Source: an uncultured delta proteobacterium (GTDB lineage: Bacteria > Desulfobacterota > Binatia > UBA9968). From it: a stretch of 64,000 nucleotides of DNA. Below are positions 1-64,000 of this stretch, in pieces; positions within the stretch are counted from its first letter, which is position 1, and every line of letters starts with the position of its first letter. The stretch spans positions 32,001 through 96,000 of the forward strand of contig CAVYTU010000018.1 in NCBI GenBank assembly GCA_963771465.1, written 5' to 3'. A program made the position numbers and the translations under genes. The notes beneath the pieces are model-generated. The model searched no databases, was not told where the DNA came from, and saw nothing but the letters and a program-made list of their open reading frames with translations.

Positions 1-200
1 ATTATTGCGCCAACAGCTCGGTGTCTGCATGCGCGAAAGCAAGATTGATAATGTCTGAGAATGGACGGCGTTATGAATTCAATTGTCGCGGCTGAGGGCT
101 CATGTGGGTTTTGCTTGATGCGCAATTTGAACTGCTTGACATACGCCTAGCGGACAAACTAGCTTCCAGCCACGACGGCCAAATCACACGGAGGTGGCGC

Positions 201-1232
201 ATGGCGAATGCACTTGGCGTATTTTTGCTCCCGATCTTTATCGCGGTATCGTTGGTCTCGGCGCTGGCTGCTTCGGTGGAGGACTTCTACAAGGGCAAAA
301 CCATCCAGTTCGTCGTCGGGAGCACGGCAGGTGGAGGCTACGATACCTACACTCGGCTGTTAGCGCGCCACTTCGCTCAATACGTTCCGGGCAAACCCTC
401 CACGATCGTCCAGAATATGCCGGGAGCGGCCATGCTGATCGCGGCCAATTACATCTTTAATAGCGCTCCTCGTGATGGAACGGTCATCGGGCACTGGTCT
501 GGCCCTCTGATTCTACAGCACATGATGGGAAACTCCGCGGTGCAATTTGACGGGCGTAAGTTTGGTTGGGTCGGTATGCCTACGGCGGATTCCCTAATAT
601 GTATAACCACCGAACGCAGCGGCATCAAGACGGCAGAGGATTGGCGCAAGGCCAAAACGCGAGTCAAACTGGGGGCGATTGGCCCGGGTACCAGCGGAAC
701 CGATGATACCAAACTGCTGGCCGCGGCCACGGATTTCCCCCTGCAGCTCGTCGAGGGCTATAAGGGTACAGCCGACATCAGGGTTGCAGTGGACACAGGG
801 GAACTCGATGGTACCTGCGCCTTTGGTTGGCAGTCGGCGAAAGTGACATGGGCCGGCGCGCTGCGGGAACGACAAGTTCATGTTGTGCTGCAGACGACGC
901 TTGATGCTCATCCCGAGCTGAAAGGCGTCCCTCTCGCTGTCGATTACGCAAAGACCGAGGAAGGAAAAAAACTCTTGCGGATAGCGGGTGATTTGTACGG
1001 CAAACAAAGACTCTATTCTCTGCCGCCACAAGTTCCCGAACAGCGCCTGCGGACACTGCAGCAAGCCTTCATCGCTACTCTGAAAGATGCTCAGCTTCTG
1101 GCCGAGGCGGACAAGGCCAAGCTCGAGATCGAACCTGTCGATGGACCCGGCATAGAAAAGATGGTGCATGGCTTGTATGAAATCGAGCCCGCCATCGTGA
1201 ATCGAGTGAAACAGTTACTGGCATCAAAATAA
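201..1232 (+). CDS. Bug/TctC-family tripartite tricarboxylate transporter substrate-binding protein
   Basis: Signal peptide followed by FYKGKTI..VGSTAGGGYD..R and VQNMPGA motifs; GGAGG RBS before ATG 201 (ORF track starts at 102). Confidence 0.9.
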   Translation: MANALGVFLLPIFIAVSLVSALAASVEDFYKGKTIQFVVGSTAGGGYDTYTRLLARHFAQYVPGKPSTIVQNMPGAAMLIAANYIFNSAPRDGTVIGHWSGPLILQHMMGNSAVQFDGRKFGWVGMPTADSLICITTERSGIKTAEDWRKAKTRVKLGAIGPGTSGTDDTKLLAAATDFPLQLVEGYKGTADIRVAVDTGELDGTCAFGWQSAKVTWAGALRERQVHVVLQTTLDAHPELKGVPLAVDYAKTEEGKKLLRIAGDLYGKQRLYSLPPQVPEQRLRTLQQAFIATLKDAQLLAEADKAKLEIEPVDGPGIEKMVHGLYEIEPAIVNRVKQLLASK

Positions 1233-1297
1233 GTTCGGGTCTGCGGATCGTAGAGCTATACGGGTGTCAGTTTACCCAAGCAGTAGAGGAATGACTC

Positions 1298-1888
1298 ATG
1301 AAACGGAATCTTGCTTTGCTGCTGGGAATTCACTGTGCGGCATGTACGATCGGAGGTCGTGAGCGGCCACCGGCTATTTTCGTCAATCCAGTCACCCAAC
1401 ATATCATCGACTGCGAATCCGAGGGACGACGGGCTGGCAATACTGCCGAGGCGAATTGCATAGTAAAAGGGCAGCAGTCTGCGGGTTATGTTTCGCTAAA
1501 AGACTTGGAAGCGTCAGCATCAAAGCCAATACCGTCTCAGCCATTGCCAGCGTTAGACCATCAAGCTAAGACAAAACCGCCGGAGGTGAAGTCAGGAGTT
1601 GAAAAAAGTCGCGCTGAAGTCATGGAGAAAATGGCGGAGACCCGCGCGGGCGCCGAAAGGCTTCTGGCGCTCCGCATCGAGGAAGTGATGGGACTGACGA
1701 AAAATTATCGCCAGCGCCGCCTGCTTTATGACGGCGGAGAGATTTCGCTGGGTGATCTAGAGCAGACGGAGCGTGATCTCGCTGTGGCCGTCGAGCGGGT
1801 CGAAGCGGACAAACGCTGGATCGTCGAGGCTGACAGGACGCTGAAAGAGATGAGCATGCGCGATGAACTGCTACGGAGCCCGAAATAA
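1298..1888 (+). CDS. Hypothetical secreted/lipoprotein with C-terminal coiled coil
   Basis: GAGGA RBS, short hydrophobic leader ending CAAC, helical tail LYDGGEISLGDLEQTERDL reminiscent of TolC/HlyD hairpins. Confidence 0.55.
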   Translation: MKRNLALLLGIHCAACTIGGRERPPAIFVNPVTQHIIDCESEGRRAGNTAEANCIVKGQQSAGYVSLKDLEASASKPIPSQPLPALDHQAKTKPPEVKSGVEKSRAEVMEKMAETRAGAERLLALRIEEVMGLTKNYRQRRLLYDGGEISLGDLEQTERDLAVAVERVEADKRWIVEADRTLKEMSMRDELLRSPK

Positions 1889-1980
1889 CATTAAATATAG
1901 ACGTACATATACCGGCCCACATAAGGACAATGCTGGCGTTTCTGTCGGCGCGTGAAAATCAAGGGCATTGAGAGTTTGTC

Positions 1981-2877
1981 ATGATGGGCATGCCTGACGT
2001 CGGCGTCGTATTGAAGCATCCGGGTACTTTCGCGGTCCAGACGCTAAAAAACTTTCGTGCCAATCAGGGACTGCTTCTGGCGGGCGCCGTCGCTTACTAC
2101 GCGCTGCTCTCTATTGTTCCGCTGCTCATTCTTACCGTCATCGGGCTCTCCTACGTTATCGATCAGGCGGAGTTGCTCGTTACGCTCGGCCGCTATCTGG
2201 AATGGCTAATTCCGGGGCAATCCGAATTGATCGTGGCTGAGCTGACGAACTTTCTTGATCATCGCGACGTCATTGGCTGGGTGCTATTGGCGACAATGAT
2301 ATTTTTCAGCTCCCTCGCATTCACGGTTCTGGAGAACGCGATGTCGGTAATTTTTATTCACCGGATCGCCATCCGCAGGCGCCATTTTCTCGTCTCTGCG
2401 CTACTTCCTTATTGTTACATCGTGTTCCTGGGAGTCGGTGTGTTATTGGTAACGCTGGTCTCCGGCAGCCTGCAGGCGATGGGGCAGGAAAGCGTTGATT
2501 TTTTGGGGCGTAACTGGTCCCTTGGCGGCGTTTCTGGCGTGCTTCTCTATCTGCTCGGATTGGGCGGAGAAATCTTCGTAATCACATCCGTCTACCTGGT
2601 CATGCCGGTGGGACGGCTGTCGCTGCGCCACGCGCTGATCGGCGGCGTCACGGCGGCACTGCTTTGGGAGCTCACTCGCCATGTGCTCGTCTGGTACTTC
2701 GCCACTCTGTCACAGGTCGGTCTAGTCTACGGATCACTGACGACGGCAATCGCGGTACTGCTGAGCTTGGATCTCGCGGCGACATTGCTGTTGCTGGGCG
2801 CCCAAGTCATCTCCGAATATGAGCGCGCATTAAGAGCCAATCAAGAAGGAGCGCCACAGCGCTTGCGCACCAAGTGA
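1981..2877 (+). CDS. YihY/virulence factor BrkB family inner-membrane protein
   Basis: AGAVAYYALLSIVP N-terminal motif, YGSL..LLLLGAQ C-terminal motif, about 6 TM segments. Confidence 0.9.
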   Translation: MMGMPDVGVVLKHPGTFAVQTLKNFRANQGLLLAGAVAYYALLSIVPLLILTVIGLSYVIDQAELLVTLGRYLEWLIPGQSELIVAELTNFLDHRDVIGWVLLATMIFFSSLAFTVLENAMSVIFIHRIAIRRRHFLVSALLPYCYIVFLGVGVLLVTLVSGSLQAMGQESVDFLGRNWSLGGVSGVLLYLLGLGGEIFVITSVYLVMPVGRLSLRHALIGGVTAALLWELTRHVLVWYFATLSQVGLVYGSLTTAIAVLLSLDLAATLLLLGAQVISEYERALRANQEGAPQRLRTK

Positions 2878-3106
2878 GAGCGTTTTTGTTATCGGCGAGC
2901 TTGAGCGGATGGGAAGCGAATGAGATCTGCCTGATTGCTATTTTGTCTTTGCGCCAATCGGTCAATTTAGCAGGATCGATGCAAGCCATTCGTGAGTGTC
3001 TTGCTTGAAGGCGGTAAAAAAGGGCCTTCCGTTGCGGGTCTATACCCGAAAGAGCTAATATCAACACAGACGATGTTTGCGGAGATTTACTGTAGGGAGC
3101 AATTCT

Positions 3107-4945
3107 TTGAGTCAATCATCAAAACGTATTGCACTTGGATTGGTCTTGGCGCTGGTTTTATTCGGGATTGTCAGCGTTTTTAATAACCAATACCGGCGTG
3201 AACCGGAAATTGTTTTTAGCGAATTTCTCGCCAGTGTCGAGCGCGGCGACGTTCGAGAAGTCGTGATCCAGGGATATAATATTACCGGCCAATACAAGAA
3301 CGGCGGACAATTTAGAACTTATGCGCCCGATGATCCAGAGCTGGTGAAGTCATTACGAGCGCAGGAAGTAAAGGTCGCAGCAAAGCCCGAGGATGAATCG
3401 CCGTGGTACATGATGCTCTTGCTGAACTGGTTTCCCATGCTGCTTCTCATCGGCGTGTGGATATTTTTTATGCGCCAGATCCAGGTGGGCGGCGGTAAGG
3501 CGATGTCTTTTGGCAAGAGCCGCGCAAAATTGCTGACTGAGAATCAACATCGCATCACCTTTAGCGATGTCGCCGGTGTGGACGAGGCCAAAGATGATTT
3601 GCAAGAGATCATCGCATTCCTGAAAGACCCAAAAAAATTCACCAAACTTGGCGGCAGAATTCCCAAAGGGTGTTTGCTCGTCGGCGCCCCGGGAACTGGC
3701 AAGACACTGTTGGCTCGTGCCATCGCGGGCGAAGCCAAAGTCCCGTTCTTCAGCATCAGTGGTTCCGATTTCGTAGAAATGTTCGTCGGGGTCGGTGCCT
3801 CTCGTGTTCGTGATCTCTTCGTTCAGGGTAAAAAGCAGGCGCCTTGCATCATCTTTATCGACGAAATCGACGCCGTCGGACGCCACCGCGGCGCTGGCTT
3901 CGGTGGCGGCAATGACGAGCGAGAACAGACGTTGAACCAGCTGCTGGTGGAAATGGATGGATTCGAGTCCAACGAGGGAGTTATTCTGATCGCCGCAACC
4001 AACCGGCCCGACGTATTGGATCCCGCGTTGCTCCGTCCGGGGCGGTTCGATCGGCAAGTTGTCGTACCACGGCCGGACATCAGAGGGCGAGAAGGTATCT
4101 TGCAGGTGCACACCCGCAAGGTTCCCTTGGCAGCGGACGTGGATGTGAACGTTTTGGCGCGATCCACCCCCGGGCTTACCGGCGCGGACTTGGAGAGTCT
4201 CGTCAATGAAGCAGCTTTGTTGGCAGCACGGAATGACAAGGAAAATGTCAACATGCTCGACTTGGAGATGGCCAAAGACAAAGTCATGATGGGCGCCGAA
4301 CGGCGCAGCATGATCATCAGTGACGAAGAAAAGCGCAATACGGCCTATCATGAGGCGGGGCATGCCTTGGTGGCGAAACTACTGCCGGGCGCCGATCCGA
4401 TCCACAAAGTGACGATCATTCCCCGCGGCATGGCTTTGGGTCTGACGCAGCAACTGCCCGTGGACGAAATGCATACCTATCCCAGGGAATATCTGCTCAA
4501 TAAATTGGTCATCCTATTTGGCGGCCGCGTGGCCGAAGAGCTCGTGCTCGAGCACGTGACGACGGGCGCGGGGAACGATATCGAAAAAGCCACGGATTTG
4601 GTGCGCCGGATGGTGTGCGAGTGGGGAATGAGCGAAAAACTAGGGCCAATGACTTTCGGTAAGAAAGAAGAAGAGATTTTTCTAGGAAGAGATTTTACCC
4701 AGAAAACAGACTATTCCAAGACAACGGCGATTGAGATCGACGCTGAAATCAGGCGCATTATCCAGGAGAGCTACCATCGGGCGAAGGACCTATTAACGAC
4801 GAATCTCCGTCTGCTCCATAAAGTCGCGGAGCAGTTGCTCGAAAAAGAAGTTCTGGACGGTTCGGAGGTTGACGCCATCGTCAAAGCCTTCAGCCTTAAC
4901 GGTGGAGATCCGTTCGTACCGACCTGTGCGGCGGTCGTTGTTTGA
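3107..4945 (+). CDS. ftsH: ATP-dependent zinc metalloprotease FtsH
   Basis: Two N-terminal TMs, Walker [18 protein letters not shown] pore loop, Walker [27 protein letters not shown] zinc motif; probable TTG start at 3107 after GGGAG. Confidence 0.97.
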
Positions 4946-5098
4946 GTAGACCCGTATACCTAAACCAACTTGATGAAAGGCCAGTCTGAGCTGGCCCGAG
5001 TACAGCGCATGCGATTGTGCGTACCGCGGTAGGCCTACCCATTGTTTTGAATGCATCCCACCGAAATATGCCAGGTTTCAGGGGAAGTGCGTAATCTT

Positions 5099-5845
5099 AT
5101 GACTCGCTGGAAAAAGGAAAACATCGGCCTCATCGCGAGAAAATGTGGACGGCTCGTCAAATATCTCGAAGCAAAGAATCACATCTTGCTGCTCACGACG
5201 AGCACTCGATACCAGGAGCATCCCTGGGATATCCCAAAGACTACACAACTCGCACTTCAAATCGAAAAGCATTTGAAGCAAAAAGGAAAGTACGTGACGG
5301 TAATCGATGTTGCGAATCTCAGGATCCATACCTGCGAGGGAAATATTAGCGCGAAGCGGGGCAACAATTGCGGCGTGCTCGAAGCTAAGCTGCGCGACAA
5401 GAACAAGAACCCAACGGGCCAGCATCGGTGCTGGGCCTCGATCAATAACAAGGATGACCAACTCTACAAGATCAGCCGCGAATTATTCAAATCGCAGGCG
5501 GTGGTCTTTTTCGTCTCCGTGCGATGGGGACAAACGAACAGCGTGTATCAACGCCTCTTCGAACGCCTAAGCTGGATCGAGAACAGGGTTACCTCACTTG
5601 GAGAAAAGCCTATACCCCAGTTAAAGAAGCTCGAGGCCGGAATCATTCTGTTCGGTCACAACTGGAACGACCAACAAGTTCTGAAGACTCAGAAACAGAA
5701 CTTCGAATGGTTTGGATGGAAAACGCCCGAGGCGCTTAGCTTCAACTGGCAATACACCAAAGATGCGGATGAGGAATCCCCGGAGTCCTACAATGATGCT
5801 GTAGCGGAATTCGGAGTGCTGCTACAGTTAGCGCTCCCACGCTAA
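5099..5845 (+). CDS. Flavodoxin-fold NAD(P)H-dependent FMN reductase / iron-sulfur flavoprotein-like protein
   Basis: ILLLTTSTR...KT phosphate loop, Cys cluster CEGNIS..C..C, VVFFVSVRWG..SVYQRLFERL. Confidence 0.7.
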   Translation: MTRWKKENIGLIARKCGRLVKYLEAKNHILLLTTSTRYQEHPWDIPKTTQLALQIEKHLKQKGKYVTVIDVANLRIHTCEGNISAKRGNNCGVLEAKLRDKNKNPTGQHRCWASINNKDDQLYKISRELFKSQAVVFFVSVRWGQTNSVYQRLFERLSWIENRVTSLGEKPIPQLKKLEAGIILFGHNWNDQQVLKTQKQNFEWFGWKTPEALSFNWQYTKDADEESPESYNDAVAEFGVLLQLALPR

Positions 5846-5944
5846 TCCGCCCGGTCTCCTCGAGTCAAGGTCAGGCACGGGGCGGAGTGAGCTAGCTCGG
5901 GTTTGAATCCACGGAGCCTAAAGATTTTTCAACGAGGAGGAGAC

Positions 5945-6205
5945 GTGAAGCTTTCTGTAAAATCCTTAATGATCGCAGCAGCCCTCCTCAAGGCGCTTTG
6001 TTTTCTCTTCGTCTCTCTGTGTAATTTAATCTTGCCTCCTTATGGTGGGGCGTTTCTCGCACTGCTGACTTCTTTGTATCTAGGCTATGATCCCACGGCG
6101 GGTCCCGTCAGCGTGCTCCTCGGTACTCTGTACTCGCTGATTGCCGGCGCCGTTGCTGGCGCACTCTTCGGCTGGCTTTATAATAGTTTTGTTGAAAGAT
6201 TCTGA
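5945..6205 (+). CDS. Small multi-TM membrane protein (resembles a family often labelled holin-like)
   Basis: GAGGAGG RBS before GTG 5945; SLYLGY and GALFGWLYN motifs; hydrophobic throughout. Confidence 0.65.
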   Translation: MKLSVKSLMIAAALLKALCFLFVSLCNLILPPYGGAFLALLTSLYLGYDPTAGPVSVLLGTLYSLIAGAVAGALFGWLYNSFVERF

Positions 6206-6333
6206 CGTTAGTTCTGTAGGGGACGGCGCTCGGTGCGGTGTGTGCGGATGCTTTTACATCTTGATGAGTCAAATCGACCGAGGGAGACACCGAAGGTGGC
6301 CGTCTGTCTCACGAAGCAATAAGAAGTTTGTTT

Positions 6334-6736
6334 CTAACGCCCGAGCACTTCAACAGTTCCTTTGCCTTCGCGGCGATTGATGCTCTTGTAATTGAAATCG
6401 ATTCGCTTGATGGTTCGACGTTCGCCGGGGAGATCGATAATACGGCTGGCGGATTTTTCAGTGAATTTATGCCGTAATTTGGGTGTGAAGGTTGTATCGT
6501 TGCCAAAGGTCACTGACCATATTAGAGACTTCGATGGGCGCATTCTTGGCCCTAATCTGAAGCTGTTTAAACCGGCCCTCGCTACGGCCCACATCGATCT
6601 GGTCGTGATCAGCTTTGAAATCCACCTCACGTTGACCTAGAAGTTCCCAACGACCCGGCGACTGAGCGGCCTCAACCATACAGGCCGTTAATAGAATAAG
6701 AGTAACTAGCGTTAGTCCACTAATAATAGTTTTCAT
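6334..6736 (-). pseudogene. Frameshifted secreted DUF2541/YaaI-like beta-sandwich protein
   Basis: Signal peptide plus WELLGQREVDFKADHDQIDVG..EGRFKQL in one frame continues as VTFGN..SRIIDLPGERRTIKRIDFNY in another; one extra base at about 6514 (ATG GTC A GTG ACC). Confidence 0.75.
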
Positions 6737-7424
6737 GTTCTCCCTCTTTCCTGGGTTGTGCATGTCTCGAATGTTTAACTTCCTTTGAAATGCCTTGTAT
6801 AGACACATGCTCTTCGATGCACATCGTGCACTGAACCGGGGACGATTACCGACCAATACTGGACGGTCTCAAAAAGAATTAGCTGATTTCAGACAAGCAT
6901 ACCGGCATCTGCAAGAAAGAATTTCGCATCGTCAGTCCTTCCGATCGGGTGTCAGGGAAGCGCCAATGGCAGCGGACCTTGCCATCACAACTCGGGTTGA
7001 TGCGATGAATGAAAATTTCTCGTAGAGCTTTGCGGCCGTCCCTTTATACGACGAGCCGATTGCTTGAATCCCTCCGTGGCTGTGTCACTTTCTGGCATTC
7101 CCGGGCGGCTGACATTCGAATCCCTCGCGCAGCATCCGCCGGAGGTTCGGACGCGCCTCGCGCCGCGAACCTCGAGTCGAGCAGAGAGACGGCGAAAATG
7201 CCCTGTCATCGCCAGGGACTCCTAGACTGGGCAATTGCGGTCTGCCAGCAATTTTGTCAATCGTGACGAAATTGACGCAGTGGCAAAAGTATGGCTGGAA
7301 TCGTTGATAACGTTTACCCCGTGACGACGTTTCTTGGAGCTCATGCTCCGAATCATCCCTTTCGGAAATTTTGCAACGGACCGGCGCGTGGCGATATTGT
7401 GCCACTACTAACGCCTTAACTTTC

Positions 7425-7439
7425 TGGCACAGCGGTTGC
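7425..7439 (+). promoter_or_regulatory. Sigma-54 (-24/-12) promoter of the NRPS-PKS operon
   Basis: TGGCACAGCGGTTGC matches TGGCAC-N5-TTGC exactly, about 60 nt upstream of the ATG at 7501. Confidence 0.8.
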
Positions 7440-7500
7440 CCTTTGCAACTATCCACTAGGTTTCGACGACCACGACTAGGGCCGAAACCGAACGGACATT

Positions 7501-10500
7501 ATGGAAAAGGCGACGTGTAACACTATCCAGTGCGACGAATTGCTTGAAGCTAAAGCAGCGGTCGCCGAGAACTCGCTTGAAACGACGATCCTCGCGTCCG
7601 GTCGAGAACGGCGGGTCACCGACGCGGAGACCTTCGGTTCGTCGTGTTCGGCAAATCCCCAGACGAGCGCGCGAGTCGAATCCTACGGCCTGTCTCCAAT
7701 CCAAAAAGGGATGCTGTTTCATCATCTCGATGCGCGCGATTCAGGCGTCGACGTCGAGCAAGTCATCTGTGCTCTCGATGAAGCGCTACACAAAGAAGCG
7801 TTTGGCAGCGCTTGGCAAGGCGTAATCAATCGCCATGCGATTCTGCGGACGTGCTTTCGCTGGCAAGCTGGCGAAGCCCAGCAAGACGTTCACGATAGTG
7901 CCACGATTGAGTTGGAAGAAATTGACTGGTTAGGAGTGCGGTCGGAGGAACAGGATGAGCGTTGGTCTCGATTGCTCGTAACTGATCGACGGCGCGGCTT
8001 CGACTTGTCCGTAATGCCGTTGATGCGCCTCACACTCATCGCGCTGGCGCCAAATCGCTTTCGAGTACTCTGGACGTTTCATCACATACTGCTTGATGGT
8101 CGCTCTTTCCCGATCATTCTCCGCGAAGTCTTCGATGCCTATTCGGCCATTCGTGAGGGCAAACGGATCTCACTCTCTGAACCGAAGCCCTATCGCGAAT
8201 ACATCGACTGGCTAAGTCAACAAGACTTTGCGCGCTCGGAGGAATATTGGCGCGAAGCATTAAGAGGGTTTCGCACGCCTGTCGAGATCAGTTTGCCGAA
8301 CACACCAGAGGACCCGGCCGAAATTAGAGGGGCAAAGGACTTCCGTGAGCTGCGCTTTTCGCGCGCGTTAACGGATAAACTGAGAGCTTTCGCCAAAAAA
8401 CATCAACTCACGCTAAACACGCTCCTCCAGGGTGCCTGGGCTTTGCTGCTGCATCATTACAGCGGCGAAGAGGATATCGTTTTTGGCGCTACTCGAGCGT
8501 GTCGTCGTTCTGCTCTCGAAGGCGCCGACGACAGGGTCGGCCTATTTATCAATACTCTCCCGATGCGGGTTTGCGTGAGTTCTGACGGAATGCTTGCCGA
8601 TTTGTTTCACGCGTTACGTGAACAACAAACCTCTATGCGGGATTACGAGCATACGCCTTTGTCCCAGGTCCAGCGTTGGAGCGAGGTGCCACGCGGAAGA
8701 CAGTTGTTTGAGAGCATCATCGTATTCGAAAACTATCATCTGGATACGTTGTTGCGGGCCCAGGGCGGCGAATGGCTGAACCGGCATTTCGACTATTTCG
8801 GACAGACCAACTATCCGTTGACGGTGATCGCTTACGCCGATCCTGAATTTTTGCTGCGCATCGAATACGATTGCAGGCGTTTCAACGGCGGTTCGATTAC
8901 CAGAATGGCCGGTCATTTAGCTAACCTACTGGAAGGGTTGTGCGGCGAAGGCATGCAGCGCGTTCACGACGTGCCGCTGGCAACGCGTGAAGAACAAGAG
9001 CAGTTGCTCGAAGCTCCGATGAGTGATTCGATTAATGCCGCGAGCGATACGTGTCTGCACCAACTTTTCGAAGCGCAAGTCGAGAAGACGCCGCATGCGG
9101 TAGCAGTCGTGTGCCAAGGGAAATCCCTCACGTATGGGGAGTTGAACCGAGAGGCGGAGAAGATCGCTTATCGGCTGCGACGATCGGGCGTGGGGCCGGA
9201 GGTTCTCGTCGGACTGTGCGTTGATCGCTCCGTGGAGCTGGTGATCGGTATTGTCGGTATCCTCAAAGCCGGCGGCGCGTATCTGCCGCTCGATCCGAGT
9301 TACCCTAAAGAGCGGCTTGCGTTCATGCTCGACGACGCCAGTGTTTCGGTCCTGCTCACGCAAGCCCATCTGACCGGTTGTTTACCCGATCATCAGGCCG
9401 CCGTCATCCATTTTGATCATGACGACGAAACAACTTGCCCCGAGCCATTATCGGCGGAAACCGAACTTGCCGGCGTAAACCCCGACAATCTTGCCTACGT
9501 GATCTACACTTCGGGTTCCACGGGCAAGCCCAAGGGCGTGCTGATTACCCACCGCAACGTCGCGCGCCTGTTCCCAGCGACTGCGCCTTGGTTTGGATTT
9601 GACCCTAGCGACGTCTGGACGCTGTTCCACTCCTACGCGTTCGATTTTTCCGTCTGGGAGATGTGGGGTGCGCTATTGCACGGCGGACGATTGGTCATCG
9701 TGCCCCATGACGTGAGCCGTTCGCCGGAAGAGTTCGCCGCTCTCATCGCAAGAGAGCAGGTAACCGTTCTTAACCAGACGCCTTCAGCCTTCCGTCAACT
9801 GTTGCCGTACCTGGCCGCCTCCATTGAGCCCGACGCATTATCCCTGCGCTACGTGATTTTCGGCGGCGAAGCGTTGGATGTCAAAACGTTAAAGCCTTGG
9901 TTTGACCGTTATGGTGAAAGAACGCCACGGCTCGTCAACATGTATGGGATCACCGAAACCACCGTGCATGTTACTTACCGACCGATCACTCGAGCCGATC
10001 TGGATGGCCACGTTGGCAGCGTGATCGGCAGCCCGATACCGGATCTGGGGCTTTATCTACTCAATTCACATCGCCAGCCTGTTCCCGTCGGCGTTGCCGG
10101 CGAGATTTACGTCGGCGGAGCCGGAGTTGCGCGCGGCTACCTTCAGCGACCGGAACTGACGGCAGAGCGATTTATCGTCGATCCATTCAGCCGTGATGCG
10201 CAGGCTAGGCTTTATCGAACCGGTGATCGCGCTCGGCGATTGCCCAACGGCGATCTCGAATATCTTGGCAGAATCGATCAGCAAGTTAAAATTCGCGGCT
10301 TTCGCATTGAGCTCGGTGAGATCGAGTCGGAACTTAGTCGGCATCCTGCGGTAAAACAAACTGTCGTCGTTGCCAGGGAAGACCTACCCGGAGACAAGCG
10401 TTTGGTGGCTTACTTTGTCGCGGATCGAGATCTGGACCTGGCCGATCTTCGCGCCGGTCTCTGCGCTCAGCTTCCGGCGCACATGGTGCCCGCCGCCTTT

Positions 10501-13500
10501 GTAAGAATGGCGACTTTGCCGCTCACGAGCAACGGTAAAATCGATCGCGCCGCCCTGCCAAAACCGGATCGAGGTCGGTGCGAGCTTGGCCGGCGCCGCG
10601 CCGCACCTCGGTCCATCGAGGAAGAAAAGCTCTGGCAAATCTGGAGCGGGGTTCTCGGCATTGACGACCTTGGAATCGAGGACAACTTCTTCGAGCTCGG
10701 CGGCGATTCGATCTTGGCCATCCAAGTGATCAGTAAGGCTCGACAGATGGGATTGCAACTTGCGCCCAAAGATTTATTTCAGCATCCAACGATTGCCGAT
10801 TTGGCTGCCGTGCCGGCTACAAGCTCGCCAACGAAAGCCAACGAAGGTGTTACCGTCGGACGAGTTGATCTCACACCGATTCAGCGCTGGTTCTTTGAGC
10901 AGAATCTCGCGGAAATGCATCACTGGAATCAGGCCTTCCTGTTTGAAACCGTGCAACCGTTGGCTGCCGACGTTTTAGAGGATGCGCTGAATGAAGTCGT
11001 GCGCCACCACGACGTATTTCGTCTCGGCTTCACGCGCTGCGGGACGACTTGGGAACAAGCCTATGGGGACGAACAACGGCCGTTTTCCCTTTTGCGTATC
11101 GACCTGTCGATGGTCGCTGAGTCCGAGCAGGAAAACGAGATCGAATCGAGCGCTGCCAAACTTCAGGGATCTCTAGATCTTGCGTCGGGCAAGCTTGTCC
11201 GCGCCGCCTACTTCGATCTCGGCGAACATCGCTCTCCAAGGCTACTATGGATCGTGCATCATCTGATCGTCGACGGCGTCTCGTGGCGCATTCTGCTTGA
11301 GGATCTCGAAACCGCGTACGTGAAATTCCTTGCTAAGCAGCCGGTCTTGTTGCCGGCCAGAACGAGCTCCTACCAGACCTGGGCTGCGACGTTGAACAAA
11401 TACGCAGAGAGGCCTGAGGCGCAGGACGAGCTCAATTACTGGAGCCGGGTACTGGACGGTCCGACGACGGAATTGCCGTGCGATTCGGCGGCGGATTCGA
11501 TGAATTTAGAAAACCGCGCCGAAACCGTTACGGTGCGGCTCAGCCGCGCGGAAACGCGCGCGCTCCTTCAGCAGGTTCCGGCTGCCCAACATGCAGAAAT
11601 CAACGATATTTTGTTGGCCGCGCTTGCCGACTGTTTGAAAACCTGGACGAGAGCCGATTCGTTGCTGGTGGATTTAGAAGGGCATGGTCGAACTGAGATC
11701 GCTGAAAATATCGACGTATCCCGTACCGTCGGTTGGTTTACGACTATTCATCCGCTGCGACTCGATCTGTGTCGGGGCGCGACGCTGGCCGAGAGGGTCA
11801 AAACTACCAGAGACCGCCTTCGTGCTGTTCCCGATAAGGGTTTAGGTTTCGGTATTCTGCGCTACGGAATTGCCAACCCGCAAGCGCGCGCCGCGCTCGC
11901 TGCGTTAGCTCAGCCGGAGATTTCGTTCAATTACCTCGGTCAATTCGACCAAGTGGTCGCCGGTTCTTCGTTGTTTCGGTTCGCCAAAGAATCCTGCGGT
12001 CCTTGGCATAGCCCTTTGGCGCAGCGACGCTATCTTCTGGAAATACTTTCGCTGGTTGCCAACGGCTGCTTCGAAGTCCGGTGGATATTCAACTCCAATC
12101 GACACCGACGAACTACCATCGAAGCCCTTGCGCAAGGATATCTGACGGCGCTGCGTTCGCTGATCAGCGATCGTGCCACGGTTCATCCGGTCGAGGTCGT
12201 TCCAGCCGACTTCCCGCTCGCGCTATTAGATCAGCCAACGCTCGATCGCGTGGCGCGCGATTATCCCAATCTCGAGGATGTCTACCCGCTGTCCTCGATG
12301 CAAAAACTATTTCTCTCGATGGATGCGGTGGGCTCGAAACTAGGACTCGAACAATGGCATTACCAACTGTGCGGCCGGCTCAACATTGACGCTTTCAAAT
12401 GCGCGTGGCAGCGAGTGATTCAGCGTCACCCGATTTTGCGCAGCGCATTTCTCGCGGATGGATTGAGCGAACCGTTGCAGGTGGTGTCACGCCACGTCGA
12501 GCTGTCGTGGGATAACCTCGATTGGCGAACACAACCCGCCGAGGAACAGAAACTGCGCTGGCAAAGCTTGCTCCAGTCTGACCGCCATCGCGGCTTCGAC
12601 CTGCACCGAGCGCCGCTGCTGCGCCTCATACTTATCCGGACTACAGACGACATCTATGATTTCCTTTGGACCACCCATCATATGCTGATCGATGGCTGGT
12701 CATGGCCGGTGCTCTTCAGCGAGCTGGCGCAATTCTACGAAGAGGCTTGCGTCGGGCGGGAAGCGGAGATCGAACCACCTTGCCCGTACCGTAATTACAT
12801 CGCTTGGTTGGGACAGTGCGACGCCAAAAAGGCCGAAGCGTTTTGGCGCGGCGAGCTCAAAGGCATCAATGCTCCGACCCGTATCGGCCTCGATGGTCGG
12901 CGCGATGAATTATCGTCCCGCGCAGACGAGTTTGGCGATGCGAGCATCCATTTGTCGAGCGAAACCACTTTGGCACTGCAGACGCTTGGCCGCTGCGAAC
13001 ACTTAACTCTCAACACCTTGATGCAAGGCGCTTGGGCCTTGCTTCTCAGCCGATATAGCGGACAGCGGGATATTCTTTTCGGCGCTGCTTGTTCCGGTCG
13101 CTCGGCCGAAATTACGGGAATCCACGCCATGGTCGGCCCGTGCGTCAACGACCTCCCGGTCCGAGTGCAAATTGTGCCGCGTTCGACGCTGGGCGGTTGG
13201 TTGAGAAATTTTCAGGCAAGACAATTCGCCGCCAGCGAATTCCAATACAGCTCGGTAATCGAAGTTCATGGGTGGAGCGAAGTTCCGATGCGTCAGCAGC
13301 TGTTCGAGAGTTTGCTCGTGTTTCAAAACTATGCGACGGGTAGCGCCTGCCAACAGCTCGGCCCCGAGATCCAAATCCGCATGGTAGCGGCTCCGGAAAC
13401 GACAAACTATCCGTTGACGTTGACAATCGTGCCCGGAAACCAATTGGGCGTGAAAATTCTTTACCGGGCGGACCGATTCTCCAGCGTGTCTATTCGATCC

Positions 13501-13989
13501 GTTGTGCAAGATCTCCAACGCTTGATCGAAGCGATGGTTCGTAACCCGCAACGGACGACTGCCGAAATTCTCGCCGACTTGCCACCGCTCCAGCACCGAG
13601 GGCCAGAGGAGCTTGCCGCGGCCACGAACATTCATACCGCCGTCCGTATGCTGAGCTCGGCCGGCCCGGCGCCGCAAACGAATTCAGAAAAAATCGTATC
13701 GGCCATTTGGCGTGGTCTCTTCGAGGTGCCTCAGGTCAATCTTGACAGCAATTTTTTTGACCTGGGCGGTCATTCCTTGCTGCTCGTCGAAATGCACAAA
13801 CAACTGGAAAATTCACTCGGTCGCCGCTTGCCGATTGTACAATTATTTCAGCATGCGACGGTGCGCTCGTTGGCTCGCTACCTGACTGCCGAGTCGCCGC
13901 GGAAAACGAATCTCGAGGAGTACCGCAATCGTGCACAACGCCAGCAACGCGCCTTGCCCCAGCGGTCGCGTGCGGGACGGAAAAACTGA
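7501..13989 (+). CDS. Non-ribosomal peptide synthetase C-A-T-E-C-T
   Basis: C HHILLDG; A YVIYTSGSTGKPKG / YGITETT / YRTGD / NGKIDR with pocket DFWNIGMVHK read by eye (Thr code); T LGGDSI; E HHLIVDGVSW, EGHGR, RTVGWFT, FNYLGQFD; second C HHMLIDG; terminal T LGGHSL. Confidence 0.97.
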   Translation: MEKATCNTIQCDELLEAKAAVAENSLETTILASGRERRVTDAETFGSSCSANPQTSARVESYGLSPIQKGMLFHHLDARDSGVDVEQVICALDEALHKEAFGSAWQGVINRHAILRTCFRWQAGEAQQDVHDSATIELEEIDWLGVRSEEQDERWSRLLVTDRRRGFDLSVMPLMRLTLIALAPNRFRVLWTFHHILLDGRSFPIILREVFDAYSAIREGKRISLSEPKPYREYIDWLSQQDFARSEEYWREALRGFRTPVEISLPNTPEDPAEIRGAKDFRELRFSRALTDKLRAFAKKHQLTLNTLLQGAWALLLHHYSGEEDIVFGATRACRRSALEGADDRVGLFINTLPMRVCVSSDGMLADLFHALREQQTSMRDYEHTPLSQVQRWSEVPRGRQLFESIIVFENYHLDTLLRAQGGEWLNRHFDYFGQTNYPLTVIAYADPEFLLRIEYDCRRFNGGSITRMAGHLANLLEGLCGEGMQRVHDVPLATREEQEQLLEAPMSDSINAASDTCLHQLFEAQVEKTPHAVAVVCQGKSLTYGELNREAEKIAYRLRRSGVGPEVLVGLCVDRSVELVIGIVGILKAGGAYLPLDPSYPKERLAFMLDDASVSVLLTQAHLTGCLPDHQAAVIHFDHDDETTCPEPLSAETELAGVNPDNLAYVIYTSGSTGKPKGVLITHRNVARLFPATAPWFGFDPSDVWTLFHSYAFDFSVWEMWGALLHGGRLVIVPHDVSRSPEEFAALIAREQVTVLNQTPSAFRQLLPYLAASIEPDALSLRYVIFGGEALDVKTLKPWFDRYGERTPRLVNMYGITETTVHVTYRPITRADLDGHVGSVIGSPIPDLGLYLLNSHRQPVPVGVAGEIYVGGAGVARGYLQRPELTAERFIVDPFSRDAQARLYRTGDRARRLPNGDLEYLGRIDQQVKIRGFRIELGEIESELSRHPAVKQTVVVAREDLPGDKRLVAYFVADRDLDLADLRAGLCAQLPAHMVPAAFVRMATLPLTSNGKIDRAALPKPDRGRCELGRRRAAPRSIEEEKLWQIWSGVLGIDDLGIEDNFFELGGDSILAIQVISKARQMGLQLAPKDLFQHPTIADLAAVPATSSPTKANEGVTVGRVDLTPIQRWFFEQNLAEMHHWNQAFLFETVQPLAADVLEDALNEVVRHHDVFRLGFTRCGTTWEQAYGDEQRPFSLLRIDLSMVAESEQENEIESSAAKLQGSLDLASGKLVRAAYFDLGEHRSPRLLWIVHHLIVDGVSWRILLEDLETAYVKFLAKQPVLLPARTSSYQTWAATLNKYAERPEAQDELNYWSRVLDGPTTELPCDSAADSMNLENRAETVTVRLSRAETRALLQQVPAAQHAEINDILLAALADCLKTWTRADSLLVDLEGHGRTEIAENIDVSRTVGWFTTIHPLRLDLCRGATLAERVKTTRDRLRAVPDKGLGFGILRYGIANPQARAALAALAQPEISFNYLGQFDQVVAGSSLFRFAKESCGPWHSPLAQRRYLLEILSLVANGCFEVRWIFNSNRHRRTTIEALAQGYLTALRSLISDRATVHPVEVVPADFPLALLDQPTLDRVARDYPNLEDVYPLSSMQKLFLSMDAVGSKLGLEQWHYQLCGRLNIDAFKCAWQRVIQRHPILRSAFLADGLSEPLQVVSRHVELSWDNLDWRTQPAEEQKLRWQSLLQSDRHRGFDLHRAPLLRLILIRTTDDIYDFLWTTHHMLIDGWSWPVLFSELAQFYEEACVGREAEIEPPCPYRNYIAWLGQCDAKKAEAFWRGELKGINAPTRIGLDGRRDELSSRADEFGDASIHLSSETTLALQTLGRCEHLTLNTLMQGAWALLLSRYSGQRDILFGAACSGRSAEITGIHAMVGPCVNDLPVRVQIVPRSTLGGWLRNFQARQFAASEFQYSSVIEVHGWSEVPMRQQLFESLLVFQNYATGSACQQLGPEIQIRMVAAPETTNYPLTLTIVPGNQLGVKILYRADRFSSVSIRSVVQDLQRLIEAMVRNPQRTTAEILADLPPLQHRGPEELAAATNIHTAVRMLSSAGPAPQTNSEKIVSAIWRGLFEVPQVNLDSNFFDLGGHSLLLVEMHKQLENSLGRRLPIVQLFQHATVRSLARYLTAESPRKTNLEEYRNRAQRQQRALPQRSRAGRKN

Positions 13990-13991
13990 TC

Positions 13992-16900
13992 ATGTCCCAT
14001 AGCGAGCACTACGATCCAAAGGCCGGCATCGCCATCGTCGGCATGGCCGGACGTTTTCCCGGCGCGAACAACATCGACGAGTTTTGGCGAAATCTCGTCG
14101 CTGGGGTGGAGAGCATCTCGCATTTTACCGAAGCCGAGTTGGAGTTCTCGCCGCTGGAAGATGCCGGCCTGCGCAGGGATTCAAATTATGTGAAGGCGCG
14201 CGGCACGATCGACAATGCCGACTTATTCGACGCCGCGTTTTTCGGTATCAATCCGCGCGAGGCGGAAACGATGGATCCGCAACAACGAGTGTTTCTCGAG
14301 ACCGCTTGGGTGGCGCTCGAACACGCCGGTTACGACGCACGAATGTTTAAAGGCCTGATCGGCATTTTCGCGGGCATGAGCAACAACAGTTACTTTCCAT
14401 TACTGACGGCGGCGGGCGGAGTCGATAGAGCGGCATCCCTGCAAGCCATGCTAGGAAACGAAAAAGATTATCTTACGACGCGAGTGTCCTATCATCTTAA
14501 CCTGCGCGGACCGAGCATTAGCGTGCAAACCGCATGCTCGAGCTCGCTGGTGGCGGTTTACCAGGCGTTTCAGAGCTTGCTCGGCTATCAGTGCGATATG
14601 GCGCTCGCCGGCGGCGTCTCCGTTGTCGTGCCGCAGAAACGCGGTTATCTCCACTATGAAGGCGCAATCACATCTCCGGACGGCCATTGTCGGGCCTTTG
14701 ATGCCGCGGCGCAGGGAACGGTGTTTAGCAACGGCGCCGGCATTGTCGTCCTGAAGCGCCTGCAGGACGCGCTTGACGATGGCGATCAAATCTTCGCGGT
14801 AATCAAGGGCGCGGCGGTAAACAACGATGGCTCCGATCGAGTCAGTTTCGCTGCGCCCAACGTGAACGGCCAAAGCGAAGCGATCGCTATGGCTCAAGCC
14901 TTGGCTGGTTTCGACCCGGAAACGATTTCCTACATTGAAGCTCATGGCACGGCAACGCCCCTCGGCGATCCGATTGAAATAGCCGGACTGACGCAGGCGT
15001 TTCGTCTCGGCACGGACGGCAACGGATTTTGCGCCATCGGGTCGGTGAAGACCAATATCGGACATCTCGACGTCGCCGCCGGTGTGGCGGGATTGATCAA
15101 GACCGCGCTGGCGCTCAAGCACAAGAAGATTCCGGCAAGCCTGCACTACAAAAGTCCCAATCCGAAAATTGACTTCGCCAACACGCCCTTTTACGTCAAT
15201 GCCGAGTTGAGCGATTGGCCGGCAGGAACAACGCCCCGCCGGGCCGGCGTCAGCTCATTCGGCTCCGGCGGCACCAACGCCCATGTGCTTCTCGAAGAAG
15301 CGCCGGCGCTGGAACCTTCCGCCGCGGCGCGATCGGCGGAGTTGATCGTGCTTTCTGCGAAGACCGCAGAAGCGCTCGATCGGACAACGAAAGATTTGGC
15401 AGAACACTTGGCGAACCATCCCGAGCTCAACTTGGGTGATGTCGCGCACACGCTGCACTGCGGTCGGTCGGCGTTTGCCCATCGACGTATGGTCGTCTGT
15501 CGCGATCTTGCTGACGGCGCGGATGCTCTTCGCAGCATGAACCCCAAGCGCGTCGTCACGAACCATAACGAACACAAAGCGCCGTCCATCGCTTTCATGT
15601 TTCCCGGCCAAGGCGCTCAGTACGTCAACATGGGCCGCGGACTCTATGAAGAAAGTTCCTTTTTCCGCAACCAAGTGGCCGAGTGCGCCGAATCGCTCGC
15701 CGCCAAGTTAGGGCTGGACATCCGGACGGTTTTGTATCCAGCAGCCGCTCACCGAGAGCGCGCGGAAGAGCTCCTGTCGCAAGCTTCAATCACACAGCCG
15801 GCGCTGTTCGTCGTCGAGTATGCGCTCGCCAGGTTGTGGATCGAGTGGGGTATTGAGCCGAGTTTCGTGGTTGGCCACAGCTTGGGCGAGTACGTCGCGG
15901 CGTGCCTAGCTGGGGTGTTCTCGCGCGACGATGCATTGAACTTGGTCGTTGAGCGCGCTCGTCTTGTGCAGTCGCTTCCCAGCGGCTCCATGCTCGCGAT
16001 CCGTTTATCCGCTTCTGAAGTTGAACGGAGCTTGAGCAAAGAGCTTTCGATCGCAGCGATCAACAGCCCGACGCTGACCGTCGTTTCCGGGCTCGTCGAA
16101 GCCATTCAAACGTTAGAGAATGAGCTAACAACCGAGAAGATTCCCTGCCGCCGTCTCGTGACATCCCACGCGTTTCACTCGGCGATGCTCGATCCCATCC
16201 TGCCGCCTTTTCGAGAAATCGTGCGCGGCATTCGCCTTGGCGAGCCGCGCTTACCCTGGGTTTCCACGCTGACCGGCGCCATCATCACCGTCGCGGAGGC
16301 GATGGATCCGGAATACTGGGTGAGACAGTTGCGCGAGCCGGTTCACTTCGCCGACAGCGTTGGCGTTCTGCTCAAGGATGAAGTCCACGCTTTGCTCGAA
16401 GTAGGGCCGGGTCAAGGGTTGGCCACGCTCGCACGCCAACACCCGAGCAAACGCCCAGACCAAGAAATTTTCCTCTCTTTACTATCCAGTCAGACTGCCG
16501 GCGGGGATTTAGACGGCATGCTCAATTCATTGGGTCGTTTGTGGTTGGCGGGCGCGGAAGTTGATGGGTCGCGGATGGACGATGAAAAACGACGTCTGCG
16601 CGTAGCCTTGCCCAGCTATCCATTCGACCGCAAGCGCTTCTGGCCGTCGGTGCGAAGGCTTGCCGGTGACGAAAAGAATCCGCCGCCGGAAGCGAGGAAT
16701 GGAAAAATTTCATTACCTGTGGTTGCCCCGCCCGCTGCAGCGATGATCGCAGAGCCGAATGATGTAAGCGCGTTTCACGACTTGAACGGGGTAGCGCCGA
16801 CACGCTGTCACCGCGAGGACGTCTTGGAGCGGCTGCAAACGCTTTTTAGCGAGATCTCGGGCATCGCCGCTGAAGATCTGCTGCCACACGCTTCGTTTCT

Positions 16901-19900
16901 GGAACTCGGGCTCGATTCGCTCCTGCTGACGCAAGCAAGCGCTGCGCTACTCAAGCGCTTCGGCGTGAAAGTGTCGTTCCGCCAGCTCCTCGAGGAATTG
17001 TCGAGCTTGGAAACCTTGGCCGACCATCTCGCAGCTTCTATCCCACAAAGCGAGGAAATGCACAAACGCGTCGCTCGGCCACCGGTCTGCAACCAGCGGG
17101 AAATGAACGACCAACCTTCGGTTGTCGGAAGCCCAGCCGTGTTCGGCGCGCTCCCGGCGGATCTGTTTAGCTTGGCACAGATAGCCAACTCTGACGGCAC
17201 GGCGCTCGAGCGAATCTTCGCCAGGCAATTGGATCTGATGCAGCAACAACTCGATATGCTAAAGACGAGCGGCGGTGTAAATCCAGGCGGCAATATAGCT
17301 GTCAACTCTGCGCCGAAAGCTTCGTCGAGCAAGATCGAACCGATTGCGACATTAGCCGCGGCAGGGGAAGTCGGAAGGAGACCTATCGGGGAAAAAGGTT
17401 TTGGACCGTACAAACCGATCCAGACGGGCAAACAGCATCAACTGACCGAGCGCCAGCAGCAATATCTAAACGACTTCATCGCACGCTACACGACGCTCAC
17501 GCGCAAATCGAAGATACTTACCGCTGAGCACCGGGCTCATCTCGCCGATCCGCGCACGGTTGCGGGATTCCGCTCGACGTGGAAGGAGCTTATCTATCCG
17601 GTCGTGACCGAACGTTCCGCCGGCTCGAAACTTTGGGACGTGGACGGCAACGAATACATCGATTTGACCAATGGTTTCGGCGCGATTCTCTTTGGTCACG
17701 GGCCGGAGTTCGTGACGACGGCGCTTCAAGAGCAAATCAAAAAGGGTATGGAGATCGGTCCGCAATCGCCGCTCGCGGGTGAAGTTGCGGCGCTACTCTG
17801 TGAGCTCACCGGCATGGAGCGGGCAGCGTTCTGCAATACCGGCTCGGAGGCCGTGCTGGCGGCGCTACGTATTGCTCGCACGGTAACCGGGCGCGATAAG
17901 ATCGCCATGTTCACCGGTGATTACCATGGCATTTTTGATGAGGTGGTCGTGCGCGCGGTCGGCGGCACAAAGTCGCGTCCAGCGGCGCCCGGCATACCGT
18001 CGAGCATGGCCGAAAACGTCATCGTGCTCGAGTACGGTGATCCGGCGTCCTTGCCAATTCTACGCGACCACGCTCATGAGTTGGCGGCGGTCATCGTCGA
18101 GCCGGTGCAAAGTCGCCGACTGGACCTGCAACCGAAGGAATTCTTGCGGGAGCTTCGTGAGCTCACGGCACGAGCGGGAACAGCGCTGATTTTCGACGAA
18201 ATCGTCACCGGTTTTCGCTCGCATCTCGGTGGCGCGCAGGCGATCTTCGACGTGCGCGCGGATATCGCGACCTACGGCAAGGTCATCGGCGGCGGACTGC
18301 CGATCGGTATCGTCGCCGGCAAAGCGGAGTTCATGGACGCCCTCGACGGCGGCCCATGGATGTTTGGCGACGACTCGGCGCCCGAAGTCGGAATGACGTT
18401 TTTTGCCGGAACGTTTATGCGTCACCCGCTGGCACTCGCCGCGACCAAAGCGTGCCTGACGCACCTCAAAGAGAAGAGCCCGGAGCTGCAGGAACGATTA
18501 AGTCACCGAACCAAAAACTTGGTCGACGGCCTGCTCGCACACGCCAAGGAACTTCAGATACCGGTACGCATCACGCACTTTAGCTCTTTGTTCGCCTTCG
18601 AATTTCCACCCGAGCTCCCTTTGGCGAGTCTCTTTTATCCGATGATGCGCGCGCGCGGGATTCACATCTGGGAAGGCCGCCTCGGCATACTCACTACGGC
18701 GCATACGGATCAGGATATCGATCGCATCCTCGTCGCTTTCAGAGATTGCCTGGCGGAAATGCAGCACGCCGAATTCTTGCCGATAGCTGCAGTCGGGGAG
18801 AACAGCGATGATCGAGCGGACGCGGACGAGGATGGCGCCGATTCGGTCATCGCGGCCACCGACGGCCAGCGCGAAATTTGGCTCGCCGCGCAAATGAGCG
18901 ACGATGCGTCTCGGGCGTTTACCGACTGCTTGACCGTGGAGTTGCGTGGACCGCTGCAAATCGTCGCGCTGAACCGCGCCATTCAGGAGCTAGTAACGCG
19001 CCATGATTCGTTGCGGATGACCTTCAGCGACGACGGCGAATCCCTGTGGGTGACGCCGCAAGTCGAGATCGATCTACCCGTAATCGATCTCGGCCCCGTC
19101 AACCTGGAAGAACGATCGCAGCGATTGGCGCAGATCGTAACCGAGCAGCGCACGAAAACATTCGACTTGAGCCGAGAATTCATGTTGCGCAGCGTCGTCT
19201 TACGAATGGCGGCCGACCATCACGTATTGGTTATGACGACTCACCATGCCGCCGTCGATGGTTGGTCTTTCGGCGTGTTGTTGGCGGAGCTTGGCAGACT
19301 TTATTCGGCAAAGTGTCGCAGTGAGGTATCCGCGCTACCGTCGGCTCCGCAATTCGCCACGTATGCCCGCCGCGAGATCGCAGCACGGCGATCTGAAGAG
19401 TGGAACGCAACGGAAAAATTTTGGCTCGATCAATTCACGACTCTGCCGCCGCCGCTGGAGCTGCCACTCGATCGACCACGGGCCAATGTGAAGAGTTACC
19501 TGGCCCGGCGACGCCACGTCGTTTTGCCGAGCGCGCGCGGCCGGGAGCTACGCCGGTTCGCGGCGCAACATGGTGCCACACTGTTCTCGACTTTGCTGGC
19601 CGCCTTCAACGTTCTGCTCCACCGTCTGAGCGGTCAGGATGACATCGTTGTCGGAATCTCCGTGGCAGGACAGTTGGCCGGCGATACGCCGGACCTGGTC
19701 GGCCACTGCGTGAATTTCCTGCCGTTGCGCCATCGAATCGATGCCAACCGGAGCTTTACAACCTATCTTTCGGCGGTAAAGAGTTTGGTTTTAGACGCCC
19801 ACGATCATCAAAGCTATACCTACGGCAGTTTGTTGCGGAAGCTCAAGCTACCGCGCGACGGCGGCCGCGCGCCGCTGATGTCGGCGAGCTTCAATTTGGA

Positions 19901-22900
19901 CCGGGCGATCGAAAAACCATTCCTTGACGGTCTCGATGTCGAGGTTGAAATTCAAGAGCGGTCGGCGATCAATTTCGACTGCAGCTTGAATATTGTCGAT
20001 GATGGCGAAGATCTGTCGATCAATTGGCAGTACAACGCCGATCTTTTCGATGATGAAACGATCGAGCGCTGGCTGGATCATTATCAAACTCTATTGGCGG
20101 AAATCACCGCTGATCCGAAACGCTCATTGGCGGACCTGCCGTTGTTGACAGACGCCGAACAACACCGGCTGCTCGTGGAGTGGAACGACACCCACCGCGA
20201 ATATCCTGAAGGCCGGTGCCTCCACCAGCTATTTGAGGAGCAGGTGACACGCACACCCGAAGTGGTTGCTGTCGTTATTGACGACCAACAGCTTACCTAC
20301 GGAGAGCTCAATAGACAGGCCAACCAGCTCGCCCATCACCTACGCAAGCTAGGGGTAGGACGGGATATATTAGTCGGCCTTTGCTTAGAGCGATCCTTAG
20401 ATCTGGTCGTAGCTTGTTTGGCAATACTCAAAGCAGGTGGAGCCTACGTTCCCTTGGACTCGGAGTATCCAAAGGATCGACTGGCTTACATGATAAAGGA
20501 TACCCGAGCGCCAGTGTTGCTAACCCAACAGCACCTGGTAGAAAAACTTCCCGTGCAGAGTTCTCGGATCCTGTGTATCGACTCGGATTGTAAAGCCGTC
20601 GGTAAGGAAAGCGGGGATAACCCTGTTAACTTTTCCACACCCGAGAGCCTCGCCTACGTGATCTACACCTCTGGATCTACCGGGAGTCCGAAGGGAGTGA
20701 TGGTCTCCCACAGCGCTATCGTCAATTTCATGCTGTGGACGCAGGAGACATTTCCCCTGAACGAAACCGACCGCGTGCTGCAAAAGACACCGATCAGCTT
20801 CGACGCATCGGTGTGGGAATGCTACGCGCCACTTCTTGTCGGTGCCCGACTCGTGATGGCCCGCCCTGGTGGAAATCAGGACGGTGGTTATTTGGCCAAA
20901 CTCATTGGCGAACAAAAAATCACCGCATTGAAAGTTGTTCCCTCGCTGCTGCGTATGCTTCTCGATGAGCCGGCGCTATCCGATGCCACGAGCCTACGGC
21001 GAGTTTTCTGCGGAGGAGAGGCGTTAACGATAGAGCTTCAGCAAAAGTTTCATGCGCGGCTAACGGCCGAATTATGGAACCTTTATGGTCCCACCGAGAC
21101 GACGGTTGACGTCGTGTTTTACGAGTGTAAGCGCGACGCCCGTAGCGATCTAGTGCCCATTGGACGTCCGATAGCGAACACAGAGGTTTATATCCTGGAC
21201 TCAGAGCTAAGGCCTACTGCTGTTGGGCTTGCGGGGGAGCTCTATGTTGGAGGAACCAGCTTGGCGCGTGGCTATCTCAATCGCCCGGATTTAACCGCAG
21301 AGAAATTCATTCGCAATCCTTTCAGTGACGACCCTGGTGCGCGGCTGTATAGGACCGGAGATTTGGTCCGCTATCGATCCGATGGGAACATCGTGTATCT
21401 TGGTCGTATCGACAATCAAATCAAGCTGCGTGGCTTCCGCATCGAGCCGGGCGAGATCGAAGCGATTCTTAGTGAGCATCAGGCAGTGCGCGAGGCGATC
21501 GTCATCGCGCGTGAGGATACGGCTGGGAATAAGCGTCTGGTTGCTTATCTCGTCATGAAGGTTGGCTCTACGATCGCCGAGAACGATCTCCGGGTCCATC
21601 TGAAAAAGAAATTGCCTCAGTACATGATGCCCGCTGCATTCGTTGTGCTCCCACGTCTTCCACTTACCGCAAACGGAAAGTTAGACCGCAGAGCCTTGCC
21701 GGCGCCCGACAATCCGACTCTGTCGGCAAATACGCCATGTGTCGCGCCACGCAACGATGTCGAGCGCCTCATCGAGCGCATCTGGTGCGACGTGCTCGGG
21801 ATCCAGCGGCTCGGCATTGAAGAAAATTTCTTTGACATCGGCGGGCATTCTATTCTCGCAACTCGAGCCATGGCTCGACTGCGGCAAGAGTGCCAAATAA
21901 ATCTGCCGCTCAGAGCGCTGTTTGAATGTCCGACCATCGCCGAACTTGGTGCCAGACTCTTAGCGGAACTTGGAGCGAATGATGCGGCGGCCGCCAAAGC
22001 AGACCAGATGTACTCCCATCTATTCGAACTTAAATCCGGCGATCCGAAGAAGCCTGTGTTTTTTCTGCCCGGCGGTATCGGTGGCGACGAAGAATTCCTG
22101 GTGTATGCCAGGTTCCTGCATCATGTCGATACGGATCACAAATTTTACGGGATGCGGTCGCGGAGCGCGAACGGAATCCTTAAGTGTCAGTCGAGCGTCG
22201 CCCAGATGGCCGCAGACTACATTCGCGAGATTCAAAAGCTTCAACCTCGCGGGCCGTACTCCATCGTCGGGAATTGCATCGGTGGCATCGTCGCGTACGA
22301 GATCGCCCGTCAGCTGGAGGCGCAAGGACAGAAAATCGCTTTGCTAGCTCTGATGGATACCAATAGACCGTCGTTAAGTCTCTATCTAAGTTACCGCTGG
22401 AAGCGCATCGGCGAAATTAAAATGCTGATCGCCCCTTGGCATCGCTTCAAGAATTCTTATTATCTGGCACGGGCCCGCTATCATGGGCGCAAGATATGTG
22501 GCCTGCGTTGGCACGACCTGTTGCCGTATTCATGCTCACGGCTGGCAACGGTGATCCAAGCGGTGCAACAGCCGCATGCGCAAAAAAAGGCCGAGCCGTA
22601 TCGTGATATGGATCTTCCCACTAAATGCAGACCTGCAATTCAGGATACCTATGAACGAGCGCTGCGTCGTTATCGGCCTGGACCCTTCCATGGACGAATG
22701 ACGCTGATCGTGAACCAGGAAGCTCACCGCCGAAATCCGGACCTCGGCTGGTCGAATCTCGTTTCGGAAGGAATCGAAATTTACAAAGCGCGCGGTGATC
22801 ACGAGAGCTATATCCGAGAACACGTACAGGCGGTGGCCGAACAACTAGAATCAATTCTGGCAAAGTCGGAAATAGACCCTCCGGGCCGCGTCGGCAATAA

Positions 22901-22979
22901 GTCAATTCCTCAGGACGCGATACGGAAAGGGTTGGGCTGGAGTCAATTTGATCCGGCGACGAGTTGGTTTATGCTTTAG
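13992..22979 (+). CDS. Hybrid PKS-NRPS KS-AT-ACP-aminotransferase-C-A-T-TE
   Basis: KS TACSSS/HGTAT/NIGHLD; AT GHSLGE plus HAFH (malonyl); ACP LGLDSL; class III aminotransferase IFDEIVTGFR/TYGKVIGGG; C HHAAVDG; A YTSGSTGSPKG; T IGGHSI; TE GNCIGG..D..GDH; starts 2 nt after the NRPS stop. Confidence 0.97.
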   Translation: MSHSEHYDPKAGIAIVGMAGRFPGANNIDEFWRNLVAGVESISHFTEAELEFSPLEDAGLRRDSNYVKARGTIDNADLFDAAFFGINPREAETMDPQQRVFLETAWVALEHAGYDARMFKGLIGIFAGMSNNSYFPLLTAAGGVDRAASLQAMLGNEKDYLTTRVSYHLNLRGPSISVQTACSSSLVAVYQAFQSLLGYQCDMALAGGVSVVVPQKRGYLHYEGAITSPDGHCRAFDAAAQGTVFSNGAGIVVLKRLQDALDDGDQIFAVIKGAAVNNDGSDRVSFAAPNVNGQSEAIAMAQALAGFDPETISYIEAHGTATPLGDPIEIAGLTQAFRLGTDGNGFCAIGSVKTNIGHLDVAAGVAGLIKTALALKHKKIPASLHYKSPNPKIDFANTPFYVNAELSDWPAGTTPRRAGVSSFGSGGTNAHVLLEEAPALEPSAAARSAELIVLSAKTAEALDRTTKDLAEHLANHPELNLGDVAHTLHCGRSAFAHRRMVVCRDLADGADALRSMNPKRVVTNHNEHKAPSIAFMFPGQGAQYVNMGRGLYEESSFFRNQVAECAESLAAKLGLDIRTVLYPAAAHRERAEELLSQASITQPALFVVEYALARLWIEWGIEPSFVVGHSLGEYVAACLAGVFSRDDALNLVVERARLVQSLPSGSMLAIRLSASEVERSLSKELSIAAINSPTLTVVSGLVEAIQTLENELTTEKIPCRRLVTSHAFHSAMLDPILPPFREIVRGIRLGEPRLPWVSTLTGAIITVAEAMDPEYWVRQLREPVHFADSVGVLLKDEVHALLEVGPGQGLATLARQHPSKRPDQEIFLSLLSSQTAGGDLDGMLNSLGRLWLAGAEVDGSRMDDEKRRLRVALPSYPFDRKRFWPSVRRLAGDEKNPPPEARNGKISLPVVAPPAAAMIAEPNDVSAFHDLNGVAPTRCHREDVLERLQTLFSEISGIAAEDLLPHASFLELGLDSLLLTQASAALLKRFGVKVSFRQLLEELSSLETLADHLAASIPQSEEMHKRVARPPVCNQREMNDQPSVVGSPAVFGALPADLFSLAQIANSDGTALERIFARQLDLMQQQLDMLKTSGGVNPGGNIAVNSAPKASSSKIEPIATLAAAGEVGRRPIGEKGFGPYKPIQTGKQHQLTERQQQYLNDFIARYTTLTRKSKILTAEHRAHLADPRTVAGFRSTWKELIYPVVTERSAGSKLWDVDGNEYIDLTNGFGAILFGHGPEFVTTALQEQIKKGMEIGPQSPLAGEVAALLCELTGMERAAFCNTGSEAVLAALRIARTVTGRDKIAMFTGDYHGIFDEVVVRAVGGTKSRPAAPGIPSSMAENVIVLEYGDPASLPILRDHAHELAAVIVEPVQSRRLDLQPKEFLRELRELTARAGTALIFDEIVTGFRSHLGGAQAIFDVRADIATYGKVIGGGLPIGIVAGKAEFMDALDGGPWMFGDDSAPEVGMTFFAGTFMRHPLALAATKACLTHLKEKSPELQERLSHRTKNLVDGLLAHAKELQIPVRITHFSSLFAFEFPPELPLASLFYPMMRARGIHIWEGRLGILTTAHTDQDIDRILVAFRDCLAEMQHAEFLPIAAVGENSDDRADADEDGADSVIAATDGQREIWLAAQMSDDASRAFTDCLTVELRGPLQIVALNRAIQELVTRHDSLRMTFSDDGESLWVTPQVEIDLPVIDLGPVNLEERSQRLAQIVTEQRTKTFDLSREFMLRSVVLRMAADHHVLVMTTHHAAVDGWSFGVLLAELGRLYSAKCRSEVSALPSAPQFATYARREIAARRSEEWNATEKFWLDQFTTLPPPLELPLDRPRANVKSYLARRRHVVLPSARGRELRRFAAQHGATLFSTLLAAFNVLLHRLSGQDDIVVGISVAGQLAGDTPDLVGHCVNFLPLRHRIDANRSFTTYLSAVKSLVLDAHDHQSYTYGSLLRKLKLPRDGGRAPLMSASFNLDRAIEKPFLDGLDVEVEIQERSAINFDCSLNIVDDGEDLSINWQYNADLFDDETIERWLDHYQTLLAEITADPKRSLADLPLLTDAEQHRLLVEWNDTHREYPEGRCLHQLFEEQVTRTPEVVAVVIDDQQLTYGELNRQANQLAHHLRKLGVGRDILVGLCLERSLDLVVACLAILKAGGAYVPLDSEYPKDRLAYMIKDTRAPVLLTQQHLVEKLPVQSSRILCIDSDCKAVGKESGDNPVNFSTPESLAYVIYTSGSTGSPKGVMVSHSAIVNFMLWTQETFPLNETDRVLQKTPISFDASVWECYAPLLVGARLVMARPGGNQDGGYLAKLIGEQKITALKVVPSLLRMLLDEPALSDATSLRRVFCGGEALTIELQQKFHARLTAELWNLYGPTETTVDVVFYECKRDARSDLVPIGRPIANTEVYILDSELRPTAVGLAGELYVGGTSLARGYLNRPDLTAEKFIRNPFSDDPGARLYRTGDLVRYRSDGNIVYLGRIDNQIKLRGFRIEPGEIEAILSEHQAVREAIVIAREDTAGNKRLVAYLVMKVGSTIAENDLRVHLKKKLPQYMMPAAFVVLPRLPLTANGKLDRRALPAPDNPTLSANTPCVAPRNDVERLIERIWCDVLGIQRLGIEENFFDIGGHSILATRAMARLRQECQINLPLRALFECPTIAELGARLLAELGANDAAAAKADQMYSHLFELKSGDPKKPVFFLPGGIGGDEEFLVYARFLHHVDTDHKFYGMRSRSANGILKCQSSVAQMAADYIREIQKLQPRGPYSIVGNCIGGIVAYEIARQLEAQGQKIALLALMDTNRPSLSLYLSYRWKRIGEIKMLIAPWHRFKNSYYLARARYHGRKICGLRWHDLLPYSCSRLATVIQAVQQPHAQKKAEPYRDMDLPTKCRPAIQDTYERALRRYRPGPFHGRMTLIVNQEAHRRNPDLGWSNLVSEGIEIYKARGDHESYIREHVQAVAEQLESILAKSEIDPPGRVGNKSIPQDAIRKGLGWSQFDPATSWFML

Positions 22980-22997
22980 ACACAATCGAGTTTTTCA

Positions 22998-23081
22998 TGG
23001 CAGCGGGGAGGGACTTCAACCCTCACAGAATTACCTACCCGATTTTGAGTCCGTGCGCGTCTGTCATTCCACCACTCCGGC
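22998..23081 (-). pseudogene. Degenerate tRNA-Leu(CAA) pseudogene
   Basis: Minus strand GCCGGAGTGGTGGAATGACAGACGCG..ACTCAAAATC..GAGGGTTGAAGTCCCTC..CCA has a class II Leu layout, but D-loop GG>GA, T-loop TTC>TTG, and mismatched anticodon and acceptor stems. Confidence 0.8.
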
Positions 23082-23240
23082 ATGGAATTAGGGGTAGCCA
23101 ACCATTAATTATGGCATTCGAGTCATCCCCGTCGCGGCGTCCCCGGCCAGATCGTAAACCCCTCCTGAGGGATGGGAGTTTGTTGCTGGATAGTGCTATT
23201 GATAGGTGAGTTCAGAAACGTATCGCATGGAGGAACTAAA

Positions 23241-23372
23241 ATGAATCAGAATGCTAAACGTAACTTGCAGCACCGTAAGCGCCAAGTGGCGCGGCTGGCT
23301 AAACGCGAGTATTTTAGAAAAAAGAAGGAAGCCCTCAATGTGCCAGCTGCCGGGAAGGATAAATCGGCCTAA
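23241..23372 (+). CDS. Small basic protein (43 aa, K/R-rich)
   Basis: Strong GGAGGA RBS before ATG 23241; MNQNAKRNLQHRKRQVARLAKREYFRKKK. Confidence 0.5.
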   Translation: MNQNAKRNLQHRKRQVARLAKREYFRKKKEALNVPAAGKDKSA

Positions 23373-23438
23373 ACAGGTCTTCGAGCAGAAAAAGCAAGGC
23401 TACGTTGAATTGAAACAGCGCTACGGACTGGCGCTTTT

Positions 23439-23666
23439 TCAGAGCTCCCTCAACAGCCCATTTTCAACCTTCTCAAAGTCGCCTTTGGAAATTCCACAGG
23501 CATCGAGAACGCGCTGTAATTTACCGGAACGACTAAATACAAAACCAAGTTTGCTCTCTGCTCGTATCAGGCGACAGATCATGCCGCATATTTGAAGGGC
23601 ATCTCTGTTGTCCCCTGACTTCGGGTAATATTCCGCCCAAACCCGCCCTATCTCTTTGTCATTCAT
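23439..23666 (-). CDS. Small hypothetical protein (75 aa, CxxxC)
   Basis: GAGGGAGA RBS before ATG; natural-looking composition. Confidence 0.55.
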   Translation of the reverse strand: MNDKEIGRVWAEYYPKSGDNRDALQICGMICRLIRAESKLGFVFSRSGKLQRVLDACGISKGDFEKVENGLLREL

Positions 23667-23809
23667 TGTTTCTCCCTCGGGTTTGACCCCGTCGCCGAGA
23701 AATTTGGTGCGGTAGCAGGACAAAAGCAAGGAGCAGAAAGCAAAGCGCGATACCCGGGACTTCTATACGCTATGCTCCTGCTCCTTGGGGATCACAATCC
23801 TGTTACTTG

Positions 23810-24061
23810 TTAGTCGGCATCGCGATCGCTATCTCCACTGCGCCGTGCGTAGCGATTGTCGTAGTAGCGACCATAACGCCAATCGTAACGGCGATCATCG
23901 CGCCGATCGTAATCACGATCATAAGCTCGATCATAGCGGTCCCCACGCCGACCGTAGTCGTAACGATCATAGCGGTCGTAGTAGTAACAGCCGGCGACGA
24001 ACGATGTGAGCGACGCTAAAAGCGCCATCAGGGCAATTGATTGAATATTGTAACGTTTCAT
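23810..24061 (-). CDS. Small lipoprotein with low-complexity Asp/Arg/Tyr tail
   Basis: AGGAGGTG RBS, lipobox VAGC, then YYYDRYDRYDYGRRGDRYDRAYDRDYDRRDDRRYD. Confidence 0.75.
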   Translation of the reverse strand: MKRYNIQSIALMALLASLTSFVAGCYYYDRYDRYDYGRRGDRYDRAYDRDYDRRDDRRYDWRYGRYYDNRYARRSGDSDRDAD

Positions 24062-24147
24062 AAAAACACCTCCTGGCATATGAATTGTTATCTGTCCTGA
24101 GGTTAGGCAGGGCTCATCCCTGAAAGCTTTGGCTCACCGCCGCGCCG

Positions 24148-24384
24148 TCACACCAACTGGTTAATATGCCGGCGGCCAATGACGAAAGCGCTTTTGAGCA
24201 TGTGGCGAAGGATCTCGCAGGTCTCTTCGCAGCCTTCGGAATTCTCCAATAACTGAAGTCCATTTTGAAGAACGGTCCCGAGCAAGGTTAACTCATAGGA
24301 AGCCGCTTGATTTTCAATGGGAGTATTCAACATCTCTTGGAGCTGTAAAACCGCAGCTTCAGTTGGCTCGTTAAGTTGTTCCAT
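24148..24384 (-). CDS. Small acidic helical hypothetical protein (78 aa)
   Basis: GGAGGTG RBS before ATG 24384, preceded by a sigma-54-like promoter. Confidence 0.65.
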   Translation of the reverse strand: MEQLNEPTEAAVLQLQEMLNTPIENQAASYELTLLGTVLQNGLQLLENSEGCEETCEILRHMLKSAFVIGRRHINQLV

Positions 24385-24412
24385 ATCGCACCTCCGTTCT
24401 ACGAGCTGATTG

Positions 24413-24428
24413 AGCAATGCACGTGCCT
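24413..24428 (-). promoter_or_regulatory. Sigma-54-type promoter (leftward)
   Basis: Minus strand AGGCACGTGCATTGCT has GG-N10-GC spacing, about 30 nt upstream of the start codon. Confidence 0.65.
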
Positions 24429-24763
24429 GTCCCTCTATCGGTGTAAAAAAATATAATTTCGACGAATTTGCTGGTCGTGCACTAAAAAATCTCATCAATG
24501 GCACACTGTGGCGATTAACCGAGGTTCGCTGTAGGAGTTTTTCTTCGTAGTTTTCTCCCACAGTGCAACACGCAGGCACGTTCCGATGGTTCGACAAGCT
24601 CAGCATTCATTTTTTAAACACGTCGGTCCTTTTCAAAACGTTGAAGACTTGCGGCACAAATTTTTTGGGCAGCGGTGCCGAGAAGAGAATCTTCGCTGGA
24701 AGGTTTTTCCATACAAGATTGCCTTATTCTTTCGATCCGCTTTGAAAAAACTACGGTTTTTTA

Positions 24764-24778
24764 TGGAACAGAACTTGC
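24764..24778 (+). promoter_or_regulatory. Sigma-54-type promoter (rightward)
   Basis: TGGAACAGAACTTGC has GG-N10-GC spacing, about 35 nt upstream of ATG 24813. Confidence 0.65.
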
Positions 24779-24812
24779 GACTAGCCTAACTAGCTTTTTG
24801 AGGAGGTGTTTT

Positions 24813-25067
24813 ATGACTAACGTTTTGAAAAAACCGATCACGCGCGCGCTTATTGGCTTGTCGTTGGTGTCGGTTGTCGCGGGTTGCGGAACACTGACCG
24901 GGGCTACGCTTGGCGGCGCGGCGGGTGCGGGAATTGGCGCGGCGACTCATTCGAATGTTGGTAGAAGCGCAGCCATCGGCGCGGGCGTCGGCGGCGCGGC
25001 AGGCGCGATCTATGACCTTTCTTCGTACAACAACCGGCGTTACCGCGAACGCGATTATTACGATTAG
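24813..25067 (+). CDS. Glycine-zipper lipoprotein
   Basis: AGGAGGTG RBS, lipobox VAGC, GATLGGAAGAGIG..AIGAGVGGAAGA zipper, basic/Tyr tail. Confidence 0.85.
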   Translation: MTNVLKKPITRALIGLSLVSVVAGCGTLTGATLGGAAGAGIGAATHSNVGRSAAIGAGVGGAAGAIYDLSSYNNRRYRERDYYD

Positions 25068-25208
25068 GGAAAACTTAGCACGTCAACTCTGCCGACATTG
25101 GGGCTTCCGTCGCTTGCGTCGTTGGAGCACAGCACATGTCGGCAGACCGGTGAGTTACGCCCATGGTCGACTGATCAGCGCCGACAACACGCTAAAGAGC
25201 AACAAATT

Positions 25209-26540
25209 ATGACGCACGAAGTTCAACCGAGACAGACACCTGGGGTTTTCACCAGGAGCTTTTATTTCGCCGTGGCGGTATTGATCGCGTTGAATCTTTT
25301 CGCGCGCTCGATCGAAGCTGCGGGCTATCAATATCCGTATCACGATCCTTACCTAGCGACGGCGACTAGTGCTATTTTAAACGACGATGGCGCCACCGCG
25401 CAGGTTGATTCCACCATCATTCATGTGCCCGGGCTCCCAGGCAGAAACCGTTTGCCAACTCTCGAAGGACGCGGTGACGTAAGTCTTGCTTTGTATCGCC
25501 AAAGCCGAGCAGCACCGCTGCTTTTTATTCTCGCGGGTCTCGGCTCCAGCCCCTATTTTGGCGTTGCGCCGTATTTAGCGAGCTTGTTCTATCGAGAAGG
25601 CTTCCATGTGGTGATTTTACCTTCGCCGATGAGTTGGAATTTTGCATTGTCGGCCAGCCGCAACGGCGCGCCGGGTTATGCGCCGGAGGACGCGCGTGAT
25701 TTATATGAAGTCATGCAAAAAACTCTGACGACCGTGAGATCACGGTATGCCGTCAAGACTAGCTCGATTAACTTCATAGGAGTTAGCCTGGGCGCACTCC
25801 AAGGCGCCTATCTCAGCGTGATCGATGCCGACGCGGGAAAGATCGGCGTCAATAAGTATCTCCTCGTCAACCCGCCGGTGGATCTCGCTTACGCCGTCAA
25901 GACAATTGATGAATGGGGCGGCTTGAAAGAAAAATTCGGCAGGGAGAAATCTCAGGGAATCGTCTCCAAAGCGCTTGCCATCGTCAATTCCTTTGCCGAG
26001 GAACGCCAGGACAAACCTGCGGTCTTCGAACGATTGGCCAAGAAGTTGCGTGGCTTCACGAAGGAAGAGTTCCAATACCTCATCGCCGAGAATTTACAGA
26101 GCCAACTGCCTGAGCTCATTTACGTGACCCAAATCATCCACGATCAGAAGTTGCTTACAGCGCCGAAAGACGACAAGAGAAAACGGCTGGAGGAAGCTAA
26201 GGATTTCACGTATACGAAATACAACCAGCTAATTGGCATGCCCTGGTGGCAAAAACAAATCGGCGATCCACAAGCCGATCTGGATGACTTCATGCAGCGC
26301 GGTTCTTTGGCAGCCATAGTCGATCGGCTGCGCGACAACCCCAAAGTGCACATCCTTCACAATGCCGATGATGTCTTGGGCGAGAGAAAATCCATCCAAG
26401 CGCTGAAAGATAACTTGGGCGACCGAGTGACGCTCTTCCCCTACGGCGGACATCTCGGCAACCTCTGGTACTCGGAAAATAAAGAATTCGCTGTCAGATA
26501 CTTCCAGCCGCAGGCTTACGCGCATACGCATAATAATTGA
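25209..26540 (+). CDS. Secreted alpha/beta hydrolase
   Basis: Signal peptide, YPYHDPYLAT, nucleophile elbow GVSLG, HNADD, YGGHLGN. Confidence 0.8.
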   Translation: MTHEVQPRQTPGVFTRSFYFAVAVLIALNLFARSIEAAGYQYPYHDPYLATATSAILNDDGATAQVDSTIIHVPGLPGRNRLPTLEGRGDVSLALYRQSRAAPLLFILAGLGSSPYFGVAPYLASLFYREGFHVVILPSPMSWNFALSASRNGAPGYAPEDARDLYEVMQKTLTTVRSRYAVKTSSINFIGVSLGALQGAYLSVIDADAGKIGVNKYLLVNPPVDLAYAVKTIDEWGGLKEKFGREKSQGIVSKALAIVNSFAEERQDKPAVFERLAKKLRGFTKEEFQYLIAENLQSQLPELIYVTQIIHDQKLLTAPKDDKRKRLEEAKDFTYTKYNQLIGMPWWQKQIGDPQADLDDFMQRGSLAAIVDRLRDNPKVHILHNADDVLGERKSIQALKDNLGDRVTLFPYGGHLGNLWYSENKEFAVRYFQPQAYAHTHNN

Positions 26541-26773
26541 CGCGTTGTCTTGACGCCGTCCACCGTTTCTTTTCCTTCCTCGAATATTGCAGCGTGCCAT
26601 CGCTGGCATCCCTGCCAGCCGGTAATTTGCCGTTGCAATAGCGTCGCAGCGCGTGAGCGTGCTCACCCGGTTGACGGACTCGGTGTCATTTCGTATGTTG
26701 CCATGAGTGATCTGCTGATCGTTAAGCAGCGGCGCGAAAACCTTTACTTTCCAACTCAAGAAGGGGAACTCCC

Positions 26774-28471
26774 ATGGCTTATGATCTCGTGATTCGCGGT
26801 GGGCGTGTAGTTGACGGTTCCGGTTTGCCGTCGTATGTGGCTGATGTCGGGGTCAAGGGCGGCAAGGTCGTCGAAGTAGGCAAGCTCAAAGACGGCGGGA
26901 CGAAATCCATCGAAGCCGACGGCTTGGCGGTGTCGCCGGGATTCATCGATCATCACACCCATCTCGACGCGCAGATGCTTTGGGATCCTTATGGCACCTG
27001 CGAGCCGCAGCATGGTGTGACCTCCGTGGTGATGGGTAATTGCGGGTTGTCCCTGGCGCCGGTCAGGCAAGGGATCGAAGACGCCATCGTCAAAAGCTTC
27101 ATCCGTGTGGAAGCGATTCCACGCATCGCTCTGGAACAGGGCGTGAAGTGGAACTGGCATAGCTATGGCGAGTATCTCGACAACTTCGAAGGCAAGGTCG
27201 GCATTAATGTCGGCGGCTTGGTCGGTCATATCGCCGTGCGCCATCATGCCATGGGCGAAGAAGCGGTGGAGCGCACAGCCACCGGCACGGAAGTGCAAAA
27301 GATGAAAGGCTTGGTGCTCGATGCGATGGAAGGCGGCGCCTTGGGCATGTCGACCAACCGCAACGACCGCCATATGCGCGAGGACGGCAAGCCGGTGTCG
27401 AGCCGCTTGGCGGACGACGATGAATTGTTTGCCCTTTGCGACGTGCTTGGCGAGCGCAACGCCGGCGTCATCGAAACAATTCTCGGCCGCAACAAGGTCG
27501 AACATTTTGCGTGGTACCATGAATTGGCCAAACGCACGCAACGGCCGATCCTGTGGCAAAGCCTGCAACATCGCTGGTCCGAGCCTAATCTGTGGCGCGA
27601 GCAGCTCGAAGCCGTCGAGCCGATTTTCAAAGCCGGCTACCAAGCCTACGGTTTGACCCACACGGTACCGCTGGTGCGCCACTTCACTTTGAAAGATTGC
27701 CAGATCTTCGACGAGTTCCCGACCTGGAAAAATCTCATGTTTCTGCCGGTGGAAGTGCGCAAACAAGCCTTTGCCGACGCCGACACGCGGATCAAGTTGC
27801 AGTATGAGATCGATAACTTGCGCTTGACTAACTACCACAAACGTTGGGATATTCCCAAAGTCGAGAAATGTTTCAAACCAGAAAATCAAAAATTTGTCGG
27901 CAAGACCATCGCCGAGATGGCGGCCATGCGCAATCAAGCGCCCATCGATGCTTTCCTCGATCTTGCCCTCGACGAAAACTTGGAGACGATTTTTTGGAAC
28001 GCTAACAACGGCGGCGACTGGAACGCCATGGGCGAGATTCTCCGCAGCCCCTATGTGTTGATCGGTACTTCGGACGCCGGCGCCCATGTGCTGTTCGGCG
28101 CCGACTTCGGTTATGGCACGATTCTCCTGGGTCTGTGGGTGCGCGAGCGCCAAGTGATGTCGTTGGAGCAGGCGATCCACAAACTGACGTTTCATCCGGC
28201 CTCGATTTTCGGTTTGCAAGGGCGCGGTTTGCTGCGGCCGGGCTACGCCGCCGACATCGCAATCTTCGATCCCAAGACCGTCCATGCCGAAGAGCCGGTG
28301 TGGGCCAATGATTTCCCGGCTAATACCAAACGCATGGTGCAGAAATCGATTGGCATGCACTACACCATCGTCAACGGCACCGTGATCCACGATCACGGCC
28401 ACATGACCGGCGATCTGCCGGGCCAGGTGATGCGCGGACCGCTTTATCGTCAACAGAAAGCGGCGGCGTAA
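26774..28471 (+). CDS. N-acyl-D-amino-acid deacylase family amidohydrolase
   Basis: YDLVIRGGRVVDGSG, PGFIDHHTHLD, GNCG, SDAGAH, GLLRPGYAADIAIFD. Confidence 0.92.
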   Translation: MAYDLVIRGGRVVDGSGLPSYVADVGVKGGKVVEVGKLKDGGTKSIEADGLAVSPGFIDHHTHLDAQMLWDPYGTCEPQHGVTSVVMGNCGLSLAPVRQGIEDAIVKSFIRVEAIPRIALEQGVKWNWHSYGEYLDNFEGKVGINVGGLVGHIAVRHHAMGEEAVERTATGTEVQKMKGLVLDAMEGGALGMSTNRNDRHMREDGKPVSSRLADDDELFALCDVLGERNAGVIETILGRNKVEHFAWYHELAKRTQRPILWQSLQHRWSEPNLWREQLEAVEPIFKAGYQAYGLTHTVPLVRHFTLKDCQIFDEFPTWKNLMFLPVEVRKQAFADADTRIKLQYEIDNLRLTNYHKRWDIPKVEKCFKPENQKFVGKTIAEMAAMRNQAPIDAFLDLALDENLETIFWNANNGGDWNAMGEILRSPYVLIGTSDAGAHVLFGADFGYGTILLGLWVRERQVMSLEQAIHKLTFHPASIFGLQGRGLLRPGYAADIAIFDPKTVHAEEPVWANDFPANTKRMVQKSIGMHYTIVNGTVIHDHGHMTGDLPGQVMRGPLYRQQKAAA

Positions 28472-28475
28472 CCTG

Positions 28476-28799
28476 ATGGGGGTAAGTTACATACCCGTCG
28501 CGCGGGTCGGGGAGTTAAGTCCCGGTGCTATAAAAGAAGTCGACCTCGGCGGACGCCAAGTGCTCTTGGCGTTCGTCGAGGGAAAATACGTTGCCTTCTC
28601 ACGCCATTGCCCTCATGAAGAAGCGGACTTGAAGGAAGCCGGGCAATTGATTGGTGGCATGCAAATCCGCTGCAACAATCATAGTTATTGTTTCGATCTT
28701 CAGAGCGGTGAATGCACCTTGCCGAAAGGCGGCGCGCCGCTGACGGTGCTGCCAGCCGAAGAGCGCGGCGAAGAAGTTTGCATCCGGCTCGAGTGGTAA
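28476..28799 (+). CDS. Rieske [2Fe-2S] ferredoxin
   Basis: CPH...CNNH ligand motifs, FDLQSG, 107 aa. Confidence 0.9.
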   Translation: MGVSYIPVARVGELSPGAIKEVDLGGRQVLLAFVEGKYVAFSRHCPHEEADLKEAGQLIGGMQIRCNNHSYCFDLQSGECTLPKGGAPLTVLPAEERGEEVCIRLEW

Positions 28800-28875
28800 T
28801 AGCTTGCCCGTTAAGTTCTTTTAGTATCCTCAACCAATTTCTTTTCCTGCAGGCGATGGTATCCTGGGTTTTATC

Positions 28876-29778
28876 GTGAAATATCGCATGGGAAAATCAC
28901 TCGCCCGGTTTTATGCGCTGCATGTGCTGTTCGCCGTTGGGCTGCTGGCCGGCAGCTTCGATGCTTGGGCCCAAGAAAAAAGTTTTCTTTGGAAAGTGGC
29001 GTCCGACAAAGGCGCTGTTTACCTGCTCGGTTCGATCCATCTGCTAAAAAGTCAGGATGCGATGCTCAAACCGATCATCGATGAAACCTTCAAGAAGTCC
29101 AAACGGCTGGCCTTCGAGATCGACTTGACCGACGAGAATCCGGAAAAGATGCGCAAGCTGGTTTTGCAGAAGGGCGTCAATCTTGACGGCAAGACCTTGC
29201 AGCAGAAAGTGTCCGGCGAAACCTTCCAACGGGCGACGGTCTGGGCCAACGAACTCGGCATCGACATCAAAATGTTGACTGCGCTCAAACCCTGGTTGGC
29301 GGGCTTGACGCTGACGGTTATGACTTTGCAAAAGTTCGGCTTCGATCCCGATTCCGGTGTCGATCGCCAACTCGCTCGACGGGCGAAACTTGCCAACAAG
29401 CGGGTCAGCGGGCTGGAAACCGCCGAGGCGCAGTTCGAAATTTTCGATCGCCTACCGCCGGCATTGCAAGAGATGATGCTGCGCCAATCGCTCAAGGAAA
29501 TGGAGCAGATTGGCGGCATGATCGACGACATGATGCGCGCCTGGCGTGACGGCGACATTGTGGCGGCGGAGAAACTGTTTTTGGGAAGCATGACGGAGTT
29601 TCCGGAGATCCAAGAGAAATTGCTCGACGAGCGCAACCGCAATTGGCTGCCGCAAATCGAAAAATTCATCGGCAGCGGCGAAGACACCCTGGTGGTGGTT
29701 GGGGCGGCCCACTTGGTCGGCAAGAACGGTATTATCGAGTTACTCAAATCACGCGGCTATAAACTGGAGCAAATGTGA
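28876..29778 (+). CDS. TraB/GumN family protein
   Basis: Signal peptide, FLWKV..YLLGSIH, GLET, RNRNW, VVGAAHL. Confidence 0.92.
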   Translation: MKYRMGKSLARFYALHVLFAVGLLAGSFDAWAQEKSFLWKVASDKGAVYLLGSIHLLKSQDAMLKPIIDETFKKSKRLAFEIDLTDENPEKMRKLVLQKGVNLDGKTLQQKVSGETFQRATVWANELGIDIKMLTALKPWLAGLTLTVMTLQKFGFDPDSGVDRQLARRAKLANKRVSGLETAEAQFEIFDRLPPALQEMMLRQSLKEMEQIGGMIDDMMRAWRDGDIVAAEKLFLGSMTEFPEIQEKLLDERNRNWLPQIEKFIGSGEDTLVVVGAAHLVGKNGIIELLKSRGYKLEQM

Positions 29779-30272
29779 TGGTGCAGGGGAAAAACAATAT
29801 CAAATCGATTCGCGTCGCGGACTGGATGAGTGAAGGTGTTTTAGCGGTCGAGACTTTCGACAGTATTGCGATCGCACGCCAAGTGATGGCGAAGCATCGG
29901 GTCAACCAGTTGCCCGTGCTCGACAACGACCATCTCGTCGGCATCGTCACCGATCGCGATATTCGCGACGCCTATCCGACCAGCATGATGATCAACCACA
30001 CCGAAGCCATCGACGAGTTCGCCGAAAAGGTCACCGTCGAAGAAGTGATGACCCATGATATCTTCGTGGTCCAGCCGGAAACACCGTTGGCCAAGGCCGT
30101 CGGCTTATTGCGTAAACACCGCATCGGCGCCTTGCCGGTGGTCAAAAGCCGAGAGCTGGTCGGCATCATCACGCGCAGCGATGTTCTTGATTATGTCTTG
30201 AGCGGCGCCGGTCGTCGCAAACGCGCGGCGTCGAAAAAGAGTTCGACGACAGCTCAGGCGAAAAAGCAGTAG
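29775..30272 (+). CDS. CBS-domain protein (AcuB-like)
   Basis: Two CBS repeats: LPV..LVGIVTDRD and LPVV..LVGIITRSD. Confidence 0.9.
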   Translation: MMVQGKNNIKSIRVADWMSEGVLAVETFDSIAIARQVMAKHRVNQLPVLDNDHLVGIVTDRDIRDAYPTSMMINHTEAIDEFAEKVTVEEVMTHDIFVVQPETPLAKAVGLLRKHRIGALPVVKSRELVGIITRSDVLDYVLSGAGRRKRAASKKSSTTAQAKKQ

Positions 30273-30321
30273 TCGAATCGTTGGCATTTATATTCTTCAT
30301 CAAAGGGAAGGATTTCGCTCC

Positions 30322-30816
30322 ATGCCGTCATTCGATATCGTCAGCCGTATCGATCTCCAGGAAGTCGACAATGCGGTCAACATAACGACCAAGACGATTC
30401 TCACGCGCTACGATTTTCGTGGCTCGAAAACCGAGATCAGCTTGGATAAAAAAGAGAAAAAGATCCAAGTGACCACGGAAGACGACATGAAAATGCGCGC
30501 GATCCAGGACACCCTGATCGAAAATCTGGTCAAGCGCAAAGTTGACCGGCGTTGCTTGGACCCCAAGACGACCGAAGCGGCGGCGCTTGGCATGATCCGG
30601 CGCGACATCGCAATCAAAGAAGGGGTCGATTCGGATAATGCCCGGGCAATCGTTAAGATGATTAAAGAGAAAAAGCTCAAGGTCCAAGCGGCAATGCAGG
30701 ACGGGCAAGTGCGTGTGACCGGAAAAAAGATCGATGACTTGCAGCAAGTGATCCAAATGCTGCGCGAGGCTAAAATCGAGATCCCGTTGCAGTTTGTCAA
30801 CATGCAGGGCCGCTAA
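30322..30816 (+). CDS. yajQ: YajQ family nucleotide/c-di-GMP-binding protein
   Basis: [37 protein letters not shown]. Confidence 0.95.
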
Positions 30817-30845
30817 CGCTATTTGCAGAACGATTGGAGACAATC

Positions 30846-31241
30846 ATGGAAAAGATCAAAAAATCTGACAGCGAATGGAAACAGCAATTAACCGACGAGC
30901 AATTCAATGTCGCGCGCAAGAAAGGCACGGAGCGGGCGTTCACCGGCGAGTACTGGGACAATCACGAGAAGGGGACATATCGCTGCATTTGTTGCGGCAA
31001 TGAACTGTTCAGCTCGGAAACCAAATTCGATTCGGGCACCGGCTGGCCGAGTTTTTGGGCGCCGGCGGCGCCGGAGAACGTCGAGACCGAGGACGATACC
31101 AGCTATGGCATGCGCCGCACCGAAGCGATGTGCGGCAAATGCGAAGCTCATCTCGGCCATGTCTTCGAGGACGGCCCCAAGCCGACGAACCTGCGCTATT
31201 GCATCAACTCCGCGTCGCTCAAGTTCGAGAAGGGCAAGTAG
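30846..31241 (+). CDS. msrB: Peptide-methionine (R)-S-oxide reductase
   Basis: GTERAF, CxxC pairs, [23 protein letters not shown]. Confidence 0.97.
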
Positions 31242-31254
31242 CCGATTCAGCGCC

Positions 31255-31710
31255 ATGGACGAGATCGCCTTTCAAGATCAAGGCTCGGTGCATCATTGCT
31301 ATGGTTGCGGCGCGGCCAACGAGAAAGGCTTGCGGCTAAAAAGTTACTGGGAGGGCGAAGAGGCGGTGGCGAGTTGGCGCGCCGAGCCGCACCATTGCGG
31401 CGGTACCAGAGAAAATCTCAACGGCGGCGTCATTGCCTCACTGATCGATTGCCACAGTCTGAATCTTGCCATCGCAGCCGCTTATCGCGCTGAAAAACGT
31501 CCCATCGGCAGCGCGCCGCGCATCGGCTATGTCTCGGCGAATTTGAACGTGTCTTATCTTAAGCCGACGCCGCTCAAAGAAGCGATTCAATTGCGCGCGC
31601 GGATCACGAAACTCGAAGGCCGAAAGGCGTGGGTCAATTGCACCCTCAGCGCAGCAGAAGAGATTCGCGCAACCGGCGAAGTGTTGGGCGTGCGGGTGGA
31701 GTGGGAATAA
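31255..31710 (+). CDS. PaaI-family hotdog thioesterase
   Basis: CYGCG..N..GL, NGGVIASLIDCH, YLKPTP; real start taken as ATG 31255. Confidence 0.88.
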   Translation: MDEIAFQDQGSVHHCYGCGAANEKGLRLKSYWEGEEAVASWRAEPHHCGGTRENLNGGVIASLIDCHSLNLAIAAAYRAEKRPIGSAPRIGYVSANLNVSYLKPTPLKEAIQLRARITKLEGRKAWVNCTLSAAEEIRATGEVLGVRVEWE

Positions 31711-31717
31711 ACAAGAT

Positions 31718-31802
31718 CGTTCAAGCCGTTCAAAACGTTAAAATGGTTCAAACCGTTACGGATAATTTTCCGGCGACTTGACCGGCTTAAACAGTTTGAA
31801 CC
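31718..31802. repeat. Intergenic 9-bp-period GTTCAANNN repeat forming a long imperfect hairpin
   Basis: CGTTCAAGC CGTTCAAAA CGTTAAAAT GGTTCAAAC followed by inverted TTGACCGGC TTAAACAGT TTGAACC. Confidence 0.7.
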
Positions 31803-31813
31803 AACAGGAAAAG

Positions 31814-32758
31814 ATGGAATATACGACTCTCGGAAAAACTGGATTGAAAATTAGCGTCGCTGGTCTTGGCTGTGGCGGGCCGAGCCGGCTTGGTATGCGC
31901 GGCGGTGCGGGGGCGGAAGAACGTGCGGTTCGCCTGGTCAAGCAAGCGCTCGATCTCGGCGTGAATATTCTCGATACGGCGCAGAATTACGGCACCGAAG
32001 GCATCGTCGGCAAAGCGATCGCCGGGATGCCGCGGGACCGTGTGGTGATTTCGACCAAGAAGACATTGCCGACTCCCGATCAGGCGAATCCGGAAGCCGA
32101 GATTATCAACGGCTTGGAGCAAAGTCTTAGGCTGCTTGGCACCGACTACATCGATATTTATCATCTGCACGGTGTCGAGCCCAAGGATTTTGAGTTCGCG
32201 CAAGACCGCCTAATGGCGCCAATGCGGCGCTTGAAAGAGCAGGGCAAGATCCGTTTCATCGGCGTCACCGAAAACTTTGGTGTCGACACGTCACACACGA
32301 TGTTGACGGACAGCCTTGAGAAGAATTTGTGGGACGTGGTGATGGTTGGATTCAGTTTGCTCAATCCGTCGGCGCGGAAGACTATTTTTCCGCTGGCCAT
32401 GCAGCGCGGTGTCGGTGTGCTCGATATGTTCGCCGTGCGGCGCGCGCTCAGCCAGCCTAAACGATTGAAAGAGATGTGCGCTGAATTGGTCGAGAAAGGC
32501 GCGATTAGAAAAGATGCGCTGGATCTAAACAATCCGCTAGGTTTTTTGCTCAAGGAAACCGACGCCGCGACCCTGCCGGAAGCCGCGTACCGTTTTTGCC
32601 GCCATGAGCGCGGCGTCGATGTCGTTCTAACCGGCACCGGCAATCCTGACCACTTGCGGGAAAATGTCAGCTCGATTCTCAAGCCGCCGCTGCCCAAAGC
32701 GGCATTGCAGAACCTTGAGAGTTTATTTGGCGGAATGGATTCTTTGACCGGCGGTTAG
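31814..32758 (+). CDS. Aldo/keto reductase
   Basis: LGKTGLKIS..GLG, DTAQNYG, STK, DYIDIYHLH, GKIRFIGV. Confidence 0.92.
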   Translation: MEYTTLGKTGLKISVAGLGCGGPSRLGMRGGAGAEERAVRLVKQALDLGVNILDTAQNYGTEGIVGKAIAGMPRDRVVISTKKTLPTPDQANPEAEIINGLEQSLRLLGTDYIDIYHLHGVEPKDFEFAQDRLMAPMRRLKEQGKIRFIGVTENFGVDTSHTMLTDSLEKNLWDVVMVGFSLLNPSARKTIFPLAMQRGVGVLDMFAVRRALSQPKRLKEMCAELVEKGAIRKDALDLNNPLGFLLKETDAATLPEAAYRFCRHERGVDVVLTGTGNPDHLRENVSSILKPPLPKAALQNLESLFGGMDSLTGG

Positions 32759-32860
32759 TCTCGTAATTTGCCCTTTGTTCATTCTCGCTTGTTTTGCCCT
32801 CAACTCACCATCCCCAGAGTTCGCGGAAATTGTGGTTGGGAGTGACAAGACCTTGTTCAA

Positions 32861-33979
32861 TTAAGAAGACGATTCCGGTTGAAACAGTTTCGAGTATTGC
32901 TCCCAGGATGCCGGCGCGATGCGGGCGGTTGCGAGATTTTCATCAACATGTTTTTGTTGTTTCATTCCGACCAAGGCAGTGGTTACACCTGGCGTTGAGC
33001 GGACGAATTGCAATGCGCGCTGGCCGTCGGTTTCGAGCCCGGTGAAAGTTTCGTGAATGATTGGCGGCAGATCGTGCGTGAGTTGCCCCTGCAACACTGA
33101 CGCGCTGCACATGACCGTGACGCCAAATTCCTGAGCCGCTTCGAGCAAGGTATGTTGATGGCCGTGCAGCGGCTGATTTGGATTCGACAAGGCTTCGCTC
33201 ATACCGAGATTGAGCGGCAGCTGAATGACCTTGAAGTGATGCTGCTCGCCACCGGCTTTGCCGGCCAGTTCAACTACACGGGCGAGCGACAGATAGTCTT
33301 TGGCATCCGCTGAGTTGCGAAAACAGTTCCAGGTCGCTGTGCCGTACATGCGAATCTTGCCGGCGCTCACGGCGACTTCCAACGCTTCAAACGCTTTGAC
33401 TAGCCGGCCGTCAAACTCGTCCTGCGTGATTTTGCCCAGTTGGGTTTCCGGATTGTGCAGGTAGTAAATGTCGATCGACTCCAAGTCGAGATTGCGTAGG
33501 CTACAGTCGAGCTGATTGAGCAAATATTTTGGCGTCATGCAGTGGCAGCCGCCGACGATATCGGACGCCGTAGCAAGGCCGGGTTTGATAAAACTTTGCT
33601 CGATGTAGGCGCGCGCGTCTTTGGGCGGCGTGCCGTCGTAGGGAATGAATCCGCCTTTGGTGGCGACGACGATCTCGTCGCGGTTGTAGCCTTGGGTCGT
33701 GAGATTCTTGAGCGCCGTGCCGATGGAGCGTTCGCTTCGTTGCAGGCGATAATTGATCGCGCTGTCGATGACGTTGCAGCCGGACTGCACCGCGTGAACC
33801 ACCGCTTTATGATATTCTTGATCGGTGGCGTCATCGTAGTTGCCCAAGTAGGTGCCGATGCCGATGGACGACATCAAGAGGCCTTGAGATTCTCGAAAAT
33901 GCTCCGCTGGAATTTTGCCGTCGAACCGTTTGCGGTAGCGCCCAGTGCCTTCACTTGTCGCCACGCCAGAAATTTTCAT
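32861..33979 (-). CDS. Aldo/keto reductase
   Basis: SSIGIGTYLG, IDSAINY, TKGG, IDIYYLHNPE, GKIRMYG. Confidence 0.92.
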   Translation of the reverse strand: MKISGVATSEGTGRYRKRFDGKIPAEHFRESQGLLMSSIGIGTYLGNYDDATDQEYHKAVVHAVQSGCNVIDSAINYRLQRSERSIGTALKNLTTQGYNRDEIVVATKGGFIPYDGTPPKDARAYIEQSFIKPGLATASDIVGGCHCMTPKYLLNQLDCSLRNLDLESIDIYYLHNPETQLGKITQDEFDGRLVKAFEALEVAVSAGKIRMYGTATWNCFRNSADAKDYLSLARVVELAGKAGGEQHHFKVIQLPLNLGMSEALSNPNQPLHGHQHTLLEAAQEFGVTVMCSASVLQGQLTHDLPPIIHETFTGLETDGQRALQFVRSTPGVTTALVGMKQQKHVDENLATARIAPASWEQYSKLFQPESSS

Positions 33980-34455
33980 TTTGCCCCCTTTCCCTTGCCG
34001 CCACCGCGCAACAGCAGACTATCGAGCCCCATGGTACGACCGGGATTTGCCAGTATGAAGATCGCCAGCATGATGATGAATGTTTGCTGCTGTGCCACCA
34101 TCGCCCCGCCGCGCGCCATCCCAGGACCGAGGTAGTAGTTGATCACCATAAACATACCGACAAAAGCGCTGACCCGGGTAAATAAACCTAGTAGCAGACA
34201 GGCGCCGACACCGATCTCGCCGATCACCACGAGATAACCGACGAGCTCACTATGGGGCACGATATAATTTTGTAGGAAGGTTTTGTACCAGGGGTACAGA
34301 TCGAGGGTGGCGATGTCGCCGATTTGCCGGCCGATCCAGTCGCCCTTGGGAAAGTCGCGCTGAAATTTTCTGATACCTTGAAAGAAAAGATAGTAACCGA
34401 CGTAGATGCGCAGGACGGACAAATACCAGAGATAGGTTCGCTCCTTTAGATTCAT
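33976..34455 (-). CDS. DoxX / DoxD family membrane protein
   Basis: LRIYVGY..G..K, GEIGVG..LLLGLFTR, G..GLD; overlaps the next gene (ATGA). Confidence 0.85.
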   Translation of the reverse strand: MNLKERTYLWYLSVLRIYVGYYLFFQGIRKFQRDFPKGDWIGRQIGDIATLDLYPWYKTFLQNYIVPHSELVGYLVVIGEIGVGACLLLGLFTRVSAFVGMFMVINYYLGPGMARGGAMVAQQQTFIIMLAIFILANPGRTMGLDSLLLRGGGKGKGAK

Positions 34456-34614
34456 CGCGCTCTTTCAAACTCAAACTTGCGCATTTTCAGCATTGGAGAA
34501 TTTCGCCGTCACGCGAAATTTCTCCGGCGCAGACGGATTGGCGCGCGCGGAAACCGGCGCAACCCGAGCGGCAAAACAGCATGAGTCAATCGATTGATCT
34601 AGCGGTGAATACTC

Positions 34615-35382
34615 TCAGAAAGCGTCTTTCATTTTTCTGACCGCGGCGAACACCGAAACTGGGTCAAGGCTGTTCTGTGGCGCAACGGACTGAACGCTCG
34701 CTTGAATTTCTCCACTGTCCCAACGCAAAAACGGATTGGTCTCAATTTCTTCTTCCAGGGTCGCCGGCACCGTCGGCGCGCCGCCGGCGCGCAAGGTTTT
34801 CACCCGCTCATAGCGCGTGACGAGTTTCGGATTGTTCGGTTCCACCGACATGGCGAAGCGCAGGTTGTTCTCTGTATATTCGTGACCGCAGTAGACTTGG
34901 GTGTGCGCCGGCAGGGCCATCAATTTTTTCAGCGATGCGTGCATTTGTTGCGCCGTTCCTTCGAACAGCCGGCCGCAGCCGGCGGTAAACAGGGTGTCGC
35001 CGCAAAATAGATTGTTCTCGAACAGGTAGGCGACGTGACCGGTGGTATGGCCAGGGATGAAGAAAACCTTTCCTTGCAACTCGCCGATGTGAATTTCGTC
35101 GCCTTCATCTACACCATGGGTCATGCCGAACACACGCGCCTGATCGCTCTTATGGCCGTATACTCGTACTTTGTGCGCCGCCAGTATCCCTTCGTTGCCG
35201 CCGGTGTGATCGCGGTGATGGTGCGTGTTGAGGATCGCAGTTAGCGTTGCCTGCTCTTGGGCGATTCGACGCAGCACAGGTTCTGATTCAGACGGATCGA
35301 CGATCGCCGCTTGATGGGTTTTCTCGCACACCACGAGATAGCCGTAGTTGTCTCGCAGCAAAGGAATTTGGGTAATTTTCAT
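34615..35382 (-). CDS. gloB: Hydroxyacylglutathione hydrolase (glyoxalase II)
   Basis: DNY, THHHRDHTGG, PGHT.GH, GDTLF.AGCGRLFEG, GHEYT, TNPFLR. Confidence 0.96.
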   Translation of the reverse strand: MKITQIPLLRDNYGYLVVCEKTHQAAIVDPSESEPVLRRIAQEQATLTAILNTHHHRDHTGGNEGILAAHKVRVYGHKSDQARVFGMTHGVDEGDEIHIGELQGKVFFIPGHTTGHVAYLFENNLFCGDTLFTAGCGRLFEGTAQQMHASLKKLMALPAHTQVYCGHEYTENNLRFAMSVEPNNPKLVTRYERVKTLRAGGAPTVPATLEEEIETNPFLRWDSGEIQASVQSVAPQNSLDPVSVFAAVRKMKDAF

Positions 35383-35627
35383 AGCCTTCTTGTTTGTTCC
35401 GCGTCTTTTACAAAATTATTAGGCCGAGGGTTGTATTGATGACATAATTGAACTTTCGGTCCCACCCGCGCGCTTACAGATGACCCTAGCATAGTTGCTT
35501 AAAACGCGGCAAGTCACTAAACAAAAAGATCTTTTTGCCGATGGATAGAGTTGTGCGGAAGCTTCGGCATAGCGGTCACGGGAATTGCATTAGGAGTCGC
35601 TTTTACGAATGAGGGAAACAATCCGCT

Positions 35628-36083
35628 ATGCTAGACGGCGCTCTTAGGCCTGTTGAAGTCCTACTGGTCGAGGACAATCCCGGCGACGTGCGGCTGACCG
35701 AGGAGGCTTTGAAGGAGGGTAAACTCGTCGTTCACTTGACCGTCGCCCGCGACGGTCTTGAGGCTACTGATATTCTCCACCAGCGCAATGGCCACGCGAA
35801 TGCCAAGCGGCCGGATCTGATCCTGCTCGATCTCAATTTGCCCAAAATCGACGGCCGGCAGGTTCTGCAAGAAATTAAGAATGATCCCAAGCTGTTGCGT
35901 ATCCCGGTGGTGGTTCTCACCACCTCCGAAGCCGACTCGGATATTTTGACGACCTACGGCTCCCATGCCAACTGCTACATCACCAAGCCGGTCGACATGG
36001 ATCGTTTCGTCGACATCGTAAAACTCCTAGAGGAGTTCTGGTTCACCATCGTCAAGCTGCCGTCACACGGAACCGCCTTGTAA
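35628..36083 (+). CDS. Single-domain response regulator (Rcp1-like)
   Basis: LLVEDNPGD, LLDLNLPK, VLTTS, ANCYITKP, FW. Confidence 0.95.
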   Translation: MLDGALRPVEVLLVEDNPGDVRLTEEALKEGKLVVHLTVARDGLEATDILHQRNGHANAKRPDLILLDLNLPKIDGRQVLQEIKNDPKLLRIPVVVLTTSEADSDILTTYGSHANCYITKPVDMDRFVDIVKLLEEFWFTIVKLPSHGTAL

Positions 36084-36116
36084 CTCCGCGGCCGGCTACT
36101 CTCGGAGATAATTTAC

Positions 36117-36338
36117 ATGCAGAAAAATGCACTTCGGGATTTGCTGGCCTGCGCTCTCGCTCTAACGATATTTATGAACACGCCGCTAATGGCGCAGACC
36201 ATCAAAGTCGGCGGCGACGGAAGCGCATCGGCGCTGAACAAAAAGATCGTCGAGCGCCATGGCGGCAAAAACTGGGTCGAATCGGAACCAGGAAGAGGAG
36301 CGGCATTTTCTTCACGCTGCCAGCTTAATGCGACATGA
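36117..36338 (+). pseudogene. Chimeric remnant: binding-protein signal peptide fused to a histidine-kinase C-terminus
   Basis: Leader ..MAQTIKVGG joined to [23 protein letters not shown], with FTLP continuing in a shifted frame. Confidence 0.65.
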
Positions 36339-38509
36339 CCATTCAATCAAAAGATTGGCAAAGGTACGGGTGGAAAATGGACCCTAGGGTTTCAAAAACG
36401 GTTCCGCTTTCCACGCGCATTAAGAGCCTCTCGAGTCTCCTACCATCAGGCGGCGAGCTGCCGGAAGCGGTGTGGTCGACGCGGCACGGTTTTCTTGTCT
36501 GGCTTACTTGGTTTCATGCTTTGCTGATCGCCCTCATTGGACCGATTTTTGGGTATAGCTGGGAGCTTAGCATTGGCGCCATTTTCCGGGATGACACGGT
36601 TCTCCATACCATTTCAGAGGGACTGATCGTCGCCCTCTTTGCGTTTCTGGGTTGGCAGGTGGGCAGCCGAAAGATTAGCGCCACGCTCGTCGGCATTGGA
36701 TTGATGAGTTCATCGGCGATCTTCGTGCATCTCTCGGGCGGCTACATCGAGCTCCACTTTCATTTCTTCGTCATGCTGGTCTTCATCGCTCTTTACCAAG
36801 ACTGGGTTCCCTACCTGCTCTCCGTCGTCTTTGTAGCCCTCCATCACGGCGTATTGGGAGTCCTGTGGCCTGAAGGAGTTTTTAACCACCCCGCAGCTCT
36901 CAATGCACCCTGGACTTGGGCCGGGATCCACGCCTTCTTCGTCCTGTGGTCTTGCGTTGGGAGCGCGATCGCCTGGCGCTTCAATGAGATCGCTTTCGCG
37001 CGCACTAAGTTGATTCTCGACTGTGCGGGAGAAGGCATCTTCGGTTTAGACCCGGAGGGGAAGATTAGCTTCATTAACCCGGCAGCGGAAAAAATGCTCC
37101 GCCTGGGTCCCAACGCCAGCATCGGCAAGCAACTGGGTGAGATCCTTCGGCACACCACCGCGGATAGCGCCGCTTTTGCGGTGGAGACTGAGCCGATTCT
37201 GGCGCCGCTCGGAGACCGGATTTCTCGTAGCGGGAGCGACGAGATTTTCTGGTGCAACGATGACACATTCTTCCCGGTGGATTACACCAGTATCGCCATG
37301 ATCGAACGCGACGAGCTGACGGGTGTGGTCATCACGTTTAGGGATGTAACCGAGCGCCACCGCAGAGAGAGGGACTTGCAACACAGCGAGGCGAAGTTTC
37401 GCGCTTTGGCCGAGACTGCCAACGACGCCATTATTTCCGCGGACAGTCATGGAAACATTATCCACTTTAACGATGCCGCCGAACGGGCATTCGGTTATCA
37501 GGAAAGCGACGTTGTCGGCAAGCCGATAACGTCGCTCATGGCCGAGAGATTCCAAGATGCTCACGAGCAGGGGCTTGCGCAGTTTCTCGCTTCAGGCGAG
37601 TCCCGCGTAATCGGTAAGACCGTGGAATTGACCGGCAGGAGAAAGGCTGGAAGCGAATTTGCCATCGAGATGTCTCTCGCCAGTTGGAAAACCAACGGGC
37701 AAACGTTTTTTACCTCGATCATCCGCGACATCACGGAGCGCAAACAAGCGCAGGACGCATTAGCTGAGAAAGCAGAACAGTTGGCTTTCTCAAATAAGGA
37801 GTTGGAGCAGTTTGCCTATGTGGCCTCCCATGATCTTCAGGAGCCGCTCAGGATGGTGGCGAGTTACACCCAACTATTGGCGAAACGGTACAACGGCAGG
37901 CTGGACAAGGACGCCGATGAGTACATAGCCTTCGCGGTAGACGGCGCCAAGCGGATGCAAGGCTTGATTCAGGACCTGCTCGCTTATTCGCGCGTCGGTA
38001 CCAAAGGCACGGATCTCGCTCCGACTGATTGCGAAGCGGTTTTGGCTCGGACGCTGAAGACTTTGGAACTCGCGGCGCAAGAGGCCGTAGCGATGATCAC
38101 CCATGACCCGCTGCCGACGGTGATGGCCGATGAAATTCAGCTCGGTCAATTGTTTCAAAATCTGATCGGCAACGCCATCAAATATCGCAACGGCAGCGCA
38201 CCGCGCATCCATGTTTCGTGCAAACCCGAAAGCGGCCATTGGCAGTTTTCGGTGCACGACAACGGCATCGGTATCGATCCGCAATATGCCGAGCGAGTCT
38301 TCGTGATCTTCCAGCGTTTGCACACCCGCGACGAATACGAGGGTACGGGCATCGGCTTGGCGGTGTGTAAGAAAATCGTCGAGCGCCAGGGCGGAAAAAT
38401 TTGGCTCGACTCTGAGCCGGGCCACGGCTCGACATTCTATTTTACTTTGCCTCGGCATTCAGGATCGGAGGATGCCAAGCGCGCGGCGGGCGCGGCCTTG
38501 GTGAATTAA
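36335..38509 (+). CDS. Membrane sensor histidine kinase (His-rich TM domain, 2 PAS, HisKA, HATPase)
   Basis: TM region with IELHFHFF and ALHH, two PAS folds, [35 protein letters not shown]; alternative start 36377. Confidence 0.93.
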
Positions 38510-38512
38510 ACA

Positions 38513-40258
38513 ATGCCAGTGAGCCAACCTATCCTGTTGGTCGAGGACAATTCCGGCGACGCGATGTTGCTCAAGGAGGCGTTGCGCGACTTCAATCATA
38601 GGCCGCCCTTCGAGTTGATCCACGTCGATCGGCTGGCGACGGCAATCGAACGCATGAAACAGGAAAGGTTCGACGCGGTTCTATTGGATCTGTCCCTGCC
38701 CGATGCCAAAGGTGTTGAAACGGTAGTGCGCATGCAACGTGATGCCGGAACCTTGCCGATCATCGTGCTCACCGGATTGGACGACGATGCGGCGGCGATG
38801 GAAGCGGTGCGCGCCGGCGCCCAAGATTATCTCGTCAAAGGCCAAATCGACGGCCGTCTGCTCGTGCGCGCCTTGCGCTATGCAATCGAAAGAAAGCGGC
38901 TGCAAGAGGCCATGCGGCTTCACTTGGAGCGCATCACGGCGCTCAAAGATGTCAATGTCGCGCTCACCGCGAACTTGAATCTACCCTCAGTTCTGGAAGT
39001 TCTCTGCGAAACGGTTGGCCGCTTGCTACCCGACTTCGGTATGACGGTGCGTTTGTGGAACCGCGAGCAAGGGCTCTTGGAATCGGCCGCGACGGTAAAC
39101 TACGACGATAGTTGGTGGCAGTCGATGATAACGCAACCCGAACGTAAGGCCACGCTCAGCGAGACCGTATTCGCCTCAAAGCAACCTTTAGTCATCTCGG
39201 ATGTCGCCAACGAACCGCGGCTGCAATATCAAGAATTTTGGCGCCGCACGGGTTTTTCGGGATATCTCGGTATTCCTCTGATCGCGAACGACGAAACTCT
39301 TGGCGTGGTTTCGTTTTTTCCCAAGCAAGGGACCATACTCACTAGCCAAGAAATCGAGTTTCTCAGCGCCTTGGCAAGCCAAGCGTCGGTGGCGATCCGC
39401 AACTCCCAAACCCACGGCGAGATGAAGCGATTGGCCGGCGACTTGGAGCGATCCAATCACGTCAAAGAGGAATTTCTCGGCGTCATCTCCCACGAGCTGC
39501 GCACGCCGCTAAACGTCGTTAGAGGATATGTCGAAATCCTCCAGACCGGCATGTTCGGTGCAATGAATTCAGAGCAGTTGGAAGCGGTGGAAAAAATCGC
39601 CAATCAAACGAGAATCCAGCTGGCGATGATCAATTCGATCTTGAACGCGACGACCATGGAGTCGGAAGTTGCTTCGGTACAGACCGAGGTGTTCTCATTG
39701 GGCGATTTTCTGGAAGACTTCAGAGTCGCATTTCCAGATCCGGCGGACGGCCACCTATACTTTGAGTGGTGTTACTCGCCGAGCCTGCCGGAGATCCGCA
39801 GTGATCGGACCAAGCTCCAATATATTCTGCAAAATCTTATTAACAACGCGGTTAAATATACGCCCCGCGGGATGGTGGCGGTGAGCGCTGAAGTGCGCAT
39901 GGGTGCGCCGTTGGTGCCGGACCCGGAGAATGCAAACTCGCGCAAGTGCTGGCTGAGTTTGCGCGTCGGCGATACCGGGGTCGGCATCGCCGAGGAATTT
40001 CTGCCGGTGATTTTTGAAAAATTCAGCCAGGTCGACAGTTCGACAACCCGAGCCCATGAAGGCATCGGACTCGGTTTGCATATCGTCAAACGGTGCACGG
40101 AACTGCTCAACGGCACGGTGAAAGTCGAAAGCGAACTGGGCAAGGGAACGACATTTTTCGTGACGATTCCCTGCGAGCACGACGCCGACGGGAGCCGCCG
40201 CGGAAGCGCTGCCGGCGCCGCGGCTGTGCGCCATCTGCGGCAGAGCGATACGCTATGA
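38513..40258 (+). CDS. Hybrid kinase REC-GAF-HisKA-HATPase
   Basis: LLVEDN/LLDLSLPD/AQDYLVKG, GAF, ISHELRTPL, NAVKYT, DTGVGI, GIGLGL. Confidence 0.93.
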   Translation: MPVSQPILLVEDNSGDAMLLKEALRDFNHRPPFELIHVDRLATAIERMKQERFDAVLLDLSLPDAKGVETVVRMQRDAGTLPIIVLTGLDDDAAAMEAVRAGAQDYLVKGQIDGRLLVRALRYAIERKRLQEAMRLHLERITALKDVNVALTANLNLPSVLEVLCETVGRLLPDFGMTVRLWNREQGLLESAATVNYDDSWWQSMITQPERKATLSETVFASKQPLVISDVANEPRLQYQEFWRRTGFSGYLGIPLIANDETLGVVSFFPKQGTILTSQEIEFLSALASQASVAIRNSQTHGEMKRLAGDLERSNHVKEEFLGVISHELRTPLNVVRGYVEILQTGMFGAMNSEQLEAVEKIANQTRIQLAMINSILNATTMESEVASVQTEVFSLGDFLEDFRVAFPDPADGHLYFEWCYSPSLPEIRSDRTKLQYILQNLINNAVKYTPRGMVAVSAEVRMGAPLVPDPENANSRKCWLSLRVGDTGVGIAEEFLPVIFEKFSQVDSSTTRAHEGIGLGLHIVKRCTELLNGTVKVESELGKGTTFFVTIPCEHDADGSRRGSAAGAAAVRHLRQSDTL

Positions 40259-40317
40259 ACGGGCTGAAGGGCGCTATTTAACGTCGGGTCGTTGGCGCGA
40301 GCCGACTTTCTAATCGC

Positions 40318-42510
40318 ATGGCCAAAATGCACGCTTCATTGATCGAACCGAACGCCGATACGGTTGGCGACCCGGTTAAAGTTCTCCTCATCGAGGACAA
40401 TACCGGCGACGCACGTTTGGTTTTGGAACTACTTAAAGATGCCGGCGGCGCGCTCTTTGAAGTTACCGATGCCGGTTCGCTTAAGGTTGGGATTGGCCAT
40501 CTCAAGGCAGCAAATTACGATGTCGTCCTGTTGGACCTCTCGCTGCCGGATGGCGTTGGCGTCGAAACCGTGGTTCGTCTCCTAGCCGAAGCGCCAGCGG
40601 TGCCGATCGTTGTCCTGACGGGGCTGGACGACGACCGATCCGCCGTCGATGCGGTGCGCAGCGGCGCGCAGGATTATCTCGTCAAAGGCAAATTCGACGG
40701 TCCGATGCTGGCGCGCGTGTTGCGCTACGCCATCGAACGCACGCGCGCCCAGCAGGCGCAAGCGCGCTACCAAGACCAGACGGCGCTGACCACGATTGCA
40801 ACGGCGGCTAGCCAGTCGCTTCAGCTTGAGGAGATGCTCGAGGTCGCGGTGGCAAAGGTGTTGGAAGTTACCGGATGTGAAATGGCGCATATTCGGCTGC
40901 GTAATCAGAAGACTGGGGAAATATCTTTGGCTGCCCACCGAGGGCTTACACCCGAGCGCGTTGATGCGCTACTCCAGCAGCAGCGGCCGTCGGCAGAACG
41001 CGATGAGATTTTCCGCACGGGAGAAGTCGTCATCCAACGCGAACCGGTGGTTAGGGCGCTTGAAAGCCAATCGGCCCAGATTACCGGTCGGGTCAGGGTG
41101 TGGATTCCTCTAAAGGCGAAAGGGAATGTTGTCGGTATCCTGACTATTGAAACGCTGCGCCGAGAAAAGTTTTCGCGCCGCGAAGTGGAGCTTTTAAAGG
41201 CCATCGGCAACGTCATCGGCGTCGGTGTCGAAAATGCCCGGCTGTTCACTGAGACGCGCCGCCAACTGGAACGCATCCAGGCGCTGCGTGATATCAGTGT
41301 AGCCACCGCTTCGAGCCTCAATCTGTCGCGCGTGCTAAAGATTTTGCTCGAAAAAATCGCCGTCGTCTTGCCGTATTCGGCGTTGGCCGTTCGATTGTTC
41401 GACAAAGCGAGCGGCGAATTGCGGCCCACCGTAGCATGGAATCTCGATCAGGAAGAATGGCAAGAGTCAGCCGGCAAAAACAGCGGCAGTGGGCTCTCGG
41501 CCGTTGTCTTCGAGAAAAAGAGTCCCTTGGCGATTCGCCAATTCTTGCACGATCCGCGCACTCGAAAGCCGGAGCTGTTCCGCCGTCAAGGCTTGGTTTC
41601 CTATTTGGGATTGCCGATGATCGCTAACGGCGAATGCGTCGGCGTGTTGTCGATCTCCACCAAATTCGAACATGAATTTCCCGAAGAGGAGATTCGTTTT
41701 CTTTCCGCGCTGGCCAACCAGGCCGGTATGGCGATCTATAATTCCCAGCTCTATGAGCATATTCAGGGGCAAGCGGCCGAGCTCGAACGGAGCAACAAGG
41801 TCAAAGACGAATTCCTCAGTGTCATGTCGCATGAATTTAGAACTCCGATTAACGTAATCCTGGGTTATTGCGAGCTGATCAAGAAACGAGTCTTGGGAGA
41901 AATCAATGCGGAGCAGGAAAACGCGGTGGCGAAGATCACAGATCGTTCTAAGGATCTCTTGGGATTGCTCTCGGCAATTTTAGAAGTGACTCGAATCGAG
42001 ACTAAGGACATGCGGGTGCTGGCGGAAACGTTCGACCTCAATGAATTCTTCGCTGAGTTCAAAACGAACCATGATCTACAGTTGGCCAAGGATGTGAGTC
42101 TTGAGTGGTGTGGCCCGGAGCAAGCAGTCGCGGTTAACACGGATCCGAGAAAGCTGCGGATCATTCTTGAGCAACTTTTCGCCAACGCCGTGCAGTTTAC
42201 GGAAAGCGGCAAGATCAGCGTCGCAGCAAATCGCAGCGCCGACGCCAAGCATTTTTATTTATCGGTGACCGATACCGGGATCGGCATTCCCGCAGAGTCG
42301 CGCGACGTCATTTTTGAAAAATTTACTCAGCTCGATGGCTCGTCGACCCGCGCGGTCGGTGGTATCGGCCTCGGTCTTTATCTGGTCAGAAATTTTGTCG
42401 CTATATTAGGCGGCGAGCTGCGGGTCGATAGCGGGGTTGGCGTCGGTTCCTCTTTCGCAGTGACGCTGCCAATCGACATCGAGTCGTCGCCCGTCTTGGT
42501 GGAACGCTAA
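40318..42510 (+). CDS. Hybrid kinase REC-GAF-GAF-HisKA-HATPase
   Basis: Receiver paralogous to the previous gene, two GAFs, MSHEFRTPI, DTGIGI, GIGLGL. Confidence 0.93.
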   Translation: MAKMHASLIEPNADTVGDPVKVLLIEDNTGDARLVLELLKDAGGALFEVTDAGSLKVGIGHLKAANYDVVLLDLSLPDGVGVETVVRLLAEAPAVPIVVLTGLDDDRSAVDAVRSGAQDYLVKGKFDGPMLARVLRYAIERTRAQQAQARYQDQTALTTIATAASQSLQLEEMLEVAVAKVLEVTGCEMAHIRLRNQKTGEISLAAHRGLTPERVDALLQQQRPSAERDEIFRTGEVVIQREPVVRALESQSAQITGRVRVWIPLKAKGNVVGILTIETLRREKFSRREVELLKAIGNVIGVGVENARLFTETRRQLERIQALRDISVATASSLNLSRVLKILLEKIAVVLPYSALAVRLFDKASGELRPTVAWNLDQEEWQESAGKNSGSGLSAVVFEKKSPLAIRQFLHDPRTRKPELFRRQGLVSYLGLPMIANGECVGVLSISTKFEHEFPEEEIRFLSALANQAGMAIYNSQLYEHIQGQAAELERSNKVKDEFLSVMSHEFRTPINVILGYCELIKKRVLGEINAEQENAVAKITDRSKDLLGLLSAILEVTRIETKDMRVLAETFDLNEFFAEFKTNHDLQLAKDVSLEWCGPEQAVAVNTDPRKLRIILEQLFANAVQFTESGKISVAANRSADAKHFYLSVTDTGIGIPAESRDVIFEKFTQLDGSSTRAVGGIGLGLYLVRNFVAILGGELRVDSGVGVGSSFAVTLPIDIESSPVLVER

Positions 42511-42753
42511 AGTCGGCGATCGCGGCGCTGGAATGATTCTATAATTCGCTGCCCGTAGTTGCCGACGGCTGTCAATTCGCTTCCAATGAAGCAATATCTC
42601 GCCATCACCAAGGCACGACTGACACGAAATTTCAGATTGCGGATTTACACCGCCGCATGCTCCGACAAGACTTGATCGTGAATAGCTTCCGCGCTTCTAG
42701 ATAAGCTTTCGCACTTGACCGAGTCATCCCGTCAACTCTATAGTTGCCTCATT

Positions 42754-43941
42754 ATGATTCGAGCTGGAGTGGGGCAGTCGAGCGACGTTTCGACCGCGCG
42801 GGCAGCGGCGGCGGCGATTGAGCAGGCGTTTGCGCAAGCGGGCACTCGACATGCGGACGCAGCGCTGGTCTTTTTTAGCGCCGAACATGGCGCGCCCGCA
42901 AGCGAATTGCCCGAAACCATTCGTCGGTTGGCTGGAACGGATCAAATTGCCGGCTGCAGCGCTGCCGGTGTGCTCACGGCGAACGGAGAAGTGGAAGGCG
43001 AACGCGGGCTTGCCGTGATGGTGTTGTCGTCGGATCAGCTTGAGTGTCGGCCATTGATGTTTAAGCCGCTGCGTGAACACGATGGCATTATTGGCGCCGA
43101 ACTCGCGGCGATCGCGGCGCCGACGGAAGCCTCGGGTTCGCTCCTGGCGCTGTTTCCTGATACTTACAACGGCCAGCCGCAGCGGCTGTTAGAAAGCCTT
43201 CATGACGAACGCGGATTTAGTCCCGTGGTCGGCGCCGGCGCGTCGGAAAATGGCACGGCGCAGGCGACCTATCAGCTGAGCAGCACAGGCGTGACCAGCA
43301 ACGCCGTGGCGGGCATGTATTTTAACGGCTCGTTTCAAACTCACATCGAAATTACCCAGGGTTGCCAGCCGATCACCGACTCGATGGTGATCACCAAAGC
43401 GGAACGAAATCTTATCTATGAGATCAACGAGCGGCCCGCGCTGGAAGTGTTTGCCGGCTTGCTCAAGGGGCCGCTCGCCGACGATCTGCGCCGCGCGCTG
43501 ATGGTCTTGTTCGTCGGCTTGCCGGCGGACCGCTTGATCAATAGCGTGGCGCCGGGCAAATATTTGATTCGCAACATCATCGGTATCGATCCCGACAAAG
43601 GCATACTCGGCGTCGCCGAAGCCGTGACCGAAGGCGAGTCGATTATTTTTGCCATGCGCGACGGCCAGCGCGCGCGCGACGACTTAAATCAAATGTTGCA
43701 ACGGCAGGTCAACAATCTCGGCGGGAGAAAGCCAGCCTTCGGCTTTTACTTCAATTGCTGCGCCCGCGGCAGCTCGCTCTACGGCATTCCCGGCATCGAT
43801 TCCGCTTACATCAAGCAGGCGCTCGGCGATTTTCCCTTGATCGGCATGTTCGGCGGCTATGAACTGGCGCCGCTCGGGCGCGCTAACCATTTATTCGCCT
43901 ATACCGGCGTGCTGGCGTTGATTACCGGCGAGGACGGCTGA
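42754..43941 (+). CDS. FIST-domain (FIST_N/FIST_C) sensory protein
   Basis: GCSAAG, VVGAGAS, QGCQPI, EINERPA, FNCCARG, GMFGGYE..HLFAYT. Confidence 0.92.
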   Translation: MIRAGVGQSSDVSTARAAAAAIEQAFAQAGTRHADAALVFFSAEHGAPASELPETIRRLAGTDQIAGCSAAGVLTANGEVEGERGLAVMVLSSDQLECRPLMFKPLREHDGIIGAELAAIAAPTEASGSLLALFPDTYNGQPQRLLESLHDERGFSPVVGAGASENGTAQATYQLSSTGVTSNAVAGMYFNGSFQTHIEITQGCQPITDSMVITKAERNLIYEINERPALEVFAGLLKGPLADDLRRALMVLFVGLPADRLINSVAPGKYLIRNIIGIDPDKGILGVAEAVTEGESIIFAMRDGQRARDDLNQMLQRQVNNLGGRKPAFGFYFNCCARGSSLYGIPGIDSAYIKQALGDFPLIGMFGGYELAPLGRANHLFAYTGVLALITGEDG

Positions 43942-44061
43942 AGTACCATTTTCGATTGTGAATTGTCGGAAAAAAGCTTCAGCCGACCGGGCAGTCTTCC
44001 TCCCCTATCTCAAAAGCGGCCCCGCCGACAAAAATTCAAAATTGTTGGGTGGAGAGGTGGC

Positions 44062-45888
44062 TCAGCGTCCGACGCGCTTACGTTTGTTGTTGAGATAGTC
44101 GACCATTATGTAGTTGCCCATCTGGTCGGGGGTGGTGTAGAAGACCCGGCCGGTATTCATGCGTGAAAGCTGATCGACAAACCCCTGGCGGTAGTAATCG
44201 GCGCCGAGCATAAACGTGTTGATCGTGATGCCGCTCTGGGTGCAGCGCTTCACTTCCTTGAGTGTCTCGTGCACGATGCGGCCGTGCAGCATCGCCGAGC
44301 CCCAGCCACTGTGCAGACGGCCACCGCGATCAAGGGTCGCTGCGGTGGGCTCGCCGTCAGTGATCAAAATGATCTGCCGGTTGGCCGACCGATTCGTGCC
44401 CAGAAGCTGACGCGCAAAACGGAGCGCCTCCTTGATGTCGGTGCCATGCTCCATGAAATAGGTTAGCGAGACGATCGACGGCAGATCCTCGGCTTGAATG
44501 AGTTTGGCGTTGGAGCGAAAAGCGACCAGGTGCAAGGTGTCTTGCGGATATTTCGTTTGAATCAAGCGATGCAGCGCCAGGGCGACTTTCTTGCCCGCGT
44601 GGAGCGCGTCGTTCATCAACATCGAGTAGCTCACGTCAATCAACAACGCGGTTTCGGCGACCGTCGAATACTCGACCCGGTGCACGGAAAAATCTTCCGG
44701 ATGAATTCTCAGCGGCTCGCCTGGCTTGCGTCTCTCTAACGCATTGAGCACGGTCTCGCTGATATTGATGTTCATCGGGTCGCCATACTCGTAGAGTTTG
44801 GTTTCTTCCATGTGCTCGCCCTGGGCGCCGCGCGCCGACGTGTTGTGGTTCCCCCAGCGGCTTTTGTTGAGCATCTGAAAGATTTCGCGCAGCGCCTTGT
44901 CACCGATTTTGCGCATGCCTTTCGCCGTCAGCTTTAGACCGTGGCTGCCGCGCATGATGTAACCGTCGTCTTCGAGCATCTGCTCGACGTTCTGTAGATA
45001 TTTCAGATTCTCATAAGCTTCCTCGCCGAGCAGATCACGCAGCTCGTCGAGATTGAGCTCCGACGGATCGCCCATGCCGCGTTGTCCCCAACGCAAAAAC
45101 CGTTCGAGGCCGCGCATTTGGCTCAATATCTGTCCCGCTTCGCCCATGCCCATGCGTTGCGAACCTTGGAACGGGAACTGGTTCATCAGCTGTTCCAGCT
45201 GCTGCATTTGGCTCATCATCTCGCTCATCTGCTGCAGCTGCTCCTCGGTCATGTTGGCCATGTTTTCCAACATGCTTTCGAGGTTGTTGATGGCGTTGTC
45301 CATCATGCTCGGCAAATTGTTGAGAAAGTTCTCGTCTTTCAACAACTCGTTCATGCGGTCGAGCATGTCCATCAGCGACTGCGGATTCTGGCCGCCCATA
45401 TTCGATTGGCCCTGCGGCATGCCGCGCTCGTTGATCTGATTTTGCAGACGCTGCTGCAATTCTTGATAACGCTGATACGCCTCCTGCATCTTCTGATTCA
45501 TCTCGTCCATGCGGTCGGCGAACTTGCCCGACATGCGCTCCATGAAGTTGCGCATCTGTTCGTTGTAGGCTTCCATCTTCTCGGCGAGCTTGGCGAGTTT
45601 TTCGCTCAGCGCTTGCTGCTCTTCGGGTGTGAGCTTAAAAGAATCCGGGGAATATTTATTGAGCAGCTCGCGACGCTTCTCGTCGGCTTGGCGCAGGAAA
45701 TCGCGCATGCCTTTGACCGAACGCTGGCCGTCCTCTGAAGTGAAACCACGGCGCATCAGATCGCGCAGCGCGCGCCGGACGCCTTCTTCCTCGAGCAGGT
45801 GGTCAGAGAGCTGGTTGAGAATATCGTTGGTCGTCGGGAATAGAACCTGCTGCGTGCCGTCCCAATCGGTATAGCGATGAATTCTCAT
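44062..45888 (-). CDS. VWA-domain protein with long Met/Gln-rich coiled coil
   Basis: YTDWDGTQ N-terminus, LTAKG.R..G, YEYGD, MIDAS DVSYSM..T..ITDGEPT. Confidence 0.88.
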   Translation of the reverse strand: MRIHRYTDWDGTQQVLFPTTNDILNQLSDHLLEEEGVRRALRDLMRRGFTSEDGQRSVKGMRDFLRQADEKRRELLNKYSPDSFKLTPEEQQALSEKLAKLAEKMEAYNEQMRNFMERMSGKFADRMDEMNQKMQEAYQRYQELQQRLQNQINERGMPQGQSNMGGQNPQSLMDMLDRMNELLKDENFLNNLPSMMDNAINNLESMLENMANMTEEQLQQMSEMMSQMQQLEQLMNQFPFQGSQRMGMGEAGQILSQMRGLERFLRWGQRGMGDPSELNLDELRDLLGEEAYENLKYLQNVEQMLEDDGYIMRGSHGLKLTAKGMRKIGDKALREIFQMLNKSRWGNHNTSARGAQGEHMEETKLYEYGDPMNINISETVLNALERRKPGEPLRIHPEDFSVHRVEYSTVAETALLIDVSYSMLMNDALHAGKKVALALHRLIQTKYPQDTLHLVAFRSNAKLIQAEDLPSIVSLTYFMEHGTDIKEALRFARQLLGTNRSANRQIILITDGEPTAATLDRGGRLHSGWGSAMLHGRIVHETLKEVKRCTQSGITINTFMLGADYYRQGFVDQLSRMNTGRVFYTTPDQMGNYIMVDYLNNKRKRVGR

Positions 45889-46025
45889 TTGTCACCGACT
45901 ATAGCGCAGTTTGGGATTCTGTCAAAGCCCAAGTGGCGTATTGGCGCCGCCGCTTTGGCGTCCTTCTTGCGCCCTTTGGAATTGCTCGCAACTTCATATA
46001 AATAATGACTCAATATTGGAGCACA

Positions 46026-47135
46026 ATGAAGGACTTTGACTATGTCATCATCGGCGCGGGATTTGCGGGGGCGGCGACCGCTTATCATTTGGCGCGTGCC
46101 GGCGTGAGCCGGATCTTGCTCGTGGAACAAGAGAGCATCCCAGGGTTTCATTCGTCGGGACGTAACGCGGCGATGCTGCGCCAATGCGTATCCGAGCCGG
46201 ATCTCACCGACCTGGCGCGTGCCGGCGCGGCGTTTATTCATCATCAACCGACCGATTGGCCGGAGCCAGTGTCATTCAAACAAAATGGCTCGCTGCTCCT
46301 CGCCAGCGACGCCGGCTGGGACAAGCTCCAGCGCGATGCCGAGATTGGCCGGCAATCCGGTATCGGCGGTATCGAGCTGTGGACCCCCGACCAGGCAAAA
46401 CGCCATGTGCCGCTGCTCAAGCAGGCCGAGTTCGACGGGGCGTTGTGGTGCAGCACGGACGGTATCGTCGACATCCACGCGCTGCTTTCGGGTTATTTAA
46501 AATACGCCGCCGGCAAGGGTGCTGAGATTCGTTACAATTGCGCGGTTCAAGCGGTGAACCATAATGGCGGTGATATCGAGATATCGACGAATACCGGCGT
46601 CGCCAAAGCCAAGGTGTTGGTCAACGCCAGCGGCGCCTGGGCCAATGTTGTGGCGAGATTGGCCGGCGCCACCGAGTTGCCGCTCAAACCTTGCCGGCGC
46701 CATTTGTTTGTCTCGCCGCCGCTCGATTGGGTCGATCGCTCCTGGCCGTTTGTCTGGGACGTCTCGCACGATATTTATTTTCGTCCGGAAGGCGATGGTT
46801 TGTTGCTCTGCGCCTGCGATCAGACTGAGTTGGCTCCCGGCGATCCGCCGGTGGACGAAAGCGTCAGGGAAATGCTGGCGGAAAAGATCGACCGTTACAT
46901 GCCGGCGCTGGGCGATGTCAGTATCGCCAAAGGTTGGGCCGGTATTCGCACGCTGACACCGGATGGCCGTTTCGTCATCGGCTGGGACCCGCAGGTGGAT
47001 AATTTCTTTTGGGTGGCTGGACTTGGCGGTCATGGGATGACCACCAGCGCGGCGGTGGGCGAGCTGGCGGCGCAGTTGCTGATCGGTGGGCGCGGAAAAA
47101 AATCGGCGCCGTTTGCGCCGGAGAGATTCGCCTGA
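46026..47135 (+). CDS. FAD-dependent oxidoreductase (D-amino-acid/glycine/sarcosine oxidase family)
   Basis: IIGAGFAG, SSGRNAA, NASGAWA, WAGIRTLTPDG, GLGGHG. Confidence 0.92.
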   Translation: MKDFDYVIIGAGFAGAATAYHLARAGVSRILLVEQESIPGFHSSGRNAAMLRQCVSEPDLTDLARAGAAFIHHQPTDWPEPVSFKQNGSLLLASDAGWDKLQRDAEIGRQSGIGGIELWTPDQAKRHVPLLKQAEFDGALWCSTDGIVDIHALLSGYLKYAAGKGAEIRYNCAVQAVNHNGGDIEISTNTGVAKAKVLVNASGAWANVVARLAGATELPLKPCRRHLFVSPPLDWVDRSWPFVWDVSHDIYFRPEGDGLLLCACDQTELAPGDPPVDESVREMLAEKIDRYMPALGDVSIAKGWAGIRTLTPDGRFVIGWDPQVDNFFWVAGLGGHGMTTSAAVGELAAQLLIGGRGKKSAPFAPERFA

Positions 47136-47169
47136 GGATGGAGTCAAGATGCGTTGGAGTATTGGAGTA

Positions 47170-47532
47170 ATGGAGCGTCGGACTAATGGCAAGATCAAAA
47201 TAGCCGCCGCGATGATTGCGTTGGCGGGTTGGTTCATGGCGCATGGCATTTGCCAAGCGGCGCAACCGGCCAAAGTGAGAATCTCTTATTCGAGCCGGAG
47301 CAACTCGATCACGCCGTTTCAGATCGCCCTCAACAAAGGCTTTTTCGCCGAGGAAGGTTGGGACGTGGAGATGATTCAGGTCAATCCACGGTTCGGCGCC
47401 ATTTCGCTCAGCCGCAACGGCGAGATCACCGATCATGAATGGGATATGCTGACGGAAAAAAGGAAGCCGGTGGACGAGGTGCGCGACTTCACGCTGCTGC
47501 GGGACGTGCAAAAAGAATTGAAACTACGTTAG
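47170..47532 (+). pseudogene. Internally deleted NMT1/SsuA-type substrate-binding protein
   Basis: Signal peptide and KVRISY..IALNKGFFAEEG.DVEMIQ N-terminus join in frame to the C-terminal ..V.DFTLLRDVQKEL; only 120 aa versus 311-338 aa for the intact paralogs in the window. Confidence 0.75.
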
Positions 47533-47566
47533 TGCTGAAGCGCTGTCGCAAGCGAGGAGCAAGACC

Positions 47567-48340
47567 ATGAATATCGAGCGCGGCAAGAAATATTCGCCGC
47601 AAGAAGCCAAGGCGATCGTCGACGGACTTTATGCTAATGTCCGCGAGCGCTGGGAGGAGCGGGTCAATCAACAGCCGTTCATGCAGCAGTTGATGGGGGG
47701 GAAGTTACCGCTTCGGACCTTGCAGATTTTTTTTCGCAACTGGGGCGCCTATACCATCGAGATCAACACGCTGACCGCTTGCACCTATCATCGCAACATT
47801 ACTTTTTTGAAAGTGAACCGCGACCTCATGGGACCCATCGGCGAGAAGATCGCCGACGAGTTCATCCATCCCAAGCCGCCGGGCCATTTCCTGGTGATGA
47901 TGGAAACGGCAAAAGCGTTTGGCTTGAGCGAAGATGAAGTGTTCACTTCGTCGATGCTGTCGGAGTTCCGCGGCAAGATCGATTTCATGCGCGGCATCGT
48001 TTACGAGGGTAGCGCGGCCGAGTGGTATGCGGCGGTGACGACCGAGGAGCAAATCGGCCATTGGTCGGCGGCTTGTTACAAAGCGCTGACGACACACTAC
48101 GGCTTTGACCGCGCCAAGGCGACATACTTTGCAACTCACGTCGAAGCCGACCTCGAAGAGCATGAAGCAGGAGTGATGGGTCATGCCAGCTTCAACCGCA
48201 TGGCCTTGCAACGTTTGTTGGAAACCGGCATGGCCGATGAGCGGCCCACTTATGGCTTGGAATACTGCGCCATGACTTCGGTGGATTTGCACGGTGCGAT
48301 GCTGCGCTCGGCGTTGGAAGAGGCGGAGCGAGGGAATTAA
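47567..48340 (+). CDS. Heme-oxygenase-like (PqqC/CADD/TenA fold) iron-containing redox protein
   Basis: PF....GKL N-terminus, DEF-x6-H..A.AFGL, TTEE, YFATHVEAD...H metal-ligand pattern. Confidence 0.75.
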   Translation: MNIERGKKYSPQEAKAIVDGLYANVRERWEERVNQQPFMQQLMGGKLPLRTLQIFFRNWGAYTIEINTLTACTYHRNITFLKVNRDLMGPIGEKIADEFIHPKPPGHFLVMMETAKAFGLSEDEVFTSSMLSEFRGKIDFMRGIVYEGSAAEWYAAVTTEEQIGHWSAACYKALTTHYGFDRAKATYFATHVEADLEEHEAGVMGHASFNRMALQRLLETGMADERPTYGLEYCAMTSVDLHGAMLRSALEEAERGN

Positions 48341-48455
48341 GAGATTAACCACAAGGTTCGGACACGGAAATTTAACCGCAAAGCTTGTCCTGAGCAAATG
48401 TGAAGGAACTGGCATCGCGCAAAGAACGCAAAGCGAAAAAACTTCGGAGGTTTCC

Positions 48456-49382
48456 ATGATGGAACAAGTTAGAGGCGTGGTGCTGCCGAGTCCGACGGTG
48501 TTTCGCGAGGATGGCAGTGTCGATGAGACGTTGATGCGCGAGCTGACCGACTGGTTTGTCGCTTGCGGCGTGCATGCATTCTTTGTTCTCGGTTCTTACG
48601 GTCAGGGGCCGGCGCTCCATCCGGCGGAACGCAAGAAGGTTGCCGAAATTATCGTCCAGCAAGTGAAGCATCGGGTGCCTGTGGTCGTGCACATCGGCGC
48701 GGTGGATCCGTTTACGGCGATCGAACTCGGCAAACATGCCCAATCGATCGGCGCCGAAGCGGTCGGCCATGTCGGGCCTTATTACTACGCCGACCGTTCG
48801 GAGTATGAAATTATCGAGCATTTGAAGATGGTCGACCGCGCCCTCGGCATGCCGATGCTGATTTATAACAACCCGCGTTATTCCGGTTACAACATTCATC
48901 CGTCGTTCATGGCGAAATTGATCGAAGCGGTGCCGAATATTTTCGGCGCCAAGCTCGCCATGGGCAGTGTCGACGAAGCGATGGCTTATATGAAATTCGT
49001 CAAGGCGCCGTTCGCCCCTTACGCGCTGGCGAGCAATCTGGTCTCGGCCATGTCGGTGGGCGTCGCCGGCACGATCAGCCCGCCGCTGGCGGTGACGCCG
49101 GAGATCGGTGTCGCACTAGTTCGCGCCATCGATGCCGGCGACGCGGCGCGTGCATTGGCGCTGCAAAAAGACGTGATTCGTATCCACGATATATTTCTCC
49201 GTCTCGCCGGCCCGTTCGGCCGGACGATTTACTGTGAAGCGATGCGGCTGCGCGGCTTTGACGTGAAAATGTATCCGCGCTGGCCGTCCAAGCCGCTCAG
49301 CCGGGAAGCATATGATGAGCTGCACGATTTATTCACCGAGTTAAAAATTATCGGCACCCCGGCGCAGGCAAAGAGCGCGTGA
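48456..49382 (+). CDS. DapA/NAL-family class I aldolase
   Basis: PTVFREDG.VD, GSYGQG, YNNP, Schiff-base Lys in FGAKL. Confidence 0.9.
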   Translation: MMEQVRGVVLPSPTVFREDGSVDETLMRELTDWFVACGVHAFFVLGSYGQGPALHPAERKKVAEIIVQQVKHRVPVVVHIGAVDPFTAIELGKHAQSIGAEAVGHVGPYYYADRSEYEIIEHLKMVDRALGMPMLIYNNPRYSGYNIHPSFMAKLIEAVPNIFGAKLAMGSVDEAMAYMKFVKAPFAPYALASNLVSAMSVGVAGTISPPLAVTPEIGVALVRAIDAGDAARALALQKDVIRIHDIFLRLAGPFGRTIYCEAMRLRGFDVKMYPRWPSKPLSREAYDELHDLFTELKIIGTPAQAKSA

Positions 49383-49401
49383 TGCCAGAATTCGAAAAAC
49401 G

Positions 49402-50337
49402 ATGAAACAGTTGGTTTTTCTTACTCTGCTGCTGTTGAATCTCGCCACCGCCGACGCCGCACTTGCGCAAGAGCGCGTTCGCATGGCGTTGTCCGTGCGC
49501 AACGTGGTTTTCCTGCCGTTCTATTACGCGCGCGATCTCAAGATCTTCGACAGGCACGGCATGAATGTCGAGCTGATCCAGATGCGCAGCGACTTGCAGA
49601 TGGCCGGCTTGGTGTCGGGCGAGATCGATTACACGCCGGCAATCGGACCGGCGACTTATCCGGTGGCCAATGGCGCGCCGATCAAGGGCGTGGCGGTGCT
49701 TTACAAAGCGCCGCTGTTTTCTCTGGTGAGTTCGCCGAGCATTACCACTGCTAGGGAACTCGAAGGCAAGAAGGTTGCCGTGTCGCGCATTGGATCGGAT
49801 AGCCATCGCTTCGGTTCGCAGATGCTCGAACTCGGCGGCGCCGACCCCAAGAAGGTTACGTTCATTCAGACCGGCAACACCACCGTGAGTCTGACTTCGT
49901 TGCAACAAGGCGTGGTCAACGGCGCGGTGCTCAGTCCGCCGTTCACCGGCATCGTCGCCGAAAAGGGCTACCGAGTCCTGGTGCGCAGCCGGCAACTGAT
50001 CGATTCGCCTTGGCTGGGTTTAGTCGCGAACAAACATAAATTGGAAAAGCAGCCGGAGCAGGCACGCAACATGTTGCGCTCGATGCGCGATGTCATCGCC
50101 GCGATCCGGCGTGATAAACCGGCAGTGGTGAATTACATCGTCAAGAATTTCAATGTCAGCGTGGCCAACGCCACCGAGTCTTACGACGATATCGCCGGCG
50201 TGATCATCGATACGATGAGTATGCGCGATGAGCAGATGCAAAAGTATCTCGACGGCTTCCACCAACGCGGCGAGTTGCCCAAGCCGGTGAGCGCCAGCGA
50301 GATGTTCGACTTTTCGCTGCTGCGCAGCTTGAAATGA
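49402..50337 (+). CDS. NMT1/SsuA-type ABC substrate-binding protein
   Basis: Signal peptide, G..VELIQ, LVSGEID, LEGKKVAVSRIGS, FDFSLL. Confidence 0.9.
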   Translation: MKQLVFLTLLLLNLATADAALAQERVRMALSVRNVVFLPFYYARDLKIFDRHGMNVELIQMRSDLQMAGLVSGEIDYTPAIGPATYPVANGAPIKGVAVLYKAPLFSLVSSPSITTARELEGKKVAVSRIGSDSHRFGSQMLELGGADPKKVTFIQTGNTTVSLTSLQQGVVNGAVLSPPFTGIVAEKGYRVLVRSRQLIDSPWLGLVANKHKLEKQPEQARNMLRSMRDVIAAIRRDKPAVVNYIVKNFNVSVANATESYDDIAGVIIDTMSMRDEQMQKYLDGFHQRGELPKPVSASEMFDFSLLRSLK

Positions 50338-50391
50338 CCTCGACTCGGGCCACGCATTCTGAGATCGACACCAGTCAAGGAACCAGCACCA

Positions 50392-51861
50392 ATGGCCATC
50401 ACCACGCATGAACATGGCGGCCACGGCGATCACGGCCATGATCACGAAGGCGCGGTCGGGCCGCACACGCATCTGACCAGCGTCGGCATCGACATCGGTT
50501 CGTCGACCTCGCACCTGATGTTCTCTCAGCTGCTGATCGGCTATCCCTCGGTGCTGCAACGAAAGCCGATGGTGCTCGAACGCAACGTGATCGCGCGCTC
50601 GCCGATTCTACTGACGCCGTTTTCCGGTGATTGGAACATCGAAGCCGGACCGCTCATGCGATTGGTCGATGCGACGTTTGACGAAGCGGGCTTGACGCGG
50701 GCCGATATCGATACCGGCGCGGTGATTATCACCGGCGAGGCGGCGCGGCGCGATAACGCGGCGAAGATCGCCCAGCTGTTTGCCGACGAGAGCGGGAAAT
50801 TTGTCTGCGCCACGGCCGGGCCGACGTTGGAAACGATCATGGCGGCCCATGGTTCGGGCGCAGTGCAGCAGAGCCGCGAGCTGGGATTGACGTTGCTCAA
50901 TATCGACGTGGGCGGCGGCACGACCAAGATTAGCTTGATCCAGGAAGGCAAAATTCGCGGCACCACGGCGGTCAACATCGGCGCGCGCTTAGTGGCGTAT
51001 AACGGCGCTGGGGAAATGATCCGCTTGGAAAAAGGCGGGCGGCGCTTTCTCGCCGCACTCGGAGAGCATCTCGACTTTGGCGCCAAGGTGTCGCCAGCAT
51101 TGCGCGAAGCGCTCGCGAGCCGCATGGCTCATGCGCTGTTCCATGCGCTGACGACGGGGAAGCCGCCTTGGGATGATTTTTTCGTTTCTCCCAGACTGGC
51201 AACGTTGCCGAAGATCGACGGCATTCTTTTTTCCGGCGGCGTGTCGGAATATATTTACGCGCGCGAGCGCGATTCATTCGGCGATCTCGGGCCCTATCTT
51301 GGCCGGCAAATCAGACGCGAAGCGGAGCAGCGCGGCTTTACGATTCTCGAAGCGGGCGAAGGTATTCGAGCCACCGTGATCGGGGCGTCGCAATACACCG
51401 TACAGTTGAGCGGCGAAACCATCTTCGTGCCGCATAATTTACGACTGCCGGTGCGCAATCTCCGCGTCTTTGTGGTTCACGCGAGCTGGGAAGAGCCGGT
51501 GGCCGAGCGAGTCGAGCAGGCGGTGATGCAGATTCTCGGCGAGCGCGATCCTGAAGTGCGCGGCGCGCCATTTGCGCTGGCGTTTTCAACCCCGCCGTTC
51601 GTCGGTTACGGCGCAGTGCAAAACATGGCTCAGGGCATCGACCGCGCCTTTGCGCGCCTTGACCATGATGACCGGCCGGCGGCGTTGGTTTTTGGCCAAA
51701 ACGTCGGCCAAGTGGTCGGTGGCATGCTTTCGGCGAAATGGAGCATGCCTTGTATAGACGAGGTGATACTGTCGGAGTTGGACTTCATCGATATCGGCGA
51801 GGTGGTTCCGGAAGAAGGCTTTGTGCCGGTGGTGATCAAGAGTTTGGCGTTTGGAGTATGA
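50392..51861 (+). CDS. eutA: EutA-like reactivating-factor ATPase (ASKHA fold) with N-terminal His-rich tail
   Basis: SVGIDIGSSTSH, TGAVIITGE, FVCATAG..LE..AAHGSG, NIDVGGGT, FSGGVSE, GIRATVIGA, LDFIDIG..VPVVIKSL. Confidence 0.88.
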   Translation: MAITTHEHGGHGDHGHDHEGAVGPHTHLTSVGIDIGSSTSHLMFSQLLIGYPSVLQRKPMVLERNVIARSPILLTPFSGDWNIEAGPLMRLVDATFDEAGLTRADIDTGAVIITGEAARRDNAAKIAQLFADESGKFVCATAGPTLETIMAAHGSGAVQQSRELGLTLLNIDVGGGTTKISLIQEGKIRGTTAVNIGARLVAYNGAGEMIRLEKGGRRFLAALGEHLDFGAKVSPALREALASRMAHALFHALTTGKPPWDDFFVSPRLATLPKIDGILFSGGVSEYIYARERDSFGDLGPYLGRQIRREAEQRGFTILEAGEGIRATVIGASQYTVQLSGETIFVPHNLRLPVRNLRVFVVHASWEEPVAERVEQAVMQILGERDPEVRGAPFALAFSTPPFVGYGAVQNMAQGIDRAFARLDHDDRPAALVFGQNVGQVVGGMLSAKWSMPCIDEVILSELDFIDIGEVVPEEGFVPVVIKSLAFGV

Positions 51862-51877
51862 CCGAGAAGGAGGACCT

Positions 51878-52585
51878 ATGGATTTAGTCAAAGATCTTTG
51901 TGCGACGTTGGATAAGATGGTGAACGATCAGTTCGAGAGCGTCGAGTTCAAGAACTTTCTCGCCGTGCCGCTCACCATGGAACGCGGCCGTTTTTATGTC
52001 GTGCAGAACGCGCTTTATACGAGCAACCGGCGTGACTGTTGGGGCTATGTTCAAGGCGGCGCGCCGTTGGAGGTGAAGCGGGTCATTTGGGCGCACGAAA
52101 GCGACGAATTGATCAATGATCCGCGCGCCGGGATGGATCATTACGCATTGACGGTGAAGCAGGGCGAAGTGATTGGACTCAAGCCCGAAGATTTCGAGAA
52201 AGCTGAAGTTCCAGCCATGGTGCAGGCATGCTTCCACGCGTGGCATCACATCGCCATGCGCAATCATTGGCTGTCGGCCTATACGGCGTCGCATATGCTC
52301 GAGCGGCGTAACAACGGCAAGATCGTCAAAGGCGGCGGCATGTCGTACCGGGTCGGTAAAAAATTTGAGAACGAGCTCGGCATTAACTTAAAGCGCATGA
52401 TCTCGCTGGACGTGCACGTCGTCGCCGACATGGACCATTCGGAGAATATTTCCGAGATGTTCGAGCGCTATGTCAAAACGCCCGAAGACTGCGAGCGGGT
52501 ACTTCTCGGCGCGCGCGATTCGATGGCCATCGACCGCGCCTACCGCGGCGCGCTGGGCTATTATATGGAGCAGATATCGGGTTGA
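51878..52585 (+). CDS. Heme-oxygenase-like (CADD/PqqC fold) iron-containing redox protein
   Basis: DEL-x8-H, LER, H-x3-D-x2-H (HVVADMDH); AGGAGG-like RBS before ATG 51878. Confidence 0.75.
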   Translation: MDLVKDLCATLDKMVNDQFESVEFKNFLAVPLTMERGRFYVVQNALYTSNRRDCWGYVQGGAPLEVKRVIWAHESDELINDPRAGMDHYALTVKQGEVIGLKPEDFEKAEVPAMVQACFHAWHHIAMRNHWLSAYTASHMLERRNNGKIVKGGGMSYRVGKKFENELGINLKRMISLDVHVVADMDHSENISEMFERYVKTPEDCERVLLGARDSMAIDRAYRGALGYYMEQISG

Positions 52586-52803
52586 CCAAGGTGATTGCAC
52601 TGCGGCAGCATTAATTGGGTTTCCAAAGGAGCGAGCACCCCTTTGCGATAGTTTAATCAGCGGCGGGGTTAAAACCGCGCCGTGGTCCTTCGTCCCGCGG
52701 AATTAACTTGTCGAGTCGCCCACCCTGGATCGGATTACTGCTCGACTAATCGGCGCTCATTATGCTATAAAGCGGAAACTCGAAAATTTTCTACTATCGG
52801 CGA

Positions 52804-53190
52804 ATGACCCGGCGAAAACCTTCAAAACAAGCAAATTTGCCTGCGGAAGCGGGCATGACGCTGTTAGAATTACTCGTCGTCGTAGCGGTGGTAGGGATTC
52901 TCGCCTCGATCGCGATTCAACAGGTTTCACTTTATCGGGCGCGGGCGTTCGATGCTTCGATGCGCTCCGATCTCAAGAACGCGGCGCTAGCGATGGAAAG
53001 TTACTACGGAGAATTCCTCGAATATCCGAACACGCAAGCCGCGATCCTGTTAGTCGGCTACCGAAATACCAGCGGCGTTTCGCTGACCATCAACGTCACT
53101 TCTCCATCAACCTTTACTCTGACAGCAGCGCGCCCGAACGGCAGCCAGTTGAGTTTTACCTACGACAGTACGACAGGTCTGATTAACTGA
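52804..53190 (+). CDS. Type IV pilin-like protein
   Basis: Prepilin cleavage G|MTLLE plus hydrophobic helix, SDLKNA..ESYY..YP. Confidence 0.88.
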   Translation: MTRRKPSKQANLPAEAGMTLLELLVVVAVVGILASIAIQQVSLYRARAFDASMRSDLKNAALAMESYYGEFLEYPNTQAAILLVGYRNTSGVSLTINVTSPSTFTLTAARPNGSQLSFTYDSTTGLIN

Positions 53191-53209
53191 ATACGCGCCT
53201 TTCGCTTCG

Positions 53210-53632
53210 ATGATAATCGAAATCGCTTCGCCCGTCCCGGCGAATTCACTGAATCTAACTTCTCGCCGTTGGCGGCGGACAATCGCGGCTCGCGGTTACT
53301 CACTTATCGAGCTGCTGGTTGTGATCGCGATTATCTCGATTCTAGCTGCGGTGGCGGTGCCGCAGTTTATTGCTTATAAGGCGAGATCAATGGACGCTGT
53401 AATGCATTCGGATTTAAAGAATGCGGCCCTTGCCGCGGAATCATACTATGCCCTTTACCATTATTATCCCTCTTCCGTTGCTGTGCTGACCGCTTCGGGG
53501 TACGTGTCCAGTCCTGGGGTTGGAGTGACGATTACTATACTAACACCAACCTCATACACGGTTACCGCGTTGGCTTCTGGCGGCACCCAACCAAGTTTTA
53601 CTCTGGATAGTGTGACCGGAGTGATCAATTAG
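53210..53632 (+). CDS. Type IV pilin-like protein (tandem paralog)
   Basis: G|YSLIELLVVIAII.ILAA.A.PQF.AY, SDLKNA..ESYY..YP. Confidence 0.9.
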   Translation: MIIEIASPVPANSLNLTSRRWRRTIAARGYSLIELLVVIAIISILAAVAVPQFIAYKARSMDAVMHSDLKNAALAAESYYALYHYYPSSVAVLTASGYVSSPGVGVTITILTPTSYTVTALASGGTQPSFTLDSVTGVIN

Positions 53633-53668
53633 TGTGTAAGTCTGTTCCGTCTGCGCGCTGGCGCGTCC

Positions 53669-54400
53669 CTACTTCGCCGTGCGTAGAAAGTAAGTCTGAC
53701 CGGTGACGTATTTCGCCGCGTCGGAGAGCAGGTAACGGACCAGGCCGACGATCTCGAACTTGTGCGTGAGGCCGTCCATTAGCGGTGGGATTTCTTCCCG
53801 TTTCTTGAATTGATCCGGCGTGAAACCGATGCGCGACATCGGCGTATCGGTGGCGCCGGGGCAAACACAGTTGACCGTGATGTTGTTCGGTGCCAACTCC
53901 ATGGCGAGCGATTTCGTGAAGGCGATGACGCCGGCTTTTGACGCCGCGTAGTGCGCCGAGCGCGCCTGGCCGACAACGCCGCGGCCCGAGGCGATACTGA
54001 GAATTCTCCCTTCGTTGCGTGGCAGCATGTGCTTGGCCGCGGCTTGAGCGCAGAGAAACACGCCTTTCAAATTGATGCGCATCAAACGATCCCACATTTC
54101 CTCCGGCATCTCGACGACCGCCATGCGGTCCATCACGCCCGCGCCGCAAAAAACATAATCGACATGAGCATACTTGGCGACTGCATGGTCCATCATTGCC
54201 GCGACACTTTTGGGATCGCCGACATCGACTTGTACAGCGATGGCGCTGCCTTTATTGGTGTTGATCTCCGCGGCAACTTTTTCCGCGGCGTCCTTGGCGA
54301 AATCCGCAACCACCACGTTCAATCCGTCGGCGGCCATGCCGCGGCAGATTTCCGAGCCGATGCCGCCGGCGCCGCCGGTGACGAGAATCGTTTTGCTCAT
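53669..54400 (-). CDS. Short-chain dehydrogenase/reductase
   Basis: TGGAGGIG, YAASK, VCPGATDT, YVTGQ. Confidence 0.93.
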   Translation of the reverse strand: MSKTILVTGGAGGIGSEICRGMAADGLNVVVADFAKDAAEKVAAEINTNKGSAIAVQVDVGDPKSVAAMMDHAVAKYAHVDYVFCGAGVMDRMAVVEMPEEMWDRLMRINLKGVFLCAQAAAKHMLPRNEGRILSIASGRGVVGQARSAHYAASKAGVIAFTKSLAMELAPNNITVNCVCPGATDTPMSRIGFTPDQFKKREEIPPLMDGLTHKFEIVGLVRYLLSDAAKYVTGQTYFLRTAK

Positions 54401-54486
54401 ATCGCTTGCGCTCCAATCAAATATTTGTGCCGACGCTATCACTGGCGATTATCGCCGGTCAACTTGTACCACCTATAGAAGGCTCC

Positions 54487-54790
54487 ATGGATTACGATCT
54501 GAACGTCATCGGCGGCCGCACCGCGGGCATCAATGCGGCTAAGGCGGCGAATAAGCGTGCCATCGTCGAGCAAGAGAATTTTGCCGGCACCTGCTGCGCG
54601 CCAGAAGGGTCTCTTCACTGCTGGAACTATTGTGCCGAGAAGTTCGTTATCGCCACAGGTTGCAAGCCAGCGCGGCCGGCGCCCCGGCGTGGAGTTGGGC
54701 AAGGCCAGCGATGCATTGATTCACTTGAAAGAGCCACCAAAGCGTCTGGTTGTTGTCGGCGGAGCGATTTTCGACAGCCTGGCGAGTTGA
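54487..54790 (+). pseudogene. Decayed pyridine-nucleotide-disulfide oxidoreductase (Lpd/MerA/Gor family)
   Basis: MDYDL.VIGG..AG..AA, VE....GTC, A.KFVIATG..P, then in another frame SD....LKEPPKRLVVVGG; the segments between these motifs are deleted. Confidence 0.75.
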
Positions 54791-54815
54791 CCAAAAAAGG
54801 ATTAAACCGGGCAAC

Positions 54816-56141
54816 GTGAAGCATAGCGACGAGCGCGACAAAACAATTTATCCCGCACTCATCTTGGGGCTGACGACCGCCGCGTTGATTATTGCCAAGA
54901 CCGGGCGCGACGCGTTATTTTTCCAGGGCAAAGGGATCTTTCAACTGCCGGTGGCGACGATGACGATCGCCGCCGCGTCATTGCCGTTGGCGATCCTGTT
55001 CGTCAAGGTCATGAAGACTTGGGGCGCGCGACCGGCCCGGATTGCGATCATGCTGTTTGCCGCCGGGGTGCTGACGCTCACGGCGCCGTTTCTCCAAGCC
55101 GGCGATTCCACCTTGTTGTTTAATGTCTTCATCTTCATTCCCGCTGTTTTCGGCATCATGTTCGCGAGCCTGTGGTTGCTCGCCAGCGATATCTTCGATA
55201 AAACAGCCAAGCCTGATGCGGCGCGCGCTTTTAGCAAGATCGGCGCAAGCTCGCTCGCCGGCGGCATGGCCGGCGGCTTTATTGCCAAGGGACTTGTGCC
55301 GCTAGTCGAACCGAAATGGCTGATTTTCACCGGCGCGCTGATGATTCTCGCGGTGGTCGGCTTGGTCGTGCAAGCGCACAGGAGGTTTCCTACCAACATC
55401 GCGCCCAAGCGGGATCGCGACAACAAAAAGAGCGGTTACTTCGCGCCGCTATCGAAACCCTATACCGTTACGCTCCTTTTCATTGCCATGACCGGCGCTC
55501 TCGCCGGGTTGCTGATCGACGTGCAGTTCTACATTTCCGCCACCGGCGCAAGCATGGGATCGAAAGGCAACGCAAACTTCTTCGCCAATTTTTACATCAT
55601 GCTCAATTTCAGCTCTTTGCTGTTGCAGCTCTTTGCTACGCCAAAGATTCAAGACAAGATCGGCGTCGGCGGTGGACTAATGGTCTTGCCATTCGCGCTG
55701 ATCGGCGGCGCGGGCTTCGCCAGCGCGGCGGCGACGGCGTTCAGTTTGGCGGTGCTGCGCGTGACCGAGGGCGGCCTGCGCTCCTCGGTGCACCGTTCGA
55801 TCTGGGAGCAAGCGTTTATCCCAGTCGATTCGAGCGAGCGCTCCCTAGTAAAAATCGCCGTCGACGGCGTCGGCGCGCGCATCGCGGAGGGCATCGGCGC
55901 CTTCGCGCTTTACATCTGGGTGCAACGAGTCGCGCCCGGCGGCGTAGTCAGCGCGCCGCTCAACACCGTTTGGATGGCTTGGCTCACCTTAGCAACCGTG
56001 ATTGTTTGGCTTTACATCACGCAACGGCTGCGTGCTCAGACGGAACCGGCAAAAGCGCGAGCGGCCGCGACCGAACTAGAATGCCAACGATTCCCCGATC
56101 AATGCCCGTGCACGACCGAACTGGGTAAAGGCATCGCGTAA
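54816..56141 (+). CDS. NTT/TLC (ATP/ADP translocase-like) MFS transporter
   Basis: AKTGRDALF, WLLASDIF...A.RAF..IG, many TMs, R.S....EQAFIPV...R..K..VD; GTG start inferred. Confidence 0.78.
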   Translation: MKHSDERDKTIYPALILGLTTAALIIAKTGRDALFFQGKGIFQLPVATMTIAAASLPLAILFVKVMKTWGARPARIAIMLFAAGVLTLTAPFLQAGDSTLLFNVFIFIPAVFGIMFASLWLLASDIFDKTAKPDAARAFSKIGASSLAGGMAGGFIAKGLVPLVEPKWLIFTGALMILAVVGLVVQAHRRFPTNIAPKRDRDNKKSGYFAPLSKPYTVTLLFIAMTGALAGLLIDVQFYISATGASMGSKGNANFFANFYIMLNFSSLLLQLFATPKIQDKIGVGGGLMVLPFALIGGAGFASAAATAFSLAVLRVTEGGLRSSVHRSIWEQAFIPVDSSERSLVKIAVDGVGARIAEGIGAFALYIWVQRVAPGGVVSAPLNTVWMAWLTLATVIVWLYITQRLRAQTEPAKARAAATELECQRFPDQCPCTTELGKGIA

Positions 56142-56283
56142 AAAGTCTTGCTCACCGCGAAGGCACGGAGTGGAAGATTTGGAAAATTAAGAGTCCCACC
56201 TTCATGTCCTTCGTGGTAAGATTCCTCTTCGCGCCCCGCGCTGTCATTTGACAATTGCCCGCGTCTACCCGTAACTTCGCGCC

Positions 56284-57666
56284 ATGGCTACACAACCGGC
56301 AACTTCACAAAGTCCTAGCGTTATCGATCGTATGTTGCGGCTTTTTTCCGACGTCCGCGGCGGCGAGGGTTTTACGGCGCTGCTCTTGATGAGCAATCTG
56401 TTTTTGCTGCTGACGGCTTACCTGATTATCAAAGTTGTCCGCGAAGCGCTGATCCTCGGCGAAGGCGGCGCTGTGGTGAAAAGTTACGCGGCGGCGGGCC
56501 AAGCGCTGTTGCTGCTCGGCGTCGTGCCGCTCTACAGCGTCGTGGCGAGCCGGGTGCGGCGTATTCAGTTAATCAACGGCGTCACTTCGTTCTGCATCCT
56601 GGTATTCTTCTTGTTTTACCTTTTAGGCCGCCTGGGTTTTGCCCTTGGCGTGCCGTTCTTTCTCTGGGTCGGGATCTTCAATCTTTTCGTCATCGCGCAG
56701 TTCTGGTCTTTCGCCAACGATCTTTATTCCGAAGAGCAGGGCAAGCGGCTCTTTCCGATCATCGCCTTTGGCGGCGGCCTTGGGGCGATACTCGGACCGA
56801 AGCTGGCGAGCATGCTCTACCAATCTTTCGGCGCCGCTGGACTCATGCTGCTCGCCGGGGCGATCCTATCGCTGTGCATCGTCATCGCCAATTGGATCCA
56901 TCGACGCGCGACGGTCGGCCAAGCCGCGGCCAAAGCGGCAAATGTTCCGTTGAATAACCAGGGCGCTTTCCGGCTGGTCGTCGGCCAGCGCTATTTCTTA
57001 CTCATCGCCGGCTTGATGGTGATTCTCAATCTAGTCAATACCACCGGCGAGTACATTCTCGGCCAGAAGGTGACTGAAGAAGCGAAGCGCTTTGCCGCCG
57101 CCGAAACCGTGTCGGCACCCAGCGACGCCCAGACGACGACGCCAAAGGTTGCCGCCGAACTTAAGGCGAAGCAGTACATCGCGAGCTTTTACGGCGATTT
57201 TCTCGCCCTGGTGAGTTTGCTGTCGGCTCTCGCGCAACTCTTTTTAGTTTCGCGCATTATTAAATATTTCGGTGTGCCGGCGTCGCTATTTGTTCTGCCG
57301 CTGATCGTTTTCGGCAGCTACTCTCTGGTCGCTATCGCGCCGGTGCTCGCCTCCATTCATGTTGCGAAAGTTATGGAGAACAGCACCGACTACTCCTTGC
57401 AAAACACCGTGCGCCAGGCTTTGTTTCTACCCACCAGCAGGGAAGCCAAATACAAAGCTAAGGCCGCCATCGATACATTTTTTGTCCGTATCGGCGATCT
57501 GCTATCCACCGGCTTAGTCTTCTTAAGCCTGCAACTCTCTCTTACCAGCCGCACTCTAAGTATCATCAATCTCTCGTTGGTGGCTCTGTGGCTATTGCTG
57601 ATCTCGAGAATCGGGCCGAGCTACAGGGCTCTAGCGGCAGCTCGGAACCCATCGGAGCGCGAGTGA
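56284..57666 (+). CDS. Npt1/Npt2-family nucleotide transporter
   Basis: AYLIIKVVREAL, QFWSFANDLY..EQGKRLFP, DYSLQNT.RQALFLP..RE.KYKAKAAIDTFFVR.GD. Confidence 0.9.
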   Translation: MATQPATSQSPSVIDRMLRLFSDVRGGEGFTALLLMSNLFLLLTAYLIIKVVREALILGEGGAVVKSYAAAGQALLLLGVVPLYSVVASRVRRIQLINGVTSFCILVFFLFYLLGRLGFALGVPFFLWVGIFNLFVIAQFWSFANDLYSEEQGKRLFPIIAFGGGLGAILGPKLASMLYQSFGAAGLMLLAGAILSLCIVIANWIHRRATVGQAAAKAANVPLNNQGAFRLVVGQRYFLLIAGLMVILNLVNTTGEYILGQKVTEEAKRFAAAETVSAPSDAQTTTPKVAAELKAKQYIASFYGDFLALVSLLSALAQLFLVSRIIKYFGVPASLFVLPLIVFGSYSLVAIAPVLASIHVAKVMENSTDYSLQNTVRQALFLPTSREAKYKAKAAIDTFFVRIGDLLSTGLVFLSLQLSLTSRTLSIINLSLVALWLLLISRIGPSYRALAAARNPSERE

Positions 57667-57811
57667 ACTCGCCTGGTTTATCTTCACAACGGAATCACAG
57701 TCGTGCTCAGCGGCTAGCAGACGGACAAAACTTTTCTCCGGCACGACCTTTCCACGGATAATCGTACTCTCAATAAATGTTTTCCGGTGGTATTAGGCGC
57801 TGACTTCGGCT

Positions 57812-58732
57812 ATGCATCAAAGCATGCGCATCTGTTCTTTGCTTCCAGGCGCCACGGAAATCGCGTTTGCTCTCGGACTCGGCGAGCAGATCGTTGGTGT
57901 GACGCATGAGTGCGACTATCCGCCGGACGCCCAGCAGAAACCGGTGATGGTCCATAGCGCGGTCGATGCGCAACACATGAGCGGTAGTGAAATCGACCGG
58001 ATGGTAGGCGAACTGCTCGCCGCCGGTAAAGGCCTTTACCACATCGATGCAGCGGCTTTGCTCGCGGCCAATCCCGACGTCATTCTCACCCAAGGACTTT
58101 GCGAAGTCTGCGCCCTCGACTACAACGAAGTCGTCAAAGCCGCGGCGCGATTGCCGCGTCAACCCAATATTGTATCGTTGAATCCACACAGCTTGTCCGA
58201 TCTGCTCGACGATATTTTGCGTGTCGGCCAAGCGACCGAGCGGATCGCAGCTGCGACAAGCTTAGCCGCCGATCTGCGCCAACGGATCGATAGCCTGGGT
58301 CACAGCGAGCCGGACAATCGGCCGCGAGTGGTTTGTCTCGAATGGTTCGAACCGCTGTATACCGCGGGCCACTGGGTGCCGGAGATGGTCGCGTTGGCCG
58401 GCGGTTTCGACGTGCTCGGACAACCAGGCGAACCGTCGGCAAAGATCGAATGGCGCCAGGTGACCGAGGCACGGCCGGAAGTGATTTTGTTGATGCCCTG
58501 CGGCTTCGACGTGCGCCGCACCGTTAAAGAGTCGACGCCACTGAGAAGTTTGCCCGGCTGGGAGCAAATTCCCGCGGTACGATCTGGGAATGTATACGCA
58601 ATGAACGGCAGCGCATACTTCAGTCGCCCCGGCCCGCGCTTGGTGAACGGTCTAGAAATTCTCGCGCGCATTATTCATCCCGAGTCGGTGACCTGGTCCC
58701 TGTCGCCGGCGGACGCCGCGCGGTTTAACTGA
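57812..58732 (+). CDS. BtuF-like cobalamin/iron-chelate-binding protein
   Basis: RICSLLPGATE, GVTHECDYP, TQGLCEVC, GHWVPE, MPCG, FSRPGPRL. Confidence 0.88.
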   Translation: MHQSMRICSLLPGATEIAFALGLGEQIVGVTHECDYPPDAQQKPVMVHSAVDAQHMSGSEIDRMVGELLAAGKGLYHIDAAALLAANPDVILTQGLCEVCALDYNEVVKAAARLPRQPNIVSLNPHSLSDLLDDILRVGQATERIAAATSLAADLRQRIDSLGHSEPDNRPRVVCLEWFEPLYTAGHWVPEMVALAGGFDVLGQPGEPSAKIEWRQVTEARPEVILLMPCGFDVRRTVKESTPLRSLPGWEQIPAVRSGNVYAMNGSAYFSRPGPRLVNGLEILARIIHPESVTWSLSPADAARFN

Positions 58733-59147
58733 TACGGATCCCGTAAGTGAAGTGAATAAGCGTGACTGAATGCGACTGTTCGCTTCAGTGTTTTCTTGCT
58801 CTGTAACTTCCCAGTCGTTAACTTGTCAGGATCTTATGTCGCTGCGTCTTGATCGGCATCGATGCATTCATGTGCTGGCGCTGTGCAACCCATGTCAGCC
58901 GATTCCTCGGCCGATAATGGGCGAATTGACTGTACTGCGAGCAACCATTCCTTGGCTTGGTAGTAGTGTTTGCTAAGAATACCATCACGCTACCAGTGAG
59001 AACCGAGGAATATGATATGGAATCCAGTGCCGCGTCGAAGGCCATCGCCCATCGCTACTAAGTTGAAGGAGATCCTCAAATGACTTGTTCGTAATGATAA
59101 AGTTACGCCGAGAATTAGAAACCAATCGAGCCGTTGAGGACCGAGGA

Positions 59148-60326
59148 ATGGCCAGAACTTATCGTTTCATTTCCGCTGACAGTCACTACGAGTCGCCGCC
59201 GGAACATTGGACGCATCGGGTGGCGAAGCAATACCGCGACCGCGCGCCGCGGCGCATCAAGCTTGCCAACGGCAAAGACGCTTTAGCGCTGGAAGGTAAA
59301 CCGCTGATCTACGGCGGCACGAGTCTGTTCGGCGGGCGCGCGCCGGAGGTTTTCGATCCGACGATCTTGGACTACGACAACACGCCGGGCTGCGGTCCGG
59401 CCGCGCAGCGTTTGCGCGAACAGGATATCGACGGTATCGACGCCGAAGTACTTTTTGCCCTCGACGTGCGCAACTCGGCGATCCGCGACAAGGCGGCGCG
59501 CATCGGCGTCGTTCAAGGCTTCAATGATTTCTTCGCCGAAGAATATTGCGCTATCGACCGCGACCGTTTGCTCGGCATGGCCGTGATGCCCAACAGCGGC
59601 GTGGCCGAAGATATTGCCGAGATGGAGCGCTGTAAACGCCTGGGCTTCAAAGGCGCCTGGCTCAGCACATTCCCCAGCGGCAAGAGTTTCCCGAGCGTCG
59701 AGGACGATCGTTTCTGGGCTGCGGCGTTAGATTTAGAAATGCCGCTGGTGATTCACACTGGCTTCCCCACTAAAGTAGGCTCGCGCGATACGCCGCTCTT
59801 CAACTATCCTAAAGAACCGCAGGGCGAGCAGCGGCCACCGACGGATTTCGTCCAGCGTTTTGCGCGCCAGGCGCCGCATCATTCAGGTTCGGTGGAAGTG
59901 AGCCAGATCATTATCGCCGGTGTGTTCGACCGCTTTCCCAAACTGCAAATCTACTGGGCGGAAAATAACGTCGGTTGGCTGCCGTACTTCGGTGAGCAGA
60001 TCGATAAAGAGTATGAGACCAACCATTTCTGGGCCGAGCGGCAAATGGGATTGCCGCGCTTGAAGCGCAAGCCGAGTGAGTATTTGAAAGAGAACGCCCA
60101 CTGGGGATTTTTCGAAGACCGCATCGGCATGAAGCTGCGCCACGAGATCGGTGTCGACCGCATCATGTGGTCGACGGATTTTCCCCACGTCGTGACGCGC
60201 TGGCCGAATTCTCTAAAAGTTTTGGCGACGCAGATGACTGGCGTGCCCGATGACGAGAAGCGGAAAATGGCGGCGGAGAACGCGATCAAGTTTTTTCATC
60301 TCGATCATGTCGAAGCAGCCGGATGA
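59148..60326 (+). CDS. Amidohydrolase_2 family protein
   Basis: ISADSH, RLREQDIDGIDAEV, IH, GVFDRFPKL..E..GW, IMWSTDFPH, ENA. Confidence 0.92.
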   Translation: MARTYRFISADSHYESPPEHWTHRVAKQYRDRAPRRIKLANGKDALALEGKPLIYGGTSLFGGRAPEVFDPTILDYDNTPGCGPAAQRLREQDIDGIDAEVLFALDVRNSAIRDKAARIGVVQGFNDFFAEEYCAIDRDRLLGMAVMPNSGVAEDIAEMERCKRLGFKGAWLSTFPSGKSFPSVEDDRFWAAALDLEMPLVIHTGFPTKVGSRDTPLFNYPKEPQGEQRPPTDFVQRFARQAPHHSGSVEVSQIIIAGVFDRFPKLQIYWAENNVGWLPYFGEQIDKEYETNHFWAERQMGLPRLKRKPSEYLKENAHWGFFEDRIGMKLRHEIGVDRIMWSTDFPHVVTRWPNSLKVLATQMTGVPDDEKRKMAAENAIKFFHLDHVEAAG

Positions 60327-60337
60327 TGGGCTTGTCC

Positions 60338-60367
60338 GTCATTCCGGCCATTGAGCCGGAATCCAGG
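60338..60367. repeat. REP-like GC-rich hairpin
   Basis: ATTCCGGC-CATTGA-GCCGGAAT perfect 8-bp stem right after a stop codon. Confidence 0.55.
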
Positions 60368-60408
60368 CGGGGTAGCTTGGGTTCCGACACACGCAAAGGG
60401 AGGCAACG

Positions 60409-61425
60409 ATGATTCGACTCCGTTTAATCATTACGTTAGTCACCGTCGCGTGCTTGTGTGTCGTTCAAGTCCCCATCGCATCTGCCCAAACCAAAATCAC
60501 CATCGGTGTGGCGGCGATGAGCCCGCGGACGATTCCTTTGCTCCTGGCGCAGGAGCAAGGACTGTTCGCCAAGCAGGATATCGAGGCGCGCATTGTCTTG
60601 ATCAAAGGCGCGCCGATCTTGGTCGCCAGTCTGATCTCCGGCGATCTTGAGATCGGTTATACCGGCGGCACATCCGTGCTCGGCGCCGCGGCATCCGGGC
60701 CATACCTAAAAATTCTCTCATCGATATCGAGCAAGCTCACCCACACGATGCTGGCGCACCCGAGTCTCAAAAGCGCCGAGCAATTGCGCGGTAAGCGTTT
60801 TGGCATCCAGAGCATGGGCGGCACCACGTGGATGCACACGATCCTTGGTCTCGAACACGTCGGGCTCGACGTCAAGCGCGACAACATCAACATTCTCATG
60901 ATCGGCGACTCGGTGCTGATTGGCCAATCATTGGAGGCCGGTAGAATCGATGCGGCGGTGCTCGATGGCGGCTTGGCGCGCCGGCTGATCAGCAAAGGCT
61001 TCTCGGTCATTGTTGATTTGACGCCATTCAATATTCCCATGGTCAATCAGGCCGTCGTCGTCACTCCAGATTTTATCCAAAAACGCGGCGAGCTGGCCGA
61101 ACGGATTCTGATGGTGCTGGTGGACAGCTTGGCGTACACGTTGGCGCCGATGAATAAGAACGTTGTGATGCGCACAATCATGCGCCGGCTCCAGATCGAT
61201 GATCCAAAAGTCGGCGAGGAAGGTTATCAGGATCTCATGACGAGCATCGAGCGCAAACCGTTTCCGTCAATCGAAGGTTTACGCAACATCCGCCGCCTCA
61301 TGGCCACGCAAAATCCCAAAGCGGCGAATGTCAAAGTCGAAGATTTGATTGATGCGCGGATAATCCGCAAGCTCGACGAGAACGGCTACATCGACAAAGT
61401 GGCGGCGGGATATGGGTTGAGGTAG
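60409..61425 (+). CDS. NMT1/SsuA-type ABC substrate-binding protein
   Basis: Signal peptide, A.EQGLFAK, SLISGD, LRGKRFGI, GRIDAA, LDENGYID. Confidence 0.9.
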   Translation: MIRLRLIITLVTVACLCVVQVPIASAQTKITIGVAAMSPRTIPLLLAQEQGLFAKQDIEARIVLIKGAPILVASLISGDLEIGYTGGTSVLGAAASGPYLKILSSISSKLTHTMLAHPSLKSAEQLRGKRFGIQSMGGTTWMHTILGLEHVGLDVKRDNINILMIGDSVLIGQSLEAGRIDAAVLDGGLARRLISKGFSVIVDLTPFNIPMVNQAVVVTPDFIQKRGELAERILMVLVDSLAYTLAPMNKNVVMRTIMRRLQIDDPKVGEEGYQDLMTSIERKPFPSIEGLRNIRRLMATQNPKAANVKVEDLIDARIIRKLDENGYIDKVAAGYGLR

Positions 61426-61543
61426 AAGAAAAAATCATGCGCAATGTCAGTTGTCTCTATGCGTGATTCCATAATAGCTCCACTTGAACAATCTCCAATG
61501 TGTCGAACGCGTTTTTCAAACTTCGGCAAAGAATAATCGACCT

Positions 61544-63481
61544 CTATTCAGTGACGGTTTTAAATCCGGGTGCACGGTGCATCCACTCCCAAGCGATCAT
61601 AGCTGCACCGAGGGCGAAGCCAGCGAAGTCGGCGAACAGTAGCAAATTACTTGTTGACGGCAGTAGTAACATCAACGCGGCGAGCCATAGTAAACCGCGA
61701 TTGACCCAGGTTAGCGGGCGAAATAAATAGCCGGCGCAGCCGGCGGCGAGCATGATGATGCCGATGCTGGCGGTGAAGATCGCGATGACAATTTCTTTCG
61801 GCGTGCCGATGAAAATCAGGGCTGGATGCAGCGCGAAAATGAATGGGACAATATAGGCGGCGATGCCGAGGCGCATGGCGGTCCAGCCGGTCTGCCAGAA
61901 GTTCGCGTGGGCGATGGATGCGGCGATGTAGACGGGCAAGCAATCCGGCGGCGTGATCAGCGAGACCATGCCGAAGTAGAAGAGAAAGAGATGCGCGGCG
62001 AGCGGTGGAATGCCGAGTTGTATCAACGCCGGCGCGGCGAGAACGGCGAGGGTGATGTAGACGACCGTGGTTGGTAGCGGCAGGCCGAGGAACAGACAGC
62101 CGAGCGCGGTGATGAGGAGCAGCAAGTAAATATTATTGCCGGAGAGGGTGACCAGCAGCAGAGAGATTTTGAAAGTGAAGCCGGAAAGATGGAGCGCGCC
62201 GATGACAATGCCGGCGAGCGCCGTGATTACGGCGATGTCGAGCAGAATTTTGCCGGTCTCTTCGAAAGCCGCGACGATTTTTTTGAACGACGGGCGAGTT
62301 TCTTTCTGCAGTGCGCCGACGGCCAAGACGCCGATAACGGCGACCATGCCGGCTTTGCCGGCTTCCCAATTTTCGATCATCAGCGTGTAGACGAGAATCG
62401 AAAGGGGAATCAGAAATACCCAGCCCAAGCGGATGACGCTGCGAAATTTGGGAATTTCATTGGCCGGCAGTCCTAATAAACCGCGCTTGGCCGCTTCCAA
62501 ATCGATTTGCGTGAACAGTGCGAGATAGTAGAGCGCGGCGGGAATGGCTGCGGCGAGTGCGATTTGACCGTATGGGATATTTAAGAATTCCGCCATCAAA
62601 AATGCCGCGGCGCCCATGACCGGCGGCGTGATCTGGCCGCCGTTCGAAGCGACCGCTTCGATGGCGGCGGCGAGATGCGCGGGAAATCCCGTGCTCTTCA
62701 TCAGCGGGATCGTGATCGCGCCGTCGACGACGACATTGGCGACCGCGCTGCCGGACACCGTGCCGAAGAGCGCGGAGGAAACCACCGATACTTTCGCCGG
62801 CCCGCCGCGGTAACGGCCGGTGGCGATGAGCGCAAGATCGGTGAGAAATTTATCGCCGCCGACGGCGTAGAGCGCTTGGCCGAATAGGATGAAAGCGACG
62901 ACGACGCCGGCGGCGACGTCGAGGGGCAAGCCGAGCATGGCGTTGGAATCCAAATAGAGATAGCTGGCGATGCGCGCCCACGACGGGCTCTTTGAGTACA
63001 ATATCCCGGGCATGTGCTCGGCGAATCGGGTGTAAAGGATCACGCCGAGCGCAAGCCATGCGAGCGTTCCGCCGGCGACCCGACGGGTCGCTTCGAGCAG
63101 TAGCAAGATCGCCAGGCCACCGAAGATCCAGCGGTCGGGCGAGAGTATGCCAAGACGATAGGCAATGGTCGGATACAAAATCGTCACGTACAGACCGACG
63201 GCGAGACCGCCGAGCGCGAGTAGCCAGTCGTACCAGGGAACGTTGTCACCGACTTGTTTGGGAAACGTTTTGATGGCGAGAAAGACGCTGCCGAGACCGA
63301 GAGCGAGGAACAGCGCGAGATACTGTTGCTTGAAAAAAGTAACTTCGAAGTGGTGATGAATCTCCAACGCCCACAACGAACCGAGCACCGTGATTGAAAT
63401 CAGCAGCGCGCGCAGGATGGCCGACGGCGCGCCGGTGAGCTTGCGAAAACGTTCAGGTGTGGCGGCGAGCTCGTCACTCAT
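61544..63481 (-). CDS. TRAP transporter fused 4TM/12TM permease (TAXI type)
   Basis: GGPAKVSV..S..FGTVSGSAVAN, GGQITPPVMGAAAFLMAEFL, ITPP. Confidence 0.95.
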   Translation of the reverse strand: MSDELAATPERFRKLTGAPSAILRALLISITVLGSLWALEIHHHFEVTFFKQQYLALFLALGLGSVFLAIKTFPKQVGDNVPWYDWLLALGGLAVGLYVTILYPTIAYRLGILSPDRWIFGGLAILLLLEATRRVAGGTLAWLALGVILYTRFAEHMPGILYSKSPSWARIASYLYLDSNAMLGLPLDVAAGVVVAFILFGQALYAVGGDKFLTDLALIATGRYRGGPAKVSVVSSALFGTVSGSAVANVVVDGAITIPLMKSTGFPAHLAAAIEAVASNGGQITPPVMGAAAFLMAEFLNIPYGQIALAAAIPAALYYLALFTQIDLEAAKRGLLGLPANEIPKFRSVIRLGWVFLIPLSILVYTLMIENWEAGKAGMVAVIGVLAVGALQKETRPSFKKIVAAFEETGKILLDIAVITALAGIVIGALHLSGFTFKISLLLVTLSGNNIYLLLLITALGCLFLGLPLPTTVVYITLAVLAAPALIQLGIPPLAAHLFLFYFGMVSLITPPDCLPVYIAASIAHANFWQTGWTAMRLGIAAYIVPFIFALHPALIFIGTPKEIVIAIFTASIGIIMLAAGCAGYLFRPLTWVNRGLLWLAALMLLLPSTSNLLLFADFAGFALGAAMIAWEWMHRAPGFKTVTE

Positions 63482-63495
63482 CGTAAAAGATCGAT

Positions 63496-63552
63496 CCGTT
63501 CAAATCGTCAAGCGCTCGCCCTCGGTTCCAGCCGTTTAAGCCGTTGAAGCGG
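63496..63552. repeat. Second copy of the GTTCAANNN 9-bp-period intergenic repeat
   Basis: CCGTTCAAA..GGTTCCAG CCGTTTAAG CCGTTGAAG. Confidence 0.55.
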
Positions 63553-63555
63553 AAG

Positions 63556-64000
63556 TCACGGATTCACCGCCAGCAGGCGTTTCTGCGCATCGTCCATCTT
63601 GGCGTTCCAAAGATTTTTTTCCTTGTAGAACTGCACGGCGGCGGGATGATAGGGAACCGTCACGTCGGCAGACGCAGCGCGTTCGCGGGTCCAGTCTTGG
63701 AACTGCGCGTGGAGCGGTGGCAGCTTGTCGACGTTATCCCACACGGCTTTCAGCGCGGTTACTACCACGTCGTTGGAGAGGCCTTTGTGGCCGAGCATGT
63801 AAATGTCGAAAGTAAGCACGCAGGTGTCGGCGACGATGCCGGTCGAAAACCCCGATTTTAGCGTCGTTGTCGAGTAACCGGGAACGGCTTTTCTCACCCG
63901 GCCGTCTCCTTGAGCGCTACAATCGAGCGGAACATGGCGCACGCCGACAGCGGCATCGGCTTCTTTTACTTTTGCCGCGCCAATCGCGTGGATGCTGACA
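63556..64000 (-). CDS. TAXI-family TRAP substrate-binding protein (5' end outside window)
   Basis: Frame open to the window edge; C-terminal VPYHPAAVQFYKE motif; adjacent to the fused permease. Confidence 0.9.
   Translation of the reverse strand, partial: VSIHAIGAAKVKEADAAVGVRHVPLDCSAQGDGRVRKAVPGYSTTTLKSGFSTGIVADTCVLTFDIYMLGHKGLSNDVVVTALKAVWDNVDKLPPLHAQFQDWTRERAASADVTVPYHPAAVQFYKEKNLWNAKMDDAQKRLLAVNP

Follow-up and report, generated by a model that had tools for sequence, protein, structure and literature searches.

The window analysed was a 64,000-nucleotide stretch of a contig from an uncultured delta proteobacterium (Binatia). It contains two large ORFs on the forward strand, separated by 2 bp, and the remnant of a tRNA gene on the opposite strand:

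7501..13989, + strand: ORF1, NRPS of the order C-A-T-E-C-T, 2162 aa
7666..9015, + strand: C1, condensation domain derived from the DCL type (HHxxxDGRS / FGATR clade), predicted to initiate the chain
9046..10560, + strand: A1, code DFWNIGMVH
10606..10830, + strand: T1, GGDS type
10876..12255, + strand: epimerisation (E) domain; no second one was found in the genome
12286..13905, + strand: module without an A domain, C2 (DCL, family clade) and T2 (GGHS)
13992..22979, + strand: ORF2, hybrid PKS-NRPS of the order KS-AT-ACP-AMT-C-A-T-TE, 2995 aa
14016..17051, + strand: KS-AT-ACP, AT motif HAFH; no other type I KS was found in the genome
17472..18776, + strand: class III aminotransferase (AMT) domain, MycA-like, Lys1430
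18837..21971, + strand: C3-A2-T3, A2 code DAWKFGLVD
22032..22871, + strand: thioesterase (TE), Cys2762-Asp2789-His2937, AB3403-like, Asp at position I
22999..23082, - strand: decayed tRNA-Leu(CAA), 20 bp past the ORF2 stop

This domain order, with the motifs intact, had been claimed in the original prediction and was borne out by Pfam and by motif reading. Pfam recognized three condensation-family stretches, one A and two PP-binding domains in ORF1, and KS, AT, two PP-binding, Aminotran_3, C, A and TE domains in ORF2. The ORF1 motifs are HHILLDGRS at 194 (C1), GGDS with S1070 (T1), HHLIVDG, EGHGR and RTVGWFT (E), HHMLIDGWS at 1726 (C2) and GGHS with S2092 (T2). ORF2 has an intact KS triad (C182/H318/H358), GHSLG and HAFH in the AT, S976 in the ACP, K1430 in the AMT, HHAAVDG in C3, S2620 in T3 and, in the TE, the nucleophile Cys2762 (GNCIGG), Asp2789 at the usual position and His2937. 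The reading frame is open over 15.5 kb and every catalytic residue is kept. Most A-domain codes were assigned to residues from general code tables; the A1 code is taken to be that of Thr, the A2 code to be Glu/Gln-like, and the HAFH motif is presumably of the malonyl type.

DNA runs from two different soil studies contained the pair and its flanks at approximately 99 % identity and with uniform depth, which excludes an assembly artefact (one soil DNA run with the pair is a possible source sample, and small-share runs were left out). In the RNA runs X15 and X16 the contigs covered genes and intergenic flanks alike.

Domains of the line and the predicted product

C1 was rejected as a lipo-initiating starter (Cs) domain since its best PDB matches were of the DCL type (McyB-C1, PvdL, BacC, TycB and SrfA-C, E 1e-107 to 1e-57) and no starter-type chain was present in the top 10 rows. 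The acyl cap proposed originally would be added by an unusual DCL-derived domain instead of a starter C. In the C-domain tree (FastTree; like the KS tree below, made by a quick method without bootstrap) C1 was nested among DCL-like domains, and yet it lacks the upstream E domain that supplies the D-aminoacyl donor of a canonical DCL, there being no other E in the host. All 30 DGR-bearing domains of this tree formed one clade (local support 100), each standing first in its ORF. DGRS domains also open single-module C-A-T-TE genes with no other NRPS within the 20 kb read (L194, L195). Two DGRS domains were not chain-initial (L199, L204). The motif control came from a search of 1.84 billion proteins, whose ranking by multi-domain score missed the family and which had no other use: DGR occurred in 2 of 739 HHxxxDG motifs of 142 generic NRPS proteins. 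C1 belongs to an HHxxxDGRS clade that is apparently undescribed in the literature searched and almost always opens an assembly line. No stand-alone ACP that could act as acyl donor for C1 was seen near the family loci.

The DCL-like character of C1 would also suit a pair that forms the downstream part of a larger line, C1 being fed a D-peptidyl chain or an acyl unit by another host NRPS or an A-T didomain. The host is rich in A-T didomains without the usual Asp, and the orphans at C18:12135, C12:196199 and C13:327537 are possible acyl donors in trans. Such an arrangement is very improbable, as no E domain besides the pair's own was found in the host, an NRPS carrier gene upstream of ORF1 was seen in a single one of the family loci read (L159), and in Hyphomicrobium sp. 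GJ21 all 5 condensation domains found in the genome sit in the family cluster. The GJ21 cluster and the lack of another host E also settle a doubt attached to the original prediction: the genes are not a fragment of a larger cluster elsewhere in the genome.

N-terminal C-A-T-E(-C) strings placing an N-acyl-D-amino acid ahead of hybrid modules occur in colibactin ClbN and amicoumacin-type prodrug starters, which use a starter-clade C domain, Asn and a dedicated peptidase. ORF1 differs from them in the DCL-derived C1, in Thr as the residue and in the extra T domain, and the genes around the family loci include no conserved peptidase.

C2, in turn, has the canonical features of a DCL domain: it follows T(GGDS)-E, carries HHxxxDGWS and gives its best matches with DCL domains. 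GGDS carriers are the type serving E and DCL domains (PMC10880069, excerpt). The HHxxxDGW motif was intact in 51 of 51 scored copies, while the C2 histidines were lost in two of 37 family proteins (P0110, P0120), so peptide-bond catalysis by C2 is not universal. This loss, together with the missing A domain of T2, could indicate that C2-T2 is a hand-over or dehydration module moving a single Thr, as acyl-D-allo-Thr or in dehydrobutyrine form, from T1 to T2; the product would be one residue shorter and might hold an enamide. DCL-clade domains can dehydrate (NocB C5), and T1-to-T2 transfer after a dehydrating C domain is reported for AmbE (PMC10880069, excerpt). The hand-over is nevertheless unlikely, since C2 is far closer to an ordinary DCL (E 8e-96 vs McyB-C1) than to AmbE/McyA (1e-22 to 1e-25), a distance for which it was also rejected as a dehydrating CmodAA domain (a dehydrating function of the DCL-clade kind being conceivable), and since it is without the HHH motif of NocB. 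Furthermore, the family keeps an intact E domain, and relatives with an A domain on the carrier preceding KS-AT-ACP-AMT load Thr there, to judge by the code (DFWNIGMVH in G008, G049 and G050:C3; a fourth such cluster, G050:C17, has a Ser-type code on this carrier).

The best solved match of the AMT domain was mycosubtilin MycA (PDB 6KFM, E 4e-136), which upheld the beta-amino-ketide logic proposed earlier. A class III aminotransferase embedded after a malonyl PKS module is shared with the MycA/iturin-type block, McyE and flavipulchrin Pfl, and the KS-AT-ACP-AMT-C-A-T string with KS triad and PLP lysine is present in ORF2. The fatty-acyl ligase and ACP starter of the iturin type are absent, an NRPS T domain preceding the KS here and in 55 of the 57 family loci. 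In MycA and McyE the KS elongates an acyl chain of fatty or polyketide origin and a beta-amino fatty acid results. The same is described for the Pfl route (PMC12819058, excerpt). In contrast, the KS of the pair, in a line with two A domains only, would extend a Thr-terminated peptide and lead to a vicinal diamine.

The C-A-T-E-C-T string of ORF1 is also found in megapolipeptin MgpD (C-A-T-E-C-T-TE), the second C domain of which is likewise a DCL, and repeated use has been proposed for the one Thr A domain of MgpC (PMC11411415, excerpt). According to this excerpt MgpD is the terminal Val module, with proposed amide formation, of a large PUFA-PKS-NRPS, whereas the string in ORF1 opens the line, activates Thr and feeds KS-AT-ACP-AMT.

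The best PDB match of the TE was AB3403 (E 7e-17). Cys at the nucleophile elbow is common to AB3403, ObiF1, SulM and ORF2, but the TE was rejected as a beta-lactone or beta-lactam former of the ObiF1/SulM kind: its Asp2789 is at position I (LMDT), as in AB3403, and the motif is NCI, while the catalytic Asp of ObiF1 and SulM is at position II and SulM has a Gln-Cys-Asn motif (PMC11298585, excerpt). GC3 was 0.59-0.60 over A2-T3-TE and 0.68-0.71 over the part from KS to C3. A2 shares 65 % identity with a different module, found in G008; on these sequence features A2-T3-TE is likely to be a swapped module.

The preferred reading, with a probability of approximately 0.5, is that the pair belongs, in intact form, to a widespread family of NRPS-PKS hybrids but has lost the usual neighbours, and that it likely produces a short N-acyl-D-allo-Thr-[3,4-diamino-5-hydroxyhexanoyl]-Glu/Gln. 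C1 would take a small acyl group from an external thioester to cap Thr-T1, and the E domain would turn the capped residue into D-allo-Thr, the form obtained when L-Thr is epimerised at C-alpha. By analogy, A1 might also charge T2 with L-Thr, and C2 would couple the two Thr residues. KS-AT would add malonate, the AMT would aminate the beta-ketone to a vicinal diamine beside the Thr hydroxyl, and C3 would append Glu/Gln. The Cys-TE would then release the product, which for this lone copy would most likely be a free or cyclic compound; in relatives embedded in polysaccharide loci the Cys-TE or a hydrolase pair (see below) would more likely hand it over to a sugar repeat unit. The carriers would presumably be primed in trans by the genome's Sfp-like PPTase. 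As regards the (acyl)-D-Thr-X-beta-amino ketide-Glx product suggested initially, Thr in A1 and the Glx-like A2 were retained, but the first residue becomes D-allo-Thr and X is most likely Thr.

A cross-phylum family and the history of this copy

Of the 159 loci scanned, 57 had the module without an A domain; they represent at least seven phyla, so that the picture of a lone oddity was abandoned in favour of a cross-phylum family. The E-C-T end was found in 47 of 80 GTDB loci (the best 80 of 175 relatives) and in 10 of 79 metagenome loci, which were scanned by generic patterns, the other 69 being different NRPSs. A KS directly follows C-T in 55 of the 57 family loci; one of the remaining two ends at a contig edge and one is without a KS. 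The full C-A-T-E-C-T string was present in 37 of the top 120 protein matches, 35 of them with DFWNIGMVH, and A1 was of the Thr type in 38 of 42 cases. In a quick tree the family KS domains came out as a single clade (54 rows, SH-aLRT 99); the closest KS relatives of the present copy are in Terriglobia. The C-T module was detected in 1 of 401 cases in a phylum-wide search, a weak figure with only 3 candidates scored per genome, and in 2 of 251 in a Bradyrhizobium-genus search with 5 candidates scored per genome.

In support of the earlier statement that no characterised cluster with this order could be recognised, none was found in the literature searched on the architecture, the EPS link, Binatia and vicinal diamines (papers, MIBiG excepted), nor in a plasmid search. 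PMC8776678 and PMC11342130, as excerpted, concern other systems, and the plasmid match H2 was rejected as a relative, being a different NRPS. The family is widespread and apparently uncharacterised in the literature searched. As a conserved cluster family with a cultured, non-pathogenic carrier, Hyphomicrobium sp. GJ21, it is directly testable, and it may add to enzymology through amination beside an amino-acid-derived amine, a DCL-born initiator clade and two interchangeable release systems.

As claimed originally, genes for a PPTase, an MbtH, a tailoring enzyme or an exporter were not found next to the pair. The host genome (99 % complete) has two PPTases and a 49 % JmjC homologue elsewhere and gave no MbtH match. 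The term "minimal" holds for this copy and not for the family, since relatives often have a PPTase (24/57), JmjC/cupin (23/57), Cys-rich protein (18/57) and release genes, and a polysaccharide setting.

The tRNA-Leu(CAA) remnant is 86 % identical to the functional copy on contig C15. It was visible by BLAST and relaxed ARAGORN only, and relaxed calls at other loci were mostly noise; neither Rfam nor ARAGORN with default settings gave a match there. Promoter and terminator scans stayed at chance level. A related cluster occupies the tRNA-Leu slot in G008, an integrase adjoins the copy in G027, and 2 of 90 family genomes have the C-T module. The remnant likely records a move out of an NRPS slot anchored at tRNA-Leu, and the pair is a stripped-down, probably relocated copy of the assembly line. 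It would have left that slot, exchanged its last A-T-TE and shed its JmjC and PPTase neighbours.

The same losses could be read as signs of a hitch-hiking, decaying cassette that makes nothing useful any more: the family neighbours are gone, the tRNA anchor has decayed, the last module is apparently swapped and a relative in G049 is frameshifted, possibly by sequencing error. Moreover, 13 of the 20 listed within-ORF variants change an amino acid (391 further variants are outside the list), and this near-neutral ratio hints at weak selection on this copy. Decay is still doubtful, since the 15.5 kb are free of stop codons with all catalytic residues there, most of the listed amino acid changes are conservative, no frame-breaking indel falls in a domain among those listed for four runs (7 more are outside the list), and the PPTase and the JmjC homologue are available elsewhere in the genome.

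Release genes and the polysaccharide setting

The TE nucleophile was Cys in 19 of 21 family loci. The TE (21 loci) and a PEP-CTERM-type hydrolase pair (11 loci) did not share any of the 57 loci, approximately 4 being expected by chance. The hydrolase pair is similar to the hydrolases 1 and 2 associated with exosortase A; at 81 and 100 bits against the TIGR03100/TIGR03101 cut-offs of 168 and 203 its proteins are related but not members.

Because many relatives sit within capsule-polysaccharide gene clusters, the assembly-line family may decorate cell-surface sugars. Polysaccharide genes were found in the ~5-6 kb flank of 9 of 40 family loci and of 0 of 36 non-family NRPS loci (generic ABC ATPase matches set aside), the kin not being independent and the control loci being of other taxonomy; in the host, the background frequency of such genes is 3 % per 6 kb and 11 % per 40 kb. 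Among 11 loci read over ~50 kb, 10 of them hand-picked, 8 lay within or beside Wzx/Wzc/glycosyltransferase or O-antigen genes. These 8 span Alpha- and Gammaproteobacteria, Actinomycetota, Planctomycetota and Acidobacteriota, and in three of them the TE or JmjC gene is followed immediately by a Wzx gene. Host relatives have a different NRPS-PKS of the Thr-to-KS kind that likewise closes with the hydrolase pair and then Wzx (L192, L196).

It is conceivable, though it can be put forward only tentatively, that glycan decoration is the real job of the family: the Cys-TE or the hydrolase pair, similar to the exosortase-associated enzymes but below the curated cut-offs, would put the peptide-ketide on a capsule/EPS repeat unit ahead of its flipping by Wzx, the lone copy acting likewise in trans through the host EPS loci. 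However, the pair's own 194 kb contig is without an EPS gene, its closest KS relatives, in Terriglobia, are not linked to EPS and neither are two further extended loci, and no polysaccharide carrying a substituent of this kind is known to us. Carenaemin (Collimonas cpl) is a comparable case: it requires an AMT-bearing NRPS-PKS, and its activity depends on a Wzy-dependent sugar repeat-unit locus with Wzx (PMC8313283, excerpt). It differs in having KS-AT-AMT first, followed by Gln, Ser and Leu-like modules, in its two unlinked loci and in a product structure that is unsolved in the excerpt.

In its widest and equally speculative form, the proposal is that a cross-phylum NRPS-PKS family with a new DCL-derived initiator class (HHxxxDGRS) makes a Thr-derived vicinal-diamine peptide and grafts it on capsular or exopolysaccharide units by a Cys transacylase or by a hydrolase pair interchangeable with it. 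If so, megasynthases would take part in making the cell-envelope glycans of common soil bacteria, some "natural product" clusters of soil genomes would be cell-surface modification machines, and the present locus would be an escaped copy.

The conserved Cys-rich neighbour of the relatives (315-340 aa) had no Pfam or NCBIfam match, and its structural model (pLDDT 85.5) pointed to no function and matched small SH3-like barrels only, with the best Z score of 7.6 over 70 residues.

The gene pair, its surroundings and its relatives

The following features were found in the window, the last of them overlooked by the original prediction:

7501-13989, + strand: ORF1, 2162 aa, C-A-T-E-C-T (Pfam and motif checks)
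13992-22979, + strand: ORF2, 2995 aa, KS-AT-ACP-AMT-C-A-T-TE (Pfam and motif checks)
22999-23082, - strand: decayed tRNA-Leu(CAA)

The two adjacent giant ORFs with this domain order and intact motifs had been predicted, and Pfam and motif analysis found all catalytic residues present. Both condensation domains of ORF1 (C1 and C2) were best matched by DCL domains (McyB-C1, E values 7e-107 and 8e-96), and the TE of ORF2 has Cys2762 as its nucleophile, alongside Asp2789 and His2937; these two points were likewise overlooked originally. The pair is surrounded by genes for FtsH, a YihY-like membrane protein, an amidohydrolase and small unknown ORFs; as originally claimed, none of its neighbours was identified as a gene for a PPTase, an MbtH protein, tailoring or export. 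The host genome (6.9 Mb, 99% complete) encodes two PPTases, both away from the pair, and gave no MbtH match anywhere. The pair and its flanks were present in DNA runs of two separate soil studies at ~99% identity and even depth, and one of these runs may be the source sample. In run X1 a joint skipping window 6274-6759 was observed. In the RNA runs, contigs extend across genes and flanks alike.

Stretches of ~330-340 bp on either side of the cluster (6344-6670 and 23773-24115) are each duplicated on the same contig, C18, at 161354-161679 (74%) and 25970-26296 (83%), respectively. A 100-aa ORF (5903-6205, +) 1.3 kb upstream of the cluster matches a phage holin weakly (NF037947, below cut-off). 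At 35628-43941 (+) a response regulator, three histidine kinases and a NosP/FIST-like protein form a single run, possibly a nitric-oxide sensing module.

With the C2-T2 region as the query, 37 C-A-T-E-C-T proteins were recovered among the top 120 matches, and 35 of these 37 share with the window the A-domain code DFWNIGMVH, a Thr code. A GTDB genome scan gave 175 relatives, of which the best 80 were kept; the E-C-T end, with its A-less terminal module, was present in 47 of these 80 and in 10 of 79 metagenome loci. In 55 of the resulting 57 family loci a KS follows directly, the remaining two being one cut by the contig end and one without a KS. The named carriers belong to Pseudomonadota, Acidobacteriota, Actinomycetota, Gemmatimonadota, Chloroflexota, Planctomycetota and Methylomirabilota, and the relatives include a cultured carrier, Hyphomicrobium sp. 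GJ21. In a quick tree the family KS domains form a single clade (54 rows, SH-aLRT 99), with the window KS sister to Terriglobia copies. In 38 of 42 loci the first A domain (A1) has a Thr-type code. The one that follows the AMT is variable: of 31 read, 13 have a Gly-type code, 10 a Thr-type, 3 an Ala-type and 5 another code.

Chain initiation and the proposed product

The only E domain found in the host lies in ORF1 and the only type I KS found there in ORF2, and all five condensation-family domains found in Hyphomicrobium GJ21 fall inside the family cluster. The pair is thus not a fragment of a larger cluster, a possibility raised with the original prediction, and C1 would therefore have no D-peptidyl donor. 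In C1 the motifs DGWS and FGxTVSGR are replaced by HHxxxDGRS and FGATR. The DGRS Arg is present in all 41 intact family C1 domains versus 1 of 129 other DCL-like domains, a count that leaves out four frameshifted family copies, and versus 2 of 739 motifs of generic NRPSs. A tree with 30 DGR domains puts every one of them in a single clade (FastTree local support 100), each being first in its own ORF. In host relatives this clade begins many NRPSs with differing A domains, including single-module C-A(Gly-type)-T-TE(Cys) genes with no further NRPS nearby; in two cases (loci L199 and L204) the DGRS domain is not chain-initial. From these sequence patterns we infer that C1 is a DCL-derived initiator acylating the first residue with a putative donor from outside, and HHxxxDGRS condensation domains are a candidate new initiator subclass; alternatively, the role of C1 may be purely structural.

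HHxxxDGRS domains at the start of unrelated NRPSs were seen at loci L190, L193-L195, L197, L198, L200, L201, L203 and L205. At one actinomycete locus, where C1 could have glyceryl as its donor, an FkbH-like gene (L046:3016-5022) lies immediately upstream of ORF1. Orphan A-T didomains devoid of the amino-acid-binding Asp occur in the host genome (G000) at C18:12135-14114, C12:196199-198148 and C13:327537-329579, away from any C domain.

The chemical route is inferred from domain order and codes. T1 would receive Thr from A1, C1 would add the cap and E would yield D-allo-Thr. T2 has no A domain of its own. In genomes G008, G049 and G050 (contig C3) the carrier ahead of KS-AT-ACP-AMT has its own A domain with a Thr code, and in a fourth related cluster that A domain has a Ser-type code. 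Since the Thr codes sit on these pre-KS carriers, A1 most likely loads T2 too, and the C2 product would by analogy be acyl-D-allo-Thr-L-Thr; for megapolipeptin, PMC11411415 proposes that a single Thr module acts more than once. The rival explanation, in which C2 merely hands over or dehydrates a single Thr, has precedents in PMC10880069, and the C2 histidines are lost in two family proteins. A malonyl unit would be added next, and transamination by the MycA-like AMT would turn the chain end into a 3,4-diamino-5-hydroxyhexanoyl unit, to which C3-A2-T3 would append Glu or Gln, as the A2 code DAWKFGLVD is nearest to the Gln code DAWQFGLIDK quoted in PMC8313283.

Polysaccharide genes, accessory neighbours and release

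Polysaccharide genes were located within ~5-6 kb in 9 of 40 family loci versus 0 of 36 other NRPS loci, with four generic ABC hits put aside; the host baseline is 3% per 6 kb and 11% per 40 kb. Among ten hand-chosen loci read over ~50 kb, seven lie in or beside capsule, EPS or O-antigen clusters, as does an eleventh extended locus; three extended loci, including the nearest KS relatives of the window, lie outside such clusters, and no EPS gene was found on contig C18. A genetic precedent is the AMT-bearing NRPS-PKS of carenaemin, functionally tied to a Wzx/Wzy locus (PMC8313283). Since the related loci are not independent of one another and the idea has no glycan structure behind it, polysaccharide decoration by the megasynthases is considered less likely than not. 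In two host-family genomes (L192:376-19999 and L196:2-19998) another NRPS-PKS, C-A(Thr)-T, KS-AT-T-E, C-A-T, is followed by two radical-SAM/B12-type genes, the alpha/beta hydrolase pair described below and a Wzx flippase.

Neither the family nor the DGRS clade nor the link to EPS was found described in the main texts of the open literature searched, in line with the original failure to recognise the architecture from a characterised cluster. As every part has precedent, the system is a variant within hybrid NRPS-PKSs and no new class.

Over the 57 loci, many of them incomplete, a PPTase was present in 24, a Cupin_8/JmjC protein in 23 and a Cys-rich unknown protein in 18. A TE was found in 21 loci (nucleophile Cys in 19) and an alpha/beta hydrolase pair, which resembles exosortase-A hydrolases 1 and 2 with scores below cut-offs, in 11; the two never occur together. 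In stand-alone TEs the Cys is kept, whereas the customary catalytic Asp and His, present in the window TE, are missing; some, such as L017:19796-20797, carry a TubC_N docking domain. The Cys-rich protein (L017:4419-5408 and 17 other loci; 315-340 aa, two Cys-rich SH3-like halves) is matched by nothing in Pfam but has 5729 homologues at E<=1e-20, and the host genome yielded no copy of it. Homologues of the JmjC protein (49%) and the PPTase (40%) are sited singly elsewhere in the host genome, the former being:

G000:C19:40223-41122: orphan Cupin_8/JmjC gene, 49% identity to the family JmjC; could act in trans

Origin of the window copy

The true host tRNA-Leu(CAA), on contig C15, adjoins the TE gene of another NRPS array, and the window remnant is 86% identical to it and similarly placed relative to its own TE. 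In the host this slot (G000:C15:1084623-1122388) is filled by an NRPS array of several genes with many A-T didomains, and in G008 (L001/L002) a related NRPS-PKS-AMT cluster occupies the same slot, lying between the ECF sigma factor/amidohydrolase pair and the tRNA; this slot is a tRNA-anchored NRPS hotspot. The G027 copy adjoins an integrase. In the host family the C-T module is present in 2 of 90 genomes and AMT in 5 of 90. GC3 is 0.59-0.60 in A2-T3-TE versus 0.68-0.71 from KS to C3, and 0.59-0.65 in the ORF1 domains; A2 is 65% identical to the first module in G008, and the window TE is best matched by the C15 TE. The tRNA remnant, the slot, the rarity, the GC3 values, the A2 and TE matches and the lone JmjC and PPTase homologues fit relocation of the window copy with a swap of the last module and loss of neighbours. 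Within the ORFs 13 of 20 listed variants, to which 391 further ones are to be added, are residue-changing, and weak selection on this copy is therefore possible.

Follow-up and report, generated by a model that had tools for sequence, protein, structure and literature searches.

A EutA-family ATPase linked to HO-like dimetal proteins hints at an ATP-driven helper for metal enzymes

Helpers of metal enzymes include the His-rich metallochaperones HypB, UreE and SlyD, as well as the XylT-type ferredoxins, which reactivate dioxygenases. The heme-oxygenase-like (HO-like) dimetal oxidases/oxygenases (HDOs) CADD, UndA, BesC and SznF share a helical HO-like fold and a 3-His/3-carboxylate ligand pattern. 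In a 2026 HDO review, many HDO clusters are described as labile because the core helix alpha3 is flexible, and linkage of HO-like genes to an ATPase is reported for no HDO. The words chaperone, ATP and reactivat- have 0 occurrences in that review, so that HDOs have no known need of a helper. EutA (E. coli b2451; PF06277) strips damaged cofactor from ethanolamine ammonia-lyase in an ATP-dependent reaction, as described in PMC5821096. Here we compare these systems with a gene cluster that encodes a EutA-family ATPase together with two HO-like proteins, HO1 and HO2.

The cluster lies in a 64-kb window (the whole 64,000-nucleotide stretch of DNA that was analysed) from a soil bacterium of the Binatia type. 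It consists of seven + strand genes running from 46005, or from an alternative start at 46026, to 52585, with gaps of 10-115 nt between neighbours; strand and Pfam matches agree with the earlier note, which had listed seven co-oriented, closely spaced genes at this place. On the left the cluster is bounded by a divergent gene for a VWA-domain protein (44062..45888, - strand; VWA_2 5e-10), and on the right by an SDR oxidoreductase gene (53669..54442, - strand; adh_short 2.4e-59), with two pilin genes between HO2 and SDR (52804-53632). For comparison we used 79 related loci with flanks of ≤10 kb, in which genes were called by an in-house ORF picker and named from their BLAST matches to reference ORFs, and some neighbours may therefore be mis-called. 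Among the eight closest loci (L001-L008), the VWA gene holds the equivalent position in L002, L004, L007 and L008, and the SDR gene in L002, L004 and L008. Between these conserved genes, the locus may represent an oxidative gene island that is variable and lineage-specific, in a bacterium of the Binatia type.

The ATPase (50392..51861) matches PF06277 over its full length (E=3.4e-110) and shares 32% identity with E. coli EutA across 472 aa. Its ASKHA-type ATP-binding glycine and aspartate motifs are kept, the phosphate-1, phosphate-2 and adenosine glycine motifs being invariant in 42 sequences. Against the four NCBIfam EutA equivalogs it reaches at most 293 bits, under all four cut-offs (at least 598). 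Its sequence makes the ATPase a genuine member of the EutA family, yet a non-canonical one. Unlike E. coli EutA, from which such an extension is absent, it carries an additional His-rich N-terminal tail (HEHGGHGDHGHDHEG..GPHTH) that is conserved among sampled close homologues (every sixth of 120), and its neighbours encode non-heme metal enzymes. Across the 137 evaluable 50%-cluster representatives, the N-terminal extension of ~30 aa contains at least 3 His in 68 and at least 5 His in 41. The His-rich tail is found in only about half of the ATPase subfamily. Where conserved, the tail fits a role in metal handling, and the ATPase appears to belong to a large non-B12 branch of the EutA family that is so far undescribed and in which such tails are frequent.

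The two HO-like genes flank the aldolase, binding-protein and ATPase genes. HO1 (47567..48340) is a CADD-like protein (TENA_THI-4 1e-7; Haem_oxygenas_2 9.5e-7) whose AF2 model has a pLDDT of 91 and finds CADD (8vag/1rcw) as its best Foldseek match, with TMt of 0.84-0.88. E98, H107, E160, H191, D195 and H199 are invariant in HO1, and E198 is conserved at ≥90%. HO2, a CADD/BesC-like protein (PF14518 4e-11, with a further weak TENA_THI-4/PQQC match at 4e-4), is encoded at 51878..52585, a start chosen because the ATG at 51878 is preceded by AAGGAGG. Its AF2 model is less confident (pLDDT 78; low at 75-80, 147-151 and 179-186) and matches CADD, 3dde and BesC in Foldseek at E of about 1e-4. Six residues, E77, H88, E142, H180, D184 and H187, do not vary among 44 homologues or among the HO2 paralogues (HO2′). 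Confidence is lowest over the H180-D184-H187 segment, the alpha3 ligand segment; the HDOs in the review are likewise noted for a flexible alpha3. As the earlier note had proposed, both proteins look like dimetal HDOs; here this shows in their predicted fold and complete 3-His/3-carboxylate set. However, they share just 14-19% identity with any solved HDO, and HO1 has H-x3-D-x3-H in place of H-x3-D-x2-H plus an additional near-invariant Glu. Both families are also narrow: a word-limited search gave 481 and 604 matches at E≤1e-3.

The remaining genes encode a flavoprotein, an aldolase-like protein and binding proteins. The first gene (46005..47135) specifies a DAO-family FAD-dependent amine oxidase or dehydrogenase (PF01266 over the full length, E=1.5e-77), whose best NCBIfam matches, N-methyl-Trp oxidase, sarcosine oxidase beta and ThiO, all fall far under their cut-offs. 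It is followed by the remnant of an NMT1-type substrate-binding protein (SBP) at 47146..47532 (listed ORF from 47086; weak PF09084 match, E=1.1e-3). The earlier note had called this gene deleted, and blastn against L002 revealed an in-frame loss of ~597 nt within a 315-aa SBP, window positions 47401/47404 corresponding to 5277/5877 of L002. Downstream of HO1 is a DHDPS/NAL-family class I aldolase-like gene (48456..49382, listed ORF from 48294; PF00701 3e-48, covering residues 60-348 of the long ORF), which did not reach the NCBIfam cut-offs for DapA, NanA, KDG-aldolase or HpaI-type proteins. The intact SBP gene (49402..50337; PF09084 1e-16) encodes a protein of the NMT1/SsuA type (SsuA_fam 1.7e-14, under cut-off), predicted to be secreted from a hydrophobic signal-like segment at its N-terminus, and no permease or ATPase gene to go with it is present in the cluster.

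Among the 79 loci, HO-like genes are confined to the eight closest. The HO2-bearing clade (SH-aLRT 100) is nested among cupin-linked relatives, and in addition to the window, the ATPase gene is followed by HO2 in 7/7 clade loci that have downstream sequence, a recurrence that makes the arrangement more than chance. HO1 and the DHDPS-like gene are found together in the window and in L001, L002, L004 and L006, and HO1 is missing from L005, L007 and L008; HO1 and the aldolase, with or without an SBP, form an optional module. Five of the 8 clade loci (L001, L002, L004, L007 and L008) contain the DAO gene, and L008 has a minimal DAO-EutA-HO2 order with flanks as in the window. The constant core would then be the EutA-family ATPase and the putative HDO enzyme HO2, usually with the DAO-type flavoprotein added. 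In relatives, the usual neighbour of HO2 is HO2′, so the HO1/HO2 heterodimer suggested in the earlier note does not correspond to a conserved pair. L002 and L004 carry a PhnD-like SBP, HO2′ and a bicupin of 363-369 aa that the window lacks. Since bicupin and HO2′ are missing here, part of the presumed clientele of the ATPase would be missing as well.

In the subfamily as a whole, the ATPase is most often partnered by a 3-His bicupin, which adjoins it in 44/79 loci. Bicupins make up 48/154 adjacent genes versus 28/909 non-adjacent genes, an odds ratio of 14 that overstates independence because the 79 loci are phylogenetically related. With 330-420 aa, the partner has the two-cupin size of gentisate 1,2-dioxygenase-type proteins, and gives weak matches to gentisate/5-aminosalicylate dioxygenases (PDB 3bu7 2.3e-8, NCBIfam 1e-8) while keeping a conserved H-x-H...H motif. 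However, it is far under the family cut-offs, its conserved His motif is in the C-terminal cupin, and its pairing with the EutA-like ATPase is invariable. Other ATPase-adjacent partners include Lactamase_B_5 (5 loci), Amidohydro_2 (4), UbiD (3) and a NicO-like metal transporter (3). A metal-fold neighbour of the ATPase was found in 60/79 loci, leaving 19/79 without one. The enrichment overstates independence also because catabolic clusters often contain metal-dependent folds. The co-occurrence of EutA-like and HO-like genes claimed earlier is conserved for HO2 within the clade, while the bicupin is the commoner partner beyond it. The related idea, that the EutA fold is repurposed for a dimetal oxidase, is favoured by the HO2 linkage and the His-rich tail and disfavoured in its HO1/HO2 form and by the predominance of the bicupin.

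We tentatively propose, with a probability of about 0.4, that the ATPase is an ATP-driven loader or reactivator of the metal centre of labile non-heme metal enzymes. By analogy with EutA, for which PMC5821096 describes ATP-driven release of spent partner cofactor, it would open the partner metalloenzyme and then exchange or reload a non-heme metal centre that is labile or oxidised, using metal held by its His-rich tail. The clients would be HO2 in the window and HO2, HO2′ and the bicupin in relatives. In the pathway served, an imported amine or amino-acid-like organic acid is probably broken down oxidatively; HDO oxidation or fragmentation would be followed by flavin-dependent amine oxidation and aldol cleavage to pyruvate.

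Gene adjacency alone suits a catalytic role of the ATPase no less than a chaperone role, as consecutive enzymes of a pathway would show equally tight linkage. The protein could possibly be a catalytic ASKHA enzyme (a kinase, say, or an activator of substrates at the expense of ATP, or one subunit of an ATP-dependent (de)carboxylase), sharing its substrate with the bicupin, HDO or UbiD protein, with a His-rich tail that is incidental or binds a catalytic metal. The invariant ATP-binding motifs agree with this, as do distant loci whose neighbours look suited to the catabolism of aromatics or organic acids: UbiD (closest to phenylphosphate carboxylase beta, under cut-off), Amidohydro_2, Rieske LigXa-like, dienelactone hydrolase, BenE, and TctABC and MFS transporters. 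We nevertheless find a catalytic role rather doubtful. The partner fold varies by clade, from bicupin to HDO, MBL-fold or UbiD, with the ATPase remaining ~40% identical, which is easier to reconcile with a protein-directed helper than with a one-substrate enzyme; the sole characterised EutA-family activity, according to PMC5821096, is protein-directed cofactor release; and a His-rich N-terminal extension is a typical trait of proteins that handle metals, such as HypB, UreE and SlyD. Unlikely, too, is that the window cluster is a decaying remnant whose ancestral function went with its bicupin, HO2 paralogue and two SBPs, as the SBP deletion and the genes that L002 and L004 retain might indicate. 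The six remaining ORFs are intact and near in sequence to their homologues (identity of 96% between HO2 and P0121, 95% between HO1 and P0241 and 94% between the EutA-like ATPase and P0001), the ribosome-binding site of HO2 is retained, and L008 is independently minimal with unchanged flanks.

Two further readings rest on names given by family models, and we consider both very improbable. Pfam and public annotation pipelines name the ATPase EutA, which would make it a classical reactivase, placed here by coincidence, whose ethanolamine ammonia-lyase or other adenosylcobalamin enzyme lies elsewhere in the genome. Against this stand its conserved linkage to HO2 or bicupin, its scores under the equivalog cut-offs and the absence of eutBC, microcompartment and B12 genes near it in the window and the 79 loci. 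E. coli K-12 EutB and EutC gave 0 tblastn matches (E≤1e-3) in the window, where the earlier note had likewise seen no eutB or eutC, and E. coli EutB and EutC gave 0 in the 79 whole loci. Pfam found 0 EutB/EutC among 116 family representatives of unlabelled genes ≤2 genes from the ATPase, and neither these families nor named B12 enzyme families among 40 window ORFs, a scan that omitted nine small ORFs (<160 aa). Rfam, cobalamin and TPP riboswitches included, returned no family at gathering score in the window or L001-L008. The same scans bear on a thiamin/pyrimidine-salvage or PQQ-type cofactor cluster, in which HO1 and HO2 would act as TenA thiaminase II or PqqC, the DAO protein as ThiO and the SBPs as ThiY-like proteins. 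The TENA_THI-4/PQQC matches, a ThiO match at 6.6e-28, the NMT1/THI5 family of the SBPs and the JGI name 'PQQ biosynthesis protein C' for HO1 homologues point that way. However, the ThiO score of 98 bits falls short of the cut-off of 251, no TPP riboswitch or other thi/pqq family was found in the window (40 ORFs scanned), and HO1 and HO2 have complete metal-ligand sets and dimetal CADD and BesC as best matches. TenA and PqqC are metal-free.

A loader or reactivator of metal centres would resemble HypB, UreE and SlyD in having a His-rich terminal tail beside a nucleotide-hydrolysing domain, and the XylT-type ferredoxins in being a dedicated helper encoded beside an O2-activating non-heme iron enzyme. 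It would differ from them in being an ASKHA ATPase rather than a GTPase or ferredoxin. Together, the cluster and its relatives hint that metal enzymes may have an ATP-driven helper of a kind not described before.

The gene island spans 46005-52585, where seven plus-strand ORFs follow one another at intergenic gaps of 10-115 nt. Their orientation and Pfam families bear out the seven-gene list of an earlier note on this DNA: a DAO flavoprotein (FAD oxidoreductase; 46005-47135; PF01266, 1.5e-77), a 148-aa remnant of an NMT1 substrate-binding protein (SBP; 47086-47532; weak Pfam match), heme-oxygenase-like protein 1 (HO1; 47567-48340; TENA_THI-4 1e-7, Haem_oxygenas_2 9.5e-7), an aldolase-like DHDPS-family protein (48294/48456-49382), an NMT1 SBP with a signal-like N-terminus (49402-50337; Pfam 1e-16), a EutA-family ATPase (50392-51861) and heme-oxygenase-like protein 2 (HO2; 51878-52585; PF14518, 4e-11), whose start is preceded by the ribosome-binding site AAGGAGG. 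No island enzyme exceeds an NCBIfam equivalog cut-off. The DHDPS-like protein matches PF00701 at 3e-48, yet every equivalog (DapA, NanA, KDG aldolase) falls below its cut-off (dapA, 112.6 vs 206); a Lys in the context FGAKLAMG and the Tyr of IYNNP are visible, which we take to resemble the Schiff-base Lys and Tyr motifs. Pfam finds no membrane or ABC component in 46005-52585, and the permease and transport ATPase that mark ABC or TRAP uptake are absent from this interval. A promoter scan found 4 sites against a shuffled mean of 4.0, nothing above expectation, and the terminator scan found no terminator-like site in the gap after HO2.

Both HO-like proteins are predicted to adopt the helical heme-oxygenase-like fold. 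The AF2 model of HO1 (pLDDT 91) has its best structural matches in CADD (8vag, 1rcw; TMt 0.84-0.88), then in PqqC, TenA and UndA, and that of HO2 (pLDDT 78, one good model of five) resembles CADD, 3dde and apo-BesC, with TM near 0.7 and E near 1e-4. A 2026 review (PMC13108848) defines heme-oxygenase-like dimetal oxidases (HDOs) by a ligand motif of three His and three carboxylates on core helices alpha1-alpha3. Both proteins carry such a motif of putative metal ligands, assigned by sequence alignment: E98, H107, E160, H191, D195 and H199 of HO1 are invariant in 46 homologues (E198 is kept in at least 90%), and E77, H88, E142, H180, D184 and H187 of HO2 are invariant in 44 homologues and kept in a 50%-identical copy in locus L006 and in HO2', a paralogue found in relatives. 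In a phmmer alignment, H107, E160, H191 and D195 of HO1 fall on their counterparts in CADD. Confidence in the HO2 model is lowest at residues 179-186, the H180-D184-H187 segment; the same review describes many HDO clusters as labile and core helix alpha3 as flexible.

The two families are narrow, with at least 481 and at least 604 matches at E<=1e-3 and identities of 67-95% (HO1) and 85-96% (HO2) among the 120 best clusters of each. The clusters that an Atlas search with HO2 brought up were all unnamed 'iron-containing redox enzyme' ones. BLASTP (E=0.35) and hhalign (probability 0.14) detect no similarity between HO1 and HO2, so that recent paralogy was rejected, and the pairing of the two that the earlier note had proposed does not survive as an obligate one, because their co-occurrence is broken in L005, L007 and L008. 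HO2' is 39-44% identical to HO2 with all six putative ligands kept, and its gene lies between those of the ATPase and HO2 (L002, 11597-12313; L004, 11362-12078; L005, 11542-12258; L007, 11663-12376); a strictly conserved N-R-R-D-C-W motif is common to HO2 and HO2'.

The ATPase belongs to the EutA family by its full-length match to PF06277 (residues 27-487 against positions 2-474 of the 475 in the profile, E=3.4e-110), and it scores below the cut-off of all four NCBIfam EutA models (score/cut-off 293/598, 240/769, 194/952 and 193/799). E. coli EutA matches all 80 sequences in tblastn, the window ATPase with 32% identity over 472 aa. The ASKHA positions for phosphate 1 (G32, G36, T39), phosphate 2 (D172, G174-G176) and adenosine (G282, G283) are all invariant in an alignment of 42 sequences reaching down to 37% identity. 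The first 27 residues make up a His-rich tail (HEHGGHGDHGHDHEG..GPHTH) that is kept in the close homologues sampled (every sixth of the 120). E. coli EutA has no N-terminal extension. Among the best 150 representatives of 50%-clusters, 137 have an evaluable extension (median 30 aa), with at least three His in 68 and at least five in 41; the HO-linked rows of our tree, window included, have at least five in 8/8. Conserved His-rich tails of this kind are a feature of metallochaperones, and the one here may have a metal-binding role. Seventeen of the 150 representatives, in the P0365-P0510 range, begin with M/V-H-D/E, often with H-x-H a few residues later, starts that recall the N-terminal M-H-E nickel site of HypA.

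We compared neighbourhoods around the nearest relatives of the ATPase, a set that leaves canonical EutA outside. A profile search of genome contigs (alignment A3) gave at least 604 matches and at least 582 confirmed relatives, the best 80 of which yielded 79 loci. In L001-L008 the ATPase is 63-83% identical to that of the window, in metagenome-assembled genomes (MAGs) named Binatia or 'delta proteobacterium' and in some that are probably mis-binned; in the other 71 it is 37-44% identical. The MAGs of this second group bear the labels Binatia, Chloroflexota (Dehalococcoidia and SAR202 among them) and Alpha-, Beta- and Deltaproteobacteria, with a few further labels. The ORF calls in these loci are our own and approximate; overlaps were settled by cross-locus similarity before clustering, and genes were labelled by BLAST to reference ORFs with checked Pfam families.

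HO-like genes occur only in L001-L008, that is, in 8 of the 79 loci drawn from the best 80 of 582 relatives. Together with the window these form one clade (support 100) nested among cupin-linked relatives; the sister of the clade is the long-branched L064 (DHDPS, DHDPS, cupin, EutA-like). The tree is a quick maximum-likelihood one (LG+G4, with SH-aLRT as its sole support measure), and its root, placed on the one long branch of E. coli, and the long branches leave the order of events uncertain. The full order in L002 and L004 is DAO, (SBP), HO1, DHDPS, SBP, PhnD-like SBP, EutA-like, HO2', HO2 and bicupin, the last a two-cupin protein with a 3-His site. Shorter versions are found in L007 (DAO, EutA-like, HO2', HO2, bicupin), L008 (DAO, EutA-like, HO2) and L005 (EutA-like, HO2', HO2, bicupin, at a contig end), and a rearranged one in L006 (PhnD-like SBP, bicupin, EutA-like, SBP, HO2, DHDPS, small cupin, HO1); L003 is truncated on the left and L001 ends at the ATPase stop. 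The association of the ATPase with HO2, on which the earlier note had built, is kept in 7/7 clade loci with downstream sequence as well as in the window. Of the clade loci, 5 have HO2' and 6 the bicupin; HO1 with DHDPS occurs in 4 plus the window, and DAO in 5 plus the window. In L003 the PhnD-like SBP and EutA share one 837-aa ORF; they are separate genes in L004.

The same VWA and SDR genes flank the island in L002, L004, L008 and the window, and the FIST and VWA genes are syntenic with it in those three loci. In the window the FIST protein, with a weak match to the NO sensor NosP, belongs to a plus-strand set at 35628-43941 that also holds a response regulator, a PAS histidine kinase and two REC-GAF hybrid histidine kinases. 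Downstream, the place of the bicupin in relatives is taken by two tandem small type IV pilin-like genes (52804-53632, +), which carry prepilin N-methylation motifs and match ComP_DUS weakly. Two weakly scoring transporters of MFS/TLC-like (ATP/ADP-translocase-like) type stand in tandem at 54750-57666 (+). At the window edge (60409-63942) lie an NMT1-type SBP, a large DctM-type TRAP permease and a TAXI-like SBP fragment, and SBPs of this kind seem to be numerous in the genome. Two giant NRPS/PKS genes (7501-22979, +), some 23 kb upstream of the island, encode proteins of 2,162 aa (C-A-T-C) and 2,995 aa (KS-AT, aminotransferase, C-A-T, TE), a hybrid lipopeptide-type assembly line; none of the ORFs called in the clade loci proved to be an NRPS or PKS gene, Pfam there covering ORFs within two genes of the ATPase.

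Across the wider set the commonest partner is a Cupin_2 protein of 330-420 aa, which adjoins the ATPase in 44 of the 79 loci and is found anywhere in 52 (best 80 of 582 relatives). This bicupin makes up 48/154 of ATPase-adjacent genes vs 28/909 of the others, an odds ratio of 14 whose p-value is no true probability because the loci are related. It weakly resembles gentisate and 5-aminosalicylate dioxygenases, and its C-terminal cupin has a conserved Y-x-K-x-H-x-H...H-x-H motif (46 sequences). Among the unlabelled neighbours there are two more cupins: one belongs to L052, and the other, a small one, follows NicO in L031. Also recurring next to the ATPase are Lactamase_B_5 (5 loci), Amidohydro_2 (4), UbiD (3) and a NicO-like metal transporter (3). 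Counting the bicupin and these folds, a metal-type neighbour is present in 60/79 loci and absent from 19/79.

Several arrangements recur. A UbiD-family decarboxylase, the EutA-like ATPase, the NicO-like transporter and a small cupin stand in a row in L031, L037, L044, L020 and L063, from Rhodospirillaceae and other Alphaproteobacteria MAGs. One clade (L009, L010, L017, L019, L021, L026, L035, L036, L050) has the EutA-like gene beside a Lactamase_B_5 protein and divergently oriented to a set of DUF4175, TPR/peptidase-MA and MoxR AAA genes. EutA-like genes number two or three in some loci, among them L040, L027, L046 and L051, and every one is paired with a bicupin of its own; L027 has three bicupins in a row ahead of one ATPase. 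An apparent cupin-EutA fusion in L078 was rejected: its 898-aa ORF is a read-through of an Arg-rich wrong-frame stretch, in which Pfam recognises nothing but EutA (residues 424-898), and the genuine start is the methionine of MHD...

Given its family, the ATPase could be a classical B12 reactivase for an enzyme encoded elsewhere. The lack of eutB and eutC that the earlier note had read from the window extends to its relatives: with E. coli K-12 EutB, EutC and partial EutQ as tblastn queries, EutB and EutC gave 0 matches at E<=1e-3 in the window and the 79 loci. Pfam found neither of them, nor any named B12 enzyme family, in 40 window ORFs (nine ORFs of <160 aa lie outside the scan), and no EutB or EutC among 116 scanned representatives of the unlabelled genes that lie up to two genes from the ATPase. 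No Rfam family reaches its gathering score in the window or L001-L008, hence no cobalamin or TPP riboswitch, and the sole match in a relaxed Rfam scan of 45500-53000 was a chance snoRNA (E=0.35). E. coli EutQ is itself a cupin; an echo of the eut operon in the cupin-EutA pairing was considered and dropped, the partial EutQ query giving 0 tblastn matches. We consider a B12 client elsewhere very improbable. Equally remote is a TenA/PqqC-type cofactor cluster, to which the TENA_THI-4 match of HO1 would point: the TENA score of HO2 (20.6) is under the Pfam cut-off of 22, and the 40 window ORFs contain no thi or pqq Pfam family, leaving TenA or PqqC without a thiamin or PQQ context.

What stays constant in the subfamily is a EutA-type ATPase, often His-tailed, beside a metal-dependent enzyme, while the fold of the partner differs between clades. 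EutA acts by ATP-dependent removal of spent cofactor from its client, as described in PMC5821096. By analogy, the most economical reading, to which we assign a probability of roughly 0.4, is that in this ATPase branch the EutA-like job is directed at non-heme metal centres, with bicupins as the clients in most lineages and HDOs in that of the window. Complex prediction of the EutA-like protein with HO2 gave 0.00 in two runs, which, made without controls, weigh neither way. The invariant phosphate and adenosine residues would also suit a catalytic ASKHA enzyme of the pathway, an explanation that we hold to be unlikely beside partners of such varied fold. Rather less probable is that the cluster is a decaying remnant in this particular genome. 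The SBP reported as deleted is indeed a true deletion derivative, in which the window jumps from L002 position 5277 to 5877 and ~597 nt are lost in frame from a 315-aa SBP, and compared with L002, its nearest relative (ATPase 83% identical), the window is without PhnD-like SBP, HO2' and bicupin.

Beyond the servicing of non-heme centres by this branch, a broader proposal is more doubtful: that His-tailed EutA-like ATPases form a widespread, undescribed class that uses ATP to reactivate, or load with metal, the non-heme metal enzymes that activate O2, with 3-His bicupin dioxygenases and, in the clade of the window, HDOs as clients, and that the B12 EutA of eut operons is a specialised offshoot of a general 'cofactor-exchange chaperone' family. 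His-tailed members occur in MAGs labelled Binatia, Chloroflexota (Dehalococcoidia, SAR202) and Alpha-, Beta- and Deltaproteobacteria. As for the chemistry, SBP uptake, a flavin amine oxidase, the HDOs and a pyruvate-type class I aldolase together suggest that an amine or amino-acid-like acid is catabolised oxidatively, a plausible sketch only. The characterised HDOs named in the review (PMC13108848) and in a literature listing mostly act on amino acids or amines.

Fe(II) ring-cleaving dioxygenases inactivate by oxidation. No ATP-dependent helper for them or for HDOs was found in the literature searched, which covers few subscription journals and yielded nothing on non-eut EutA, on EutA beside cupins or HDOs, or on HDO helpers; nor does such a helper for HDOs appear in the review (PMC13108848). 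Members of the EutA family bear the annotation 'ethanolamine utilisation' everywhere. The window ATPase is matched by 2,161 50%-clusters at E<=1e-3, of which 1,516 reach E<=1e-10, and since the nearest 79 loci are all without eutBC, much of this annotation is probably wrong. If the ATPase services non-heme metal centres, it would offer a handle for making active HDOs and bicupins in vitro, and the reactivase concept would reach beyond B12 enzymes.
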